Below, in pieces: positions 1 through 52,214 of a stretch of 52,214 bases of DNA (positions within the stretch are counted from its first letter, which is position 1; every line of letters starts with the position of its first letter). The DNA comes from a virus (taxonomy: Duplodnaviria > Caudoviricetes), in the IMG/VR virus record IMGVR_UViG_3300025645_000104, positions 1-52,214 of that record. The stretch is one strand, 5' to 3'. Made by a program: the position numbers and the translations under genes. A model generated the notes under the pieces. That model saw nothing but the letters and a program-made list of their open reading frames with translations. It ran no database searches and was not told where the DNA came from.

Positions 1-128
1 GAGTTTACTGTACTAAATGTACCACTAACTGAAATGTTAGTTGCAGAAAGAGTTCCTGTACTTGGATTATATTTTAAATCACCATCTGATTCTAAACCCA
101 AGTTACCACCGTCTAAGTCTCCACCTGA
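1..128. repeat. Imperfect copy of 52087-52214 (119/128 identical)
   Basis: Manual alignment of the two window ends; 9 substitutions, no indels. Confidence 0.95.
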
Positions 129-1910
129 TGTAAAGACAATAGCATTATTTTCGTTTGTGCTTTCGTTATCTGTAATAGTAACAGTTGTAGCTACCGCTGC
201 TGTACCAGTTGTGTCTTGGTTAAGTGTACCGATTACAAAGTCTAACGTATTATCACTATCATCGTAAGTAACTGTAACACCTGTTTCGGTATTAGAAGTT
301 ACCATAGCACCTACAGTATCACTAATTGTTTCTGCTAAAGTTACACCACCAATAGTAATTGCATCAGCTTCTAAAGTACCGTCTATATCTGCGTCACCAC
401 TAATGTCTAATGTAGCTGCATCAAGTTCTCCTGTAAGAGTAATGTTACGGAAACTTCCAATGTCTTTATTAGAATCGACAACTACAGCTTTTGAAGCTGC
501 TACAGTTCCTGCAGTAACTCCATCAATAGTTTCTAGTTCTGCTTCATTTATATCAGCACTTCCAATTACAAAACTTGTACCAGTAATAGCAGTACCTGTA
601 ATAGCTGCAGCACTTGCACCACCAATAATAGCACCGTCAACAGTACCTCCATTAATGTCTGCAGTATCTGCAACTAAAGCGTCTGTAGTAACTGTGCCGT
701 CAAAGTAAGCATCTTTAAACTCTGTTGAGCTTGTTCCTAAGTCTATGTCGTTATCTGTTGAAGGTACAATAGCTCCGTTAGTAAATGTAACTTGATTGTC
801 TCCTCCTGCTGCAATAGTTATTACATCTGATCCACTAAATGTAATTGAAGTATTAGTATCTCCGTCACCTGTAATAGAATCAAGTTGAATATCTCCTACA
901 TTAGTAATATCTGCATCATTAAAACTTGTAGCTCCTAATGAGTTTGCCGATGCTGTAGAAGTAAGACCAGCAACCATTGTAACTCCACCACCGTCTGCAA
1001 TTTGAATAGCATCATCACCATCTGTAAATGCAATAAGTGGAGTTTGTAGTTCTGTAGTAACTTCAAAGTTTGCTATAGTATCTATAGAGCTTTCAAAGTA
1101 AGTTTCAAAGTCAGTAAGAGCAACTTGCTTCATTGTACCACCGTCATTAACTACAACTCTATCAGCATCGGCTAATGTTGTAGAAGTAGCACTAGTGTCT
1201 CCATCTATTATATTTAGTTCTGCTGCAGTACTCGTTACACCATCAAGAATATTAAGTTCTGCTGCTGTGCTTGTTACATTTGTACCACCTATATCAAGTG
1301 TAGTCATTGAAACTTCACCTGCTACTGTTAATACTCCATCAGCAAGAGTCATTAAATCTGTATCTGATGTATGACCTATTGTAGTTCCGTTAACTATAAC
1401 ATTATCAACAGTAAGAGTTGTTAAAGTTCCTAAACTTGTAATATTAGACTGTGCAGCCGTTGTTACAGTTGCTGCAGTACCCGATACATTACCTGTAACA
1501 TCTCCTGTTAATGGACCTGCAAAAGCATCTGAAGTTACTGTACCATCAAAGTATGCATCTTTAAATTCTAATGAGCTTGTACCTAAATCTATATCATTAT
1601 CTGTAACAGGTACAATAGCTCCGTCTTGTATTCTTATTTGTTCTACGGCTGCACTAGATACTTCTACATAAATTCCCCAACGATTGTTAGTACTATCAGC
1701 TTCTATTTTATTAAGAAAATCTAAGTCACCTATTTTATAAATATTACCGCCTTGTGCTGTAGATCCATCATGTCGGTGTCCTGTAGATGATGCACTACTT
1801 GAAGAGTAAGCAAAAGCATTTAAAAGTTGATTATATTCGTTATTAAAAAGTGCAGCAGTAATGGTATCTCCATCAGCTATTGAACTTTGTCTAGTGTATG
1901 TTTGAGCCAT
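1..1910 (-). CDS. Tail fibre protein, N-terminal part (runs off the left end; absent from the ORF track)
   Basis: ATG at 1910 (MAQTYTRQSSIADGDTITAALFNNEYNQLL...), read by hand with no stop to base 1; G/T/D/A-rich with repeated modules; follows the tail genes and resembles the ORF at the right end. Confidence 0.85.
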   Translation of the reverse strand, partial: MAQTYTRQSSIADGDTITAALFNNEYNQLLNAFAYSSSSASSTGHRHDGSTAQGGNIYKIGDLDFLNKIEADSTNNRWGIYVEVSSAAVEQIRIQDGAIVPVTDNDIDLGTSSLEFKDAYFDGTVTSDAFAGPLTGDVTGNVSGTAATVTTAAQSNITSLGTLTTLTVDNVIVNGTTIGHTSDTDLMTLADGVLTVAGEVSMTTLDIGGTNVTSTAAELNILDGVTSTAAELNIIDGDTSATSTTLADADRVVVNDGGTMKQVALTDFETYFESSIDTIANFEVTTELQTPLIAFTDGDDAIQIADGGGVTMVAGLTSTASANSLGATSFNDADITNVGDIQLDSITGDGDTNTSITFSGSDVITIAAGGDNQVTFTNGAIVPSTDNDIDLGTSSTEFKDAYFDGTVTTDALVADTADINGGTVDGAIIGGASAAAITGTAITGTSFVIGSADINEAELETIDGVTAGTVAASKAVVVDSNKDIGSFRNITLTGELDAATLDISGDADIDGTLEADAITIGGVTLAETISDTVGAMVTSNTETGVTVTYDDSDNTLDFVIGTLNQDTTGTAAVATTVTITDNESTNENNAIVFTSGGDLDGGNLGLESDGDLKYNPSTGTLSATNISVSGTFSTVN

Positions 1911-1931
1911 AATTTAATTCTCTCTTTGTTA

Positions 1932-3548
1932 TTATTGTCTTCCCGATGGTCTGTAATTTATGTATAAGCCGTTTATTGTGTAAGGAGCATTTGTATCATT
2001 GCTAAATATTTTAAAGAAATTACTATGCCCACTTCCTGTTAATGTAGCTCTTACTAAAGGTTGTTCTGGCGCACCAAAAGTACTTGTACCAAATACTGCT
2101 GATGAATCTCCAAATATAGAAGGAGTTGCTGATATTATTCCTACATCTGTTGGTTGAAGTCTGTCTGTACTATCATAATCAAACCTAACTCTAAGTGTTG
2201 GCTCTACAGATCCTTCTGGAAATACAGAAACTTTAATGTGATCTAAAGTCTTTAAAGTTCCAAAGTCTCCGTAATCAAAATCTGGAGATTGATATTCTGC
2301 TTCTACGTTTGTTTCAGTTCCTGCAGGATTAAAACTATTTCCTGTATCGTGATTGTAAATATATCCGTCTCTGTCTCCGTGATATATTTTTTCTTTTCCT
2401 GAATAATTAAATCCAGAAGCTACTGCAGGAGCTTGTATTCCTTGTATTTCTGCCCATTCAAAACCTCTAGCTGTAAGAGTTCCTATAATTCCTTTTGAAT
2501 TAGTTGTTGAAGCATTTGAAGCACTGTAATAAAGTCTATATTGTGATTTATCTCTAAGTACTACACTGCTGTATTCAGAAGTAATTGTACTACTAAAAAT
2601 ATCATTTATAATAGGTTGAATAGATTTACTAATAGTTCCAAGTTCAACGTCACCAATTCTTGCTGTACCTGCAATGGTTCTAAAACCATCAGGAGCTAAG
2701 AAGATTAAGTCACCTGCAAATTCCTGTATAGTTTTACCATCTACACAACCTACGTTTTTAGTAACTGGTACAATAGCTATAGTACTTGAGTTATTTATGT
2801 TCTGTAACTTATATATAGAGTTTTTACAGAATATAAAAAGTTCATCACGGAAAGATTTAAGACCAACTACTTGATCATCGAGTACGATACTGCCTGATCC
2901 TGTAGATGTAAAATCATCTATATCGCTTGTACCACTATAAAATATAGTATTTAAAGCTGTAGCTGCTCCTGCAACTACTAAATGTTTATCGTGTATTACA
3001 CAATATTTTGGATAATGTGTTCCGCTTACTGTTATTTCTTTAGCAAAAAAAGTTCTGTTTGTTATATCAGAATCTGTACCTGTCATTTTAAAATAAAAAG
3101 GTTTTACTCCAGAGCCTTCATCAGTAATGATAACTTCTCCGTATATTGTATTTCCTTCAAAAGTAGCAAAGTGTGTTTTACTTTGTGAAGTTCTTGCAGA
3201 AGCACTACGACCTGTAAAAGTACTGTAGTTATCTCCTCCACCTGCAACACTTGCTTTATTTATTTGTAACCAACTATTACCATCTTGACTAAAATATATA
3301 TTAGTACCTGACGAAGCTAATACACCATCAGCATAAACGTGCATACCTAATATTTCATTAGAGCTATTAGGTCTTGTACCGTCACCTAATTGCGTATAGC
3401 CATTAATTCTTCTGTAGCCACCTTTTGTAGAGACTTCAAAATTTTTTAATCTTGTTGCTTTTCCCGGAGTTTGTAAAAGCTCTAATGAATTACTAGACTT
3501 ATCTAAACCACCTTGCAACGCAACTGAAAAAGGTTGTGATGCTGCCAT
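1932..3548 (-). CDS. Podovirus tail nozzle / DNA stabilisation protein (P22 gp10 or tail tubular B-like)
   Basis: 538 aa, beta-rich; lies between adaptor and fibre genes. Confidence 0.7.
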   Translation of the reverse strand: MAASQPFSVALQGGLDKSSNSLELLQTPGKATRLKNFEVSTKGGYRRINGYTQLGDGTRPNSSNEILGMHVYADGVLASSGTNIYFSQDGNSWLQINKASVAGGGDNYSTFTGRSASARTSQSKTHFATFEGNTIYGEVIITDEGSGVKPFYFKMTGTDSDITNRTFFAKEITVSGTHYPKYCVIHDKHLVVAGAATALNTIFYSGTSDIDDFTSTGSGSIVLDDQVVGLKSFRDELFIFCKNSIYKLQNINNSSTIAIVPVTKNVGCVDGKTIQEFAGDLIFLAPDGFRTIAGTARIGDVELGTISKSIQPIINDIFSSTITSEYSSVVLRDKSQYRLYYSASNASTTNSKGIIGTLTARGFEWAEIQGIQAPAVASGFNYSGKEKIYHGDRDGYIYNHDTGNSFNPAGTETNVEAEYQSPDFDYGDFGTLKTLDHIKVSVFPEGSVEPTLRVRFDYDSTDRLQPTDVGIISATPSIFGDSSAVFGTSTFGAPEQPLVRATLTGSGHSNFFKIFSNDTNAPYTINGLYINYRPSGRQ

Positions 3549-4315
3549 TAGAAATAAATCCTATCATCTGTCATGTTTTTAGGTTGAGGATTAATAAGAT
3601 TAGATTTCATTGTTCTCATACCTTTTTTATAATCATCTAACGCAAAAGCTGCCTGCTGTAAACTTTCTTTAAACTGATGTACGTAATAACGTGTTCTTGC
3701 TGTAATAACAGAAGCATATTGATCTGGTAATACAATCGCATCTCCATGTGCAGAAAGAGCAGTAGGTGCATCATATGCATAAAAATGTACGTTATATACT
3801 TTATCAGGTATAGGACTTAATCCAAATTTGCGATTATCAGGACTACGAATAACATACTTGGGTTCTCCATAAGTTTGTGCGTCAGCATCGTCTGCATTTT
3901 CTGAATCTCTTAAATATCTTGTCCAGTCTGCAAGTGTTATAAACTTTAAACCTTTAGATACAAAAGGTGCAGATTCGCCTGACACACTAATTGTAGTTAT
4001 ATAAAAATCATCCCAATCTATAGAAGCATAGTCTGTAGTAATACTAGAGCTTCCTGCTTTGAGAGTGTACCAACGCTGTCCTGCTACTGACGCTACTGTA
4101 ACATTGCCGTAAAATGGATCTGTGCTTCCACTAGCTGCTGCTGCAAAAAAAGGAAGTTGAGGTTCTTGGTTAGCTATATCATTTAATGATCTATTAATTG
4201 ATTCTTTAACAAACGCTTGTATTCCTACAGCACTTGAAAAGTTTGCAGAAGTTAGTTGAACTTCATTGAGTTCTCTAAGAACTTCATTAGTCATTGTTAG
4301 ATATGTTGTAGCCAT
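3548..4315 (-). CDS. Head-tail adaptor (tail tubular A-like)
   Basis: N-terminus TYLTMTNEVLRELNE typical of podovirus adaptors; downstream of capsid genes. Confidence 0.7.
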   Translation of the reverse strand: MATTYLTMTNEVLRELNEVQLTSANFSSAVGIQAFVKESINRSLNDIANQEPQLPFFAAAASGSTDPFYGNVTVASVAGQRWYTLKAGSSSITTDYASIDWDDFYITTISVSGESAPFVSKGLKFITLADWTRYLRDSENADDADAQTYGEPKYVIRSPDNRKFGLSPIPDKVYNVHFYAYDAPTALSAHGDAIVLPDQYASVITARTRYYVHQFKESLQQAAFALDDYKKGMRTMKSNLINPQPKNMTDDRIYF

Positions 4316-4482
4316 TACTTGCCCTTTTTCTTTTTACTAAATATACGATCATAGTTATCAGCGTATTTCTGCTTTGCTTCACCAGAATATGCGCTACCTA
4401 ACAATCCTAAGACTCTAGTGCTTTTGGGCTTACTAGAGCCATTTAGGATCATAGGATTTTTATCGTTACCTAACTGTGGCAT
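4315..4482 (-). CDS. Small basic hypothetical protein (55 aa)
   Basis: MPQLGNDKNPMILNG...YADNYDRIFSKKKKGK; fills the gap, TAATG coupling to the next gene. Confidence 0.7.
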   Translation of the reverse strand: MPQLGNDKNPMILNGSSKPKSTRVLGLLGSAYSGEAKQKYADNYDRIFSKKKKGK

Positions 4483-4484
4483 TT

Positions 4485-5072
4485 TTAATCAGGGGTTGAG
4501 CCAAGATGTAAAAACTCTACTAAGTAAGTAACTGTTGTAGCTGCCGTAGCAAGATCGTTTGCTAGTGGCTTAAGACGAGCGTAAAGTGTACGAGCAGCAG
4601 CACTATATAACGTAGAGGCTATAACAATAGCTTCTGAAGTTGCTGGTCCGCCTACTACACCTGCTGTTACTCCTGTACCTACAAAAGCGTTAGCTGCGTG
4701 TCCGTGTGAGTTTTGAATAATATACAAAGGTGCGTTTGCTGTCCAAGTTACTGCTGATCCACCATCGTCTAAGATAGCTTTTTCATCAATAATTTGACCA
4801 CCACCTGCTGCAGTACCTAAATCAAAATCAACATCATCACCTGAAGCTCCTGCTGTAACAATGTTACCTGCAGGTATGGCAATAAGATTTCTGATAATAG
4901 TATCAGCGGGTTGTGTAAATGAAACATCGTAAGTAGCGTCAGCAGTAACTGCAATAGTTCCTGTTGTAGCTGAAGTCCACGAGTTGCAAATATTGTCAGC
5001 AATTTGCCCAACATCGACTGTTCGAGCTGAGTTGCGCCCTGTATCACGTACTTTAAATACTGGGTTTGACAT
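4485..5072 (-). CDS. Putative capsid decoration / minor virion protein
   Basis: 195 aa, A/T/G-rich, AGGAG RBS, directly after MCP. Confidence 0.55.
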   Translation of the reverse strand: MSNPVFKVRDTGRNSARTVDVGQIADNICNSWTSATTGTIAVTADATYDVSFTQPADTIIRNLIAIPAGNIVTAGASGDDVDFDLGTAAGGGQIIDEKAILDDGGSAVTWTANAPLYIIQNSHGHAANAFVGTGVTAGVVGGPATSEAIVIASTLYSAAARTLYARLKPLANDLATAATTVTYLVEFLHLGSTPD

Positions 5073-5113
5073 ATTATGTCTCCTTGTTTGGGTTTAAATA
5101 AAATTTGTACTCT

Positions 5114-5144
5114 AAAAAAAGAAAGGGAGGTTTTTACACCTCCC
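5114..5144 (-). terminator. Intrinsic terminator after the major capsid gene
   Basis: Minus strand GGGAGG-loop-CCTCCC followed by TTTCTTTTTTT. Confidence 0.85.
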
Positions 5145-5152
5145 AAATCTAT

Positions 5153-6142
5153 TTAGTCAATACCATAGAAAGCAGAAACTAATGCTTCGCCACGTAGTAC
5201 TTTTCCACCATAAACATGGAGTCCTCGTACTATGTCGCCAAAGCTATCAGGATCACGCAATACTTCAGTACTTGTAATCGTCTGAGCAGTAGCTGTAGAT
5301 GACATATGACCAGCAATACATTTACCTGCAGCATTAGTTGTTGCAGCAATGTTGTTTGACTTGTACATATCGAATCCACGTAGTTTTCCACTTGAGACTA
5401 GACCATTTCTAATAGAACCTTGACCTGCGTTATAATCAACAGACAAAAGTTTTGACGATGAACTCGCAAGAACTTCGTAGAAATCAGGTGATGCTAAGAA
5501 CCATCGACCTTCTTCTGGAATGTTCTGTTCGTCAAGCAAACGAGCCATATGTGACAATACGTCAATAGGATCGTGTTCACTTGAAGCAAAACCGATGTCA
5601 AGATTACCAGTTCCATCAAATGTGCCTGCAGCTAAATCAGTAGCGTTGTCAGAACCAAGTATATGGTTAGGACTTGCTGCAGATACACCTGCGAACATAG
5701 TAGCGATGATACCTTCATCATAAGCATCACGAAGAGCATATGCTGCAGATGAACTAGCAACTTCTTTAAAGTTCACGTGAGACATTGAAGTTTCAATATC
5801 ATCAACGATGAATTTAAATGCGTTAGCTGTATCAACTACAAGAGTCAACTCTTGATCAGTTAATTTAGTAGCTGTAACATCTGCACCACGTTCGTATTGG
5901 TACACAGTGATTTCAGGTTCTTTTATAATCTTTACGGAATCTCCGAAAGCGGCAATCTCACCAGCATAATCTGTGTTGGTGATCGCTTCTACAACCGAAG
6001 CCTTTCTAAAGAAGTTGAGAACCTTTTTAGAGTAGACTGCGGGAAGGAAAAACGAATTAGTTTGACCGCTGACGGAGTTCGCAAAGTTAGCGTTAGTATC
6101 AGTACTTGGTTCAAAGAACTGATCTGATTGGTTATAAGCCAT
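5153..6142 (-). CDS. Major capsid protein
   Basis: 329 aa with FLPAVYSKKVLNFFRK...ITNTDYAGEI...GDSVKI and FGDIVRGLHVYG motifs; after the scaffold, followed by a terminator. Confidence 0.9.
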   Translation of the reverse strand: MAYNQSDQFFEPSTDTNANFANSVSGQTNSFFLPAVYSKKVLNFFRKASVVEAITNTDYAGEIAAFGDSVKIIKEPEITVYQYERGADVTATKLTDQELTLVVDTANAFKFIVDDIETSMSHVNFKEVASSSAAYALRDAYDEGIIATMFAGVSAASPNHILGSDNATDLAAGTFDGTGNLDIGFASSEHDPIDVLSHMARLLDEQNIPEEGRWFLASPDFYEVLASSSSKLLSVDYNAGQGSIRNGLVSSGKLRGFDMYKSNNIAATTNAAGKCIAGHMSSTATAQTITSTEVLRDPDSFGDIVRGLHVYGGKVLRGEALVSAFYGID

Positions 6143-6183
6143 TTTACTTCTCCATTATTTTATCAAATTAAAAGTTATTGTTT

Positions 6184-7059
6184 TTATTTAACTACTCTGC
6201 CTTCGTGAATTGCTCGACCAATTTCTTCTTCAAAACGATCAAACTCATCAATAGACATATTAGCTATTTCCCTTTCAGTCCAAATTTTTTCCTGCTTTGG
6301 ATCAACTGAAGTTGTTTTAGTTGAAACCATATCAGCAGCAGATTTTTTGGACTTAGCTGAAGATGGTTTTTTAGCTTTAGAAGAAGTGTCAATGTTTAAA
6401 TCTTTTTTAAATAAATCTAAAGCTCGGCTTGCTAGATCAGCATCATCTGCATTATTATATATCCAATCTTGAATTGACTCAGGTTGTTCTTTAGCCCAAC
6501 TATGAAAATCTTCACTGTTGCGAATATCATCAAAGTCAGGATGTTTAGATAAGAGTCTACTCTCAGCTTCACGTTGTAGTATTTCTATTTCACGTTTTTC
6601 AAGTGATGAAATTTTATCTTCTAAAGATTTTATACTTTCACCGCTTTTCATTTGTGATACAGTTTCTACAACATCGTACACATCTGGATATTGTTTTTTA
6701 AACTCTTCAAGTTCTTCAGCAGTTTTTGGAGCTTTATAGTTTTGTTTGCTAGTATTAGCAGCTTCTTCTATAAGTGTCTTTTCTCTACTTTTAAACTCGT
6801 TAAGTTTTTTATCATAATGAGATTTTAAATCATCGTATCTTTTCTTATAGTCAGGTTTTTTATAAGGTTGATTTTTAGATGCTGCTTCTTTAACAGGAGT
6901 TTCTTCGCTGTTAGTTTCTGTAGCTTCTACTTTATCTTCCTTTGGTTTATTAAAAAACGCACTATCAGCAGATACAAATTCTTTTTCATCACTAGTATGC
7001 CAGTCTTTATTTTTATTATAAGGATTAGCTTTTGGTTCTTCTTTCGCTTGTGTTGCCAT
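6184..7059 (-). CDS. Capsid scaffolding protein
   Basis: Charged coiled coil, DYKKRYDDLK, C-terminal ..AIHEGRV; directly upstream of MCP. Confidence 0.8.
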   Translation of the reverse strand: MATQAKEEPKANPYNKNKDWHTSDEKEFVSADSAFFNKPKEDKVEATETNSEETPVKEAASKNQPYKKPDYKKRYDDLKSHYDKKLNEFKSREKTLIEEAANTSKQNYKAPKTAEELEEFKKQYPDVYDVVETVSQMKSGESIKSLEDKISSLEKREIEILQREAESRLLSKHPDFDDIRNSEDFHSWAKEQPESIQDWIYNNADDADLASRALDLFKKDLNIDTSSKAKKPSSAKSKKSAADMVSTKTTSVDPKQEKIWTEREIANMSIDEFDRFEEEIGRAIHEGRVVK

Positions 7060-7066
7060 CTTCTTA

Positions 7067-7184
7067 CTCCTACTAAGGGCTTTGTTTACAAGGTAGCTCT
7101 ATGTCGACTAGAGGGCTTGTTTGTAAAGGTCGCCTTTCGGTTATTATTGTGATAGAGGGCTTAAACTTCTAAGGTAGCTCTATC
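7067..7184 (-). promoter_or_regulatory. Structured mRNA leader of the scaffold gene
   Basis: Two hairpins with three C(U/G)AC/CC internal loops ending next to the AGGAG RBS. Confidence 0.7.
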
Positions 7185-7185
7185 G

Positions 7186-8178
7186 TTATTGCAAACGTGG
7201 ATTAACAGACAACATACTTCTACGTATTTCTTCGTCTACCAAGTCTTCATCTATAGATTTACCAAATTGGTCTACTTTAGATTCGTCTTGAATTGATCCA
7301 CCCATTGCTACTTGCTTTCTGTTATCACTAACTTCTTCTGCAGAGTCCATCATGTTCTGTAAATTATCAGAACCTATTTCATCTGTAGCTTTTGCTGTAA
7401 TAACAAACTCACCATCCGATAACCTTGCGGGTATCGAATCGGAGACTTCAGAGCCTAAACCTTCAACAGGTCCATCCCCTGAAAATTCTGAAGCTGTGTC
7501 CATAACCTTGTCAAAGATCATGCTTAATCTATCATCAGCTTGTAATGCTTGCATTAGATAAGATTCTTCTTCTTGATCTAATGATTCGTTAATTATAAAA
7601 TCTAAATGGTCTTGTTCCATTTGTTCATCTGGAATCATATCCATTTCTTCTGTAGGCATTGGCATACTTTCTGCAGGCATCATATTTGGCATTTGAGAAT
7701 CCATGCTTCCTCCTTCTTCATAGCCCATTCTAGCTACAACTTCTGGAGCTTCTTTTCTTAATGCTTCAATACCTTTACCACCTTCTTTATAAGACATACG
7801 ATCTTCATCATCGCTTAACATACCACCACTATATTTGTTATCTCTAAGTTTTTCAGTTTCTTTAGTTTTTTTAATAGGATTATATTCTTTATATCCTTGT
7901 TTATTTAACTGCTCAAGCATAGTTTTTAAAACTTTATCTGCTGTAGTATTTGAATCTTTTGCAATACTCTGAGCATCTAGAGTTAATGAGGCATGGTTAT
8001 AGCCTTTACCAAAAACTTTTTCTAAAGTAGTAGGCTCTGCGTTAGCTACGTCTATATATGTTTTAACTACTGAAGCTATTTTTTTATCTACAGTTGTATC
8101 TTCTACTTCTACTTCATTACCTTCTTGATAACCTATTCTGGTTTTATCATCAGTTAACATTCCTTTTTTCTTTTTCAT
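7186..8178 (-). CDS. Head-module protein with SDSIPARLSDGEFV motif and repeated RxxΦxxGG
   Basis: 330 aa acidic ORF between portal and scaffold. Confidence 0.7.
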   Translation of the reverse strand: MKKKKGMLTDDKTRIGYQEGNEVEVEDTTVDKKIASVVKTYIDVANAEPTTLEKVFGKGYNHASLTLDAQSIAKDSNTTADKVLKTMLEQLNKQGYKEYNPIKKTKETEKLRDNKYSGGMLSDDEDRMSYKEGGKGIEALRKEAPEVVARMGYEEGGSMDSQMPNMMPAESMPMPTEEMDMIPDEQMEQDHLDFIINESLDQEEESYLMQALQADDRLSMIFDKVMDTASEFSGDGPVEGLGSEVSDSIPARLSDGEFVITAKATDEIGSDNLQNMMDSAEEVSDNRKQVAMGGSIQDESKVDQFGKSIDEDLVDEEIRRSMLSVNPRLQ

Positions 8179-8402
8179 TATCTGCTCTCTTTAATTACTT
8201 GTTTAACCGATTGGGGGAGCTGAAGCAACCGTTCCAGAGAATTGATCTTCCCCTGACTGCGGAACATTTCCAGTTCCGATGTTGCCACCGCCAGTACCTG
8301 TAACTCCAAGTTCTTGTGGTGATTGAGGTAATCCTCCAGCGGCAGCCATTGTGGGCTGTTGACCAGTGGGTTCAGTCTCTGTGCTTGTTTCTTGTCCAGC
8401 AT
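8178..8402 (-). CDS. Small head-assembly protein overlapping the portal 3' end
   Basis: 74 aa helical ORF (W..LEDYL...MFRSQGKI..L..LL.L); stop coupled to the next ATG. Confidence 0.7.
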   Translation of the reverse strand: MLDKKQAQRLNPLVNSPQWLPLEDYLNHHKNLELQVLAVATSELEMFRSQGKINSLERLLQLPQSVKQVIKESR

Positions 8403-10425
8403 TTTGCATACCTATTATTTGTGCCATGATAGCTGCTTCTTCAGGATCGTTCAGTATTTCATCTGGATCTAAATCTAAGCTATAGGCTAGTTCACTTACA
8501 AGTTTAGAAATCTTAACAAACGGTGCAATAGCAGGACTTTGTGCAGTTTGTAAGAACATAGTCAGTCTTTGACTTCTTACTTCTTTTTGCATCAAGCTAT
8601 TTGTACCTGTAGCTTTAACTTCTAAATCACCTTTAACATCTAAATCACCTTCAAAAAACTGCATGTTCCATTGGAAATATGCTTCACCTAATGGTTTCAA
8701 TAAGAAATCATCTAGATTTTTAACAACTGTTTTAATATTTAAACTAGCTGCGCCTAACAACATTGACATACCTGATGCTGTTCTTGTCATACTTTGAACA
8801 CCTGTTTGTCCGTGACTGTAACTAGGTAGTCCAGTTTGTTCGTCTGCAAGTTGTCTAAACTTGTCAAACATCATCATGTTTTCGTTAGCTGTATTAGGAA
8901 ATTTTAAACCATAGATTGATTGTCCTGCCATTCCTGCTTGTCTACGGAAAACTTTTCCGGGATATATTTCCATTGATTGTCCACCTACTAAAGCAGACTC
9001 GTCTATGTCAAATACAATCGAACCAGAAAGAGCTAAGTTATCTATAGCCATTCTAGCATGTCCGTTCATTATCTGTTGACTATCATCCATGTTTTCAGCA
9101 ATGCCTATACCAAAGAAGTTGTATGGATTTCTTTCGTATGGAAAAGCATGATAAGGAATACGATATGGTGTAAACGGATTAATAACAGCGCGTAATAGTT
9201 TACCACCTGTTACCCATGCATTAACTTGTACTTCGTCTAAATCATCTATTGTGTCGGGTAAGTCTATACCTACTTCTCTTGCGTATTCAGCATCCATGAT
9301 ACCCCAATACTCAAGTACTTCATAGCTAGAATTATATTCTTCTTCTGTTCTAGCGTTATCTTTTAACTGACTTTCAAAACCTTTTTCTTCGTAGTTCGGA
9401 CCCATTTGTAAACATTCACGAATGGCATCTTTGTCAAAGTAAGGCATGTTACGCAGTTGTCTAAGTTGACTACGATTCATCTTGTGACGATGAATAACAT
9501 ATTCACATTCATCCATGTCAGTTGCAGATGGATCAGGATAAAAATCCCAACAACTTACAAACTCTATACGTGGTACTCTAACTTCTAAAGGATTATATTC
9601 TCGTTCACCTTCTTCGTTAGTACTCCACCTACTTAGTTTTTTATTAAAATTAAAAGGTCCTTTAACAATACCTGTACCTAACAACGCAGATTCAAGTAAA
9701 GCATTTCGTATTTCTGACGAACCGTTTGATTCTTCTATTTGATCATGGACAAGTTTTTCTAATCTACGTGCAGCTTCTTGTGCAGGGTTTACTTCTAAAA
9801 CTTTTGGATCTGCGCTGTAGCCTTCTTTTAAAAAACCTTTATCTTCAGCTTGATCTTCTAAACTATCTTCAAAGACACCTTTACCAAAAGTAGCTCCTGC
9901 TTTTAAAGCACGACCATCGCCTTCAAAACCTATATCGTATGGATTTTCTTGAGGCTCGTCTTCCATTCGATTGCCTATGTTATCAGGCATTTCTTCGTCT
10001 GGAAGAGACATTTCAATTCCTTGCATTGGGTTTTGTGTATCTAAATGTGCAGAAGCGTATTCGCCTTCTGGAACTTTAGTTTCACTAATACCAATCGGAA
10101 ACTTACCAGTACCAAACATAACATCCACTAACTGCCCAAAGGCTGCGAGTACTTTTGTTTTAGTAACTTTTACAAAGACTCTAGATTTTTCAGACTCTCT
10201 AAACTTAACAGACTTCTGATATAAACCTCTGTAGTTTTCATATGCACGTAACCATCGTCTTTCATCTGATTGACGAGCATCTTCAGCTTGTTGAAATCTA
10301 TCTTTAATAACACCGACAAGATTTGACTGTTGTGCAAGTTCTAAATCTAGAATTTTTCCAGACTCACCTTCCACATCTTCATAAATGTTGTCAGCGTTTA
10401 AAAATGTATTTTCGTTTTCTGCCAT
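8203..10425 (-). CDS. Portal protein
   Basis: 740 aa after TerL; WDFYPDP and RTASGMSML motifs of P22-like portals. Confidence 0.9.
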   Translation of the reverse strand: MAENENTFLNADNIYEDVEGESGKILDLELAQQSNLVGVIKDRFQQAEDARQSDERRWLRAYENYRGLYQKSVKFRESEKSRVFVKVTKTKVLAAFGQLVDVMFGTGKFPIGISETKVPEGEYASAHLDTQNPMQGIEMSLPDEEMPDNIGNRMEDEPQENPYDIGFEGDGRALKAGATFGKGVFEDSLEDQAEDKGFLKEGYSADPKVLEVNPAQEAARRLEKLVHDQIEESNGSSEIRNALLESALLGTGIVKGPFNFNKKLSRWSTNEEGEREYNPLEVRVPRIEFVSCWDFYPDPSATDMDECEYVIHRHKMNRSQLRQLRNMPYFDKDAIRECLQMGPNYEEKGFESQLKDNARTEEEYNSSYEVLEYWGIMDAEYAREVGIDLPDTIDDLDEVQVNAWVTGGKLLRAVINPFTPYRIPYHAFPYERNPYNFFGIGIAENMDDSQQIMNGHARMAIDNLALSGSIVFDIDESALVGGQSMEIYPGKVFRRQAGMAGQSIYGLKFPNTANENMMMFDKFRQLADEQTGLPSYSHGQTGVQSMTRTASGMSMLLGAASLNIKTVVKNLDDFLLKPLGEAYFQWNMQFFEGDLDVKGDLEVKATGTNSLMQKEVRSQRLTMFLQTAQSPAIAPFVKISKLVSELAYSLDLDPDEILNDPEEAAIMAQIIGMQNAGQETSTETEPTGQQPTMAAAGGLPQSPQELGVTGTGGGNIGTGNVPQSGEDQFSGTVASAPPIG

Positions 10426-10427
10426 GT

Positions 10428-12110
10428 TTAATACCCAAAGGTTGTATCAGAAGGTGCGTATATTTCTTGTTTTAACTCTCGTATCCGATCATATGGGCTT
10501 GCTATTCTAGGTCTGCTCATAATCATATAACGTAATGCGTCATATGCGTGATCCGAAGCGTGAGTATCTACATCCTCTGGATTTGTTTTAGACAACGGTA
10601 TACTTTGTAATTCTCTTATCAAGTTAGGACACGTATTGAATATTTGTAACTTAGGTCTACCGTTCTCTTTAATTTTTAAAAATTCATGTATTTGAATTTT
10701 ACCTTGTACTCTGTTCTTATCTGCTCTTCTTAACTTGTGTCCTTCTTTCAAAAGAGCTTCACCGACAGTCGGTCCTGTAGATCCTGTCTTAGCCCATGCA
10801 GCACCGTCTAAGACACCTGAAACTGCAAAAGGATCTTCAAGTTCCATATTAGTTATTATACTGCCTAATTCCTCACCTGTCAAGCCTTTTCTGTATAATT
10901 CTCGATAAATTATTAAAGTTCCGTCATTAATATCTACAATTCCCCATAAACAACAGCTTTCAGCGGCATATCCGTAGTCAATTCCTTTAACTCTTTCCCA
11001 CCCAATAGGTAGCTCAAACGGAGGAATTACATGGACTTGCGTATCAAATTCTACAAAAGCAGCTCCTTCTGCAACATCCCAATTACCTTCTAACAACTGT
11101 CTACGTTGAATAGGTGGTAAAGACTTAAGCATTTGCTCATAGATACCATCTTCCGCAAGATAAGGATTATCAGCTAGTTTTGCGGGAATAAACTTTCTAG
11201 ATAATCCATCGTTACCTGTAAAACCTGTGTTATGTTCTGAAGGTTCTATGTATCTTTTCTTTACCCAATGCGAACCTACACCGCCCGGATTTGCTGTGCA
11301 GCGTAGGTATGTTTGTATTTCAGGATCAGTTGTACGAAGTCGGGAAGCTAAATAGTTCCAACTAAACTCTGTAGGTAGGTGGGTTATTTCGTCAAAGCCT
11401 ATCCAAGAATAAGCTTGCCCTTGATAACGATATACATCTGCGTCACGTTCAAGGAAGCCAAACTCTACTTTTGCACCGCTTGGAAAGTTCCATAGCTTTT
11501 CTACTTCTCGGAACTTAGCTCCTTGAAAAGCTAACGGATAAAGTTCACGAGATTTATCTATCATCTCGCGTAACTCTGGCATAGAGCGTCTAAGTATTAG
11601 TGCGCGGTGCGCTTTCTTATGCGCATAGCGTAACGGATCAATCAACATTGCGTATGATTTACCACCACCCGCAGCACCGCCATACAGAACATCTTTCTCA
11701 CCTGCAGCAAGAAAGTCTGTTTGTGGTCCTTCGTTAGGATGAAATAAGACATTTTGTTCTGGCAGTATGTCTTGTACTGCTTTAGGAAGCTCGTCTAGCT
11801 CTGAAGGCGAAACAACGCGATCCGTCTTATCGGAAAGCTTATTTATTGTATTGGTTGTGGCTTTGTAAGACTTTCTAGCATTGTTTAGCTTTTCTTCAAG
11901 CTTCTTTATGTTTTTCTTTTTACGTGCTATTTTACGATGAACAGCATACTTGGCTTTTTGTGAAGAGGATACGTTGTAACTGCTACCTGATCCTAATGGT
12001 CTGCCTGCTTTTAAACGTGGTGTACCGTCTTTCTTACGGACAAAGTTACCTTCGCTATCTTGCAAGTAACGATCTGGGTTCAGTTCCCAGTCTTTCGCTT
12101 CTTTTTCCAT
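10428..12110 (-). CDS. terL: Terminase large subunit
   Basis: Walker A GGAAGGGKS, Walker B IGFDE, TANPGG, nuclease GIDYG and DHAYDALRY. Confidence 0.95.
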   Translation of the reverse strand: MEKEAKDWELNPDRYLQDSEGNFVRKKDGTPRLKAGRPLGSGSSYNVSSSQKAKYAVHRKIARKKKNIKKLEEKLNNARKSYKATTNTINKLSDKTDRVVSPSELDELPKAVQDILPEQNVLFHPNEGPQTDFLAAGEKDVLYGGAAGGGKSYAMLIDPLRYAHKKAHRALILRRSMPELREMIDKSRELYPLAFQGAKFREVEKLWNFPSGAKVEFGFLERDADVYRYQGQAYSWIGFDEITHLPTEFSWNYLASRLRTTDPEIQTYLRCTANPGGVGSHWVKKRYIEPSEHNTGFTGNDGLSRKFIPAKLADNPYLAEDGIYEQMLKSLPPIQRRQLLEGNWDVAEGAAFVEFDTQVHVIPPFELPIGWERVKGIDYGYAAESCCLWGIVDINDGTLIIYRELYRKGLTGEELGSIITNMELEDPFAVSGVLDGAAWAKTGSTGPTVGEALLKEGHKLRRADKNRVQGKIQIHEFLKIKENGRPKLQIFNTCPNLIRELQSIPLSKTNPEDVDTHASDHAYDALRYMIMSRPRIASPYDRIRELKQEIYAPSDTTFGY

Positions 12111-12348
12111 ACTTCTTATCTACATGTTTTTTAAGACCTGCGCGAGTAATTGATCTTTCTGTCTTATACTCTAACCAATCTACTGCTTCTTGCAAAGATA
12201 TTTCTTCTTTAACAATCATCTCTTCTACTAAACCAAGTGCTTCTATCTGTTCAGGTATGGGTTTTAGGTATCTAGTTTCTAGATCTAACTCATAACCAAA
12301 AGGAATAGTTGAACTGGCTCGTTTAATATAACCGTTTTCTGTGTTCAT
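12055..12348 (-). CDS. Small putative DNA-binding (HTH-like) protein
   Basis: IPFGY motif then SLQEAVDWL...RSITRAGLKK, like recombinase-type DNA-binding domains. Confidence 0.55.
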   Translation of the reverse strand: MNTENGYIKRASSTIPFGYELDLETRYLKPIPEQIEALGLVEEMIVKEEISLQEAVDWLEYKTERSITRAGLKKHVDKKYGKRSERLGTEPRSLLAR

Positions 12349-12357
12349 AGTACTGTG

Positions 12358-12468
12358 TTACTTTAGTTTTAGTTTTGCTTTAAGTGTTGCGTATAGTTCT
12401 GGTTTGGCTCTTTTAATAATAATAGCTGCCATAACAACGACTACACCTAGACCGATGATAAAATCCAT
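12358..12468 (-). CDS. 36-aa membrane peptide
   Basis: MDFIIGLGVVVVMAAIIIKRAKPELYATLKAKLKLK with GGAGGAG RBS. Confidence 0.7.
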   Translation of the reverse strand: MDFIIGLGVVVVMAAIIIKRAKPELYATLKAKLKLK

Positions 12469-12470
12469 AG

Positions 12471-12902
12471 TTACTCCTCCTCTATAGTTACGTCTGTGTA
12501 TTCTGTATCTTCAATTACTACTGAATGTTTTTCAGGCAATATAAAAATACCCCCTTGCACATTGTGATCTACCTGTACACGGTCAGTCTTAGCAACACCT
12601 ACACGATCAAGTATAGTCTGTGCAGCGTGTAGCTTTTGACTAGCTTGTGGAATAGGTTTGTTACTGTCGATCATCTCTACTAACTTAAAGGCAGCTTTAG
12701 GTGCGGAACGCGCAAGCACATCTGAGGCTAAGTCGACTACTTCTTCTTTTAATGATTTAAGTACTTGATAGTGATTGCCTGAATAGCCTGCAAGTTCTGC
12801 TGCTTTTTTAAAGTCACCTTCGGTAGTGACAAGATTATCTAGGAAAGACTGCTGTTTTTCTGTGAGATTACGATTAGTTTTCTTTTCTGGCATTAAATTC
12901 AT
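12471..12902 (-). CDS. terS: Terminase small subunit
   Basis: LTEKQQSF...KAAELAGYS HTH and AAQTILDRVG; start moved to ATG 12902 (or 12893) because the track's TTG is the -35 box. Confidence 0.8.
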   Translation of the reverse strand: MNLMPEKKTNRNLTEKQQSFLDNLVTTEGDFKKAAELAGYSGNHYQVLKSLKEEVVDLASDVLARSAPKAAFKLVEMIDSNKPIPQASQKLHAAQTILDRVGVAKTDRVQVDHNVQGGIFILPEKHSVVIEDTEYTDVTIEEE

Positions 12903-12912
12903 AATACCTACC

Positions 12913-12941
12913 ATTATAAGGGTACTTTTAAAGTTTGTCAA
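12913..12941 (-). promoter_or_regulatory. Sigma70 promoter for the packaging/structural arm
   Basis: TTGACA-17 bp-TATAAT, perfect consensus. Confidence 0.9.
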
Positions 12942-12966
12942 GTCTTATTTATTTTTTCTTTAGGGC

Positions 12967-12995
12967 TTGACAAATGCTAAAATAAACTGTATAAT
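12967..12995 (+). promoter_or_regulatory. Divergent sigma70 promoter facing the non-coding region
   Basis: TTGACA-17 bp-TATAAT, perfect consensus. Confidence 0.85.
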
Positions 12996-13263
12996 GAATG
13001 TAATGGTCGGGGGGGTTCAACACCTATAGAACCTAGCTAATTTATTTCCCCTTATAGCGCAGATAACGCTTATAAAATATATCTATATATTGATCATTTA
13101 TTATATATGATTGTTAATATGTTCGCGGCACTGGTTAACACTTGAAAAGTTTGTGAAATGTATAACTTTTATATATATATACTACCTACCCCCTATGCCA
13201 CATACGTACCCCTACTACAGTAACACTCGCTTCGCTCGTATTCCTTATACAAAAACTCCGCAG

Positions 13264-13353
13264 ATGAGAATGATTCTCATTTACAAACGTAAACGCTTCT
13301 CATTCAGGAACTTAACTGATTCTCATTCAATAATGTAAATGATTCTTATTTAC
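13264..13353. promoter_or_regulatory. Cluster of Fur-box-like sites
   Basis: Palindrome ATGAGAAT-G-ATTCTCAT (13264-13280) plus GCTTCTCATT, TGATTCTCATT and GTAAATGATTCTTATTTAC. Confidence 0.7.
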
Positions 13354-13393
13354 AAACTGGTTCATATTTTGCCCACTTGTCAAGCGATATAAG

Positions 13394-13450
13394 TTATACA
13401 CAGGTTGTTAACACTTTGTAAAGTTATCCACACTTTTAAAGTTATCCACA
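13394..13450 (+). promoter_or_regulatory. Three DnaA boxes
   Basis: TTATACACA 13394, TTATCCACA 13424, TTATCCACA 13442; same orientation, each preceded by AAG. Confidence 0.8.
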
Positions 13451-13495
13451 TTTTACCAACAGGTAAACAATAACTCTCGATTCAATGATAAAGTA

Positions 13496-13511
13496 CTGGT
13501 TATATATACAG
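13496..13511. promoter_or_regulatory. LexA (SOS) box, gamma/beta-proteobacterial type
   Basis: ta-CTG-GTTATATATA-CAG-ca matches CTG-N10-CAG with an AT-alternating spacer. Confidence 0.75.
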
Positions 13512-13601
13512 CACCACTTTAAAAGCTCTCTAAGCTGATTCTAGCCATTATTTGCCAAAGCTATACCTTACTATTAAAACTTTGTGATCTCTTGATTTCA
13601 C

Positions 13602-13675
13602 CTGAAACCCTTATAAACAAAGGGCTGTAACTTTCCTTCAGGGGAAAGATGCTCTGAAACCCTTATAAATAAAGG
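13602..13675 (+). repeat. 22-bp direct repeat CTGAAACCCTTATAAA(C/T)AAAGG, two copies
   Basis: Copies at 13602-13623 and 13654-13675 flank the first CTTTCC-N6-GGAAAG palindrome. Confidence 0.85.
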
Positions 13676-13709
13676 CATTAAATTATTTTTATTTATTTTA
13701 CGAAATCGC

Positions 13710-13739
13710 TTGCAATCATTTTTTTTTTCGTAGTATAAT
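13710..13739 (+). promoter_or_regulatory. Early sigma70 promoter with AT-rich upstream element
   Basis: TTGCAA-18 bp-TATAAT preceded by A/T tracts. Confidence 0.7.
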
Positions 13740-13930
13740 ATGACCATGTTCGTTAGATGGCGAACTCAAAACCGCAAGGACTGCAACCAAAGCATCAATA
13801 TTATCAACTCTAGGATAATACCAAATATTTAAATTAGTCGTTTCAATATTGTTATTTGATAAGGTGTTGATTGATTGCTTAATATAATAACTTTCCCTCA
13901 GAGGAAAGATTAAAACATGAGGCAGTAAAA

Positions 13931-14590
13931 ATGGAAGCACAAAAACAAGCAACACCTAAAAAGATCGCTAAAAAAATAACTACAATGAGAAAGCAAGAAA
14001 ATACAATGAGTCAAATTGTTAATGGTATTCAAGAAGCTTTATTATTTGAATCCAATTCAATGCATCAATCAGGCACTGAAAATGGTTTATTTGATTTAAT
14101 CAAACAAGCATTTAATAAATTGACTACTGAGACTGACATTGAAAATGCACGTATTTCAATCTATGATAGGCATTATGAATTTCCAAGCGAGGGCAAGTTT
14201 ATGCTAGGTAGAAAGGGCAACGGCACAACGTCAAAAGAAGTAAATCGAAAGCCAGCTCCCAAGACTCTATCGAATGTATTTTCTCTATGTAATCAAGCGG
14301 TAAGAGATTGTGTTACTGGTAAAGATGGACAAGAAACACAATTCGGCTATAAGCAATGGCTACCTGCTAAAGGATTACATGCTTTTGAGTCTATCAATGA
14401 CGAAGAAAATTCAGAACTTGGATTGAAAGTAATTCTTCGAGATAAAAAGAACGACCCCGATAGACTGTTAAGAAATCAACTAATTGCACAACGTAAAAAG
14501 GCATTAGCTGACGAAGTAGCAGAAAATAAAGAAGCAATGAAACTTGATGACAAAGGCTATGCAAAATATATAGCTAAAAACTTTAGTTAA
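13931..14590 (+). CDS. First early gene, hypothetical protein (219 aa)
   Basis: ORF with GAGG RBS downstream of the early promoter. Confidence 0.8.
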   Translation: MEAQKQATPKKIAKKITTMRKQENTMSQIVNGIQEALLFESNSMHQSGTENGLFDLIKQAFNKLTTETDIENARISIYDRHYEFPSEGKFMLGRKGNGTTSKEVNRKPAPKTLSNVFSLCNQAVRDCVTGKDGQETQFGYKQWLPAKGLHAFESINDEENSELGLKVILRDKKNDPDRLLRNQLIAQRKKALADEVAENKEAMKLDDKGYAKYIAKNFS

Positions 14591-14662
14591 AACCAATCGC
14601 AATCTTTCAGCGCCTTATCAAATAATAATATGAACTTTCCCTCAGAGGAAAGATTAAAAAAC

Positions 14663-14729
14663 TTTCTAAGACTTGGCAAGATTTCCCCCAATTTTGCTGA
14701 GTCTTGGAAAACTTTTTAATTTTTTTTTA
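14663..14729 (+). terminator. 20-bp hairpin with U tracts (terminator and/or RNase III site)
   Basis: 14663-14682 pairs with 14691-14710 using four G-U pairs; loop TTCCCCCA; T tracts follow. Confidence 0.7.
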
Positions 14730-14905
14730 ATTTATTATTTAAGTTGAGAGTTGAGAAGAGAGAAGATGAGAGAAAACAACTACCTCAAATCACTTGACTT
14801 GAGAGACTATATATGAGACTATAATAGTACAAGCACCACTAATAACAGTAACACTAACCAACTTTCCCTCAGAGGAAAGATAATAAAAGAGAGAGAGAAG
14901 ATACC

Positions 14906-15016
14906 ATGACTAGAACTAGACAACGAAAAATGCAGAGAGAATTACTATCATATAAATATTTATGTTTGTTTGTGTTAGGTTTCTTAATAGGAATCTTTCT
15001 AGGTACTGCGCTATGA
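14906..15016 (+). CDS. 36-aa membrane peptide
   Basis: MTRTRQRKMQRELLSYKYLCLFVLGFLIGIFLGTAL; ATGA overlap with the next gene. Confidence 0.65.
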   Translation: MTRTRQRKMQRELLSYKYLCLFVLGFLIGIFLGTAL

Positions 15017-15231
15017 AATTTGCAGAATACATGGAGACATTCGGTGCAGTTCCTAATACTTTTCAAGGGTTGAGTAACACACGAATACATATTAAGAAAA
15101 GTAAGAACGGAGTGAAGCGAGAATCTCAACCACAACTTTCCTTCAAGGGAAAGTACAGAGTAAGTAAAGCAGTATCAACTGCACCTGTATACGGCAAGAA
15201 CTTAGAGGTACTAAAGAGTTTATTAAAATAG
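15013..15231 (+). CDS. Basic hypothetical early protein
   Basis: Start reassigned to the ATGA-coupled MKFAEY. Confidence 0.6.
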   Translation: MKFAEYMETFGAVPNTFQGLSNTRIHIKKSKNGVKRESQPQLSFKGKYRVSKAVSTAPVYGKNLEVLKSLLK

Positions 15232-15252
15232 AGAGAGAGAGGAGTGTGATGT

Positions 15253-15486
15253 ATGTATGACGATTACGGCAAGACGTTTGAAGATGGAGTTGCCACGTTA
15301 CAATTTCAACAGTGGTTCAACGAAACTTTTTATCCAGATAAACAAATGTTTAACAGGAAAGATTTTAAGCACATGATAAATGTGTTCCAACAAGTAATTA
15401 TAAACTTGTCATTAGCTAAAGGTCGTGCAGTAACTAGGCAAGAAGCGAGTGATTATATAACAAAGAGGTATGTGTATGAGTTGTAA
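15253..15486 (+). CDS. Hypothetical early protein
   Basis: GAGGAG RBS; compact gene array. Confidence 0.7.
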   Translation: MYDDYGKTFEDGVATLQFQQWFNETFYPDKQMFNRKDFKHMINVFQQVIINLSLAKGRAVTRQEASDYITKRYVYEL

Positions 15487-15691
15487 TAATAAAGAAGAGT
15501 ATTCGATACCAACTACCTATTATTATAGGCATGTATCTACCAAGTGTGGTAACACTAAGGCTGATGGTAGACGTGCAATCTGTGATGAGTGCAGAGATAA
15601 TCCAGTTAAGATGAGAGAGATAGAAGATATACAGGTATGCGTAGATAAAGACAACGCATGGTTGCGGAGTGCAGGTTGGGGTGAAATATAA
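15470..15691 (+). CDS. Small Cys-rich (possible Zn-binding) protein
   Basis: CxxC...C...CxxC, GAGGT RBS. Confidence 0.65.
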   Translation: MCMSCNNKEEYSIPTTYYYRHVSTKCGNTKADGRRAICDECRDNPVKMREIEDIQVCVDKDNAWLRSAGWGEI

Positions 15692-15711
15692 ACACAAGAG
15701 AGGAGTGATGT

Positions 15712-15867
15712 ATGTATAAGATAATAAGATTTACTTTTGACGACAATCATCCAGACAATCACAAAGTAATTAAGACAGGGTTGACTGAGGAAGAAGCACA
15801 AGAACATTGCCAAAGAGATGACACCAGAAAAGAGGGTGTTTGGTTTGATGGCTATACTGAGGAGTGA
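15712..15867 (+). CDS. 51-aa hypothetical protein
   Basis: MYKIIRFTF...GLTEEEAQEHC...WFDGYTEE; GAGGAG RBS; not in the track. Confidence 0.75.
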   Translation: MYKIIRFTFDDNHPDNHKVIKTGLTEEEAQEHCQRDDTRKEGVWFDGYTEE

Positions 15868-15870
15868 TGT

Positions 15871-16173
15871 ATGGAAGAAATTCTTAATATGTTTAACATA
15901 ACTGAGAAAGAATTTTATGGTAGAGACAAAGCATTTTTAACTAGAAAAAATCCTTCTTATGCTTGTTCAAACTTTGTAATTGCTTATGGAGATGAAGAGA
16001 ACTATACAAAAGTTTTATACTTTGACGGAGATGGCGGAAGAGCAATCATTCAAAACGAAAGCGAGGTATTTCCGTATGGCTCTAAGGTAGAACTATACGA
16101 ATGTACTTACTGTGATTTTGAATGGTCAGTAATTAAAGAAATTTTTGATATTCTAAAAGAGATAGAGGAGTGA
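15871..16173 (+). CDS. Hypothetical early protein
   Basis: ORF with GAGGAG RBS. Confidence 0.75.
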   Translation: MEEILNMFNITEKEFYGRDKAFLTRKNPSYACSNFVIAYGDEENYTKVLYFDGDGGRAIIQNESEVFPYGSKVELYECTYCDFEWSVIKEIFDILKEIEE

Positions 16174-16176
16174 TGT

Positions 16177-16809
16177 ATGTATAAGAACCATGCAGTAAAG
16201 TGCCAAGCGTATGCACAACGAAACGCTGACAACTTTGCAGACGTAGTAATGATGGTGTCACTTAGCATACAGCAGAACTGGCTAGGAGTAGGCGATCAGT
16301 TGCAAGATGTAAGACTGAACAAAGAGAACAGCAAGTTTCTGTGGGGTATGAAAGCGACAGCGTACAAATATATTATGACGCACAAGCATAAGATATACGC
16401 AATGATGAAAGCTGTGATGTGCAGTAATCATAATGACGAAGACAAAGCTAAGAGTCTGATGAAAGTATTCTTGCGTATCGAAGGGCTTGGATTAGTAAAG
16501 GCAGGGTTTGTGTGTCAACTTACCTGTGGTCTTGTAGGTTGTATGGATGTACATAACATCAAGGCATATAAGATTGATGAGAAGATGCTGACCTATAACA
16601 AGAAGTTAAGGACAGAGAAAGGTATCAAAGCAAATGAGAAGAAGATAGAGAACTATATTAAACTGTGCCACGACTACGGAACAGAAGAACTTTGGAACGC
16701 ATGGTGTGAATCGTTAGCTCTTAAATCAGATAAGTGGGTTGACGGATTCCATGTGTCTGAGGTACACTATACTTATCTGACAAACAATAACAGGAGGGCA
16801 GTATGTTAG
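16177..16809 (+). CDS. HhH-GPD-like DNA glycosylase
   Basis: HhH motif FLRIEGLGLVKAGF followed by CMDVH (candidate catalytic Asp). Confidence 0.55.
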   Translation: MYKNHAVKCQAYAQRNADNFADVVMMVSLSIQQNWLGVGDQLQDVRLNKENSKFLWGMKATAYKYIMTHKHKIYAMMKAVMCSNHNDEDKAKSLMKVFLRIEGLGLVKAGFVCQLTCGLVGCMDVHNIKAYKIDEKMLTYNKKLRTEKGIKANEKKIENYIKLCHDYGTEELWNAWCESLALKSDKWVDGFHVSEVHYTYLTNNNRRAVC

Positions 16810-17138
16810 AACCGTTAGCAAAAACGATAGTACAAGAGGTAGTAGATGAAGGTGGATTTTATTCTCTTGAAGTAGATGGTGAAGAGTATCAAGAGATAAC
16901 CAACGATACATCTTTAATATGTAACCAGAAAGACGGAGATAAATATATAGGTGTTGATAACCTAGATATATGTTACATAAATATATACGATAGCAAGAAA
17001 GAGTTTGATGGTTGGATACTTTGGATAGGAGTAAACGATCATGTAGAAAGAATAGGTGATCATACTTTAATGAGTAGTGACTACATTAATATAGATAAAC
17101 TAATGGATAAATGGGAAAAGGAGTATATAAGATTATGA
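16803..17138 (+). CDS. Acidic hypothetical protein
   Basis: ORF with GGAGG RBS. Confidence 0.7.
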   Translation: MLEPLAKTIVQEVVDEGGFYSLEVDGEEYQEITNDTSLICNQKDGDKYIGVDNLDICYINIYDSKKEFDGWILWIGVNDHVERIGDHTLMSSDYINIDKLMDKWEKEYIRL

Positions 17139-17305
17139 AATTTAGAGATGCGATAGCGATAGTAGCACCAAGTAAACTGGCATGGTATGATGCTCAAGAT
17201 AAAGATACTAAGTTTCAAGATGAGTGTAGTGCCTTGTTAGATAACAAAGAACAACTAGTCATTGATGACTACTTTAAAGAGGAGAACAAAAATAATGATG
17301 AATGA
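17135..17305 (+). CDS. Hypothetical protein
   Basis: ATGA-coupled start, AGGAG RBS. Confidence 0.65.
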   Translation: MKFRDAIAIVAPSKLAWYDAQDKDTKFQDECSALLDNKEQLVIDDYFKEENKNNDE

Positions 17306-17549
17306 TTTATTAGAAGAAATGCCTAGAGCAGGATCACCTGAAGACAGAGGTAGTGCTGATCGTTACTATTATAGAAGGTACAGTCCTCATTACTATGAGT
17401 ATCCTTTTGGTAAAGGTGAGTCACCACGTATTGAAGAAGATCGTATGACACCTGAACAGATTGCCTTGTATAAGAAAGGTTGGGATAACGAAGACGAACG
17501 TAAAGAATTTGACTATGAAGAATTTATAATAGAGGATGAGGAAGAATGA
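17295..17549 (+). CDS. Hypothetical protein (GSPEDRGSADRYY motif)
   Basis: GAGGAG RBS upstream of MMNDL. Confidence 0.7.
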   Translation: MMNDLLEEMPRAGSPEDRGSADRYYYRRYSPHYYEYPFGKGESPRIEEDRMTPEQIALYKKGWDNEDERKEFDYEEFIIEDEEE

Positions 17550-17767
17550 CAATGAGAAAACTACCTTTTAATTGTAGAGTAGGTTATAAACCTCAAGAAG
17601 TAGCCAATAGATTTACTGGTGAAAAGGTAACGATACCTTCTGATGCTGTCGCAGTTTACGATACCATCATGGGTGCTGAACTTTTTAGAGATTACGACAC
17701 AGTTCGTAAAGGTTTAGATTGGTTCATTAAACATGAGCCAGATGCATATATGATATTATTAGACTAA
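17546..17767 (+). CDS. Hypothetical protein
   Basis: ATGA overlap and GAGG RBS. Confidence 0.75.
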   Translation: MTMRKLPFNCRVGYKPQEVANRFTGEKVTIPSDAVAVYDTIMGAELFRDYDTVRKGLDWFIKHEPDAYMILLD

Positions 17768-17777
17768 GGAGAAAGGT

Positions 17778-17909
17778 ATGAATGAAGAAGAGATATACTT
17801 AAACACCTTGATAGCAGAGGCTGAGTTACAAATGACAATAGGGTATACTGCATTTGGAATGTGTGTTATGCTTGTTGTTTCTTTATGGATATATTGGAGA
17901 GTGAGATGA
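17778..17909 (+). CDS. 43-aa single-TM peptide
   Basis: MNEEEIYL...IGYTAFGMCVMLVVSLWIYWRVR; AGGAG RBS. Confidence 0.65.
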   Translation: MNEEEIYLNTLIAEAELQMTIGYTAFGMCVMLVVSLWIYWRVR

Positions 17910-18208
17910 ACAAGAGTGATTTAATGAAAGTGTTCTTTACTTTCACAGATGATAACGCTGAGTTAATGTTTAACTATGAAGATGTGAACGGAAAAGAAAC
18001 AACAGATAGAAAAGTTAAACCTTTCAAGATAGAGTATCAAGAAGATGATGATGAAGTATTAATTACAGGACTATGTGCTGTTGCTACTATGCCTTCTGGA
18101 ATTATTGATTGGCAACAAAGAAAGTTTTATTTAAATAATATGTCTTGCATTAGAGTGTATAAAGAGATACGCTATGCAGAGATGTTAAATTCAAAAGCTT
18201 GGAGTTAA
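17906..18208 (+). CDS. Stand-alone WYL-like domain protein
   Basis: FNYEDVNGKETTDRKVKPFKI...LITGLC...QRKFYLNNM follows the WYL pattern. Confidence 0.55.
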   Translation: MNKSDLMKVFFTFTDDNAELMFNYEDVNGKETTDRKVKPFKIEYQEDDDEVLITGLCAVATMPSGIIDWQQRKFYLNNMSCIRVYKEIRYAEMLNSKAWS

Positions 18209-18210
18209 GT

Positions 18211-18759
18211 ATGAACATATTTTATTTTTATGATAGCCCTGTTAAATCAGCAGAGGCACAACCTGATAAGATGTTAGTGAAGATGCCATTGGAGACAGCG
18301 CAGATGTTATGTACTGCACACAGAGAACTAGATGGTGACGAGTATGCAGACAAGGTAGGTTTGTACAAACGAGCATACTGGAATCATCCGTGTACAATAT
18401 GGGCTAGGGAATGTAATGAAAATTACTCGTGGTTATATGCTCATTTTCTAGCACTAGGAATGGAATACACTTACCGATATGGTAAGGAACATGCAAGTAT
18501 TATTAAGTTAGCTAAACCTTTAATGCAGTTCCCTAAAAATATAAAGAGTGGTCAGATGACAACAGTTGCACAAGCTATGCCAGATCAATACAAGAATGAC
18601 GATCCTATCAAAGCATATCGTGACTACTGTATCAATGAGAAGCACTATGCTAAGTGGGAGAAAGGTAGAGACAAACCTAAGTGGTGGGTGAAGGTGAAGG
18701 AAGAGCTTGATGAAGCGCAAGCAATAGATGATTACTACATGTCAATAGCGGAGGTGTGA
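18211..18759 (+). CDS. Pyrimidine-dimer DNA glycosylase / endonuclease V-like protein
   Basis: MNIF...DKMLVKMPLETAQMLCTAH...NHPCTIWA...AMPDQYK..DPIKAYRDY family signature. Confidence 0.75.
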   Translation: MNIFYFYDSPVKSAEAQPDKMLVKMPLETAQMLCTAHRELDGDEYADKVGLYKRAYWNHPCTIWARECNENYSWLYAHFLALGMEYTYRYGKEHASIIKLAKPLMQFPKNIKSGQMTTVAQAMPDQYKNDDPIKAYRDYCINEKHYAKWEKGRDKPKWWVKVKEELDEAQAIDDYYMSIAEV

Positions 18760-18935
18760 TGAAGAAACCTAAAGGCAAGACAGTCATGGTTAGGTATCCA
18801 GAAGATGATACAACTTGGCACAAAGCTACAGTTGGTACGCTACTGAGCATACAGTTTACTGCTGACTATGAGGTAGATGGTAAAGAAACACATGGGTTTT
18901 TCTTTTATAAAGATTATAAATTAACTTGGAGATAG
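18759..18935 (+). CDS. 58-aa hypothetical protein
   Basis: TGATG coupling, GGAGGT RBS; MKKPKGKTVMVRYPEDDTTWHKATV... Confidence 0.7.
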   Translation: MKKPKGKTVMVRYPEDDTTWHKATVGTLLSIQFTADYEVDGKETHGFFFYKDYKLTWR

Positions 18936-18937
18936 AT

Positions 18938-19114
18938 ATGAACTTAAAGATAGGACAAGAGGTAGATGGTAGAACCATAGATCGCATAACTATGGATAGA
19001 GATACAAGAGACATGACTGTTTGGTTTGATAAAGACTATCCTGATGATGGAGTTATAGTAGTCAGACACAACGAGTCTATTGATAAAGTTTTAAATCATA
19101 AATGGGAGAAGTAG
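18938..19114 (+). CDS. Hypothetical protein
   Basis: ATG after GGAG; fills the array. Confidence 0.65.
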   Translation: MNLKIGQEVDGRTIDRITMDRDTRDMTVWFDKDYPDDGVIVVRHNESIDKVLNHKWEK

Positions 19115-19116
19115 AG

Positions 19117-19326
19117 ATGCAAGACAGATACGAAATACTATTGCAAATTGAACAGGTATTGAGTAAGCTAGAACGAACTGTACCTGCAGGGTTACGTAAA
19201 GAGATAGGTATTTCAAAAGCGTTAGACAATGTAGGTAAGTTAATAGATGGTGAAACTGAAAAGAAACATGAAGAGTTAGAGAAAGAATACGCAATGATGC
19301 AACAAGCAATAGAAGAGATGGAGTGA
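19117..19326 (+). CDS. Helical hypothetical protein
   Basis: ORF track frame; start at MQDRY. Confidence 0.65.
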   Translation: MQDRYEILLQIEQVLSKLERTVPAGLRKEIGISKALDNVGKLIDGETEKKHEELEKEYAMMQQAIEEME

Positions 19327-19329
19327 GAG

Positions 19330-19476
19330 ATGAATAAAAAATTAAAAGATATAACAACAGAGATTAGTAAGTTAAATATAAAAGAACAAAGACAGATAGC
19401 TATTATTATTCTAGCATCTGTACTGAGTGATGAATCTTTAAAAGAAGTATTAGACATAGTAGATTACGAGGGTTAA
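19330..19476 (+). CDS. 48-aa hypothetical protein
   Basis: MNKKLKDITTEISKL...; GGAG RBS. Confidence 0.6.
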   Translation: MNKKLKDITTEISKLNIKEQRQIAIIILASVLSDESLKEVLDIVDYEG

Positions 19477-19526
19477 TTGTAGTTACCTATATAAAACTAC
19501 AAACATAAGAAGAAGGAGATATAAAG

Positions 19527-19706
19527 ATGGTTAAGATATTTGACGGTACAGCAAACAAGAAGTTCTATCACGTTAATGTGTTAGGCTTTAAGTTCAGAGT
19601 TGCGACAAACACTAGAACTTTTAGTAAGTTTGGCTCTTACCTAACAGGTAGAGGTCGAGTGTTTAACTTTGGTAGACAGTACTTGTGCTTTATACCTAAG
19701 TCGTAA
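19527..19706 (+). CDS. 59-aa basic hypothetical protein
   Basis: AAGGAG RBS; MVKIFDGTANKKFYHVNVLGFKFRV... Confidence 0.75.
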   Translation: MVKIFDGTANKKFYHVNVLGFKFRVATNTRTFSKFGSYLTGRGRVFNFGRQYLCFIPKS

Positions 19707-19709
19707 GAC

Positions 19710-19860
19710 AAAAGTCTCCCTAACAATTTAATGCATGGGTTGTTAGATGACTATAAAAGCGCACATGCTAGTGTTGACAGGCACTATAAAAACCGATAGT
19801 TATGTTGCTGTTGGAGGAGTTGGTAGTCATCTTCGGAACTAAAAAACTACCATATTTTTT
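19710..19860 (+). ncRNA. Candidate structured intergenic RNA
   Basis: Stems CTAACAA/TTGTTAG, TAGTG/CACTA and TGGTAGT/ACTACCA, then a T tract. Confidence 0.4.
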
Positions 19861-19881
19861 AACAACAAAGAGGAAAGTAAA

Positions 19882-20301
19882 ATGGCTACACAGATAAGAA
19901 AGTTTGAACAAGATGCAATCGTTGATACTATTGCTGATAAGATAGAGACAGAGTTAAAGAGTAAGAGACAAGAGATGATTAAAGATGATAGAGACTACGA
20001 GTCTATGTTATCAGATTCAAATCAGATGAAAGCTTTGAGTAAAGATATTGATGATCTAACAGAGAAAAGAAACTTACTGCATGGTAGTATCTATGAACGT
20101 GTCCAAGAGTGGAACGCTAGTAACAATTCTTATGCACTAGATATAAATAGGTATCAAGGAGTCTTAAGTTTAAATCCAAAGCTTAACTATTATCATTTAA
20201 GAGAAAAGATAGGTAACAAGGTTGCGATAGCACTCTTACCTAAAGATGCAAAAGAGAACATGGATACTATTATATCCAACATAACTAAGGAGTTTGTATA
20301 A
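19882..20301 (+). CDS. Coiled-coil hypothetical protein
   Basis: ORF with GAGG RBS. Confidence 0.8.
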   Translation: MATQIRKFEQDAIVDTIADKIETELKSKRQEMIKDDRDYESMLSDSNQMKALSKDIDDLTEKRNLLHGSIYERVQEWNASNNSYALDINRYQGVLSLNPKLNYYHLREKIGNKVAIALLPKDAKENMDTIISNITKEFV

Positions 20302-20582
20302 TGCAAATAAAATTTGATTACTATGACATGCAAGAAGCTATTCAGTTATTAGTTAAGGAAAAGTTTGACATGGATATAGATTTAGAAGATCTATCACCAC
20401 ACGACTATCCTAGTATTGAATATCGAGAACGTGTGTTGGTATATAAAAAACATAAGAACGGAAAAGAAGTTAAAGATAAACACGGCTGTCGTGAAGTAGA
20501 TTGGGATAACACTGAATACGTTACTAAGCATATAGAGTTTGATGATAGTTCCGACATAACTTTTTATGTAGGTAAGGACTAA
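20301..20582 (+). CDS. Hypothetical protein
   Basis: TAATG coupling, AAGGAG RBS. Confidence 0.75.
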   Translation: MQIKFDYYDMQEAIQLLVKEKFDMDIDLEDLSPHDYPSIEYRERVLVYKKHKNGKEVKDKHGCREVDWDNTEYVTKHIEFDDSSDITFYVGKD

Positions 20583-20584
20583 CA

Positions 20585-20758
20585 ATGAGTATAGATATTA
20601 AAGAGTTAGACGTAGTACTTAAAGACTTTGATGAACAGTTAGAGAGTGAAAATTTTGGACTGTACATTGATGCTTATGTACCACCTAAAGAAGAAGCTAA
20701 CACTAAAGGAGATGAATATGTTTATAATAATTTAGATGATTTAGATTTTAATAGTTGA
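20585..20758 (+). CDS. 57-aa acidic hypothetical protein
   Basis: MSIDIKELDVVLKDFDEQ...; AAGGA RBS. Confidence 0.65.
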   Translation: MSIDIKELDVVLKDFDEQLESENFGLYIDAYVPPKEEANTKGDEYVYNNLDDLDFNS

Positions 20759-20783
20759 ATTTAAAATTTAGATATGGTATAAT
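20755..20783 (+). promoter_or_regulatory. Sigma70 promoter with extended -10
   Basis: TTGAAT-17 bp-TATAAT with TG at -15/-14. Confidence 0.7.
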
Positions 20784-20814
20784 CTTATAAGTATTATAAG
20801 GAAAGAGAAAACAA

Positions 20815-21045
20815 ATGATTAATAATAATGTTATAGACTTTAAAAACTTTAAAGCAGAGAAAGATGATAAAGAATATATTGTTAGTCTTTATGAAACTAA
20901 ACAATATAATTTTGTAGTTAGAGCTAACAGCGGAGAAGAAGCTGAGAATATTATAAGTAAAAGATACGAGTCAGGTGAGGTGATGCTTGAAGATAACTTA
21001 TCTGTCTTTACATTTGAAACAGTAGCAACAGAAAATAACAGTTGA
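20815..21045 (+). CDS. Small protein, DpnD/PcfM-like
   Basis: YIVSLYET...VVRANSGEEAE...YESGEV pattern. Confidence 0.55.
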   Translation: MINNNVIDFKNFKAEKDDKEYIVSLYETKQYNFVVRANSGEEAENIISKRYESGEVMLEDNLSVFTFETVATENNS

Positions 21046-21070
21046 CATAGGAAGAGGACTAGTGTATAAT
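21042..21070 (+). promoter_or_regulatory. Sigma70 promoter of the replication module
   Basis: TTGACA-17 bp-TATAAT, perfect consensus. Confidence 0.9.
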
Positions 21071-21076
21071 ATACAA

Positions 21077-21196
21077 TTCAAATCACGAACAAGATATGTA
21101 GCCCTCATGTATCACCTTCCTTTTTATCTTGTTTGTTCGCTGATTGAGCGAGTAAGTTTCTGGTCTTACGATAATATAAAACCAGATCTAATTTTT
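21077..21196 (+). ncRNA. Candidate sRNA / leader with anti-RBS loop
   Basis: Stem GAACAAGATA/TATCTTGTTT encloses GCCCTCATGTATCACCTTCCTTTT; second stem TCTGGT/ACCAGA then a T tract. Confidence 0.6.
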
Positions 21197-21222
21197 ATAG
21201 CAACGAAAGAGGTAAAATAAAA

Positions 21223-21639
21223 ATGATGTACGCAACAGGAAAAGCAATGTGGGCTAACGTGTCTGTACCTAACACACGTTTTGAGCCACATAAATACATG
21301 GTTACTATCTTGACTGACGAAGACACAGCATCTGACTTAGAAGCAGCAGGTCTTAAACAGTCTACCGATAGAGCAGGCAATGCTAAGTATGATGAGCCTG
21401 CGTTCATGTTCAGTAAGACTGCGATACGCAAGAAAGATGGTGTCGCCAACAAAGCTCCAAAGCTAATTGATGCTGATGGTAATCCTTTAGATTGTTTGAT
21501 TGGTAATGGTTCTAACATTACTGTAAAGGTTAGACCATACAGCACAGCTTATGGTACGTTTGGAGAGTTAGTCGCTGTTAAGGTTAACGAGCTTGTTGAC
21601 TATGAAGATGGCGGTGACTTGGATAACGAGGAGTTTTAA
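21223..21639 (+). CDS. ssb: Single-stranded DNA-binding protein (T7 gp2.5-like)
   Basis: GKAMWA, LIGNGS.ITV, acidic tail ending in F; upstream of primase. Confidence 0.85.
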   Translation: MMYATGKAMWANVSVPNTRFEPHKYMVTILTDEDTASDLEAAGLKQSTDRAGNAKYDEPAFMFSKTAIRKKDGVANKAPKLIDADGNPLDCLIGNGSNITVKVRPYSTAYGTFGELVAVKVNELVDYEDGGDLDNEEF

Positions 21640-21640
21640 G

Positions 21641-21910
21641 ATGGTTGATGAACAGAAACCTTTTATTACTATTGATGATGTGCAGATTTCAGTAGAGGAT
21701 TTACCTGAAGAAGCACAAGGTATCTTTGGTAGGATACAAAGATTGAATCAGAAGAAAGCAACTCTTGCGTTAGACATGGAGGAGATAGACGCAAGCCTTA
21801 ACTTTTTTTCAGGTAGGATAATTAGTATTGTTAATGAAGATGCTAAACCAACAGGAGAAGCTGATGAAGAATTGGTAGAAGGAGAAGACGCAGTAAAATC
21901 TAACAATTAA
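21641..21910 (+). CDS. Hypothetical protein
   Basis: GAGGAG RBS; MVDEQKPFITIDD... Confidence 0.75.
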   Translation: MVDEQKPFITIDDVQISVEDLPEEAQGIFGRIQRLNQKKATLALDMEEIDASLNFFSGRIISIVNEDAKPTGEADEELVEGEDAVKSNN

Positions 21911-21997
21911 ACTTAACAAGAGAGGCAGTACCATTCAAGAGAACATAAGAGATAAGATGGTAACTTATCCGCCTCTTAATTTTAAAAGGAGCAAAGC

Positions 21998-23683
21998 ATG
22001 AGGGCAGAGTTTGACGAAAAAGAATGGGAGTTGGTACACCAACCTTGTCCTTTGTGTGACAGCAGTGATGCTGTTGGTATCAATAAAGACAGATCAGCAA
22101 AATGTTTTAGCTGTGATGAGTTTATGCCTAACTATGATGATGCAAGCAAAGGAAAAGATATGGAAGTAAATAAAATTAAACCACTTGTTCAGCAACAACA
22201 ACAAGTAAATGATATAGCAGGTACTTATTCTGCGTTGACAGATAGAAAGATAAAGTTAGAGACTGCAAAAAAATATGGTGTGAAAGCACAACACGATTTA
22301 CAAGGCAGAGTAACTAAGCATTTCTATCCTTACTACAACGGACATGAGCTATCAGCAACCAAGTGTCGTAACGTAAATGATAAAGGTTTCTTTCTACAAG
22401 GAACGTATAGTGACACAGGTTTATTCGGACAGCAGTTATTTAAAAGCGGTAAGTATATAACGATTACCGAAGGCGAATGTGACGCAATGGCAGCTTACGA
22501 ATTACTAGGCAGTAAGTGGGCTGTAGTTTCTATTAAGCGCGGTGCGGCAGGTGCAGTACGAGATATAAAAGAAAGCCTTGAGTTCTTTGATGACTTTGAA
22601 AACATTATCATTGCATTTGATAATGACAAAGCAGGTAAAGAAGCAAGCACTAAAGTAGCTAGATTGTTTAAGCCTAGCAAGGCTCGTATTATGACGTTGC
22701 CTACAGGGTGTAAAGATCCTAACGATATGCTACGGCAGAACAAACACAAGCAGTTTACTGAAGCTTGGTGGTCTGCTAAAACGTACACTCCATCTGGAGT
22801 TATCAATGTCTCTGAACAACGTGAGAAGTTTCACAACAGAGAGAAGAAAGAGAGCGTACCTTACCCATACGAAGGTCTTAACAAGAAGCTGTATGGTATG
22901 AGACAAGGTGAGCTTGTTACTCTTACAGGTGGTACAGGTCTTGGTAAGTCTAGTGTTACGAGAGAGATAGAACATTGGCTAATTAACCAGACTAAAGATA
23001 ACGTAGGTGTCATTGCACTTGAAGAAGATTGGCGCAGAACTATTGATGGTATCTTATCTATCGAAGCTAACGCTAGGTTATATATAGATCAGGTACGAGA
23101 AAGATATTCTAAAGAAGAATTAGATAAGCTCTTTGATATTCTATATGATGGACAGAATAAGAATAGAGTATGGGTACATGCTCATTTTGGAGCTAACGAG
23201 CTAGACGAAATCTTTTCTAAGATAAGGTTTATGATCATAGGTTGTGGCTGTAAATGGGTAGTAGTAGATCACTTGCACATGCTTGTCAGCGCATCTACTG
23301 AAGGAGATGAAAGACGTACCATTGATTCTATTATGACTAAGCTTAGATCTATAGTAGAAGAAACAGGTGCAGGTCTTATTCTTGTATCACACTTGCGCAG
23401 AATTGATGGTAACAAAGGACATGAGAACGGTATCGAAGTAAACCTATCTCACCTTAGAGGTAGTCAAAGTATTGCACAGCTTAGTGATTGTGTATTGGCT
23501 CTTGAACGTAACCAACAGTCAGACGATCATCAAGAGTCACAGACAACTAAGGTTCGTGTATTAAAGTCTAGGTACACAGGTGATGTTGGTATGGCTTGTC
23601 ATTTATTATATGATAACGAAACAGGTAGACTTAAAGAAATATCTAACGAAGATTTAGAAGTAGAAAATAACGAAGGATTTTAA
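21998..23683 (+). CDS. DNA primase-helicase (T7 gp4-like)
   Basis: Zn ribbon CPLC...CFSC, TOPRIM ITEGECDA and FDND, helicase GTGLGKS, VVDHL, LRGS. Confidence 0.95.
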   Translation: MRAEFDEKEWELVHQPCPLCDSSDAVGINKDRSAKCFSCDEFMPNYDDASKGKDMEVNKIKPLVQQQQQVNDIAGTYSALTDRKIKLETAKKYGVKAQHDLQGRVTKHFYPYYNGHELSATKCRNVNDKGFFLQGTYSDTGLFGQQLFKSGKYITITEGECDAMAAYELLGSKWAVVSIKRGAAGAVRDIKESLEFFDDFENIIIAFDNDKAGKEASTKVARLFKPSKARIMTLPTGCKDPNDMLRQNKHKQFTEAWWSAKTYTPSGVINVSEQREKFHNREKKESVPYPYEGLNKKLYGMRQGELVTLTGGTGLGKSSVTREIEHWLINQTKDNVGVIALEEDWRRTIDGILSIEANARLYIDQVRERYSKEELDKLFDILYDGQNKNRVWVHAHFGANELDEIFSKIRFMIIGCGCKWVVVDHLHMLVSASTEGDERRTIDSIMTKLRSIVEETGAGLILVSHLRRIDGNKGHENGIEVNLSHLRGSQSIAQLSDCVLALERNQQSDDHQESQTTKVRVLKSRYTGDVGMACHLLYDNETGRLKEISNEDLEVENNEGF

Positions 23684-23684
23684 T

Positions 23685-25415
23685 ATGGATTTAGTATTTG
23701 ATATAGAAACAGACGATCTTAAAGCAACAAAGATACATTGTATAGTGTGTCAAGATCCTAACTCAGGAGAGATCTTTAAGTTTAAACCTAATCAGATTGA
23801 TGAGGGTGTTAAATTTTTAAGTACCGCTGATAGATTAATAGGACACAATATTGTTGGCTTTGATATTCCTGTTGTTAAAAAACTAACAGGTACTGATCTG
23901 TCTCATATCGAAGCATTAGATACGTTAGTGTTGTCACGACTGCTTAATCCTATCCGAGCAGGTGGTCATAGTCTTGAAGCTTGGGGATACAAATTAGAAT
24001 ATCCTAAGATTTCTTTTGAAGAGTACAAAGATTATTCTGCAGAAATGTTGAAGTATTGTGTCAGAGATGTGCAGTTAAATACTTTAGTATTCAAGAGCTT
24101 ACGTTTAGAATCTAAACAGTTTTCTAAGGAAAGTGTATTGCTAGAACATGGTGTTGCAAAGATAATGAAGGAGCAAGAAGAGAATGGATTTAAGTTTGAT
24201 AGTTACTCTGCTGAGATATTGCTCGCTAATCTGAGAGAAAGAAAACAAAAGATAGAAGATGAAGTACACAATACATTTAAACCTAAATGGGTAGATGATA
24301 AAATAGTTACACCTTATATTAAGAAAGATGGTCAGTTATCCAAACGTGGATTGTCTGATGAAGAGTACGATAACTGTCTGTGGTTTGGTAACACAGATCC
24401 TTTCATGCGTAGAAAGTTAGTTGACTTTAATCTTGGCAGTCGTAAACAGATTGGAGAATACTTGATTGACTTTGGTTGGAAGCCAGAAAGATTTACACCT
24501 ACTGGTCAGCCTATTGTAGATGAAAAAACTTTATCAGAAGTTACACACATACACGAAGCTAGTCTCATTGCAGAGTTTCTTTTGTTACAGAAACGTATAG
24601 CACAGGTTGATTCGTGGGTTAAAGCAGTTGAAGAAGATGGTAGAATACATGGCTTTGTTATACCTAACGGTGCTATCACAGGTCGCATGACACATCGTAG
24701 TCCAAACACAGCGCAGATTCCTAGCTTACGTCAGCCTTATGGCAAGGAGTGTCGTGCATGTTGGACAGTAGACGAAGGTAATGTCTTACTAGGTATTGAT
24801 GCGTCAGGTTTAGAACTAAGAATGTTATCTCACTATATGAAAGACGAGGAGTTTACAAATGAAATACTTAACGGAGACATACATACCGCTAATCAAAAGC
24901 TTGCAGGACTTAAATCAAGAGATCAGGCAAAGACATTCATCTATGCGCTTATGTACGGAGCAGGAGATGAGAAGCTTGGAAGCGTGGTTGGTGGAAATAA
25001 ATCAACTGGTAGAAAGTCTAGACAACTGTTCTTTGATAATAAACCATCATTTAAAACTCTTAGAGATAGAGTTACGAGAGCAGCAGCAAGAGGCTTCGTC
25101 AAAGGATTAGATGGTAGAAAATTATTTATACGCAACGCACACTCAGCTTTAAATACTTTATTACAAGGAGCAGGTGCGATAGTTATGAAGCAAGCACTTG
25201 TTATATTTGACAAGCATTTACGTGAAGCAAACCTAAAGTATAAGTTTGTTGCTAACATCCATGATGAGTGGCAAATGGAAGTACCTAAACAAACAGCAGA
25301 ACTAATAGGTGCAATGGGTGTTCGATCTATTATAGAAGCAGGACAAGTTTTTAATATGAACTGTCCTTTAGATGGTGAATATCAATATGGAGGGAACTGG
25401 AGTGAAACACACTGA
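23685..25415 (+). CDS. polA: Family A DNA polymerase (T7-like, Tyr762 type)
   Basis: Exonuclease FDIET and GHNIVGFD; motif A DASGLELR, motif B RDQAKTFIYALMYG, motif C IHDE. Confidence 0.95.
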   Translation: MDLVFDIETDDLKATKIHCIVCQDPNSGEIFKFKPNQIDEGVKFLSTADRLIGHNIVGFDIPVVKKLTGTDLSHIEALDTLVLSRLLNPIRAGGHSLEAWGYKLEYPKISFEEYKDYSAEMLKYCVRDVQLNTLVFKSLRLESKQFSKESVLLEHGVAKIMKEQEENGFKFDSYSAEILLANLRERKQKIEDEVHNTFKPKWVDDKIVTPYIKKDGQLSKRGLSDEEYDNCLWFGNTDPFMRRKLVDFNLGSRKQIGEYLIDFGWKPERFTPTGQPIVDEKTLSEVTHIHEASLIAEFLLLQKRIAQVDSWVKAVEEDGRIHGFVIPNGAITGRMTHRSPNTAQIPSLRQPYGKECRACWTVDEGNVLLGIDASGLELRMLSHYMKDEEFTNEILNGDIHTANQKLAGLKSRDQAKTFIYALMYGAGDEKLGSVVGGNKSTGRKSRQLFFDNKPSFKTLRDRVTRAAARGFVKGLDGRKLFIRNAHSALNTLLQGAGAIVMKQALVIFDKHLREANLKYKFVANIHDEWQMEVPKQTAELIGAMGVRSIIEAGQVFNMNCPLDGEYQYGGNWSETH

Positions 25416-25896
25416 TATAACTAAACATGATATACAACAGGCAGAGATACTTGCTAAAGAAATGGGAGAATTAAAAAATTCTATAACAAAAGGACAGGGA
25501 AATATACATGGATTTTTAGGAGAAATAATTGTAGCTAAATTTTTAGATATAAAAATATCTAACACTTATGATTACGATATGATATTTAAGGATATAAAAA
25601 TAGATGTTAAAACTAAACGAGTAACTACTCCTCCTAGAGATTATTATGAGTGTTCAGTTGCTGCTCTTAATACTAAGCAACGCTGTAATATATATGTATT
25701 TACACGCATTTTAAAAGACAGGACTCAGGGATGGATATTAGGATATATAAATAAAGAAGACTATTTTAAAAAAGCTACCTTCCTTAAAAAAGGAGAAGTA
25801 GATCCTTCTAATAATTGGAAAGTTTCAACAGACTGTTATAACCTTCCAATAAAAGAATTAAATAACATAGAGGAGCTGTTAAGTGAAACACACTAA
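25402..25896 (+). CDS. PD-(D/E)XK nuclease-like protein
   Basis: GFLGE...YDYD...IDVKT; GTG start after GGAGG. Confidence 0.6.
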   Translation: MKHTDITKHDIQQAEILAKEMGELKNSITKGQGNIHGFLGEIIVAKFLDIKISNTYDYDMIFKDIKIDVKTKRVTTPPRDYYECSVAALNTKQRCNIYVFTRILKDRTQGWILGYINKEDYFKKATFLKKGEVDPSNNWKVSTDCYNLPIKELNNIEELLSETH

Positions 25897-26416
25897 TAAA
25901 GATTGTATTAAATGCGGAGTAAAATTAACAGACGATAATTGGTATATCGCTGCAAAAAAAATAAAAATGTATCAATGTTCTTCGTGTTATCAAAAAATCG
26001 CACTTAAGTTTTCAAAAAAAACAAATCCAGAAAGAATGTATGTTAACGGTAAGTATGTACCAAAAGACCATCCTTTATATAAAGCAGGCAGATATAAAAC
26101 TTTTGAAGGTGCAGCCTTCTCATCTTTATCTGGCTATGAAAAATCTAACGAAGGTTATGTATATGTTATAACTAATCCTTGTTGGAAAGGTTGGGTTAAA
26201 GTTGGTATGGCTATTGATGCAGAGGACAGATGTAAACAGTATCAAACCTCTAGTCCTTTTAGAGACTACGCATTAAGGTTTAAGAAATACTTTGACGATA
26301 GACGAAGTGCTGAACAACAAGCACATAAGAAAATAAAAAATATTTGTAAAGATAACAATGGAGAATGGTTTAAAGTTTCTATATCAGAAGCTAAAGAAAT
26401 CATACAGTCAATATGA
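25883..26416 (+). CDS. GIY-YIG (T5orf172-like) nuclease with N-terminal Zn finger
   Basis: CxxC...CxxC; GYVYVI...VKVG...R...QTSSP...GEWF. Confidence 0.8.
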   Translation: MKHTNKDCIKCGVKLTDDNWYIAAKKIKMYQCSSCYQKIALKFSKKTNPERMYVNGKYVPKDHPLYKAGRYKTFEGAAFSSLSGYEKSNEGYVYVITNPCWKGWVKVGMAIDAEDRCKQYQTSSPFRDYALRFKKYFDDRRSAEQQAHKKIKNICKDNNGEWFKVSISEAKEIIQSI

Positions 26417-27273
26417 AAAAACTAGATACGTTAGTAGAAGATATATACGACAAGCTATCTGTACTATCAGATGGTGAGTCACTAAACATAGACGATAAAA
26501 CTATTGATGCTTTTGGTGAGTCAATGAAAGAAGTTCTTTCTCATTGGGCTAACCCTAGACCAAGAGATAGTGGTACGTTACGCATGTCTAACATTGGTAA
26601 ACCTATGCGTCAGCTATGGTATGATATGCGTTCAGAAAGTAAGACAACTGAAAGAATTAAACCCTCTGTCTTTATTAAATTTCTATACGGACATCTACTT
26701 GAAGAGGTACTTCTGTTGTTAGTTAAGATAGCAGGACACAAAGTTACCGATGAACAAAAAGAAGTTTCTGTATCTGGTATTAAAGGACACATGGACTGCG
26801 TTATTGATGGTGAAGTAGTGGATATTAAGACAGCCTCTAGTTTCGCGTTTAAGAAGTTTTATAATAAAACCCTAGCCGAAGATGATATATTCGGTTATCT
26901 CCCTCAGTTGGCAGGCTACGAGGCTGCTATGGGTACAAACAAGGGTGGTTTCTTAGCCATGAACAAAGAGTCAGGTGAAATAGCATTATATAGACCTGAT
27001 TCTTTCGATAAACCTGACATAAAAAACAAAATAAAAACAGTTAAAAAACTTATAAAGGTAGACACACCACCTGATTTATGTTATAATCCTGTACCAGATG
27101 GAGCAGCAGGTAACATGAAGATAGGTAAAGGATGTACTTGGTGTAGACATAAGTTTGAATGTCATGCAGATGCTAACGAAGGCAAAGGATTACGAGTGTT
27201 CAAATATGCAGATAGATATTCTTATTTAACTAGAGTAGTAAAAGAACCTAGAGTATTGGAAGTTACTAAATGA
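26413..27273 (+). CDS. PD-(D/E)XK exonuclease (Cas4/RecB-like)
   Basis: GHMD...VDIKT, QLAGY, CTWCRHKFEC. Confidence 0.8.
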   Translation: MKKLDTLVEDIYDKLSVLSDGESLNIDDKTIDAFGESMKEVLSHWANPRPRDSGTLRMSNIGKPMRQLWYDMRSESKTTERIKPSVFIKFLYGHLLEEVLLLLVKIAGHKVTDEQKEVSVSGIKGHMDCVIDGEVVDIKTASSFAFKKFYNKTLAEDDIFGYLPQLAGYEAAMGTNKGGFLAMNKESGEIALYRPDSFDKPDIKNKIKTVKKLIKVDTPPDLCYNPVPDGAAGNMKIGKGCTWCRHKFECHADANEGKGLRVFKYADRYSYLTRVVKEPRVLEVTK

Positions 27274-27557
27274 ACGGAAGAAAAGCAAAAGCACTAAGAA
27301 AACGTAGTAAAGAACTATTAGTAGAATGGTTACGTTCTGTTGTTCCTGAAGGAGAAGATCTTACTAAGATACATACAGGAAACATACACGAGTTTATGCC
27401 TGCTGAAACACACATCTATGCTAATCGTAAGTTTTTATTAAGTGCTTATTCTTTACGTTGGTTTTATAAAAAATTAAAACGTAACCCTGATGCAACTTTA
27501 TACGAGTTACTAAACGAACAGAATGTAAAATCTAGTACTGGTCATTGGGTTATCTAA
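27270..27557 (+). CDS. Hypothetical protein
   Basis: ATGA-coupled ORF. Confidence 0.75.
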   Translation: MNGRKAKALRKRSKELLVEWLRSVVPEGEDLTKIHTGNIHEFMPAETHIYANRKFLLSAYSLRWFYKKLKRNPDATLYELLNEQNVKSSTGHWVI

Positions 27558-27970
27558 TGGCTAAAAGAAAACCTAGAAAAGTTAGACCAAGAGAAAAGAA
27601 CGTACCAAAAGGATACGATAGTAAGTGGGAGTACGAGTTGCATAAAGGTATATTAAATAACTGGAGTCATCACACTAACAAAGTACCTTATGTAGTAGAG
27701 CATACTTACGAACCTGACTTTGAAAAAGATAAAATTATTATAGAAGCAAAGGGTAGGTTCTGGGATCACGCTGAGTACAGTAAGTATTTGTGGATTAGAA
27801 AGTCATTACCACATACAATGGAACTTGTGTTTATATTTCAAAAGCCATACGCTCCAATGCCTGCTGCTAAGAAAAGAAAAGACGGAACAAAACGAACACA
27901 TGCTGAATGGGCTGAAGCAAATAATTTTAAATGGTATACTGAAGATACCTTACCGAAGGAGTGGAAGTAA
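27557..27970 (+). CDS. Endonuclease I / Holliday junction resolvase (T7 gp3-like)
   Basis: YDSKWE...YEPDF...IEAKGRF...WAEANNFKW. Confidence 0.85.
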   Translation: MAKRKPRKVRPREKNVPKGYDSKWEYELHKGILNNWSHHTNKVPYVVEHTYEPDFEKDKIIIEAKGRFWDHAEYSKYLWIRKSLPHTMELVFIFQKPYAPMPAAKKRKDGTKRTHAEWAEANNFKWYTEDTLPKEWK

Positions 27971-28263
27971 TGATTGATTATAAATTCAACGAACACAATA
28001 CAATAGAACAAATAAAAAGATACATAGATAAAACATACGAACAACACTATGCTTCTGGCAAACAGCAAGCAACAGAGATGGTTATAGATGCAGGACACGG
28101 AGATGGTTTCTGCATGGGTAACATTATAAAATATGCTATAAGGTATGGTAAGAAACCTGACTCTGTTACTGGAGAATATAAAAATCAAGGTGACTTGTTA
28201 AAGATTATACACTACGCTATTATAGCTCTACATTTATGGGTAGAGGATAAAACACATGATTAG
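27970..28263 (+). CDS. DUF3310 / T7 gp1.7-like protein (putative nucleotide kinase)
   Basis: HY...GFCMGNIIKYAIRYGKK...DLLKIIHY. Confidence 0.75.
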   Translation: MIDYKFNEHNTIEQIKRYIDKTYEQHYASGKQQATEMVIDAGHGDGFCMGNIIKYAIRYGKKPDSVTGEYKNQGDLLKIIHYAIIALHLWVEDKTHD

Positions 28264-28540
28264 CAGATTACTTTACATGATACCTTTTATAGGTATGTCT
28301 GTTGGCTGTTATTTTTTATTTAGTAATGACATCGCAGTAGCAAGTGTGTTAGCTTTGTTAGGAATATTACAAGCTAGTATTTGTTTAGGTTTTTTATTTT
28401 TACAAATGCTATTAGCAGGAATTGATGGAACACTAGAAGTAGAGGTACAACTATGGGATGCACTTATGCCTGTTGTTTTTCTTATGATAAGCTTTACTTC
28501 TTTTTTATATTTAACACTAAACATTTTACAAGAGACATAA
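28256..28540 (+). CDS. Small membrane protein (about 3 TM)
   Basis: Three hydrophobic segments, GAGG RBS. Confidence 0.7.
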   Translation: MISRLLYMIPFIGMSVGCYFLFSNDIAVASVLALLGILQASICLGFLFLQMLLAGIDGTLEVEVQLWDALMPVVFLMISFTSFLYLTLNILQET

Positions 28541-28541
28541 C

Positions 28542-30473
28542 ATGACACAAACAAACAACGCAGAGTTACCCACAAACTATCAACAATTTATACACCTTAG
28601 TAGATATGCAAGGTGGAACGAAGAACATCAACGTAGAGAAACATGGAGCGAAACTGTTTCTAGATATTTTGATTTCTTTGAAAATCATTTAATGAAGAAG
28701 CATAACTTAGACATCATTACATGGAACGGAACTAGAAAATATTTAGAAGAAGCTGTACTTAACTTAGATGTTATGCCAAGTATGCGAGCATTGATGTCAG
28801 CAGGTAAAGCATTAGAGCAAGATAACGTTGCAGGTTTTAACTGTAGCTATGTAGCTGTCGATAACGTCAGAGCCTTTGATGAAACGCTATACATACTTAT
28901 GTGTGGCACAGGTGTTGGCTTTAGTGTAGAGCGTCAGTATGTTAATCAACTTCCTGATCTACCTGAAGAACTATTCAATACAGATACAGTTATTAAGGTA
29001 GCTGATTCTAAGATTGGGTGGGCAAAATCCTACAAAGAACTACTCTCGTTACTATACGCAGGGCAGATTCCCACATGGGATGTGTCTAACATCAGACCTT
29101 ATGGTGCTAGACTTAAAACATTTGGTGGTCGTGCTAGTGGTCCTGCTCCACTTGAAGAGTTATTTAATTTTACTATCAACATATTCCGTGATGCTATTGC
29201 AAAAGGACAGCGTAAGCTTGTGTCCATAGACTGCCATGATTTGATGTGTAAGGTCGCAGAAGTCGTAGTCGTAGGGGGAGTAAGGCGAAGTGCTTTAATC
29301 TCTCTCAGCAACCTCTCAGACAATCGTATGCGCAATGCCAAGTCAGGTGCTTGGTGGGAAGACAATCAGCAGAGAGCGTTATCTAATAACTCAGTAGCAT
29401 ACACAGATGCTGCAGAAACTGGTGCGTTTATGCGTGAGTGGTTGTCTTTGTATGAGTCTAAAAGTGGTGAACGTGGTATGTTTAATCGTCAAGCTGCAGA
29501 AAAACAGGCAGCTAAGAACGGTAGACGAGAAGATTATGAACACTTTGGTTGTAATCCTTGTAGTGAGATTATTCTACGTAACAAACAGTTCTGTAATCTT
29601 ACTGAGGTTGTGGTTAGACCTGAAGATACAACAGCTACTCTTAAAGATAAAGTAGAACTTGCTACCATACTTGGTACGTTTCAAGCTACCTTAACAAACT
29701 TTAGATACTTGACAAGTAAATGGAAACAAAACACAGAAGAAGAATCGTTACTTGGAGTATCACTTACAGGTATCATGGACAATAACGATATGGTAACTGG
29801 AAATAATATAGATTTAGAATATCTTAAAAACTATTCAGTATCTGTTAATAAGTTATGGGCTAAGAAGCTAGGTATTCCCCACTCCGCAGCAATAACCTGT
29901 GTGAAACCTAGTGGAACAGTTAGTCAACTGGTCGATAGTGCTTCAGGTATTCACACTAGACATAGCCCATACTACCTACGTACTGTCAGAGCAGATAAGA
30001 AAGATCCGTTAGCTAAACTAATGGTAGACGCAGGTGTATATCACGAAGATGATCTTACTAAGCCAGAGCATACCTATGTGTTTTACTTCCCCATGAAGAG
30101 TCCTAAAGGCTCTCTCACAAGGAAGGACTTCACAGCTATACAACACTTAGACCTTTGGAAAGAGTATCAGGATAACTGGTGTGAGCATAAACCATCTGTT
30201 ACTATCTCAGTTAAAGAGAACGAGTGGTTAGACGTAGGTGCTTGGGTATATAAAAACTTTGATGATGTATCAGGTATCTCGTTCTTACCATACTCAGATC
30301 ACTCATACAAGCAAGCTCCTTATCAAGAGATTACTTATAACGAGTATCGTAAGTGGTTAAAGAAAACTACAGACGTAGTAGATTGGTCTAAGATAACAGA
30401 GTACGAAACAGAAGATAACACTGAGAACACTAAAGAGCTTGCGTGTAGCGCAGGTACTTGTGAGATTATTTAA
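28542..30473 (+). CDS. nrdJ: Class II (adenosylcobalamin-dependent) ribonucleotide reductase
   Basis: FNC, LMCGTGVGFS, NPCSEI, FCNL, TCVKPSGT, WCEHKPS, C-terminal CSAGTC; no beta-subunit gene nearby. Confidence 0.9.
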   Translation: MTQTNNAELPTNYQQFIHLSRYARWNEEHQRRETWSETVSRYFDFFENHLMKKHNLDIITWNGTRKYLEEAVLNLDVMPSMRALMSAGKALEQDNVAGFNCSYVAVDNVRAFDETLYILMCGTGVGFSVERQYVNQLPDLPEELFNTDTVIKVADSKIGWAKSYKELLSLLYAGQIPTWDVSNIRPYGARLKTFGGRASGPAPLEELFNFTINIFRDAIAKGQRKLVSIDCHDLMCKVAEVVVVGGVRRSALISLSNLSDNRMRNAKSGAWWEDNQQRALSNNSVAYTDAAETGAFMREWLSLYESKSGERGMFNRQAAEKQAAKNGRREDYEHFGCNPCSEIILRNKQFCNLTEVVVRPEDTTATLKDKVELATILGTFQATLTNFRYLTSKWKQNTEEESLLGVSLTGIMDNNDMVTGNNIDLEYLKNYSVSVNKLWAKKLGIPHSAAITCVKPSGTVSQLVDSASGIHTRHSPYYLRTVRADKKDPLAKLMVDAGVYHEDDLTKPEHTYVFYFPMKSPKGSLTRKDFTAIQHLDLWKEYQDNWCEHKPSVTISVKENEWLDVGAWVYKNFDDVSGISFLPYSDHSYKQAPYQEITYNEYRKWLKKTTDVVDWSKITEYETEDNTENTKELACSAGTCEII

Positions 30474-30474
30474 T

Positions 30475-30699
30475 ATGGAAAAGAAAACAGAAGCAAACTT
30501 AATAAGTTTTAAAGTACTTCTTAATCGTGACAATCAGCTAATAACAGAGATGTCTGTATTACCTGAAAAACATATTGATAAGTTATTTCATGTTGACGAA
30601 GCTTGGATCGTGCGTAATGTTATAAACAAAAGTAAAGACAAACTACATAACATGCACGATTATCTTCAATCAGAATTACAAGCTTTGCAAGAAATGTAA
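30475..30699 (+). CDS. Hypothetical protein, last gene of the plus arm
   Basis: ATG just after the nrdJ stop. Confidence 0.7.
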   Translation: MEKKTEANLISFKVLLNRDNQLITEMSVLPEKHIDKLFHVDEAWIVRNVINKSKDKLHNMHDYLQSELQALQEM

Positions 30700-30702
30700 A
30701 GG

Positions 30703-31809
30703 TTAACTTCCTTGTTTAATATTAATTACAGAGGAGCTGCCTCCGTTAGTAGTAACTCTGTTTACTTTACCTTCTTGTTCAATAGTTATACTGTATGAAC
30801 CATCTTTAGATACGTTCATCTCTAGTGTATCTTCTATAGATCTTAAGAACTTTAAGTTTGTGTCAGTAACAAAGGTACTAATCTGGGTGTCACCATCATA
30901 GCCTACTGCAGTACCTTTTACTCCATCTGCAGACAGAGCTTTGTTTGCTTTACCTAGCTCGTCAACTTCTTGTATGACATCAAGTAGATCTTCAAGGAAG
31001 TTACCTGCTAGGTAGTCTATGTCTAGCTCTGTATATTCTAAATCATCTTCAGCTAAATCATCCTGTTCTAGCTCGTCAAACTCTAAGAAGTCTACGTCTA
31101 ATAGATTATCTACAGCAGCAACTGATTCGTCTGTTTGAATCTCTTTAGTCTCTGGAGGATTTACAATGAGCATATTGTCAATCATATCTAGTGTTAGGTC
31201 TAGTATAACTGAAGGAGTTGGTGCAGTTTCAAAGTTGTATACTGTAGTAGCTTCATAGGCTTTGGTAAGGACTACCTGTCCTAGTGCTGTGTCTACAGTT
31301 ATCTCACCACTAGAGTTACCAAACTCATCAGGGAGTAGAATCACTAAAGTTTCTCCAGTTTCTTTAACAGTCAGTGTGAAATCTGTGCCTCTAATTCCAA
31401 TGGTAGCCGCATTGGTACGGATAGTAATATTATCTTTAGGTATACGTCTTTTAGTTTTAGAACTTATGAACCTGCCAGTACCTTTCACAAACGACAAAGC
31501 CATTGTAGATTTAGCTGGATCAGGATCAAACACAAACTTATCTATAGTTACATTGCTGTGTTCTGTTAGACGTATCGTTGTATCATCTCTAAACGTAACA
31601 CCCATTCTGCCTTGCGCAGTTTCTAGTTTGTCCATAGAGTTAAGCGAGAAATCAATCTCGCTCTCATAAGGTTTATCTCTTACTACTCTGGTGTTTCCGT
31701 TTAACTGTGTAATGCTTCCAATATCAACATCCAACGCTTGTGCCTTGATCGTCTTGGTTAATGCAAACTGTACCGTTAGAACCAGTAGAAGTAACTTTAA
31801 GCCAGTCAT
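30703..31809 (-). CDS. Secreted FecR-domain protein
   Basis: Signal peptide MTGLKLLLLVLTVQFA...AQA; DKLETAQGR...FRDDTTIRL...ATIGIRGTDF FecR signature; acidic linker. Confidence 0.8.
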   Translation of the reverse strand: MTGLKLLLLVLTVQFALTKTIKAQALDVDIGSITQLNGNTRVVRDKPYESEIDFSLNSMDKLETAQGRMGVTFRDDTTIRLTEHSNVTIDKFVFDPDPAKSTMALSFVKGTGRFISSKTKRRIPKDNITIRTNAATIGIRGTDFTLTVKETGETLVILLPDEFGNSSGEITVDTALGQVVLTKAYEATTVYNFETAPTPSVILDLTLDMIDNMLIVNPPETKEIQTDESVAAVDNLLDVDFLEFDELEQDDLAEDDLEYTELDIDYLAGNFLEDLLDVIQEVDELGKANKALSADGVKGTAVGYDGDTQISTFVTDTNLKFLRSIEDTLEMNVSKDGSYSITIEQEGKVNRVTTNGGSSSVINIKQGS

Positions 31810-32431
31810 TATCTTGTGTGCTTTGCTGATCCACATCGAAGGCTCTTGAGCTTCCTGTGTGTGTAAGGTGAAAATACCCCTGCGCATAACCGTCTCCATC
31901 ATAGTTTACTGTGTTACTGTCACCATCTATATTCATATAGTTAGTTGCTGAGTCTACATCAATGTCAGCGTTAATAGTATTACTAGAACCCTGTACAGTC
32001 CAATCTATATCTGCACCACTTGCTAAAGCTGCAGTAGCTAAATCAAGTGTGAAGGTGTTGGTACTGCCTGTCACTTGGACATTAACGTTAGAACCATCTG
32101 CGCCAAACGCATTGGTTGGATCCATCTTAGATGTAAACGTGTTAGTGTCACCATCAAAGTTAAAGTAACCAGTGTATGTATCTGCGTACATATCCCCTAA
32201 GAACTTGTTAGTATCTCCTATTTGATTTATATCTAATGTCATTGAGGTTCCATCAAGATCTAATGCAGTCATTGAACCTGCTACTGCAGTAAGACCACCT
32301 ATAATGTTACCACTACCTAATTGCTCAAGATCTATGTTAGCTGTAGCTCCTACTTGATCCACAAAGATCTCGTTGTCTGAAGCTAAAGTGCTAAACGATA
32401 CTAACACCAACAAGCTAATTAATTTATTCAT
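31724..32431 (-). CDS. Curlin-like secreted beta-repeat protein
   Basis: Sec signal peptide; repeated (Q/x)xGxxN units; adjacent to csgG. Confidence 0.65.
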   Translation of the reverse strand: MNKLISLLVLVSFSTLASDNEIFVDQVGATANIDLEQLGSGNIIGGLTAVAGSMTALDLDGTSMTLDINQIGDTNKFLGDMYADTYTGYFNFDGDTNTFTSKMDPTNAFGADGSNVNVQVTGSTNTFTLDLATAALASGADIDWTVQGSSNTINADIDVDSATNYMNIDGDSNTVNYDGDGYAQGYFHLTHTGSSRAFDVDQQSTQDNDWLKVTSTGSNGTVCINQDDQGTSVGC

Positions 32432-33275
32432 ATTTCCAATACCCCCTAGTAATTCCTACTTTTATTATTTCTAATACACCTGCCTCTATTGCTTTCTGCA
32501 GAGCTATAGCACTACTTTCGTTTGCTGCAATACCTCCTTCTGCTTCAATCAATTTTGTTCCTTCAGATATAAATCTAAATATATCCTGTGAAAGACTTGC
32601 CGATAACACACTCTTAGTTACCAATGTTTCAATCAATACTTCGCCTGTCGATACAGACACAAGACGTAATGAAATCGTAATCAAGTCTTCTCTATATTGT
32701 TTTGCAGATCCTAAACCTAACGCTCTTGCTCCTGTTCCTCCAGAATAAACATTAGCATCATAGCTTAGTACACCTCCTTGTATTATCAATCCTGCCAGTA
32801 ATAACGGTTTTACCGTGCTATCTTCGTCAAATGAATCTCTTGTAGATCTTATGAGCTGACGTTCTTTTGTCAAGCTGTCAAGTCCTACACGTTCTGCAAC
32901 TTGGAAAAACTTCCCATCTGCTGCGTGTTTTAAAGCCCTGATAAGAAATGCTTCAGGAGCTTGAGTAATTGCTGTACTAAATAAAGCAAACTGTCCGTTG
33001 CTTTTGCGCTGTCCTGTTTGATCTCTAAAGCTATTAGGATAGATAGCTATAACAGGCTTACGTTTTGCAGCAGGTATATTCTTTAGTTCTTCTGATTGTA
33101 AATCCATTATAGAAGAACTTTTAATTACTACATTAGGTATACCACTACCTTCTAATATATTACGTGAGGCACAACTAGAAAGTAAAGTCACCGATAGGCA
33201 CAGTAATATTAGTTGTACCACCTGTTTCGTCTGTAACTGTAAGCGTGATCGTATCTGCTTCAACAACGTATTCAA
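32424..33275 (-). CDS. csgG: CsgG-family outer-membrane secretion lipoprotein
   Basis: Lipobox LSSC; FRDQTGQRK, FSTAITQ, ERVGLDSLTKERQLIR, GGVLSYD. Confidence 0.9.
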   Translation of the reverse strand: MNTLLKQIRSRLQLQTKQVVQLILLCLSVTLLSSCASRNILEGSGIPNVVIKSSSIMDLQSEELKNIPAAKRKPVIAIYPNSFRDQTGQRKSNGQFALFSTAITQAPEAFLIRALKHAADGKFFQVAERVGLDSLTKERQLIRSTRDSFDEDSTVKPLLLAGLIIQGGVLSYDANVYSGGTGARALGLGSAKQYREDLITISLRLVSVSTGEVLIETLVTKSVLSASLSQDIFRFISEGTKLIEAEGGIAANESSAIALQKAIEAGVLEIIKVGITRGYWKYE

Positions 33276-33642
33276 TCGTATTTCCCTCTAAAGTTAATTT
33301 GCCTTCTTTCTGTGGTGTCTCTCCGAACAAAGACTCCACCATCTGTCGTGATAGCTGTGCATAGATACGACTTTCTAAGTTTCTTATAAATCTAGCAAGC
33401 GTTGTGTTGTCTGCTTCTCTAGCTAACTGATCTGTATAAGCTTTAATCTCTTCTTTAATTGTAGCTTTTCGAGTAGCTTCTTGGTTCTCAATAGTAAGGT
33501 AGTGGCTCGATGTATTTATTCCTGAGAAGCTAGGACTTTTAAAACTGTAGATTAATTGATCGGCTTTAATATGAGACACAAAAAAAATTATTAGTAACGT
33601 CCAACTAATAACTAAAAGTTCTTTATCTTTTTTTAGTTTCAT
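33175..33642 (-). CDS. csgF: CsgF-family curli assembly protein
   Basis: Signal peptide then LIYSFKSPSFSG (compare CsgF FQFRNPNFGG); directly upstream of csgG. Confidence 0.8.
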   Translation of the reverse strand: MKLKKDKELLVISWTLLIIFFVSHIKADQLIYSFKSPSFSGINTSSHYLTIENQEATRKATIKEEIKAYTDQLAREADNTTLARFIRNLESRIYAQLSRQMVESLFGETPQKEGKLTLEGNTIEYVVEADTITLTVTDETGGTTNITVPIGDFTF

Positions 33643-33880
33643 TTATTGTATTCTCTTTTTTAAGTTCTAGTACAGTATTTACTTTCTGCTGAAGTCTAAT
33701 CATATCTTGATCTAATAAACGTAACTGATCTGTAAGTCTTATAATAGTTACTTTCATCTCTTGTACAGCAGGATCTATTTTGTTGGTAATTGTTTGCCAC
33801 ACAAAGTATACAAAGTATCCTAGTCCTACGACCATTACTACAGGAAATCCGAAGTCTGATACTACTTGTACAATATCCAT
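33623..33880 (-). CDS. Single-TM plus coiled-coil protein (holin-like)
   Basis: DFGFP-TM followed by a heptad coil containing DMIR. Confidence 0.65.
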   Translation of the reverse strand: MDIVQVVSDFGFPVVMVVGLGYFVYFVWQTITNKIDPAVQEMKVTIIRLTDQLRLLDQDMIRLQQKVNTVLELKKENTINETKKR

Positions 33881-34062
33881 TACTTAAATTTCTTTTGTAT
33901 GTATTTTATCCCTGCGTATATTGATAAACCATAGATAGCAAATAGACTAAGCGATCCAAAGACTATAAAATAATCAGAAGGATAAAGATAGATAAGACCA
34001 AAAATACCCTCTACTGCTGCTTCTACGTCACCTATTGGTGCATAACTAATCTCTTCTTGCAT
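33880..34062 (-). CDS. Small membrane protein
   Basis: 60 aa, hydrophobic C-terminal half, coupled to neighbours. Confidence 0.6.
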   Translation of the reverse strand: MQEEISYAPIGDVEAAVEGIFGLIYLYPSDYFIVFGSLSLFAIYGLSIYAGIKYIQKKFK

Positions 34063-34342
34063 CTATACGTCCGTCCTCTACAAAATTTTCAGCTCTAGAT
34101 ATTCTATCAAGATCAGGTGATAAACCTAATGCACTACTAACACTAGTATCTATACGAATCATATCGTTATTCATAGTAGAAGCTCTGGTAATTAACATTT
34201 TTGAGATAGCCTGTACTGTTTGTATCTCACCTACTAAACCATCCATTAACTGTTTCATCACAAGGAATATAAAATAAGCCATAATAAGACCACCTGCTAC
34301 AGGTAATCCTAGTTCAGCTATTAGTCCAAAGATACTTTGCAC
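34046..34342 (-). CDS. Single-TM plus coiled-coil protein, likely paralog of 33623-33880
   Basis: ELGLP-TM...DMIR. Confidence 0.65.
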   Translation of the reverse strand: MQSIFGLIAELGLPVAGGLIMAYFIFLVMKQLMDGLVGEIQTVQAISKMLITRASTMNNDMIRIDTSVSSALGLSPDLDRISRAENFVEDGRIDARRD

Positions 34343-34345
34343 TTG

Positions 34346-34636
34346 TTACCACTTAACTTTATTAGCCCAATAAGCTGCAGACATTTTACCTTTCTTAATA
34401 TTCTTACCGTGTCTAGCTTTGAAAGATTTACGTTTCATCTTCATACGTCTTGACTCACCTGCTTTAGGTTTACCTGCGGTCTTAGCTCCTTTCTGTCCAA
34501 AGCGTATTGTTTTAATCTTATCGCCTTCTTTAGCTACAACAATATGAGATTTTTTAGGATGACTAGGTGTGCGTTTAGGCTTGTTAAATCCTGAGACACC
34601 TGCTCTCGCAAGTCTTGAATCTTTTTTCTTAGCCAT
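34346..34636 (-). CDS. Highly basic small protein
   Basis: K/R-rich; IRFGQ...SFKARH...SAAYWANKVKW. Confidence 0.8.
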   Translation of the reverse strand: MAKKKDSRLARAGVSGFNKPKRTPSHPKKSHIVVAKEGDKIKTIRFGQKGAKTAGKPKAGESRRMKMKRKSFKARHGKNIKKGKMSAAYWANKVKW

Positions 34637-34893
34637 TATTTCTTTTTCCTCTTTGTTGTTTTCTTTTTATGAAGACCGTGCCGAGCATGTTGCTTACCTT
34701 TTTTAGTAGCTTCACGTTTCTTTTTATTAGCTGCTGCAAGTTTCTTCCTACCTGCAGGACTAGACTTAAGCTTTTTAATTTTTGCAGATGGAGCATATAC
34801 TTCGCCAGTTTCAGAAGATTTCTTACCACTAGCGGTGCGCCACTTTTGCTTTGTCCACTTCTTTAAAGACTTCTGAGACTTCTTAAGTGCCAT
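34636..34893 (-). CDS. Highly basic small protein
   Basis: QKSLKKWTKQKWRT...; TAATG coupled. Confidence 0.8.
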   Translation of the reverse strand: MALKKSQKSLKKWTKQKWRTASGKKSSETGEVYAPSAKIKKLKSSPAGRKKLAAANKKKREATKKGKQHARHGLHKKKTTKRKKK

Positions 34894-35126
34894 TACTTAC
34901 CTACCTTTTTCATAGCCATCTTATGTGACTGTGTAAAGGTCTTACCTGCTTTCATTAACTTACGCATCTCAGCCATATGTTTAGATGTATGATGCACAGA
35001 ATGTTTCTTTAGCGTATCTTTTTGACGCTGAGTAAGTTCTTTAGTAACTTTCTTACCTTTTTTATACATAGCTCTTTTCTTAGGTCTACCTACTTTAGAA
35101 CCATATGTTCCTTTTCCCATTGGCAT
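34893..35126 (-). CDS. Highly basic small protein
   Basis: GTYGSKVGRPKK; His-rich C-terminal half. Confidence 0.8.
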   Translation of the reverse strand: MPMGKGTYGSKVGRPKKRAMYKKGKKVTKELTQRQKDTLKKHSVHHTSKHMAEMRKLMKAGKTFTQSHKMAMKKVGK

Positions 35127-35314
35127 TATTTGTATCCTCCGCCTTTTGCTTTATATTGTTTAGCTAACATCTGTGCTTTTCTAGCACTCCATTGACCTGC
35201 TTTTCCACCTTTACTACCTGCTTTAATCCTGTTAAAAAGATTCTTACGCATAGTAGGTTTAGTATAATTACCTGCTTTGTTTACGGTTGATTTCTTTTTC
35301 TTCTTGACTGCCAT
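35126..35314 (-). CDS. Highly basic small protein
   Basis: YTKP.MR...GGKAGQWSARKAQMLAKQYKAKGGGYK. Confidence 0.8.
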   Translation of the reverse strand: MAVKKKKKSTVNKAGNYTKPTMRKNLFNRIKAGSKGGKAGQWSARKAQMLAKQYKAKGGGYK

Positions 35315-35423
35315 AATAATCCATTTGCTCTTTTAGTTTTATTTGTTGTTTTCTAAAGTTAAATTTGGTTCTGTTTCTAGTCTCTTGTTTCCTAGCTTGA
35401 TTTCTAAATCCACCTTTCCTCAT
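35268..35423 (-). CDS. 51-aa basic protein
   Basis: MRKGGFRNQARKQETRNR...; ATGA overlap and AAGGA RBS; not in the track. Confidence 0.55.
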   Translation of the reverse strand: MRKGGFRNQARKQETRNRTKFNFRKQQIKLKEQMDYYGSQEEKEINRKQSR

Positions 35424-35632
35424 AAATCTAAATCCTTTAGTGCGTTAAGTTTATCTTTGGCTTGTGCAAGTTTGTCTATCTGCTGATCTATAGCTTCTAT
35501 AATATCAGGATGTTCTCCAACACCTGCACTGTTGTTAAAGTATACGTCAATGTTAGCTTCAGCTTTAGCTATCTCACCTTTGTACATAGCTTCTAAACCT
35601 TTATATAATCTGGTGTGGCATATGTTATTCAT
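35420..35632 (-). CDS. Helical hypothetical protein
   Basis: AGVGEHPDII motif between two helices. Confidence 0.75.
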   Translation of the reverse strand: MNNICHTRLYKGLEAMYKGEIAKAEANIDVYFNNSAGVGEHPDIIEAIDQQIDKLAQAKDKLNALKDLDL

Positions 35633-36123
35633 TAGTCTTTGTCCTTAGTAGTATTAGAAGCTCCAAAGTAAAAAGATATAATGGCACTTGCAAGTCCTCC
35701 AAGATAACCTAAAACTAAGTTAATTAACGCTTCGCTGTTCTGCTCTGGAGGCTGGACGGTGATTAAGAAGATGTAACCCATAAATCCACCAACTACAGTT
35801 AAACCCATGATACGAGATGTCCAGTCTTTAGAAAACTTTCCTCGCGCATCTTGAATGTCAGCAGTTTCTAGTGCGTATAGATCAACATCTAGTTCCTTCA
35901 TTCTAACTTCAAAATCTTTATCAATCTTTTTAAGTTCTGCAAGTTGTTCAGGTGTAGCAGCTTGTACTGCTGCTTCTATTTTCTTAGGTGTTGGCTCACA
36001 ACCAAGAGCATCAGCAACCATATTAGCTGCCATTGATCCCATTGGACCGCCTAGTGCTGTTCCTATTGTAGGAGCTACTGCACCTATAATGTTCTTTACA
36101 TTTTTAAGTAGATTCAATTTCAT
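35632..36123 (-). CDS. Putative holin
   Basis: VAPTIGTALGGP...DAR...two TM segments...SFYFG; next to the lysozyme. Confidence 0.65.
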   Translation of the reverse strand: MKLNLLKNVKNIIGAVAPTIGTALGGPMGSMAANMVADALGCEPTPKKIEAAVQAATPEQLAELKKIDKDFEVRMKELDVDLYALETADIQDARGKFSKDWTSRIMGLTVVGGFMGYIFLITVQPPEQNSEALINLVLGYLGGLASAIISFYFGASNTTKDKD

Positions 36124-36370
36124 TTTTTTCCTCGTTGTTAAAGCGTATACTTTCGTTAGCTAAAATATCTTCTACCGATTGCATCGCTATTTCTAATGGC
36201 ATGTCAGGCATACTTTTCAAGTGTGCGTTTAACATTTCTTCATAAACTTTTCTAAACTTGTCACGTTTAATCCATGCTAAGTCTTGTTTAGTTCTCATCT
36301 TACAGTCTATCCGATAAGCTCTATCAAGATCATCTTCTAGATACATAATAAATATATCATCCGTTAACAA
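36104..36370 (-). CDS. Hypothetical protein
   Basis: ORF between lysozyme and holin. Confidence 0.65.
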   Translation of the reverse strand: MLTDDIFIMYLEDDLDRAYRIDCKMRTKQDLAWIKRDKFRKVYEEMLNAHLKSMPDMPLEIAMQSVEDILANESIRFNNEEKNEIEST

Positions 36371-36767
36371 TCATCTGCTCCAGTCTGTCTGATCTGTTAC
36401 CTACTTGTCTAGCCCAACGACTATCAAGCATCTCTTTGCCTGCGGTTGTATAGTCACCTGCTTCCATAGCAGCTAAAAATTTTTTAAAGTTTAGTAACTT
36501 TGTCAAACCTAGATTAAAGATCATATTAATAATTGCACGTTGTCTAACGTCTGTTAAATCTGCAAACCACTTGAATACTCTAGTTGCTTCTTCTTCACAA
36601 ATTGTTATATCGTTGGCAAGAAGATAGTCAGACTCATCCATAGTGATACCACGCTCTTCAATATTTCTACCTACACCTAGCGTTAAAAATCCTGCCGAGC
36701 ATTTGTAAGGTCGTAGTTCTACACCTTCGTCACGTTTAAGTTCTTCAATTAGTTTGTCTTTGTTCAT
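36357..36767 (-). CDS. Endolysin, GH24 lysozyme
   Basis: RDEG...YKC...TLGVG (E-x8-C-x5-T triad), MIFNLG, DSRWARQVGNR. Confidence 0.9.
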   Translation of the reverse strand: MNKDKLIEELKRDEGVELRPYKCSAGFLTLGVGRNIEERGITMDESDYLLANDITICEEEATRVFKWFADLTDVRQRAIINMIFNLGLTKLLNFKKFLAAMEAGDYTTAGKEMLDSRWARQVGNRSDRLEQMIVNG

Positions 36768-39700
36768 TCATAACCTCTTTTCGTTTTTCTAGTATAGCTC
36801 TAAGGCTAGGTCTAGTTGTTTCAAAAAATGATTCGCCTGCGTACATATTATTTCTATCTTCTGGATCTTCTAGAGTACCTTCTGCTAATTTAATTCTTCC
36901 ACCTTCTTTTAATTTTTTTCTATCAGATAATTTTTCTTTAATTTTTCCATCTTTAAAAGAAGTTTTATCTGTATTATTTCTTATATAATATATCCAATCA
37001 GGTACAGTTTCAAAAGGTCTAAGTGCTTCTAACTCTTCTCTTTTACTTAATTTATTTATATTAAAATTAATAAGAGGTTTTTTACCTCTATACTTATCTC
37101 TTATTTGGTCGTTTACATAAGCCTGTACTTCATAATTAAAAACTTCATCTCGACCTACTTGATTTACAAACTGAGGATTATTTCTTACTAATCTTTCAGT
37201 TTCGTTATTTAATAAATAATAAGGATCAAATGAATTACTGTATAAATATTCTTGTCTTTCTCTTTTAGAAATACTTAATTTTTTTAAAGTTGTTTCTATA
37301 TCAACCATGTCCATTCCTAAAATTCTAGCAGCAGTTGTAGTTTCTTTTATTTTAGTTCTTATTTTATATTTATCGTTATTATATTTATCTACACGTTCAG
37401 CAAGTTCGTCAACAGTATATTCTTCTACAGATAAATCATTGTTAAACTTGCTTGTTATATTTTTATCTGCTCTAACCCATGTAGATGTTGCCTGTTTAAA
37501 ATTAGACTCTAAATCAAACTCTTGCATTTTTATACCTGTTAAGTTTGCTACTAGCTCATTAGCAAAATTTCTTTTATATTCTTTACCAGAAGTCTGATCG
37601 TTATAAGAAGAAAGTAAATTAGTCATGTTGGTATAAGTTTTAGGAACAAGTGCTGTTTTAAAAATATATTCAAAAGCTGCCATTTTATTTCCTTCCTGAA
37701 GAAAAAGAGGAAACGGACTGTCTGGATTTACATCTTGTAATATTTGTTTTCCAGAAGAAGTTGATCCTTTTATAAAAGCATCTGACACAGCTTGAGGAGC
37801 AATTCCGGGAATTATAAAAGGTTCAATAAGTTCAAACATATTTTCTACAACAACATCAGTTGCTTTTTTATTAAATTCTTCAACAGTAATTTTATCATCT
37901 ATAGCATCTATTGCAACTTTTACTAATAACCTACTTATATCACTGTAAGGATCTAAATAAGTCATATTTACTAAAGAAAGATTACCTGTGTCTGGATCAA
38001 CTACTGTTGCTGTTCTAGAATATTTTTCATAATCTTTTCTTAAAACTTCCATTGACCATCTTTCAGAATCTGTTATACCATTAATAGCATTAGTTGTTAA
38101 ATCTGTTACTCCTCCTACTCCCACTAACATACTTCCTAAAACACCTGCTGTTCTTTTTTCTCCTGCTTTTCTTAACACAGAGTTAGAGCTGTTCATTTGT
38201 CTAATTCCTAAACCTAAAGCATTTATACTTGTTCTTATTTCTTCATACCTAAAAGCAAAGAAACTTCCAAAAGGAGTATATGCAAAATCTTTAAAGAAAG
38301 GAGCTACTTTATTATAGTTAGGCATTGTGTTTTTTACAATGTCAGCAGCTTCTCTATTTAATTTATTGTCGAAATCTAATCTATCTTTTTTAGTTTTTAA
38401 AATTGTTTTACCGTCTAATTTATAAGCTTCTTTTAATATTCTTTTCTGATCTTGAAAATAAAGAATTTTAAAAAAGTTATCTGAACCAACATATATTTCT
38501 TGTGCTTTTCCTACTACATTAGATGCTTTAGTTGAAGTTTTTCTTACTGTTGTTTTAGTTCCTTCAAGAAGTGCGTTGCCTGTAGGATCATTCTTAAAAA
38601 AGTTTCTAGCTTTTCCTACCCAAGCTCCATCTCCTGCAGCTTTCATAGTTGCTTTTAATTCTGAAACTACGACAGATGAATTAATTACCCCCTCTTTAAT
38701 TAACATCTTTTCAAATACTTCTAGTTCTGCATCACTCTTATTAGCAATAGTTAAAGCTAAAACTCCAAGAGATTTTTTAGCTTCTTGAAGATTATTAGGC
38801 ACTCTTCCGTTAGCTAATAAAAACAAAGGACCTGCCATAAAGTTTCTTATCTGTGTAGTGTTACTCAATACGGTAGAGTTAACATTTGCAGCAGCTTTAA
38901 AAGCTACGAAAGGAGCAACTAATGCTTGACCAAACGCATTATCTTCTACAATAGACTGAAAAATATTTTTTCTTGTTCCTGCTATGTTACGAAAAACTTT
39001 TGCAAGTTTAGGAGTTGTATAATAATCATCAAGCGCACCTAGTTTAGGAAGAACTAAATTTTCTGCTGTACCTGTAGGACTAGACGTATTTTTAAGACCT
39101 ATACGAGTATTATATCTTCCTTTCTGCGCACCTTTAAATAAAGAAACACCTTCGCCTAACTCTACAAAAGTTTTAAACATCTTATCTGTTTCAATGTACT
39201 TAGATAAACCTCTTACAGTAGCTATAATTTGTTGTTGAGGATCTGTTACTTCTCCATAAAAAGCTCTAGCTTCTTTAGACAACTTTTGTTTTTTTGAAAA
39301 TAAATTTTTATGTATGTTTCTATATGCTCCAGATGCACCTTCATCAAAAATATTTAAATTTAACATGTTTCTTTGTGCATTTTTATTTTTTATCATACCA
39401 TCTACATATTGCTGTGCTGTATAACGATACACATCTTTAACACCTGCTACAGCTTTAAAATTTTTTATGTTGTCTTTTACATGTTCTCTAAAATATCTAT
39501 TATTAGTTAAGTAATCAACATAATTATTTTGAACTGTTTTTGTAGGTTTCCAATACGGACTAATAAAAAATTCATATTGAGTTTTTAAATATTTACCTAA
39601 GTTAGCTTCAATTATAGCTTTAACTTCAGGACTAATAAAACCATCTTTAGTATTCATAACAGTTGCAGACATTGAATCTATCTGCATCCTTATATTTCTA

Positions 39701-41538
39701 ACTGAGTTTGCTACTGCTTCAGGTAATTCTTTTAAATCTTTTTCAAAATTTAAACTTTTAAGAAGAGGTAATCCTGAATCTTCAAACTCTCCTGTTTCTC
39801 TATTAAATTTTTTAGCTTGTGCTGAACTTGCTTCTTTACTAGCTTTAACTTTTGGATAATTTTTAGTAATTATATTTCCAATATGCTCCCAAACTTTTTT
39901 AGATGTGTCTAACTTTTTATCTTTAATTTTTAATCCTTTAGAAACCATTATTAAATTATCTATTTCTTCACCTAAATGTTTTACAGCTTTTTCAATACCA
40001 TAACTATCTTGTGCCATTTTTTGATCTGCGGTTTCTTTTACTGCAGTCATTTGACGAGACAACGCTCCTCCAGATTTAAATACAGGAAGAATTATATTTT
40101 CCATCATACTATGTAAAAAATTACCAGTTTTAGCTTCGCTAGGATTGTGTAAAATAGCAAACTGCTCTACTGCTTCAGGTTTAAGTTTACCTTGTGAATC
40201 TCTTATTTCTGCTGCTCTGCCTTTATAACTAGAGTTAATTGTTTTACCCATAAATAAAATAGTTTTTTCTGTTCCTGCTTTAATTCCTTTTAAAAGACTA
40301 AATGCTGAAACTGCAGATGCTTTTAAACCTGCGCCTAAACCTACCCATGTAACAGCTCCTTCTAAAGCCATATCTAATCTAGCTTCAAGTTCAGAAGAAG
40401 AATCATCTGTAGATAAAAAAGTAATTACATCGTCAGCAAAACCATCATCTTGAGCCATCATACTACCTACTATTTTAGATAGCCTATCTTCATAAGGATT
40501 TAATAAAACTTGTGCAGTTAATTCAGCAGAGGGTGCATATCTTCCAAAATTTAAAGTTCCTTTAGCAAGAACTCCTAAAAATCTTTTTGAAAGCTTACCG
40601 CTATTTTTTGCTGTCTCAACAAACTTATCTGCTTGTTTTACCCAATTTGGCGCACGAATAAACAAATCTGCACCTGCTTTTAATTTTGTAGTTCCTACTA
40701 TAAAAGGAGCTATATCTCCTACTGCAAAAGAAGTAAGCCTTCCTAATTTACTTGTAGGTCTAGTTCCTTCTATTCTAAAATTAGATAGTTCAGTTTTATT
40801 TTCTGGAAGTATTCCATTTATTAAATCTTTTTTATACTCGTCAGGCAAAGAATCAATAGCAATTACAGCTTCAGTTAAACCGTATTTAGTTGTTATTCCT
40901 TTTGGATCTTTTGAAAATTCTTCCCAAGTTCCTTTATATCTTCCTTCTTTTACAGCTATTTTATGAAACTCTCTAATTTTAGAAAGATCACCAGTAGGTT
41001 TTATTTTATCTCCTACAAACTTATTAGCTAAGTAAGCTACATCTGTTAAAGCACTTCTTGTTAAATTAAAACCTTTTTCTGGTTTTTTAAATCGTTTTAT
41101 TTCTTTTAATTCTTGACGAGCTTCTCTTTCAATTTTTCTTTCTTTAGTTTCTTCTTCTGTTCTTAAACCAGAAAGAGCAAAGTCTTTTATACTAGAACCC
41201 ATTTTAATAGTTTGATCTTTATAACGATCTAGTTTTTCTGCAACAGAGCCTATTGTCTGAACAATTTCTTCTGCTGTGTCATACCCTAAAAAATCATCGC
41301 TTTTCTCTTCTATAACAGGATAGTTACTCATACTGAGAGGTCTGCTAATTTCAGATATTTCTTTTTTTAAAAATTGTTCTTTAAACGTTTCATAAGTATA
41401 TCTTTCTTCTAAATATAGTTTATCTTTTAATCCTTGTGTATAAACAGCGTTAGCTAAACTTTCATCTGAACTAAACAAATTTTTTACAGATGGATTATTT
41501 TTTAAATATTCATCTTTTGTAATTGCTTGAAAACTCAT
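36745..41538 (-). CDS. Large internal virion (DNA ejection) protein
   Basis: 1597 aa, largely helical, last of the internal-protein cluster. Confidence 0.65.
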   Translation of the reverse strand: MSFQAITKDEYLKNNPSVKNLFSSDESLANAVYTQGLKDKLYLEERYTYETFKEQFLKKEISEISRPLSMSNYPVIEEKSDDFLGYDTAEEIVQTIGSVAEKLDRYKDQTIKMGSSIKDFALSGLRTEEETKERKIEREARQELKEIKRFKKPEKGFNLTRSALTDVAYLANKFVGDKIKPTGDLSKIREFHKIAVKEGRYKGTWEEFSKDPKGITTKYGLTEAVIAIDSLPDEYKKDLINGILPENKTELSNFRIEGTRPTSKLGRLTSFAVGDIAPFIVGTTKLKAGADLFIRAPNWVKQADKFVETAKNSGKLSKRFLGVLAKGTLNFGRYAPSAELTAQVLLNPYEDRLSKIVGSMMAQDDGFADDVITFLSTDDSSSELEARLDMALEGAVTWVGLGAGLKASAVSAFSLLKGIKAGTEKTILFMGKTINSSYKGRAAEIRDSQGKLKPEAVEQFAILHNPSEAKTGNFLHSMMENIILPVFKSGGALSRQMTAVKETADQKMAQDSYGIEKAVKHLGEEIDNLIMVSKGLKIKDKKLDTSKKVWEHIGNIITKNYPKVKASKEASSAQAKKFNRETGEFEDSGLPLLKSLNFEKDLKELPEAVANSVRNIRMQIDSMSATVMNTKDGFISPEVKAIIEANLGKYLKTQYEFFISPYWKPTKTVQNNYVDYLTNNRYFREHVKDNIKNFKAVAGVKDVYRYTAQQYVDGMIKNKNAQRNMLNLNIFDEGASGAYRNIHKNLFSKKQKLSKEARAFYGEVTDPQQQIIATVRGLSKYIETDKMFKTFVELGEGVSLFKGAQKGRYNTRIGLKNTSSPTGTAENLVLPKLGALDDYYTTPKLAKVFRNIAGTRKNIFQSIVEDNAFGQALVAPFVAFKAAANVNSTVLSNTTQIRNFMAGPLFLLANGRVPNNLQEAKKSLGVLALTIANKSDAELEVFEKMLIKEGVINSSVVVSELKATMKAAGDGAWVGKARNFFKNDPTGNALLEGTKTTVRKTSTKASNVVGKAQEIYVGSDNFFKILYFQDQKRILKEAYKLDGKTILKTKKDRLDFDNKLNREAADIVKNTMPNYNKVAPFFKDFAYTPFGSFFAFRYEEIRTSINALGLGIRQMNSSNSVLRKAGEKRTAGVLGSMLVGVGGVTDLTTNAINGITDSERWSMEVLRKDYEKYSRTATVVDPDTGNLSLVNMTYLDPYSDISRLLVKVAIDAIDDKITVEEFNKKATDVVVENMFELIEPFIIPGIAPQAVSDAFIKGSTSSGKQILQDVNPDSPFPLFLQEGNKMAAFEYIFKTALVPKTYTNMTNLLSSYNDQTSGKEYKRNFANELVANLTGIKMQEFDLESNFKQATSTWVRADKNITSKFNNDLSVEEYTVDELAERVDKYNNDKYKIRTKIKETTTAARILGMDMVDIETTLKKLSISKRERQEYLYSNSFDPYYLLNNETERLVRNNPQFVNQVGRDEVFNYEVQAYVNDQIRDKYRGKKPLINFNINKLSKREELEALRPFETVPDWIYYIRNNTDKTSFKDGKIKEKLSDRKKLKEGGRIKLAEGTLEDPEDRNNMYAGESFFETTRPSLRAILEKRKEVMNEQRQTN

Positions 41539-41548
41539 TTTAATTAGT

Positions 41549-43459
41549 CTACTTTTCTGCTTCAGTTATATTAGGAATGTCATATGTTCTGTCTAATTCA
41601 ACAGCAATATCATAAAGTATATCTTCAATCATTACACCTTCTCTCCTGTACCATTGTGCAGTAACATTTCCACTATTACCATAAGCTGCTGTCATGTCTG
41701 CTAAAGTAAGTATTCTAGCTATTGTATCTACAGATTTTATTGATTCAGAATCTAAAAACTCTTGTGCTACTTTTTGTTTTTCAGAATTACCGCTAATTTC
41801 TGCAACATCTTTTATATTAGTTAATGTTCTTTGAATTAAATCAGCATTATTTTTAAGTAGTGAACTTGATAATCTACCGTCAAAAGTGTCTGCTTTTAAA
41901 TTTAATAGCCTAGCTTTATTAGTATTTAAAAGAGCGTTAAAAGTATCATAAGCGTTTCCTTTATTAACATTTTTATATTGTTCAGCTAAAGTAGCTATAC
42001 TGTATTCTAAACTTAATTTTTGACTTGCTAATGTTGTTCTATTTTCAGGTGTTACTTTTATGTTCTCTAATGCTATTAACTGATCAATTTTTTCTCTTTT
42101 CAAATGACCATACATTTTTGTTTGATAAGCTAATACAACTGACGCATCAAGTGGTTTTTCTTTATAATTTAATGTACCTGAAGCAGTAGCTACTCCTCCT
42201 GTTGTTACATTTTGAATTTTACGCGAAGTAAAATCTACATATTCTGCTTGCGCTAAAACATTTGAATAAGTAGGATTAGCGTCTTCTCGTTCTATAAAAA
42301 GATTAACATCTCTTTCTGTTAATAACTTTACTCTTTCACTTGTACTATAAAAATTTATAATGTTTGAATTTTCTTTTACAGGTAAAGAAGCTAAATATAA
42401 ACTTGCGCTATCGTGATTTCCATCAGCTATTAAACTTTGAGTTTTATAATTATTCATAAAGTCTGTAGAAGCTTTAGCAGGATTATCCATTGCCTCTTTA
42501 CCATAAAGACCATTATTTGCTCCTGCTAAAAAATTAGTTACTAGATTTACATCAGGAGATAAAGGTTGTACTTCTGGAGGATCTTCTAACAACTCTATTT
42601 TAGCAGAAGCTTCCTTCCTAAGTTTTTCAGAAAGATTAGTATTGTCTCTAGCGTTTATTAAAGTATTTAAAATTTCTTCATACTCTGCGTCACTTTCTTC
42701 CTGTGCTTTTTTATCTGCATTAGAAACTAAGTTTGAATATTCAGTATCTCTTAAATTATATAATTTTTCAATACTGTTTCTAGCTTCTTTTAAGTATACA
42801 TCTTGAGGATTTTCAACATAGCTACCTGTAAGCTGAGTAAATTTTTTAGCTATTGTATCTCTATATCTAGCTTTATTTAAAGAAAGCTTTGCTCCACGAT
42901 ATAAAGGTTCTACAGCAGCTTGTGCTTCTTCTTTAGTTTTTAATTTCCAATCATATAATTTTTGTTGATCTACAAGTTTTGTAAATCTTAAATCAGCTTT
43001 TCTTATAGCTTCTTTTCTTGATTCTGCGCTTATTTTTCTGTCATTTGAATACCCTTTTAAAGGAATATTTGTTGTAGCTAATGCTATTTCCTCTATACGC
43101 AAACTATCTCGTACTTTTTCTTTATTATCTATATTAAAAATAGCATCGCCATTGTCGTTTATAGAAACATTAACTTTTCCTCCACGACCTTCAATGTCAG
43201 ATATAAGCTTACCTCTTTCTGTAAATCTTTTATTAATTAAACTACTAGTTATATTTTTTTCATTTTCAATTTTTGCTATATTATTTGCAGTATTTTTAAC
43301 TAAGTTACTATCTAAAATAGTTTTAGTAAGCAAAGCAGTTCCTGCAACAGCAGCAGCCGTTCTTTTTTTATCTGTATCAGCATCTGAAGATAAACTAGAA
43401 GCATAGCTGCTCCAATCAGTTACTGGATTAATTCCTGCAGGAGGTGGTATAAATGCCAT
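41549..43459 (-). CDS. Putative internal virion protein
   Basis: 636 aa helical ORF in the cluster. Confidence 0.55.
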   Translation of the reverse strand: MAFIPPPAGINPVTDWSSYASSLSSDADTDKKRTAAAVAGTALLTKTILDSNLVKNTANNIAKIENEKNITSSLINKRFTERGKLISDIEGRGGKVNVSINDNGDAIFNIDNKEKVRDSLRIEEIALATTNIPLKGYSNDRKISAESRKEAIRKADLRFTKLVDQQKLYDWKLKTKEEAQAAVEPLYRGAKLSLNKARYRDTIAKKFTQLTGSYVENPQDVYLKEARNSIEKLYNLRDTEYSNLVSNADKKAQEESDAEYEEILNTLINARDNTNLSEKLRKEASAKIELLEDPPEVQPLSPDVNLVTNFLAGANNGLYGKEAMDNPAKASTDFMNNYKTQSLIADGNHDSASLYLASLPVKENSNIINFYSTSERVKLLTERDVNLFIEREDANPTYSNVLAQAEYVDFTSRKIQNVTTGGVATASGTLNYKEKPLDASVVLAYQTKMYGHLKREKIDQLIALENIKVTPENRTTLASQKLSLEYSIATLAEQYKNVNKGNAYDTFNALLNTNKARLLNLKADTFDGRLSSSLLKNNADLIQRTLTNIKDVAEISGNSEKQKVAQEFLDSESIKSVDTIARILTLADMTAAYGNSGNVTAQWYRREGVMIEDILYDIAVELDRTYDIPNITEAEK

Positions 43460-43462
43460 ATT

Positions 43463-44062
43463 TTATTTCCTTTCTAATAAACTTAAACTAGAAGACGTAG
43501 CTTCTTCTGTAGTAGGTTTGCTTAATAAACTTGTAGGTTCAATATTTTCAATTTCTTTTTGTATTTCAACAGGAACAGAAGATTTACTTATTGTTTGAGG
43601 TTTTAAATTTTGAAAAGTTATTTCTTTTTCTGATGCTTCTTTTAATTCTTCTGAATATAACTCAGCATTATCTTTTTCTTCTCCTGCATAAGTTCTTATA
43701 TCAGTTATACCTGCTTTTTCTCCCATAGCTAATATCATATACATAGTAGGTTCTTGCAATAATAACATTAAATCAGGAGTCCATTTTCCTGTTTCAAAAC
43801 CTTCGTAAAGAATGGAAGAACTAATGTCTAATACAGGTACTCCTGCTTCTAAAGCATTTATAGTACTTGCAAACATTTCAGGCTCAATTAAAGTATTAAA
43901 AATAAAATGAGTACCTTCTTTTACTCTTGTTATTTTAGGAGGACTTTCCCAATCATAAGCTGCGTTTTTTGAATTTGTTAACGATTGTCCTGCTATAGGT
44001 GAGTTTACAACAGCATCCTGCATTATTTTTAAACCTTCGTTAGTTGTAATTTGATCTTGCAT
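43463..44062 (-). CDS. Hypothetical virion-associated protein
   Basis: PIAGQSLT...WESPP...GKWTPDLMLLL. Confidence 0.65.
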   Translation of the reverse strand: MQDQITTNEGLKIMQDAVVNSPIAGQSLTNSKNAAYDWESPPKITRVKEGTHFIFNTLIEPEMFASTINALEAGVPVLDISSSILYEGFETGKWTPDLMLLLQEPTMYMILAMGEKAGITDIRTYAGEEKDNAELYSEELKEASEKEITFQNLKPQTISKSSVPVEIQKEIENIEPTSLLSKPTTEEATSSSLSLLERK

Positions 44063-44074
44063 TAGTTACTCCGT

Positions 44075-44893
44075 TTAAGATAGTGTAGGTGCAAATTTTC
44101 CTAATCTGTGCCAAGCTTGCCAAGTAGGATCTCCTGTTCCATATAAATTAGAATTAAAATATTGTTGCCAAGTATTAACAGACGATCCTGCGTTAGCAGC
44201 TAAAGACTGTATAGGGGGAGGTAAAGGTGTTTGAGAAGATCTTGTGCCTTCTTCTACTCTAGTTCCAAACACTGCTCCTTTTGCACCTGTATCGTCTTCG
44301 GCAAATTCTTTATTAATAATAGCACTTGTTGTTGACATTACTGCTTGTTGTCCTGCTGCTGTGCCTAATGTTCCTAATAAAGACTCTCTTGTTTCTGGAT
44401 CTTTTTGGCTTAACAACCTAGTAGATCCTTCAACATCTTCAGGAAGCATGTTTTGATATTTTTCTATAAGTTTTTTCTCAGTACTAGGATTATTTATAAT
44501 AGCCTGTATTCCTTCAGTCCATTTTTTATTTGCATCTAAACCGTAATCTAATCGTTTATCGTTTATAAGATTTGAAAATTTACTACCTATATCAAAAGGT
44601 CCGCTTATAACATCTAAACTATTAGACATAGCACTCGTAATTCCGTTATGTACAGTTCCTATTCCTTTAGTAGCAACATGAGCAGCATCTGATAACTTAC
44701 CTGCAGTTTTCATTAAAATATTAGCATCTGGTGCATTACCTAGTTTAGAAAGATCTGTAAGTCCATTAGTAAATTTATTTGCTATAGTAGGCATCATAAA
44801 ATACAAAGCAAATGTTCCTATCGGTCCAATTTTTTTTGTAAGTTTACGTATTCCTCTACCTATTTTTCTTCCTATTTTTCTTAAAAATCCCAT
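44075..44893 (-). CDS. Putative internal virion / pilot protein
   Basis: Amphipathic basic N-terminus MGFLRKIGRKIGRGIRKL, G/A-rich. Confidence 0.55.
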   Translation of the reverse strand: MGFLRKIGRKIGRGIRKLTKKIGPIGTFALYFMMPTIANKFTNGLTDLSKLGNAPDANILMKTAGKLSDAAHVATKGIGTVHNGITSAMSNSLDVISGPFDIGSKFSNLINDKRLDYGLDANKKWTEGIQAIINNPSTEKKLIEKYQNMLPEDVEGSTRLLSQKDPETRESLLGTLGTAAGQQAVMSTTSAIINKEFAEDDTGAKGAVFGTRVEEGTRSSQTPLPPPIQSLAANAGSSVNTWQQYFNSNLYGTGDPTWQAWHRLGKFAPTLS

Positions 44894-44918
44894 TGTGTTT
44901 CCTTTTTTTATAAAATGT

Positions 44919-47900
44919 TTATATACTAGATGTTTTAGCTAAACTTCTAATTAAATCAGTTAATAACGCATCGTATGTTTTACCTGCATCTCCTTCATTA
45001 GCCATTGCAGTTGCTAAAAGCTGTACTTCTCTGTTCTGATAATTTTCAGAAGATTTAAATTTTTGATCTGCTTGATCTCTTAACTCTTGCCAAAGAAAAG
45101 CAAGTGATTGACTATTTAAATTAAAAGCGTTCATAGCGTTTTGCATAGCAACTTGATTATCTGCTGCAGTATTAGCAGTATTAACCTGTCTTCTCCAAGC
45201 TACGTTAGATTGTTCTACAGCTTGAGCATTTTGCTTGTTCCATTGATCTCTACTAAAAGATAATTGAGCATTTGTTTTATCTATATCAGCTTTTAAAGCT
45301 GAATTTGCTTTTTCTAAATCTGCTTCTGTTTGAAAACGAATAGCGTTGTTTGCATTATTTTGTTGTACATTAAACTGTTTCATTGCATTTTGTTGTTGAG
45401 CGTTAGTTGTAGAAATTTGAGCAGCTAAACCAGTCATAAACTGCTGTGTTTGATTTTCGCTTGTAGCGTTAAATTGCGATGCTGCGTTTTGAGCAGCTTG
45501 ATTAGACAACATTGTTTGCTGTTTCATTTGAGCTGTTAAAATATTTGATTGCTGTGTATTAGTAAGATTAGTTAAATCTACTTGTAAAAAAGCTTGAGCA
45601 TTTTGTATTTGTGCTTTTTGATAAAAATCTGCTTCGGCTAAATTTGCTTGTGCTAATAAAGTAGCATTTTGTATAGTTGCTTGCTGATCGTTAGTAGCTT
45701 CTGTTAGTCCTATAGTTTGCATAAACTTACTGTTAGATAAAGTTGTTTGCTGATCTGCGCTAAACTGAGCCATGTCCATTTGAAATACAGAAGTTGCGTT
45801 TTGTAAAGCTGTTTGTTGTCTAGCTTGCGCGTTAAATAAATCTATTTTTGATTCTATATCTCTTGATTGAGCTACGCTTTGTTGTATAGCTTGTGCATTA
45901 GCTTGTGCAATAGGAACAGCAGACTGTATTATAGCATTAAATAAATTATCTCTGCCTACAGTTGAAGCAGATAAACCGCGTTGCGCTAACATCTGTTCTA
46001 CTGCTGAAACTGCAGGGTTAGCCCATGTAGGTATGTCTCCATTTTCCATACCTTTTAAAAGACTGTCTAGTTGATTAGATACTAATGCTTCTTCTGGAAG
46101 ATCGCCAATAACTCCACGTTCTGTTTCTGTAAAATTCATTAAACGATCTTCAAGATTTTCTGGATCGTTACCAAGCTCTGCTATAGCTTCTTCTGACATA
46201 CCTGCGTTACGTAGTTGTTTTTTAGCTCTGGTAACTTTTGACAAAGTTGTACCTGCTGCTTGAGCTGCTATAGCTGTAGCATTAGGACTAAGCGTACCTA
46301 TTACTCTTTCAGCTAATGCTCCTTCAGGAACTGTTACGTCTGCTCCACTTATAGGTGCAACACGATCTACTTGTGCAGCTTTAGCGATTGAATCGTCACC
46401 AATTGCTCCTGTAGCTGCTGCAATTTGTTCTTGTGGTGTAACTTGTGCAGCTTGCATCTGAGCTGCAGTGACTGCATCAGGTGCTTGAGCTTGAGCTGCT
46501 TGTTGAGCCTGTGAAGCTTGTAACGTAGGAGCTGTTATTGTCGGAGCAGCTACTGTATCTACTGCATCCATTTGCATAGTTGCTGCATCTGGTCCAGCTT
46601 TCACTTGTTGTGGTGTAGGTATCTGTGGTCCTTGTGCTGTTCCTGCAACAATATCTTGAGCTATCTGTCTAGACTTGTTATCAGGAACTGTAGTATTTTC
46701 TGTATCTTTATTAGTTGTATCATCTGCCACAGTATCTTCCCCTGTTTCTGTTTCTATTTGTGTTTGTGTAGGTATAGGATTAGTAACTGGATCATAAGGT
46801 GTGTATACATAATCTTCTTCTGCTACTCCAGTTCCACCGTTATTTTTTAACCACTCTTCATAAACTTGTCCAACTGTACCACTTGTAAAAACATTTCCGT
46901 CAGCAGATTCATACATATCCGTAGTACGTGGTCCAGACATAACTTTTTTATATTCTGGTGAATTTAAAAAATTTGCATAGTTTTCTTTTGTAGAAGTTGG
47001 TCCTTTTATTACACCTATTTCTTTAAGACTAGCTTTATAAGCTTCAGGATAGTTAGCATACAACCAGTTTTGAGTTTCTTCTGCGTTTGGTTGTCTGCCT
47101 AAATTATTCATTGCTCGTTGAGCTTCTTGAAAATGTTTATTTCCAAGAGGAAGTGGATTACCGTCTACGTCTGTGTCAAGACCTTCTAATTCTCTACGTT
47201 TGTTTTCAAATTTTCTAGCTGCGTCAAGGCTTTGAGGTACTCCGTCTGGATTTGTTCCATAAGTTGTATCTGCATAATTACCACCATCTTCTGATCTCCA
47301 AGCATCTCCTCTTGCTCCCATTCCAGAACCAACTGAATAACCAACGACTGCTGCTGCTGCAGCTTTATCTCCTGCTACTCCGAGACTACCTACAGGAGCA
47401 TCTGGATCTACTGGAGGATCATCTCCTGCGCCTTCTTTATTAAACTGTGTTCCCGGACCAACTCCTGAAAATTTAAGAGGCATAGCTGATAATACAGTTC
47501 CTGACTTTCCTGTAGATACTTTACCGCTTACAATATCTTCCATTGCAATTCCGTCTACTGCTACCTCACCTTTTCTTATAAGTGTAGCTGCTACTGCTTT
47601 AGCTATATCATCTCTAGTAAGAGGATCGTTACCTACTCCTCCTCTTGAAGTACCTCCAGTTTGAAAATTAAAAGTTTTATTTCCAACTTTAATTTGTGTG
47701 TCTATTATATCTACTAGTGCTTTCGTATCTGCAGCCGTTACTGGTAAGCCGTCTGCTTCTGCTTTGTCAAATAAAGGACCAATAACATCTGCTGCCAAAT
47801 CAAAAGCTTTTGTTGTTCCTTTCCATATAAGTGACAAAGGATTAACTAACGCTTCTACACCGACTGTTAATACATCAACAACTGTAACTTTTTTTCCTGC

Positions 47901-48536
47901 TGTAACGGCTTTGCTATATAAACTGCCAACTTTATTAGTAATTGACTCTTTTTGAGCAGCAGTTTGATTTAAGTTTAACAGTGCCATATCTGCAGCATCA
48001 AGGTTTAAACCAGTATCTGTTCTTTTTACTTCGGTTACTGTTCCTGCTGTAGGAGGTCTAATAGGATAAGTATCGTATGTGTCTTCCATTCCTCCTGTTG
48101 ATTTTACTCTTTCTGTTACTGTAGTAGTAGTAGAAGGTCTTCCTTTAGTAGTTCCTGTTACTTTAGGAAACGAACTATACATAGGAGGAGATACAGATGC
48201 GCTTTCTTGCATATCTCTGTCAGCAGGATCAAAAGGTTTAAACGGAGCTTGTCTTTGTGGCGGTTGTTGAACAGGAGCAGGTTGTTGAACAGGAGCAGGT
48301 TGTTGAACAGGAGCAGGTTGTTGAACAGGTTGCTGAACAGGTGTAGAAACTGCAGGTTTTACAGGAGCTTTAGATTTTCCTTGATGTGCAGGATCGTTGC
48401 GCCATTGTTCTAAAGCTACTTGATATTCGTCACCTGAGTTATAGTCTCTACGACTTGGTCTACCACCATGAGCATATTTAACTCGACCACCTTTACGATA
48501 ATCTTTTCTTTTACTTCTGTCTCTTTTACGCGCCAT
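44919..48536 (-). CDS. Putative internal virion protein with Q/A/N-rich coiled C-terminus
   Basis: 1205 aa; PVQQPA repeats, long NAQ/QFN-rich region. Confidence 0.65.
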   Translation of the reverse strand: MARKRDRSKRKDYRKGGRVKYAHGGRPSRRDYNSGDEYQVALEQWRNDPAHQGKSKAPVKPAVSTPVQQPVQQPAPVQQPAPVQQPAPVQQPPQRQAPFKPFDPADRDMQESASVSPPMYSSFPKVTGTTKGRPSTTTTVTERVKSTGGMEDTYDTYPIRPPTAGTVTEVKRTDTGLNLDAADMALLNLNQTAAQKESITNKVGSLYSKAVTAGKKVTVVDVLTVGVEALVNPLSLIWKGTTKAFDLAADVIGPLFDKAEADGLPVTAADTKALVDIIDTQIKVGNKTFNFQTGGTSRGGVGNDPLTRDDIAKAVAATLIRKGEVAVDGIAMEDIVSGKVSTGKSGTVLSAMPLKFSGVGPGTQFNKEGAGDDPPVDPDAPVGSLGVAGDKAAAAAVVGYSVGSGMGARGDAWRSEDGGNYADTTYGTNPDGVPQSLDAARKFENKRRELEGLDTDVDGNPLPLGNKHFQEAQRAMNNLGRQPNAEETQNWLYANYPEAYKASLKEIGVIKGPTSTKENYANFLNSPEYKKVMSGPRTTDMYESADGNVFTSGTVGQVYEEWLKNNGGTGVAEEDYVYTPYDPVTNPIPTQTQIETETGEDTVADDTTNKDTENTTVPDNKSRQIAQDIVAGTAQGPQIPTPQQVKAGPDAATMQMDAVDTVAAPTITAPTLQASQAQQAAQAQAPDAVTAAQMQAAQVTPQEQIAAATGAIGDDSIAKAAQVDRVAPISGADVTVPEGALAERVIGTLSPNATAIAAQAAGTTLSKVTRAKKQLRNAGMSEEAIAELGNDPENLEDRLMNFTETERGVIGDLPEEALVSNQLDSLLKGMENGDIPTWANPAVSAVEQMLAQRGLSASTVGRDNLFNAIIQSAVPIAQANAQAIQQSVAQSRDIESKIDLFNAQARQQTALQNATSVFQMDMAQFSADQQTTLSNSKFMQTIGLTEATNDQQATIQNATLLAQANLAEADFYQKAQIQNAQAFLQVDLTNLTNTQQSNILTAQMKQQTMLSNQAAQNAASQFNATSENQTQQFMTGLAAQISTTNAQQQNAMKQFNVQQNNANNAIRFQTEADLEKANSALKADIDKTNAQLSFSRDQWNKQNAQAVEQSNVAWRRQVNTANTAADNQVAMQNAMNAFNLNSQSLAFLWQELRDQADQKFKSSENYQNREVQLLATAMANEGDAGKTYDALLTDLIRSLAKTSSI
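48262..48342. repeat. In-frame tandem repeat (18 bp x3 plus two 12-bp units)
   Basis: GGTTGTTGAACAGGAGCA x3 encodes PVQQPA repeats on the minus strand. Confidence 0.95.
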
Positions 48537-48544
48537 TTAAGTTC

Positions 48545-48784
48545 CTAATTAGTTTTAACTTCAAAAAGCTTATCAAGTTTTGTTTCCAGTTTACTGAGCA
48601 TACGCATCACACGATCCATACTGCTTTCCATTTCATCTTTAGTTACATAAGTCCTAGCTACTTCTTCTCTGGTCTTATTTAAGAGTACGTCAATTCTTTT
48701 AAGCTCTACAAAGTTCTGTCGAATACTATAGACTACAGGAGCTATGACTAAAGTTATAAGTATGTTCCAAGTTTCTATATCCAT
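48545..48784 (-). CDS. Small TM plus coiled-coil protein
   Basis: WNILITLVIAPVV...YVTKDE...KLETKLDKL. Confidence 0.7.
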   Translation of the reverse strand: MDIETWNILITLVIAPVVYSIRQNFVELKRIDVLLNKTREEVARTYVTKDEMESSMDRVMRMLSKLETKLDKLFEVKTN

Positions 48785-48785
48785 A

Positions 48786-49469
48786 TTATGCTACCTGTAT
48801 ATCCCAACAATTTAAATTAGCTGCTACTGTTCTACGTTCTCCGTCACCTTTAAAAGGATAAACCATATGTTGTAACCAACTTGGAAACAAATAAAGCTTA
48901 CCTACTTGAGGTTGTAGTACAAAGCTCTGTGGAGGCTTTAGAGTCTCTATATCTGTAACGTGCTGTTGACCATAACTAAAGGCTAAATAGCCGTCACAGT
49001 CTCCACTAGCGTTATACAAGTTATAGTTTGGAGTACCTGCTGTAGGTTGATCTAGTATTTGTTGTGGTACTTTAGTCCACGTAGTACACGATATACCCAT
49101 TAATGTTTTAGTTCCGTGACTGTGAATAGGATTATAATCTCTTTCGTAACTGTGTACTGACCACAGCTCATCCATTTCTACACGCTTGTTAGTTTTGTAA
49201 GTTGCACCAGTAGCCTGAGAAAAGCGGTTAATATATTCAGCACCCAAACTACATAGTAAGTTAGTAAATTCAGAAACTTTTTCATCGTTATGATCCATTA
49301 ATAATTGCTGTCCGTGTTGTATCTGACCAACTAATGTGGAAGCAAGCGACTTACGTTTCTTTTCTTTTAAGTAACTATCTAAGTAAGTGTTAAGATTAGT
49401 TACTACATCTTCTGATACATCGTGTTCCATTACGAAAACACTAGGCATCGTATGCACTTGTGTTGTCAT
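48786..49469 (-). CDS. 2OG-Fe(II) oxygenase
   Basis: YNPIHSH...LFPSWLQHMVYPF...ERRTVAAN. Confidence 0.85.
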   Translation of the reverse strand: MTTQVHTMPSVFVMEHDVSEDVVTNLNTYLDSYLKEKKRKSLASTLVGQIQHGQQLLMDHNDEKVSEFTNLLCSLGAEYINRFSQATGATYKTNKRVEMDELWSVHSYERDYNPIHSHGTKTLMGISCTTWTKVPQQILDQPTAGTPNYNLYNASGDCDGYLAFSYGQQHVTDIETLKPPQSFVLQPQVGKLYLFPSWLQHMVYPFKGDGERRTVAANLNCWDIQVA

Positions 49470-49473
49470 AGAG

Positions 49474-49791
49474 TTAACTCGGTACGCTAAAAGATTCGTC
49501 TGCTACAGGTGGTACTACAGGATTAGTTATTACTGAATCTACTTGACTAGCAAATACTATATCCCAACTTGATACTGGACAAAGTGCTGTAAGGTCTGCT
49601 AGGCTAAATGTGCCTTTAGCTGCTGCGGTAAAATCACCATCAGCGGCTACTGCTGTGTGGCTAAAAGTAGAAGTGTAGTAAGTAGCATCACCTTCACTAT
49701 CGTTTTCATACTTCATCTCTAGTCTCCATTCCTGTGCCTTACTAGACTTTTCAGATGGTATTGCTTTTGTCATTGTTTTAGTTACTGCCAT
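49474..49791 (-). CDS. Tail-fibre-associated small protein
   Basis: Directly after the fibre gene; GAGG RBS. Confidence 0.6.
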   Translation of the reverse strand: MAVTKTMTKAIPSEKSSKAQEWRLEMKYENDSEGDATYYTSTFSHTAVAADGDFTAAAKGTFSLADLTALCPVSSWDIVFASQVDSVITNPVVPPVADESFSVPS

Positions 49792-49793
49792 AT

Positions 49794-52214
49794 CTATTCC
49801 TCGTTACATTTACATTTAGGTTGTGTTTTTAATTCTTCGACTTTTGCCGAAAGCTCTTGGACTGCTTTGACCATCATTGGCATTAAAGCACCATAAGCAA
49901 TATTTTGTTGTCCATCATCATCTTCTGACCAAAATTGAAACCCATCTGCTATTTCAGAATATTTATCTATAACTGCTTTTGCTTCTTGAGCTACAAAGCC
50001 GTGATGAGTATTAGAGTTTCTATATGATTCAGTAGAGCCTTCTACATAGTTTTTTGCCCAACTAGGTATATCACCTTCGTCTTTCCATTGGTATGTAATA
50101 GGTCTTAAATCAGTAATAAAATCTAAACCAATATTAGAATCTTTAATATTCTTTTTAAATCTTTCGTCTGAAGTACCTGACCAATCTCCAGTAGCTCCTA
50201 AAGCAATATGAGAGTTGTTTGATCCATCACCTACAGTAAATCTAGTCAGACCACCACTTGTTAAAGTAGCGTTACCTGTACCGATAACTATTTGATTAGA
50301 ACCAGTAGCACTATTAGCTTTTGAACGATAACCAATTAAAGTATTGTAGCTTGCAGTAGTATTATTCTCACCAGCATCTTTACCTAAAAAAGTATTGCCC
50401 TGTCCAGTAGTATTAGAATCACCAGCATTTGAACCTACTGCTGTATTAAGAAGACCTGTAGTGTTTGCGGCTAAAGAAGAAATACCGATTGATGTATTGT
50501 TATGTCCTGTTGTGTTTGCTGTTAATGCACTATGACCAACTGCTGTATTAGCGTTTGCTGTGGTGTTTGCTATTAAAGCAGCAGCACCAACAGCTGTATT
50601 GTTAGCACCAGTAGTAGTAGCACTTAAAGAATAATATCCTAAACCGGTGTTACCAGCACCAGTAGTAATGGCATCACCAGCGTATGCGCCAACTAGAGTA
50701 ACACCTGCCACATTAGCATTTGTGCCAGCGTGATACCCAACATAAGTTGCATCATAGCTGGTTGAAGTTAATCCAGCACCAGCACCAACTGCTGTATTTG
50801 AATTACCTGTTGTATTAGCTCCTAAAGCACCATCACCAAGAGCAACATTATTTGTTCCTGTCGTATTCGCATCAAGTGAAGTAGCACCTACCGCAACATT
50901 GTTTGTGCCTGTAGTGCTTGATTGCATAGCACTTTTACCAACAGCTACGTTTGTATCGCCAGTTGTATTATCTGCTAAAGCTCCATAACCAACTGCGGTA
51001 TTATTAGATGCTGTGGTGTTAGTTTGTAAACAAGCCTGACCAACCGCAACATTTGACGCACCAGTAGTATTTGCTGCAAGTGCGTTTTCACCAAAAGCTG
51101 TATTATAAGAAGCTGTTGTATTTGCAGCCATAGCACCTTCACCAACCGCTGTGTTTTGAGTTCCTGTGGTGTTTGCTGTTAAAGCATCCATACCAACAGC
51201 AGTGTTGTTAGAAGCGGTGGTATTTGCAAGTAAAGCATCTTTACCAATAGCTGTATTACCCGCACCTGTACTATTAGTTTGTAAAGCCGACCTTCCAACT
51301 GCAACATTATTTGCTGCGGTTGTATTTCCAGATAAAGATAAAGCACCTAATCCAGTATTACTAGAACCTGTCGTATTTGCATCAAGGGAATTGTTACCCA
51401 TTGCTGTATTATTAGAACCTGTTGTAAGTTTAGCTAACGCTTGTGCGCCTACACCTGTATTATTATCACCACTTGTAAGATCATCAAATGCTTCATTACC
51501 AAAACCTGTATTGTTAGAAGCTGCATCTAGTGTACCTGTACCTGCATCGTTGCTGATAAGCATACTACCTACAAAGTTTGTTTTAGGACCAGTTATGCCT
51601 ACTGTATTAATTGTAGAAGAAGCTGTAATTGCTCCATCAACTTGTAGTGTAGAAGCCATATCTACCGCACCGTCAATGTCTACGACATCTAGGTTGGCTG
51701 TGCCTGCAACATCTATTGCACCACTAATATCTAACGTAGCTGCATCAAGCTCACCGCTTATAGTAAGGTTTCGTACACCTGTATAATCTTTGTTAGAGTC
51801 CAATATAACAGCTTTAGAAGCTACTGCCGTACCTATTGCTGTACTACCTATGTCTAGAGCATTAAGCTCTCCTACTACGGCTGTGATGCCGTCTAAGGCA
51901 TTAAGCTCTTCAGGTGTTGAAGTAACCTGAGTATTACTTGCTGCAGCTAATACAGGAACTGTACCTGATACGTTAGGTAAAGTAATTGTTCTATCTGCTG
52001 TAGCATCTACAATAGTAAGTGTAGTTTCGTGTGCATCAGCAGTAGCACCTTCAAATACAACAGCGTTGTTTGCGCTCATAGTAACTGAGTCTACAGTACT
52101 AAGAGTACCACTAACTGAAATGTTAGTTGCAGAAAGAGTTCCTGTGCTTGGGTTGTATTTTAAATCACCATCTGATTCTAAACCTAAGTTACCACCGTCT
52201 AAGTCTCCACCTGC
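49794..52214 (-). CDS. Tail fibre, C-terminal part with 14-aa beta-roll repeats and an S74 intramolecular chaperone (open at the right end)
   Basis: Frame stays open to 52214; many NTAVG..AL..NTTG repeats; SDERFKKNI...GFVAQE chaperone motif. Confidence 0.9.
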   Translation of the reverse strand, partial: AGGDLDGGNLGLESDGDLKYNPSTGTLSATNISVSGTLSTVDSVTMSANNAVVFEGATADAHETTLTIVDATADRTITLPNVSGTVPVLAAASNTQVTSTPEELNALDGITAVVGELNALDIGSTAIGTAVASKAVILDSNKDYTGVRNLTISGELDAATLDISGAIDVAGTANLDVVDIDGAVDMASTLQVDGAITASSTINTVGITGPKTNFVGSMLISNDAGTGTLDAASNNTGFGNEAFDDLTSGDNNTGVGAQALAKLTTGSNNTAMGNNSLDANTTGSSNTGLGALSLSGNTTAANNVAVGRSALQTNSTGAGNTAIGKDALLANTTASNNTAVGMDALTANTTGTQNTAVGEGAMAANTTASYNTAFGENALAANTTGASNVAVGQACLQTNTTASNNTAVGYGALADNTTGDTNVAVGKSAMQSSTTGTNNVAVGATSLDANTTGTNNVALGDGALGANTTGNSNTAVGAGAGLTSTSYDATYVGYHAGTNANVAGVTLVGAYAGDAITTGAGNTGLGYYSLSATTTGANNTAVGAAALIANTTANANTAVGHSALTANTTGHNNTSIGISSLAANTTGLLNTAVGSNAGDSNTTGQGNTFLGKDAGENNTTASYNTLIGYRSKANSATGSNQIVIGTGNATLTSGGLTRFTVGDGSNNSHIALGATGDWSGTSDERFKKNIKDSNIGLDFITDLRPITYQWKDEGDIPSWAKNYVEGSTESYRNSNTHHGFVAQEAKAVIDKYSEIADGFQFWSEDDDGQQNIAYGALMPMMVKAVQELSAKVEELKTQPKCKCNEE
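52087..52214. repeat. Imperfect copy of 1-128
   Basis: Manual alignment, 9 mismatches. Confidence 0.95.

Follow-up and report, generated by a model that had tools for sequence, protein, structure and literature searches.

In the coat hairpins of MS2 and PP7, at the T4 RegA and gp32 sites and in ribosomal protein leaders, a protein of the same operon binds a small structured site at or next to the ribosome-binding site and feeds back on translation. C-loops occur in rRNA helices, with one instance in the thrS operator, and they change helical twist; crossing non-Watson-Crick pairs, joined in triples to the pairs on either side, define them. For phage P22, papers from 1985 by Casjens and Adams and by Wyckoff and Casjens reportedly belong to this field. 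According to a passage of a preprint, the N-terminus of the P22 scaffolding protein is 'implicated in translational autoregulation' (bioRxiv 10.1101/2022.12.13.520362). This agrees with a first-pass annotation of the DNA studied here, which had stated that P22 scaffold represses its own translation and that loops of the C-loop type serve as protein-binding motifs. The second statement is also in print: in the section concerned, the C-loop is described as an RNA–protein binding site, asymmetric in shape, in which two cytosines each make several pairs and an adenine is left exposed (PMC2952876). In the sections of the sources that treat it, the short strand of the C-loop has 0–2 nt, with one rRNA instance carrying an insertion on each strand (PMC2952876, PMC4551918, PMC3273805), and the canonical long strand has 3 nt, as in GCAAU*AC and ACAAU*AU (PMC4551918).

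The locus described here shares with P22 the gene class and position (portal, scaffold, P22-type coat) and the proposed logic, in which free scaffold would limit its own translation. P22 gene 8 lacks a leader comparable to that of our phage, the spacer between the portal and scaffold genes (genes 1 and 8) being 13 nt, so that the likeness is functional and not one of homology. In addition, no protein similarity was detected by Foldseek against the PDB, and an RNA site for P22 was not found in the passages of the literature searched. With the MS2/PP7, T4 and ribosomal protein operators the leader has in common a small structured site close to the ribosome-binding site; unlike them, it repeats its module one to three times, reshuffles the layout by clade and has no match in Rfam.

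The late operon and the fold of the leader

The window, that is, the whole stretch of 52,214 bases analysed, is the complete record of a marine phage. Its nearest named relatives are the HMO-2011-type pelagiphages HTVC115P, 033P, 103P and 104P, with about 70% DNA identity in parts of the head region. SAR11, SAR116 and Roseobacter are the hosts of phages of the HMO-2011 type and their kin, which the abstract of an article on them describes as dominant and broadly distributed among marine viruses (PMC9038755); the text of that article contains none of the terms 'promoter', 'intergenic' and 'RNA polymerase', and its single 'scaffold' refers to an Fe–S cluster assembly gene. The genome carries a CsgG-like gene of the curli secretion channel family (32424-33275, minus strand; Pfam E = 3.8e-43) and, about 520 bases away on the same strand, a FecR-domain gene (30703-31902; E = 2.9e-10), which are unusual cargo for a podovirus. 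The plus strand encodes a DenV-like pyrimidine-dimer glycosylase (18199-18759), a T5orf172/MUG113-domain protein (25883-26416) and a ribonucleotide reductase with a B12-type insertion domain (28542-30473).

The leader is located on the minus strand within the late operon. The features of this region are, in window coordinates and in the order of transcription:

10428-12110, minus strand: large terminase gene, late operon
8203-10425, minus strand: portal gene, late operon
7186-8178, minus strand: gene of 330 aa, no function assigned; its stop codon (7188-7186) lies 2 nt before hairpin 1
7151-7184, minus strand: hairpin 1 with module 1, G7178[CUAC]C7173 / G7160[CC]C7157; apical loop GAAGUU at 7169-7164
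7136-7150, minus strand: A-rich linker joining hairpins 1 and 2; it contains the CCGAAAGG word, whose conserved CC is at 7140-7139
7075-7135, minus strand: hairpin 2, with modules 2 and 3 nested head-to-head and a variable 4x4 spacer loop between them
7133-7128 with 7080-7077, minus strand: module 2 of hairpin 2, G7133[CGAC]C7128 with G7080[CC]C7077
7116-7113 with 7097-7092, minus strand: module 3 of hairpin 2, G7116[CC]C7113 with G7097[CUAC]C7092
7102-7108, minus strand: apical loop of hairpin 2, self-complementary GUCGAC (7108-7103), then A
7067-7071, minus strand: Shine-Dalgarno AGGAG, 3 nt past the base of hairpin 2
7059-7057, minus strand: AUG of the putative scaffold gene
6184-7059, minus strand: gene of 291 aa, the putative scaffolding protein served by the leader, between the portal and the P22-type major head protein; PHROG 13678 (no function)
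5153-6142, minus strand: major head protein, P22-type coat (PHROG 267, E = 1.2e-68), directly downstream of the scaffold gene
5125-5144, minus strand: terminator-like GC hairpin GGGAGGUGUAAAAACCUCCC with a U-run, 9 nt past the stop codon of the major head gene

The 291-aa gene is probably the scaffold gene, judged from its place just before the P22-type coat gene and from a structure model with long helices. The AlphaFold (AF2) model has a mean pLDDT of 73, predicted long helices at residues 71-104 and 125-172, and a disordered N-terminus. The attribution of the leader to a scaffold gene, as made in the first-pass annotation, is in line with the gene order and the predicted helices; family support for it is absent, since the PHROG has no function, a Pfam search gave nothing above the cut-off, and Foldseek against the PDB returned no match for the model at E <= 0.001. 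Residues 11-21 (window 7029-6997, minus strand) form the word ANPYN..K.WH within the otherwise disordered N-terminal region, and this word is kept across the pelagiphage clades and absent from the HMO-2011-type scaffolds.

The spacer before the putative scaffold gene is 126 nt long (7185-7060) on the mRNA strand, here the minus strand. Hairpin 1 reads G7184-AUAGAG, [C7177 U A C7174], CUUA, the GAAGUU loop, UAAG, [C7159 C7158] and CUCUAUC7151. The 5' half of hairpin 2 is composed of A7135-GG, [C7132 G A C7129], CUUU, ACAA, ACAAG, [C7115 C7114] and CUCUA, followed by the GUCGACA loop (7108-7102), and the 3' half of UAGAG, [C7096 U A C7093], CUUGU, AAAC, AAAG, [C7079 C7078] and CUU7075. The module common to both hairpins is a 4x2 internal loop, 5'-G[CNAC]C-3' opposite 5'-G[CC]C-3', closed by G-C pairs on both sides and present in three copies in the window. 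Thus all elements of the architecture first described, namely two hairpins with three 4x2 loops, two of them head-to-head, ending just before the AGGAG, can be read on the minus strand. The two strands of hairpin 2 are direct repeats, 73% identical over 22 nt, and the duplex therefore has dyad symmetry, like the sites of homodimers.

Single-sequence support for this fold is modest. RNAfold returns the same structure for 7190-7060 on the mRNA strand at -24.2 kcal/mol (z = -1.99; 7 of 200 shuffles as good), compared with z = -0.90 and 39 of 200 for the opposite strand. The exact words TAGAGCTACCTT and AAGCCCTCTA are each found twice in the 52,214-base genome, only in the leader, and with mismatches allowed their match counts are at chance level.

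The module resembles a C-loop in being asymmetric and enclosed by Watson-Crick helices, with 2 nt in the short strand and, in the window, two cytosines and an adenine in the long strand; such flanks and a short strand within the 0–2 nt range are found in all three modules of the window. It differs in having 4 + 2 nt, a size which matches only the atypical loop of H. marismortui 23S 958-963/1005-1008. By size and key bases, the leader loop is compatible with a C-loop variant.

Conservation of the structure and spread of the module

The scaffold protein search gave 80 IMG/VR loci with 58–100% identity, of at least 597 pattern matches, and from these loci an alignment of 53 distinct leaders, the window included, was built. 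The proposed structure is well supported by it: 94.7% of the 1,476 pair cells hold standard pairs, versus 34.8–46.6% when the 3' partners are slid by 1–3 columns. Changes on both sides are seen in 11 of the 28 pairs, and the covariation score was reached by none of 500 shuffles. In hairpin 1, helices 1 and 2 are paired in 100% and 99.1% of the cells, and 7 of their 11 pairs are compensatory. RNAalifold, given the alignment alone, returned the same helices. For hairpin 2, the nested fold is preferred because leader pair 82-106 stays GC (43 leaders) or AU (10 leaders) and because it alone explains three covarying pairs of the apical helix. An arrangement as two tandem local hairpins was rejected, as 10 sequences would set the invariant C70 against A82.

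The loops are as constant as the stems are variable. Fourteen loop bases are identical in all 53 leaders (C21, A23, C24, C39, C66, A68, C69, C83, C84, C102, A104, C105, C119 and C120), and the closing pairs of the modules are likewise invariant, while the stems change. The GGA of the Shine-Dalgarno (G128, G129, A130 in the window row) is invariant in the 53 leaders, and its final G is nearly so. The base pair of hairpin 1 is G-U in 11 of 53 leaders, and G-U pairs close the foot of hairpin 2 in 38 of 53; such pairs fit the mRNA strand only and would be mismatches on the other. In addition, at least three different upstream gene ends precede the same leader among the relatives, which indicates that the leader belongs to, and travels with, the downstream gene. 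Covariation and loop conservation in related scaffold leaders, on whose presence the first-pass reading had been made to depend, were both found, and the leader is almost certainly a real, selected RNA structure.

The apical loop of hairpin 2 follows a different pattern. Within the window's clade (L002-L081), 22 of 24 distinct hairpin 2 apical loops contain a palindrome of at least 6 nt. Four cores containing G and C recur, GUCGAC, GUGCAC, UGCGCA and CUGCAG, and one of the 22 is an AAAUUU run, so the sequence changes and self-complementarity is kept. The HIV-1 DIS is a kissing-loop dimerisation hairpin, and hairpin 2 resembles this type in having a 6-nt self-complementary word followed by A (GUGCAC, GUCGAC); unlike a general feature of the leader family, the palindrome is limited to the window's clade and is absent from the other clades. 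By its sequence, the loop would allow loop–loop dimerisation. The palindromes may also have a neutral origin, by palindrome-perfecting mutation or through relatedness of the leaders.

The wider distribution of the module was assessed with a strict descriptor, G[CNAC]Y with R[CM]C, requiring at least 2 outer and at least 3 inner pairs. It was applied to 190 distinct scaffold leaders, obtained from 308 loci with an assignable start by removing 17 whose upstream sequence was too short and merging leaders of the same sequence. The descriptor matches 182 of the 190 leaders, versus none of their reverse complements and, on average, 3.3 shuffled leaders (maximum 8), counts which relatedness inflates. 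In the coding regions of the scaffold genes, used as a control, it matches 43 of 190, all from two clade-specific sites. The site of the HTVC033P clade has lost its pairing in a sister subclade, and these modules within the reading frame are read as inherited chance; the site of the HTVC103P clade is read in the same way, with less support.

These results bear on a DNA-level function as operator, promoter or inverted-repeat cruciform. The region does contain inverted repeats, with a palindromic hexamer at the centre of hairpin 2. Nevertheless, G-U pairs are preserved on just one of the strands, a palindrome at the DNA level is interrupted by the CNAC/CC asymmetry, no reverse complement matches the descriptor, and the palindromic core varies between relatives. 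Moreover, promoter-like sites near the leader are at chance level (12 versus 10.2 expected). A DNA element is therefore extremely improbable.

Layout and copy number depend on the clade, with one to three modules in tandem, nested or long-range arrangement. HTVC115P, with 44% scaffold protein identity, has two tandem modules, and phage contigs binned in metagenome-assembled genomes (MAGs) have two or three. HMO-2011, roseophage CRP-1, Rhizobium phage RHph_N3_13, Sinorhizobium phage phiM6 and one freshwater phage each possess a single hairpin with a nested head-to-head pair, followed immediately by the Shine-Dalgarno, which is the same design as hairpin 2 of the window. An alignment of 50 distinct leaders of this HMO type has 92.2% of its cells paired versus 18–44% when slid, with 6 of 16 pairs compensatory and C-N-A-C invariant.

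In the HTVC103P clade, a module-free hairpin precedes two module hairpins, and the outer stem of the second runs into AAAGGAGG. The module-free hairpin (L082, L166-L245) is the first one past the upstream stop codon; it is conserved as UAUAGAG-AAAGGUAA-CUCUAU, and its stem covaries, for example to CAGAG/CUCUG. The next hairpin of this clade carries GNRA tetraloops (GAAA, GCAA, GGAA), which are limited to this one hairpin in this one clade.

In the HTVC033P clade, a local module of about 3 + 5 bp immediately precedes the Shine-Dalgarno, and the local modules of L284 and L315 are similarly short. In addition, 57 of its 61 distinct leaders contain a long-range module, with 17 different complementary inner stems. 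The long strand, GU-G[CCAC]C-UGAUAC, is located about 30–130 nt upstream of the scaffold start (L083, L086-L156) within the upstream coding sequence, and the short strand lies past the stop codon; 8–118 nt are enclosed, the stop codon included. Ribosomes finishing the upstream gene must therefore melt this module.

C-N-A-C is invariant in both alignments (53 and 50 leaders), with one nucleotide more than the 3-nt long strand of the canonical C-loop, and distant relatives have A or U as the first loop base. The inner long strand of phiM6 is AUGAC, with U as the first loop base in one copy. Vibrio phage CHOED and Aeromonas phage 1233 each contain one similar hairpin with a degenerate loop, [AUAC]/[AC] or [ACAC]/[CC], which begins with A. 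The rule of two cytosines is therefore not universal. Pseudoalteromonas phage Slicky01 has no leader, its spacer being 25 nt only. The small loop module is the conserved unit of the family, whose stems covary and whose copy number and layout are free, and the leader family is common to hundreds of related phages from the ocean, from soil and from fish pathogens. Seventeen loci (L300-L316) are phage contigs in MAGs labelled Sphingobacteriales, Acidiferrobacteraceae, Maricaulis, archaea, Saccharibacteria and others; the labels are mutually inconsistent, and this placement is most likely a binning artefact. One of these loci comes from a Pelagibacteraceae single-cell assembly, which fits a SAR11 host.

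Large motif surveys are said to have deposited their motifs in Rfam. The Rfam search proposed in the first-pass annotation matched no family: with Rfam 15 and permissive filters, the best matches overlapping the leader in window 6000-8500 had E values of about 7, far below the gathering scores, and the loci of eight relatives (20,753 bases) gave no match at E <= 1. In the literature texts searched, the motif was not found described. We conclude that the leader represents a new, uncatalogued and probably cis-acting RNA family of a known general kind.

The distribution also touches on the possibility that the module is a site for a host factor (a ribosomal protein, an abundant RNA-binding protein or RNA polymerase) and mimics a host RNA. 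The put antitermination RNAs of HK022 act on RNA polymerase. A host-dependent site would suit the distribution of the element: phages of four alphaproteobacterial orders carry the canonical module, those of Vibrio and Aeromonas differ from it in the first loop base, and the one of Pseudoalteromonas lacks a leader. In addition, Pfam detected no RNA-binding domain in 35 of 75 candidate ORFs, a set that includes the scaffold and its neighbours, the other 40 being mostly small or tail genes. On the other hand, Rfam gave no match, ribosomal-protein leaders included, the motif tracks one phage gene, and the site lies beside a Shine-Dalgarno deep in an operon and not after a promoter. We regard a host ligand as distinctly unlikely.

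Position beside the ribosome-binding site and candidate functions

In every clade, the last module ends 13–26 nt before the AUG and 0–10 nt from the Shine-Dalgarno, and the ribosome-binding site that it adjoins is always that of the gene preceding the P22-type coat gene. No further stem-supported module was found in the 52-kb window: a loose descriptor gave 9 matches versus 8.5 expected from shuffles, with G...C closings in the leader matches only, and a pattern match at 31385-31407 has no supporting stem. Five other complete genomes contain 16 pattern matches; the three with stems of at least 4 Watson-Crick pairs are all in scaffold leaders. HMO-2011 (W04, GU557055.1) has a match at 702-737 on the plus strand, outside the scaffold leader; two of the five pairs in its inner stem are G-U, and it is probably due to chance. 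Taken with its position, this gene specificity points to an element that probably acts in cis on scaffold expression.

Contigs from RNA libraries cover the leader in four libraries of three studies; they are contigs only, for which DNA carry-over is possible, and their ends correspond to strain variation. The high summed contig depth over 7026-7132 stems from relatives that share the conserved leader.

The Shine-Dalgarno itself is of average predicted accessibility, with a mean unpaired probability of 0.44 versus 0.51 for all leader bases (187 leaders), which suggests that the free RNA neither hides nor displays it. In the RNAalifold structure, the linker CC (from the CCGAAAGG word) pairs with the Shine-Dalgarno GG, as CG in 49 leaders and UG in 4. 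The linker might sequester the Shine-Dalgarno in this way; the pairing amounts to just 2 bp with one-sided change, and the accessibility is average. Alternatively, the linker CC could form a local CC-GAAA-GG mini-hairpin.

A structural element working free of protein might insulate or present the ribosome-binding site, or serve as a standby platform for the 30S subunit, with the loop in an architectural role. The Shine-Dalgarno next to the leader is always unpaired or half-paired, and the very high demand for scaffold would make an enhancer sensible. Moreover, C-loops are listed among architectural motifs in the relevant part of PMC4551918. Against this, one to three modules in tandem, nested or long-range arrangement better fit separate binding sites than a fixed architecture, and an insulator has no need for an invariant loop sequence. 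A conserved tetraloop–receptor pairing was not seen, and a tertiary fold of that kind was rejected, as GNRA loops occur only in the one HTVC103P-clade hairpin. Such a protein-free role is quite unlikely.

As a signal for RNA processing or stability, the hairpins would be targets of a host endoribonuclease such as RNase III or RNase E, or would protect the ends of a processed scaffold–coat message, and could uncouple the abundance of that message from the upstream genes. In T7, RNase III sites uncouple message abundance in this way, and our leader, like the T7 hairpins, consists of intergenic hairpins with an internal loop in a podovirus operon. The hairpin at 5144-5125, the sole terminator-like site on the minus strand, with none in the leader, would end a scaffold-plus-coat transcription unit; the P22 record has a putative stem-loop annotated at the same place, after the coat gene. 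The leader is intergenic within a long late operon, so the two signals would bracket the scaffold–coat unit. The internal loops and the dyad symmetry of hairpin 2 suit a dimeric nuclease, and promoter-like sites nearby are not in excess. However, RNase III needs roughly two helical turns. Hairpin 2 of the window is long enough, whereas single-module hairpins elsewhere have about 8–11 bp and the minimal forms, such as the HTVC033P local module of about 3 + 5 bp and its counterparts in L284 and L315, fall below this requirement. In further contrast to the T7 hairpins, loop sequence and polarity are invariant and the element is tied to one gene; protection alone would need neither these invariant features nor a fixed distance to the Shine-Dalgarno instead of the upstream stop codon. 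We consider processing or stability unlikely, at roughly one chance in five.

We favour the reading of the leader as a modular, protein-binding translational operator beside the ribosome-binding site, with a probability of about 0.5. It is suggested by analogy with the operators described above. Moreover, the small loop is invariant and the stems, copy number and layout vary freely, yet the element is strictly linked to one gene and keeps a fixed place next to its ribosome-binding site; this combination favours separate protein-docking sites. In this operator, a protein, probably an oligomer, would dock on the modules. Bound to the last of them, it would lie within the 30S footprint; because that module is only 0–10 nt from the Shine-Dalgarno, its occupancy would set the rate of 30S initiation on the scaffold message. 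Occupancy would in this way determine how often 30S subunits start on the scaffold message and, through this, the scaffold-to-coat ratio.

The likeliest ligand would be unassembled scaffold protein, with feedback as reported for P22. The scaffold protein is the most economical candidate, proposed by analogy and tentatively. The first-pass annotation had suggested a multivalent operator for free scaffold or coat protein that balances head assembly, a reading which is plausible and supported in part. Weighing against the operator are the helical scaffold model with no fold match and the fact that P22, the sole precedent, has no comparable leader. The same holds for the negative Pfam result on RNA-binding domains in the 35 of 75 ORFs, the average accessibility of the Shine-Dalgarno, the changed first loop base of distant relatives, the descriptor matches in scaffold coding regions and the additional stem-bearing match in HMO-2011.

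A further idea goes beyond translational control. The module might be an RNA tag that recruits head-assembly proteins onto their own mRNA, which would then be a meter or nucleation platform for procapsid assembly. Scaffold oligomers or scaffold–coat complexes would dock on the dyad-symmetric module pair, and in the window's clade two leaders would also be joined via the palindromic apical loop. We hold this to be very improbable; if true, it would mean that RNA organises a step in DNA phage assembly, and does so widely among the podoviruses that are most abundant in the ocean.

The leader defines a new small RNA module, in which 10 conserved bases are maintained and copy number and layout evolve freely. 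The same element is present in tractable systems, namely Sinorhizobium phage phiM6, Rhizobium phage RHph_N3_13 and cultured roseophages. It also provides an annotation marker for the scaffold gene in thousands of viral contigs in which that gene is labelled 'hypothetical'. Our analysis offers a concrete candidate RNA site for the long-standing idea that scaffold is metered post-transcriptionally.

Follow-up and report, generated by a model that had tools for sequence, protein, structure and literature searches.

A clustered array of Fur-, DnaA- and LexA-type sites in an uncultured podovirus resembles the core of the phage T5 injection stop signal

Analysis of a 52,214-base viral record from an uncultured source, which looks complete and is called the window throughout, revealed a non-coding array of putative host regulator sites at positions 13264-13513. 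The array comprises four Fur-box-like units, three consensus DnaA boxes and one LexA-box match, and it is very probably a module of host-factor sites related to the region of phage T5 in which the injection stop signal lies. A first-pass annotation of this DNA had noticed the sites and had suggested that they recruit host proteins, either for titrating them, for aiding DNA entry or for sensing the state of the host. Its observation is confirmed by our analysis, while its interpretation is partly supported.

Judged by its sequence, the carrier phage is an HMO-2011-type podovirus of ~52 kb. The record is classed as linear and without end repeats, and a tRNA search of it returned none. The portal and terminase genes show ~70% DNA identity to those of the Pelagibacter phages HTVC115P, 104P and 103P, with more distant DNA matches in Roseobacter and Puniceispirillum HMO-2011-type podoviruses, and the nearest cultured relatives infect SAR11, an alphaproteobacterium. 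In bacterial genomes, the terminase matched only 4 metagenome bins, which belong to unrelated taxa and reach 67-70% identity; a host assignment from these uninformative matches was dropped. Minus-strand genes run leftward from 12941 and encode the small terminase (with a weak Pfam match), the large terminase, the portal, the major head protein and tail proteins. The plus-strand set starts at 13931 and extends rightward, the first early gene occupying 13931-14590; the leading small ORFs of this set have no family match in PHROGs or Pfam. Further genes on the plus strand encode a T7-type primase-helicase, already recognized in the first-pass annotation, as well as a family A DNA polymerase, a Cas4-like exonuclease, endonuclease I and a B12-type ribonucleotide reductase. 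The phage also carries a gene for a 2OG-Fe(II) oxygenase, which depends on iron. The absence of an integrase or recognisable repressor, likewise proposed earlier, holds for the 50 ORFs scanned, which include part of the small ORFs. The array sits in a 990-base gap, a control region of ~1 kb, between the divergent packaging/structural and early genes. The cumulative GC-skew minimum falls in this gap, and the gene-strand switch is found at the same place.

Two perfect sigma-70 consensus promoters (12/12 each) are arranged back to back on both strands at 12913-12995, within an inverted repeat (I1). One of them (12941-12913, minus strand) faces the small terminase gene and the other (12967-12995, plus strand) faces the array, while a weaker promoter-like site (13710-13739, plus strand, 10/12) precedes the first early gene. 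It had been claimed that none of the regulator sites overlaps a consensus promoter and that the nearest promoters are those at 12967 and 13710. Our consensus promoter scan agrees, finding no overlap with the array and adding the minus-strand promoter at 12941. The array lies ~260-510 nt downstream of the perfect 12967 promoter and ~200 nt upstream of the early-gene promoter, so that the order along the gap is perfect promoter, array, hairpins and early promoter. A non-coding block at 12945-13225 (plus strand) is kept in the five nearest relatives, and the variable part of the gap that bears the array begins after this block. An AT-rich tract at 13060-13185 lies ~200 nt from the DnaA boxes, with a C-rich block in between. 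A coding reading, based on a 75-aa ORF with a TTG start at 13111-13338, was dropped; conservation in the relatives ends at ~13225. A structured RNA was dropped as well: an Rfam search of 12000-15000 (E up to 1) gave two implausible eukaryotic matches only, and the RNAalifold covariation term for block 12996-13232 across the five relatives was 1.61, a positive and hence unfavourable value. Contigs from RNA libraries cover 12839-13116 at a depth of ~3, and short high-depth contigs match 13264-13304 alone and then diverge. The latter probably represent Fur sites of other organisms, and neither set was taken as evidence about transcription.

All sites named in the first-pass annotation could be located. 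Fur-box-like unit 1, ATGAGAATGATTCTCAT (13264-13280, plus strand), is a perfect 8-1-8 inverted repeat, and its inner 15-mer (13265-13279, plus strand) is the best Fur-type site in the window. It is followed on the same strand by three units of repeat family D1, namely the degenerate 23-nt unit 2, which includes ATTCAGGAA (13294-13316), unit 3, TGATTCTCATT (13317-13339), and unit 4, TGATTCTTATT (13340-13362), all four units being phased at 23 nt. Two of the four units are strong and two are half-site-like. The best match to the Fur 19-mer in the window is found here (15/19, with 12 of the 14 specified 7-1-7 positions matched). All three occurrences of GATTCTYAT in the window lie inside the array. 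The three DnaA boxes, at 13394, 13424 and 13442, are all on the plus strand, in line with the co-orientation reported earlier. Two of them, each together with a weak partner 2 nt away, make up two copies of a 23-nt direct repeat (family D7). Copy 1 (13391-13413, plus strand) consists of TTATACACA at 13394-13402 and the weak site TTGTTAACA at 13405-13413, and copy 2 (13439-13461, plus strand) of TTATCCACA at 13442-13450 and the weak site TTACCAACA at 13453-13461. The remaining box, a single perfect TTATCCACA at 13424-13432 (plus strand), was found by motif scan, and both perfect TTATCCACA boxes of the window fall inside the array. The SOS box is a LexA-box-like palindrome at 13494-13513, whose CTG-N10-CAG core, CTGGTTATATATACAG, occupies 13496-13511 and has the AT-rich centre that an SOS box requires. 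It matches 17/20 positions of the LexA consensus, and the next best 20-mer anywhere in the window matches 14. It should be noted that scoring relied on short consensus motifs and not on position weight matrices. The CTG-N10-CAG form would fit proteobacterial use of LexA, and may not apply to a host of the alphaproteobacterial kind.

The site cluster is real and non-random, and it is the clustering that is unusual, not the number of sites. Over the whole window, TTATNCACA occurs four times versus 3.5 expected, so that genome-wide counts are not raised, whereas none of 500 dinucleotide shuffles of the window placed 3 DnaA boxes within 260 bp or brought all three site kinds together. The largest site total in these shuffles was 3, compared with 6 observed, and a LexA-box-like palindrome is expected 0.01 times per shuffled window. 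Shuffling the AT-rich gap alone 1000 times produced at least 3 DnaA boxes in no case, at least 2 Fur-like sites once and a LexA-like site once, and no shuffle (0/1000) combined two site kinds. In the comparison with shuffled sequence, a check suggested by the first-pass annotation, the sites thus stand out by their clustering, and whole-window site counts are ordinary.

The Fur-like motif is identical to a published operator. The 15-mer of unit 1 equals the Fur box printed for EF3082-3085, an operon of Enterococcus faecalis for iron transport whose derepression in a fur mutant is 12-18 fold (PMC6056675). Strings that closely resemble it are given as Fur boxes of Acinetobacter baumannii in another report (PMC3055841). 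Of 8 papers printing any of three 13-letter strings from the array, four carry titles on iron, Fur or TonB-dependent receptors, and two more are versions of one study on siderophore-rich gut microbiomes. These literature matches support a Fur reading of the motif, and Fur is the putative binder in the host of this phage.

A BLAST search of the gap against 50,697 phage records gave 18 matches, all of them to T5-like Salmonella or Escherichia phages. Every match aligns window positions 13260-13360 with the annotated T5 injection stop signal, at 73-77% identity over ~97 nt, the lowest E-value being 2e-11. Aligned locally with T5, the gap scores 72, compared with 19.2 +/- 2.5 (maximum 31) for shuffles, and the DnaA/LexA part with its flank alone scores 32 against T5 repeat B, compared with 17.4 +/- 2.7. 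The first-pass annotation had pointed to DnaA boxes in the T5 first-step-transfer region; the link is stronger than it supposed, as the array aligns with the stop signal itself and the order of elements is repeated. Repeat Region 3 of T5, located in the left terminal repeat, consists of direct repeats C, DnaA-box repeats B within IRC'/IRD' and a palindrome D. Read in the same orientation as the window, repeats C of the AATGATTCTCATTTAAAAAG type at 23 nt are followed by repeats B with DnaA pairs and then by palindrome D, CTGTATATTTATACAG. The three parts thus occur in identical order and relative orientation in both phages. Beyond the core motif, both have the 23-nt phasing in common as well as a degenerate unit whose ATTCAGGAA keeps the same register, and in the alignment Fur-like unit 1 falls on T5 repeat C copy 3 / palindrome G. 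In both, DnaA box pairs lie in two 23-nt direct repeats beside the repeat C array, and a CTG-N10-CAG palindrome adjoins the DnaA boxes. Palindrome D of T5 matches the LexA 20-mer at 19/20 positions (at 9409), compared with 17/20 in the array, and the same 16-mer recurs in T5 at 6213 beside another DnaA cluster. Fur 7-1-7 sites are found in T5 at 9658 and 9699, and a 7-1-7 site of T5 matches 13 of the 14 positions specified by an E. coli-type consensus.

The two systems differ in their genomic context. The carrier analysed here is a ~52-kb podovirus with a T7-type replisome and T5 a 122-kb siphovirus, and their terminases and replisomes are unrelated. A tblastn search with 17 T5 first-step-transfer proteins, including A1 and A2, found no homologue in the phage (best E 0.22), and the family of nine D repeats, which in T5 adjoins the array together with a major nick site, is absent from 12900-14000 by repeat search. 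DnaA pairs are spaced by 2 nt here and by 3 nt in T5, and the DnaA repeats by 48 nt here and by 61 in T5. Here the module precedes the early genes and, with respect to the direction in which they are transcribed, is inverted compared with T5, where it is found just past two terminators, downstream of rightward pre-early genes. The T5 signal also lies at the inner end of a long terminal repeat, at the border of first-step-transfer DNA; the assembled record analysed here is classed as without end repeats. Taken together, the array and the core of T5 Repeat Region 3 are probably related by descent. Horizontal exchange would account for the shared spacer details better than convergence. A host-derived origin of the array was rejected: 5,426 E. 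coli genomes gave no match to it (E up to 1).

The T5 region is conserved in 25 T5-like phages and contains eight DnaA boxes in pairs 3 bp apart, and membrane-bound DnaA has been proposed to halt T5 injection, as set out in a detailed comparative analysis (Davison, bioRxiv 10.1101/866236). The words Fur, LexA and SOS have 0 whole-word occurrences in that analysis, so that two of the three candidate factors suggested here are not named in it. Experimental work on T5-type repeats and DnaA boxes is described as lacking in a 2023 paper on BF23 (PMC10644984). A literature search, the scope of which excluded most subscription journals and supplements, found no papers joining phage T5, first step transfer, LexA and Fur.

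Similar arrays recur in other phages. The 23-nt phased pattern common to the window and T5 was found in 52 viral stretches, which fall into 21 families by flank similarity, one of them made up of T5 and T5-like contigs and another located on a 108-kb contig. Eight of the 21 families have one or more proteins in common with the window phage at E <= 1e-5 (for example the primase-helicase at 40-42%), and eleven have none in common with it within the locus. In the family representatives, arrays contain 2-5 exact GATTCTYAT cores in boxes of the TGAGAAT-G-ATTCTCA or TGATAAT-G-ATTCTCA type. In some families tandem LexA boxes are added (L120, L122, L124, L127 and L134), and in others paired DnaA boxes (L094 and, ~520 nt away and with 2-nt spacing, L132). 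Co-occurrence was counted on the first member of each family only and is thus a lower bound, the LexA pairs of L120, L122, L124, L127 and L134 having been missed by the count. The orientation of the arrays relative to flanking genes varies between families, which fits a protein site acting at the DNA level rather than an RNA element. At a looser BLAST threshold, 226 isolate records match, including T5-like phages and phi92-like coliphages of ~145-150 kb; in one of the latter, an unannotated stretch of 120 bases is taken up by five Fur-like boxes. A match in ICP1 was set aside as a single site and not an array. The full three-part combination was found only in T5-like phages and in this window. 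The arrays of five larger records lie in the interior, at arbitrary coordinates. Many short contigs end near arrays, which may reflect assembly breaks.

Among close relatives, the contents of this part of the gap change. A search with the large terminase retrieved 598 related stretches, the best 80 of which were kept for gap comparison. By blastn of the gap, the array is present in none of these 80, and it is therefore dispensable for the phage group. Only the five nearest of the 80 (terminase identity 90-93%) share the first 240-280 bases of the gap. In four of these five (L004-L007), the conserved block is followed by two perfect tandem LexA-type boxes 2 nt apart, located 1175 and 1157 nt upstream of the terminase start, the position that Fur-like units 1-2 take in the window; in the fifth (L003), a different set of short repeats follows. 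No DnaA box is present in the gap of any of the five, and by reading, the equivalent gap of SAR11-infecting cultured relatives contains none of these sites. Conservation in relatives, a check suggested by the first-pass annotation, is thus limited: the array itself is missing in the 80 terminase relatives, while a LexA pair occupies the same spot in 4/5 of the nearest and Fur-like arrays are found in more distant relatives. Since contents differ there between relatives, the right half of the gap appears to be a swap-prone slot that tends toward host-regulator-like sites, and from these comparisons the slot may keep some host-regulator site while the kind of site changes. Within its own genotype the array is stable. 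It is found without differences in contigs of three runs from other studies, covering 12988-13529 (X8), 12877-13502 (X10) and 13173-13366 (X11). A variant contig of run X11 departs from the window at 13178 into a G-rich run, as L003 does. A single X11 contig that skips 13172-13376 was discarded as unreliable, with 25 letters on its shorter side and an inverted repeat beside it.

We hypothesize, at a probability of roughly 0.4, that the non-coding stretch 13264-13513 acts in cis as a barrier or gate, being a module of the T5 stop-signal kind on which host proteins dock. On newly entered DNA, host Fur, DnaA and LexA would load onto the module, where Fur could spread along the phased boxes and DnaA could take a strong box together with its weak neighbour, and the three proteins together would form a nucleoprotein barrier. 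Such a barrier would pause or gate RNA polymerase on its way from the end-proximal promoter into the remaining genome, and any transcription-coupled internalisation of DNA would be gated along with it, given the presumed direction of DNA entry and a presumably proteobacterial host that uses these motifs. What the unrelated phages have in common suggests that the binders are conserved proteins of the host and not phage proteins specific to one lineage, and the order of promoter, array, hairpins and early promoter favours an action on RNA polymerase or on coupled entry. According to Schaefer and Messer, DnaA on a box inside a transcription unit, at asnC, can reportedly block RNA polymerase. The place of the T5 module past two terminators would suit a fail-safe barrier. 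Several points count against a barrier, namely the placement upstream of the early genes and inverted with respect to T5, a LexA motif that may not apply to an alphaproteobacterial host, the lack of an A1 or A2 homologue in the tblastn search, the 0/80 result in terminase relatives and the SAR11 phage gap without sites. A barrier would also be strongest in healthy, iron-replete cells, which offers no obvious benefit.

The sites might instead be conditional operators that tie early transcription to iron (Fur), damage (LexA) and growth or replication (DnaA-ATP), with sensors that differ among relatives. The swap of site kind at one position, a Fur-like array here versus a LexA pair in L004-L007, is consistent with this, as is the location of the sites between two promoters facing early genes, and the tandem LexA boxes would imply tight, SOS-relieved binding. 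We nevertheless consider a sensor of host state unlikely. No site lies over a recognisable -35 or -10 element, the T5 module is found downstream of the pre-early genes and not at a promoter, and all three proteins bind in healthy, replete cells, which would be an odd sign of response for a virulent phage. Titration by multiplying arrays that soak up Fur (and LexA and DnaA), with iron uptake and SOS derepressed and host initiation disturbed, seems improbable to us. In favour of such a decoy, multicopy Fur boxes are known to titrate Fur, an effect on which the FURTA assay is built. Arrays of 2-6 Fur-like boxes occur in 21 contig families, most of which have no nearby DnaA or LexA site (as counted on the first member of each family, with co-occurrence a lower bound), and the phage-encoded 2OG-Fe(II) oxygenase depends on iron. 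However, each genome has only one LexA-like site, and the ribonucleotide reductase is of the B12 type and needs no iron. The decoy is further weakened by T5, which has this module as well but destroys the DNA of its host within minutes, while transfer is paused (bioRxiv 10.64898/2026.04.02.716235), so that host genes could not respond.

A replication origin made up of DnaA boxes, iteron-like repeats and the nearby AT-rich stretch, and activated by transcription from the 12967 promoter, would have little likelihood in our view. Pairs of strong and weak DnaA boxes at 2 nt within a cluster of consensus boxes, the AT-rich tract at 13060-13185, the cumulative GC-skew minimum and a consensus promoter reading into the region all speak for it. 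The skew minimum coincides with the gene-strand switch, though, the nearest relatives lack a DnaA box in the gap (0/5), the phage has its own primase-helicase and DNA polymerase, and T5 origins map near the genome centre according to Davison (bioRxiv 10.1101/866236, section 3.3.3). A neutral passenger, that is, a piece recently gained by recombination with a T5-like or other phage and without a role, could be absent from 80/80 of the best terminase relatives and lie within the hypervariable part of the gap, as observed. It is nonetheless very unlikely given that each of the three kinds of element is intact, with two DnaA boxes and the 8-1-8 palindrome perfect, that the array is identical in three other runs and that similar arrays are kept in independent lineages. 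Phased direct repeats adjoining the small terminase gene, and early genes without family matches that could encode an unfamiliar binder, would suit sites for a phage protein which merely resemble host motifs, for example a small terminase packaging site or the target of an early regulator. This is highly improbable, since the 15-mer and its phasing are also found where terminases and early genes are unrelated, namely in T5-like and phi92-like phages and in 11 contig families that share no protein with this phage, and since the 15-mer equals a documented Fur box (PMC6056675).

The relevance of the array lies mainly in the comparison with T5 and in the recurrence of Fur-type arrays in phage control regions. 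The working parts of the T5 injection stop signal have stayed undefined over the decades since it became known, and the array represents a variant of this known yet unexplained element that provides a new comparative handle on the T5 puzzle. Finding the three-part core in an unrelated podovirus without A1/A2 narrows the candidates to shared host factors, and the T5 stop-signal question becomes directly testable through Fur, LexA and DnaA. Fur-type arrays also appear to be common, and undescribed, in non-coding control regions of environmental phages. A more general proposal, which we regard as doubtful, is that the T5 stop signal is one case of a portable Fur/DnaA/LexA module exchanged among unrelated virulent phages and placed in first-entering or control DNA. 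If this were true, aquatic podoviruses as well as coliphages would widely rely on a barrier of host proteins to gate genome delivery, to make it stepwise or to control early transcription, and the T5 stop would be made by host proteins and not by DNA structure alone.

Beyond T5, the array can be compared with three kinds of known systems. It resembles the Fur operators of bacterial iron-uptake genes in its 7-1-7 inverted repeats and overlapping hexamers; in contrast to these, it does not lie over a promoter, is found in the non-coding control region of a virulent phage and has DnaA and LexA sites alongside. DnaA clusters of the oriC or plasmid type share with it consensus 9-mers in one orientation and weak neighbours 2 nt away, and in oriC, a distance of 2 bp between a strong box and a low-affinity DnaA site favours cooperative filling. 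Here, however, the AT-rich tract is ~200 nt off and may not represent an adjacent unwinding element, the boxes are absent from the gap of close relatives and the phage brings its own replisome. Tectivirus GIL01 and CTXphi are phages that use host LexA directly; they are temperate or in a carrier state, and their LexA boxes lie over promoters. The array differs from these systems in that there is no promoter overlap and no lysogeny gene was found here, and is similar to them in that LexA-type boxes are located in a phage control region, with close relatives carrying such boxes in tandem.

The gap of the window, the non-coding control region of about 990 nt that carries the array, contains several further elements. 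Two sigma-70 consensus promoters, each a perfect 12/12 match, are placed back to back at 12913-12995 and are both enclosed by an imperfect inverted repeat of 36 nt. One of them is oriented toward the terminase and structural genes, the other toward the array. A non-coding block of 280 nt (12945-13225) is kept in the five nearest relatives and includes an AT-rich TATATATA run followed by a C-rich element (ACCCCCTATGCC...CCCCTACTAC). An RNA fold of this block received no covariation support. Fur-like arrays of other contig families are likewise flanked by G- or C-runs, and the block could have a role in packaging or be related to a genome end.

Repeated hairpins separate the array from the first early gene, at 13602-13675 and 13888-13910, built from CTGAAACCCTTATAAA(C/T)AAAGG and CTTTCC-loop-GGAAAG, each present in two copies. 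The third of these hairpins is followed by a T-rich run and may serve as the end point for transcripts of the promoter at 12967. Positions 12931, 13147 and 13577 of the gap share the short motif AAAGTTTGT(C/G)AA. The gap of L003, one of the five nearest relatives, contains many related TTTACAA/TTTGCAA repeats at the place occupied by the array in the window. Both the motif and the L003 repeats may be sites of another factor. Short high-depth contigs from the RNA-library run X15 match 13264-13304, covering only the first Fur-like units before diverging, and most likely represent Fur-regulated leaders of other organisms.

Elsewhere in the phage, homologues of the curli-secretion proteins CsgG and CsgF as well as a FecR-domain protein are encoded on the minus strand (30703-33642), and the array-bearing contig L132 has homologues at 53-56% identity. 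An iron-dependent 2OG-Fe(II) oxygenase (48786-49469) and an iron-independent B12-type ribonucleotide reductase (28542-30473) may bear on any iron-related reading. Minus-strand ORFs are truncated by both record ends (3-1910 and 49794-52214) and could form one tail-fibre-like gene, provided that the record derives from a circular assembly whose break point fell within a gene.

Fur-like and companion sites were also observed in other phages. T5 (NC_005859) carries a perfect 7-1-7 Fur-type box at 233-247, within dmp and 233 nt from the left end. A second DnaA-box cluster of T5, located in Repeat Region 2 (6121-6228), is accompanied by a LexA-type 16-mer identical to the copy in the injection-stop region. 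In the phi92-like myovirus Escherichia phage PD114, five Fur-like boxes lie within 120 unannotated bases (about 1430-1545 of locus L137), and a AAAAACTTTAAATAA...TTGAA(C/G)TTTTCATTTT repeat comes after them in three or four copies. With respect to the back-to-back promoters, Pelagibacter phage HTVC115P carries a comparable promoter and, after it, AACACCTATA (about 1785-1850 of locus L135).

Follow-up and report, generated by a model that had tools for sequence, protein, structure and literature searches.

What does a folded RNA do that lies immediately behind a consensus promoter, at the head of the replication genes of a marine podophage, and does its long pyrimidine-rich loop act on the start of the primase-helicase gene further downstream? 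The question was raised by one viral contig (IMG/VR record IMGVR_UViG_3300025645_000104), the whole 52,214-nt stretch of which was analysed and is referred to here as the window. The original prediction for this locus was a promoter-driven hairpin RNA whose loop is antisense to the ribosome binding site (RBS) and start codon of the primase-helicase, and which would set primase-helicase translation relative to that of the single-stranded DNA-binding protein (SSB). The podophages that carry this RNA are common in marine metagenomes, and there is, to our knowledge, hardly any information on how phages of this kind control the timing and the relative amounts of their replication proteins. The features of the locus are summarized in Table 1.

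Table 1. Features of the leader RNA, its neighbouring genes and its proposed targets (window coordinates).
Feature	Position	Strand	Details
Early coupling cassette GAGGAGUGAUGUAUG, three copies	15700-16179 (15700-14, 15859-73, 16165-79)	+	Possible secondary targets of the near-clade loop
Sigma-70 consensus promoter	21042-21070	+	TTGACA 21042-21047, spacer 17 nt, TATAAT 21065-21070; match 12/12
P1 hairpin	21085-21136	+	5' arm 21085-21096, loop 21097-21124 (28 nt), 3' arm 21125-21136
Loop segment A, UAGCCCUCAUG	21099-21109	+	Complementary to primase start
Loop segment B, UAUCACCUUCCUUUU	21110-21124	+	CCUUCC in most clades; two subgroups have CUUCC or UUUCC
P2 hairpin, UCGC(U)/(A)GCGA	21137-21151	+	100% paired; both sides changed in 2/4 pairs
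H-type pseudoknot	21152-21185	+	P3 GUAAG 21152-56/CUUAC 21165-69; P4 CUGG 21160-63/CCAG 21182-85; A-rich loop 3 21170-81
A/U-rich tail AUCUAAUUUUUAUAG..., then SD of SSB gene	21186-21222	+	SD GAGGU (21209-13)
Gp2.5-like ssDNA-binding protein, 138 aa	21223-21639	+	phrog_112, E 6.9e-08; acidic tail ends ...DNEEF
89-aa ORF (orf89), no assigned function	21641-21910	+	
Two-tier hairpin then AAUUUU, between orf89 and primase	21920-21977	+	Lacking in some near-clade relatives
Primase-helicase start region, proposed loop target	21984-22005	+	SD AAAAGGAG 21984-91; AUG 21998-22000; CAUGAGGGC 21997-22005
Primase-helicase (Toprim + DnaB_C), 561 aa	21998-23683	+	

The perfect sigma70 promoter claimed upstream of the hairpin was confirmed: no second 12/12 match was present within the scanned region (13000-31000), and relatives retained both hexamers around a diverged spacer. 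The 5' end of the transcript probably lies near 21077. The folded domain described below was located 10-20 nt downstream of a consensus promoter in every case, and was present as a single copy per genome in five of five genomes.

The stem proposed originally (21087-21096/21125-21134) is present inside a longer P1 helix of 11-12 bp (21085/6-21096 with 21125-21135/6), the loop of which was single-stranded in the MFE and centroid folds alike. The description of a structured plus-strand RNA stood, but not that of a simple hairpin, since P1 is the first helix of a domain made up of P1, P2 and an H-type pseudoknot (21085-21185). All the pairs of the pseudoknot (5/5 in P3 and 4/4 in P4) were intact in 58 of 58 sequences, which included five P3 and three P4 variants; P4 was left out of the search model. 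Changes on both sides were seen across clades in 11 of 11 P1 pairs, and in two loci (L121 and L157) the P1 stem sequences were wholly different with pairing still kept. Among 56 distinct sequences, 94.0% of the cells were paired (30.7-43.1% with slid partners), both-sided changes were present in 17 of 25 pairs, and the covariation score of 0.565 was matched by none of 500 shuffles. Judged from sequence comparison, covariation supports all four helices (P1, P2, P3 and P4). One-sided stem changes were each compatible with G-U or A-U pairing and double changes were numerous; a plus-strand RNA structure is the reading of the hairpin that these patterns support. The fold energy of the whole leader was unremarkable (z = -0.86 and -0.78 in two runs); the evidence for structure is covariation, not energy.

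The domain was found in at least 100 viral contigs, from two clades of marine podophages that are distant relatives of pelagiphage HTVC104P. It forms the SSB leader in the near clade only. In the distant clade, where the search model matched 29 of 40 loci (the 11 loci without a match have at most about 1,030 nt upstream of SSB), the domain precedes SSB by 500-800 nt, and SSB has a separate promoter there; other RNA blocks, a terminator-like hairpin (GGUAGUU..AACUACC or AGGCA..UGCCU, each with a U-run), a gene of 80-138 aa and the SSB promoter are located in between, and the domain stands at the head of a mosaic of further conserved non-coding blocks, some of them again with ACCUUCC. Because of this arrangement, the predicted link to SSB does not hold as a general rule. 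The sequence after the domain differs between the clades, and in one locus (L121) a 61-aa ORF follows it directly.

The domain was absent from the cultured relatives HTVC104P, HTVC115P, HTVC200P and CHOED (best E-values 0.19 and 0.56); the closest cultured relatives (primase identity about 45%) infect SAR11. A blastn search with 20700-22100 against a phage collection gave no match. The loop 18-mer had eight scattered matches to bacterial and archaeal genomes, in unrelated taxa and against roughly 17 predicted by chance; they give no sign of a host or prophage copy. A lone viral loop match outside the clade, inside a coding region, and two high-GC matches to the pseudoknot pattern were attributed to chance, as were most of the matches listed for a gapped loop pattern; when 52 of the new loci from this pattern (L169-L220) were screened with the model, the best E-value was 0.93, in one locus. 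No tRNA or tmRNA genes were found, nor was an RNA polymerase gene found in these phages, and phage-encoded ribosomal protein S21 was rejected as a loop partner because PF01165 had no match in the genome. Literature searches gave no description of this leader RNA; the domain may be among the candidate viral RNA structures, more than ten thousand in number, catalogued in PMC10690425.

The loop core GCCCUC was present in every element, GCCCUCA in all except the L157 type (GCCCUCU), and the segment UAGCCCUC(A) was close to invariant. In the near clade 22 nt of the loop were invariant, and the AUCACC of segment B was restricted to this clade; the loop middle was between 4 and 11 nt long. Its near-clade form, GUAUCACC, showed no variation opposite a variable spacer at the primase start, so primase pairing alone is insufficient to explain the conservation of the loop. 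A likeness of the loop to the 16S 3' tail, which we take to be AUCACCUCCUU, had also been pointed out; it holds, with one extra U, for the near clade alone, and it is not conserved, the other clades having CUAACCUUCC, AACACUUCC or AAAUUUCC at that position.

Every sequence statement made about the complementarity between the loop and the primase start proved correct. In the window, GCCCUCAUG (21101-21109) is the exact complement of CAUGAGGGC at the start codon, UUCCUUUU (21117-21124) pairs with the Shine-Dalgarno (SD) region AAAAGGAG with one G-U, and the duplex between loop and primase start had an energy of -25.4 kcal/mol (RNAduplex). The loop was predicted to be open, as originally supposed, with opening costs of +1.15 and +1.07 kcal/mol, and the net interaction energy with both partners opened was -20.0 kcal/mol in the window and -12.1 kcal/mol in a distant-clade locus (L161). 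When both strands of the whole window were scanned, no non-self site paired better with the loop than the primase start, which led by a narrow margin (-25.4 vs. -24.9 kcal/mol for a site in a coding region) and was clearly first of the 74 start regions (runner-up -18.7 kcal/mol). Among composition-preserving shuffles of the loop, 15 of 200 and 11 of 300 matched the window energy on at least one start region, and none of 300 did so on the primase start itself. Given these shuffles and the near-equal coding-region site, the match in this one genome is suggestive, not compelling. Masking of the SSB SD in cis was rejected on account of the weak pairing between the loop and the SSB start region (-9.2 kcal/mol). 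The early-gene motif GAGGAGTGATGTATG was present in three exact copies (at 15700, 15859 and 16165); its duplexes with the loop had energies of -14.7 to -15.8 kcal/mol and contained the claimed run of 10 contiguous pairs with two G-U. The early coupling cassette was found in the window and in G001, L040, L043 and L059, and was missing in four of four distant genomes; a near-clade-only loop insertion matches a near-clade-only cassette.

Across the relatives, loop and primase start could be matched up in 56 unique combinations from the two clades, and in every one of them the complement of the loop segment, UGAGGGC, lay at the primase start; the duplex energies were -16.8 to -27.0 kcal/mol, compared with -5.4 to -13.2 kcal/mol for the SSB start of the same loci, which served as a control. 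When all start regions were ranked in five complete or near-complete genomes from the two clades, the primase start was 1st of 80, 1st of 77, 3rd of 75, 2nd of 102 and 1st of 70; 8, 43, 9, 2 and 7 of 300 shuffled loops gave it the same or a better rank, and 0, 1, 0, 2 and 4 of 300 matched the observed energy on it. Shuffles matched the observed energy on some start region in 92-190 of 300 cases in the distant genomes, and a pyrimidine-rich loop can be expected to match some purine-rich start region fairly frequently.

A helix of at least 9 bp was kept by clade-specific flanks: the window type has CAUGAGGGC/GCCCUCAUG, the L020 type UAUGAGGGCAGA/UUUGCCCUCAUG, and the distant clade UGAGGGCUA/UAGCCCUCA together with UAGU/ACUA. 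Within the near clade, the base preceding the AUG varied together with the base on the 5' side of GCCC in the loop, the combinations (loop base first) being U,U (8), A,C (9) and A,U (1), and this clade-level association at the helix end could reflect a single event. The cores of loop and target were both invariant in the relatives, which leaves no compensatory change that could prove the pairing; the flanks agreed in part only: a few changes at the helix ends were uncompensated (three distant-clade starts read GAGGGCUU, CUU variants, with the loop unchanged), and an AUAA/AUAG variation just upstream of the target had no corresponding change in the loop. The paired GAGGG of the distant clade lies 5 nt before an in-frame AUG and resembles the primase SD. 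None of the four outgroup phages without the element had UGAGGGC(UA/AG) at the primase start; HTVC104P has no element, yet its primase start reads AUGAGGGUG. Since a GAGGG-type purine run at the primase start predates the element, the conservation of the target has its own cause (the SD or the N-terminus), and owing to shared ancestry the agreement between the two clades does not represent two independent trials.

A leader-borne anti-RBS RNA that damps primase-helicase translation is a plausible explanation of this locus, though one that falls short of probable. The stretch 21077-21222 would be the 5' domain of the transcript from the consensus promoter, in which the pseudoknot and P2 may act as a compact scaffold or stability module keeping the long pyrimidine-rich P1 loop open. 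The loop would be the antisense determinant: its invariant UAGCCCUCA(UG) would pair with UGAGGGC at the primase-helicase start and, in the near clade, UUCCUUUU would additionally pair with the primase SD. We infer that this pairing takes place in the cell and is repressive, blocking 30S binding and holding primase-helicase translation below that of SSB on an abundant transcript. Read-through transcripts could be controlled in cis; alternatively the leader, whole or as a processed fragment, could work in trans, which would be likelier in the distant clade, because terminator-like hairpins and a separate SSB promoter intervene there. The near-clade insertion AUGUAUCAC may recruit the early coupling cassettes as extra targets. 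A broader reading, which we consider rather unlikely, is that the domain represents a new class of phage riboregulator, with a rigid promoter-proximal scaffold and an evolvable anti-RBS loop controlling a small regulon of the phage's own starts (that of the primase-helicase in every clade, with GAGGGYUA-type and early-cassette starts in addition); targets would be gained by loop insertions such as the near-clade AUGUAUCAC, and the distant-clade domain would head arrays of similar RNA modules.

The primase match could instead be incidental, a pyrimidine-rich loop meeting a purine-rich RBS, and the domain a structured RNA that works in cis or on its own, the conserved bases of its loop being needed for tertiary folding or for recognition of a protein, of RNA polymerase or of a small ligand (as a stabiliser, riboswitch-like aptamer or protein sponge). 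This is possible, if doubtful. The conserved core with covarying stems is an aptamer-like feature and, with the invariant loop bases and the pseudoknot, makes up the usual signature of aptamers and protein-binding RNAs; the near-clade loop invariance exceeds what primase pairing needs, equally good start regions were often found by shuffled loops, and the distant-clade mosaic with its repeated ACCUUCC points the same way. It is weakened by the lack of a G-rich partner for GCCCUC or CCUUCC within the domain, by the range of loop-middle lengths, odd for a binding pocket, by the weak pairing with the SSB start and by the failure to find an expression platform (an alternative terminator or SD-sequestering helix), the sole candidate being a 3-bp ACC/GGU pairing. 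Nor did any known family match: Rfam 15 gave no hits in the entire window at gathering thresholds and none in eight related loci at E up to 0.1, and with the limit relaxed to an E of 10, the region 20950-22100 gave just four weak hits, one to a Thermales-rpoB model and three to eukaryotic snoRNA models, all far under gathering. A translational operator of the T4 gene 32 type, in which SSB would bind the pseudoknot and spread over the A/U-rich tail and its own RBS to autoregulate, is quite improbable. In its favour, the covarying P3 and P4 place a pseudoknot on the 5' side of the leader, as in that operator, about 35 nt of A/U-rich, mostly unpaired RNA lead from it (21152-21185) into the SSB SD and AUG in the near clade, and the next gene encodes an ssDNA-binding protein; moreover, the part of PMC10690425 available to us reports that gp32 autoregulates its translation via a pseudoknot 5' of its own gene and that 12 candidate structured RNAs lie upstream of gp32 genes. 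Against it, the pseudoknot does not adjoin unstructured RNA leading to the SSB RBS in L121, with its intervening 61-aa ORF, or in the 29 distant-clade loci with the element, where RNA blocks, a terminator-like hairpin, a gene and the SSB promoter intervene; the SSB is gp2.5-like (phrog_112), not gp32-like, and the conserved P1 loop would be left without a role.

Action on the transcribing RNA polymerase, as in HK022 put, would carry transcription through terminators into the replication genes; the constant position close behind a promoter, the single copy per genome and the terminator-like hairpins downstream (21920-21977 in the window and the two kinds of the distant clade) would suit it. We regard it as decidedly improbable, as the hairpin between orf89 and primase, possibly an attenuator, is missing in some near-clade relatives, the Rfam scans contained nothing of that kind, and the complementarity to the primase start would go unexplained. 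A signal at the DNA level (a replication origin, primer-RNA start or operator), with the 9-bp inverted repeat 21101-21109/21997-22005 as two sites of one DNA-binding protein, would suit a site that follows a strong promoter and opens the replication module, and the two 9-mers are indeed one duplex sequence in opposite orientations. It is very improbable: stem changes through G-U on the plus strand would be A-C mismatches on the other strand, the covarying pseudoknot points to RNA, and the sites coincide exactly with an RNA loop and an RBS. A small protein-coding gene is scarcely credible, even though the reverse complement of the loop resembles a textbook RBS and ATG. In 41 unique near-clade contexts the minus-strand ORF (21108-20998 in the window, with the SD-like AAGGAAGGUGAU and an ATG as the loop complement) encoded 4 to 47 aa sharing MRA alone, and the plus-strand ORF from the loop AUG 11 to 48 aa, so both were rejected; the distant clade has no ATG at this site, the neighbouring genes are all on the plus strand, and there were no Pfam matches.

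If the loop does act on start regions, as in the anti-RBS reading that we prefer, the domain would provide a natural and compact case of an anti-RBS element carried on a scaffold; were it to bind a protein or ligand instead, it would still be an undescribed structured RNA worth a family model. In either case, a covariation-supported RNA family with a clear, testable target prediction offers a handle on the balance of replication proteins in these phages.

Several known systems share features with this RNA. Like the T4 gene 32 operator, the near-clade leader has an H-type pseudoknot upstream of an SSB gene, with single-stranded A/U-rich RNA from there to the RBS; unlike it, the SSB is gp2.5-like, the distant-clade domain stands apart from SSB, and P1 with its conserved loop is an additional element. 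HK022 put is composed of two stem-loops without a pseudoknot and acts on RNA polymerase, not on an RBS, with no known phage protein needed; it is likewise a folded promoter-proximal RNA in an early phage transcript. Small RNAs such as staphylococcal RsaE and RNAIII are host-encoded, mask Shine-Dalgarno sequences with C/U-rich loop seeds, and often have several UCCC loops and their own terminator. They share with the present RNA an exposed pyrimidine-rich loop complementary to a purine-rich RBS, and differ from it in that here a single long loop is carried on a pseudoknotted scaffold inside a phage leader. In virulent Pseudomonas phages, 29 candidate 5'UTR-derived non-coding RNAs were described in six phages, one of them upstream of the PAK_P3 primase/helicase gene (PMC10914365, in the part available to us), and these are also promoter-proximal, short and conserved within a phage genus. 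They were found by transcript mapping, with no structure or target stated in that part of the report, whereas the present RNA was found by sequence and covariation alone.

The c4 RNA of phages P1 and P7 and the related P4 CI RNA differ from the present case in several respects: the fold here is P1, P2 and a pseudoknot and matched no Rfam family, the phage appears to be lytic with T7-like replication genes, and the predicted target is a replication enzyme, while that of c4 is an antirepressor. In c4, two sites (a' and b') pair with the target by a same-transcript mechanism, which the two-part helix of the near clade resembles. Both c4 and P4 CI are short structured RNAs encoded at the leader end of a transcript that also contains their target on the same strand, and in both the pairing of short loop sequences at the RBS of the downstream gene represses that gene; the present loop, predicted to be exposed, likewise has complementarity to the RBS of a same-strand gene lying downstream. 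In PMC8546580, c4 is described as a trans-acting RNA repressing Ant synthesis.

The feature behind the promoter is real, and larger and better supported than originally predicted. The sequence statements made for 21077-22005 were all correct on re-examination; promoter and hairpin are both present, but the hairpin does not stand alone, and comparative sequence analysis makes it part of a covariation-supported P1-P2-pseudoknot domain, not previously filed. No Rfam family was matched in the window or the related loci scanned. The window is a complete virus record of 52.2 kb (G+C about 35%), with structural genes on the minus strand and an early and replication block (about 13.9-30.7 kb) on the plus strand. 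Its closest cultured phages are HTVC104P-type pelagiphages (about 45% primase identity, gene order shared), and no phage RNA polymerase gene was found among the large proteins scanned.

Features of the window at and around the RNA domain (SSB, ssDNA-binding protein)
Feature	Position	Strand	Remarks
Gene order at locus		+	consensus promoter, 146-nt leader, SSB, 89-aa ORF (orf89), primase-helicase, family-A DNA polymerase
P1-P2-pseudoknot domain	21085-21185	+	
SSB	21223-21639	+	138 aa, gp2.5-like; phrog_112 match
Primase-helicase		+	Toprim and DnaB_C domains
Coupling cassette GAGGAGTGATGTATG	15700-15714, 15859-15873, 16165-16179		three exact copies
Coupling cassette, imperfect copy	15241-15255		3 mismatches
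Identical palindromes CTTTCCTCTGAGGGAAAG	13891-13908, 14635-14652	-	flagged as terminator-like; border the divergent early region
Non-coding stretch	19766-19863		immediately 5' of gene 19882-20301
76-aa ORF	20815-21045		terminates within the promoter's -35 region; weak, below-cutoff resemblance to DpnD/PcfM-like proteins (PF14207, E 2.4e-4)
Two-tier hairpin, then AAUUUU	21920-21977		between orf89 and primase; kept with variations in many near-clade relatives; missing in L020-L023 type, where orf89 extends into the primase SD

The SSB protein search gave 38 viral loci (73-100% identity) and 37 metagenome loci. The 22-mer GCCCTCATGTATCACCTTCCTT was unchanged in all 35 viral loci having enough upstream sequence, and promoter spacers and other loops diverged among the loci keeping it. 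Every predicted pair was retained in the 28 distinct leaders aligned from the window and these loci (the near clade), and wherever only one side of a stem had changed, G-U was exchanged for A-U or G-C, or the reverse, as read on the plus strand, which favours a plus-strand RNA over DNA or the opposite strand.

In locus L121 (SSB 70% identical), recovered via a pattern anchored 3' of the hairpin, the upper P1 stem is wholly different (AAGGAAC/GUUCCUU) with pairing intact, the loop has a 2-nt insertion, and, in the region 238-720, a 61-aa ORF (GTG start) lies between the domain and SSB. An SSB-type start region (AGAGGU..AAAA.UG) occurs twice there, once 5' of each gene. A covariance model built from near-clade and L121 sequences was used to search the clade with 60-63% SSB identity (the distant clade), where the element lies 500-800 nt upstream of SSB; 29 of 40 loci matched (E 1e-7 to 4e-3), the remaining 11 having little stored upstream sequence. 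The alignment held helices P1, P2, P3 and P4 (P3 loop with downstream CCAG), P3 and P4 together making an H-type pseudoknot. P3 (GUAAG/CUUAC, GUAAG/CUUAU, GCUAG/CUAGU, GCGAG/CUCGU or GCAAG/CUUGU) and P4 (CUGG/CCAG, CUAG/CUAG or CCGG/CCGG) were fully paired in 58 of 58 sequences. In the formal count, 94.0% of cells were paired (30.7-43.1% with slid partners) and both sides had changed in 17 of 25 pairs (covariation score 0.565, matched by 0 of 500 shuffles); fitting the alignment to the model biases it toward P1-P3, P4 lies outside the model, and five P4 rows counted as unpaired were displaced by a loop insertion. Two pattern scans recovered it from 105 and 100 viral contigs (at least 100). In five genomes that are complete or nearly so, the domain occurred exactly once per genome, always shortly 3' of a TTGACA...TATAAT-like promoter.

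Non-coding sequence of 60-360 nt follows the domain in the distant clade, with recurring blocks in differing combinations (L161 2307-2642; likewise L124, L125, L127, L136, L155, L157 and others). Several blocks again have ACCUUCC beside a closing stem, and the region, in which no Rfam match was found, ends in a terminator-like hairpin that abuts the SD of the following gene (GAGGGUUA or GAGGGCUA). The stretch 5' of gene 19882-20301 shares 86-90% identity with a portion of the L161 non-coding region (proteins only about 60%); with its TTGACA promoter-like site, GGAGGAG, hairpin GGUAGU..ACUACC and U-run, it may represent another conserved cassette, of leader or attenuator type.

Within the P1 loop, segment A, (G/A/U)UAGCCCUC(A), was found in all 37 distinct distant-clade upstream variants; some near-clade members have it as UUUGCCCUCA. 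For segment B, most variants have ACCUUCC, L157 has CACUUCC and the L350 group AUUUCC, and the middle between the segments varies from 4 to 11 nt. Because segment B and the middle differ in other clades, the 16S-like AUCACC is a near-clade feature, and the likeness to the 16S 3' tail noted originally is not general.

Segment A was complementary to the primase start in every clade, with differing flanks: the window type gives 9 bp, the L020 type 12 bp including two G-U, and most distant members 9 bp plus 4. The near-clade start is AAAAGGAG-N6-AUGAGGGCAGA, the distant one (A/G/U)UGAGGGCU(A/U)AC AUG GAU. The distant-clade primase ORF opens (A/G)UG AGG GCU AAC AUG (L161 3656-3670 and all others of the clade); as no SD precedes the first codon and GAGGG lies 5 nt upstream of the in-frame inner AUG, that AUG is probably the true start, and GAGGG looks like the real SD. 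The window duplex reached -25.4 kcal/mol, top of 74 start regions (runner-up -18.7) and the best non-self site across the window, narrowly ahead of a coding-region site (-24.9). Shuffled loops equalled this energy on some start region in 15/200 and 11/300 trials, and on the primase start itself in 0/300. After the opening cost of both partners, -20.0 kcal/mol remained in the window and -12.1 in L161. All 56 unique loop/start combinations gave -16.8 to -27.0 kcal/mol (SSB-start controls -5.4 to -13.2). Across the five genomes the primase start ranked 1, 1, 3, 2 and 1; shuffled loops gave such ranks in 8, 43, 9, 2 and 7 of 300 trials.

Classical compensatory-change proof is out of reach because loop and primase start do not vary. 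Changes at the helix ends are few: three CUU starts are uncompensated, and the others amount to a single association at clade level (U,U 8; A,C 9; A,U 1). The target also has its own cause for conservation, since the GAGGG run is older than the domain (HTVC104P); the four domain-less outgroups carry AUGAGGGUG, AAGGGGCGACA, UUAGGAGUUACA and AAGAAAGGUAAU there. Pyrimidine-rich loops often match a good purine-rich start region, and for distant genomes, 92-190 of 300 shuffles found at least one start region with an energy as good as that observed.

The near-clade loop middle is invariant, yet the primase spacer facing it varies. This middle matches an early coupling cassette (GAGGAGUGAUGUAUG in the window; close variants of the core GGAGUGAUGUAUG in near-clade relatives), in which the SD is embedded in the two final Glu codons of the preceding gene, a TGA stop comes next, and 3 nt separate it from the following ATG; as a translational-coupling cassette it connects three consecutive early genes. 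Near-clade relatives carry its 13-nt core, GGAGTGATGTATG, exactly or with one mismatch, and 0 of 4 distant-clade genomes do; the cassette is confined to near-clade genomes. The match of the loop middle could explain the invariance, but it is again one coincidence at clade level.

We tentatively read the domain as a leader-borne anti-RBS RNA directed at the primase-helicase start. Its main rival, which we consider somewhat unlikely, is a loop serving folding or protein/ligand binding, with incidental primase complementarity. An SSB operator like that of T4 gene 32 would fit the near clade only and is improbable, and a put-like antiterminator is quite improbable. A DNA-level signal is very improbable given the G-U-compatible stem changes on the plus strand, and a coding function is hardly credible: ORFs openable by the loop AUG or its complement showed no conservation (4-47 and 11-48 aa across 41 contexts).

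Among known systems, the P1 c4 RNA is nearest in logic to the anti-RBS reading; PMC8546580 describes c4 as acting in trans to repress Ant synthesis.
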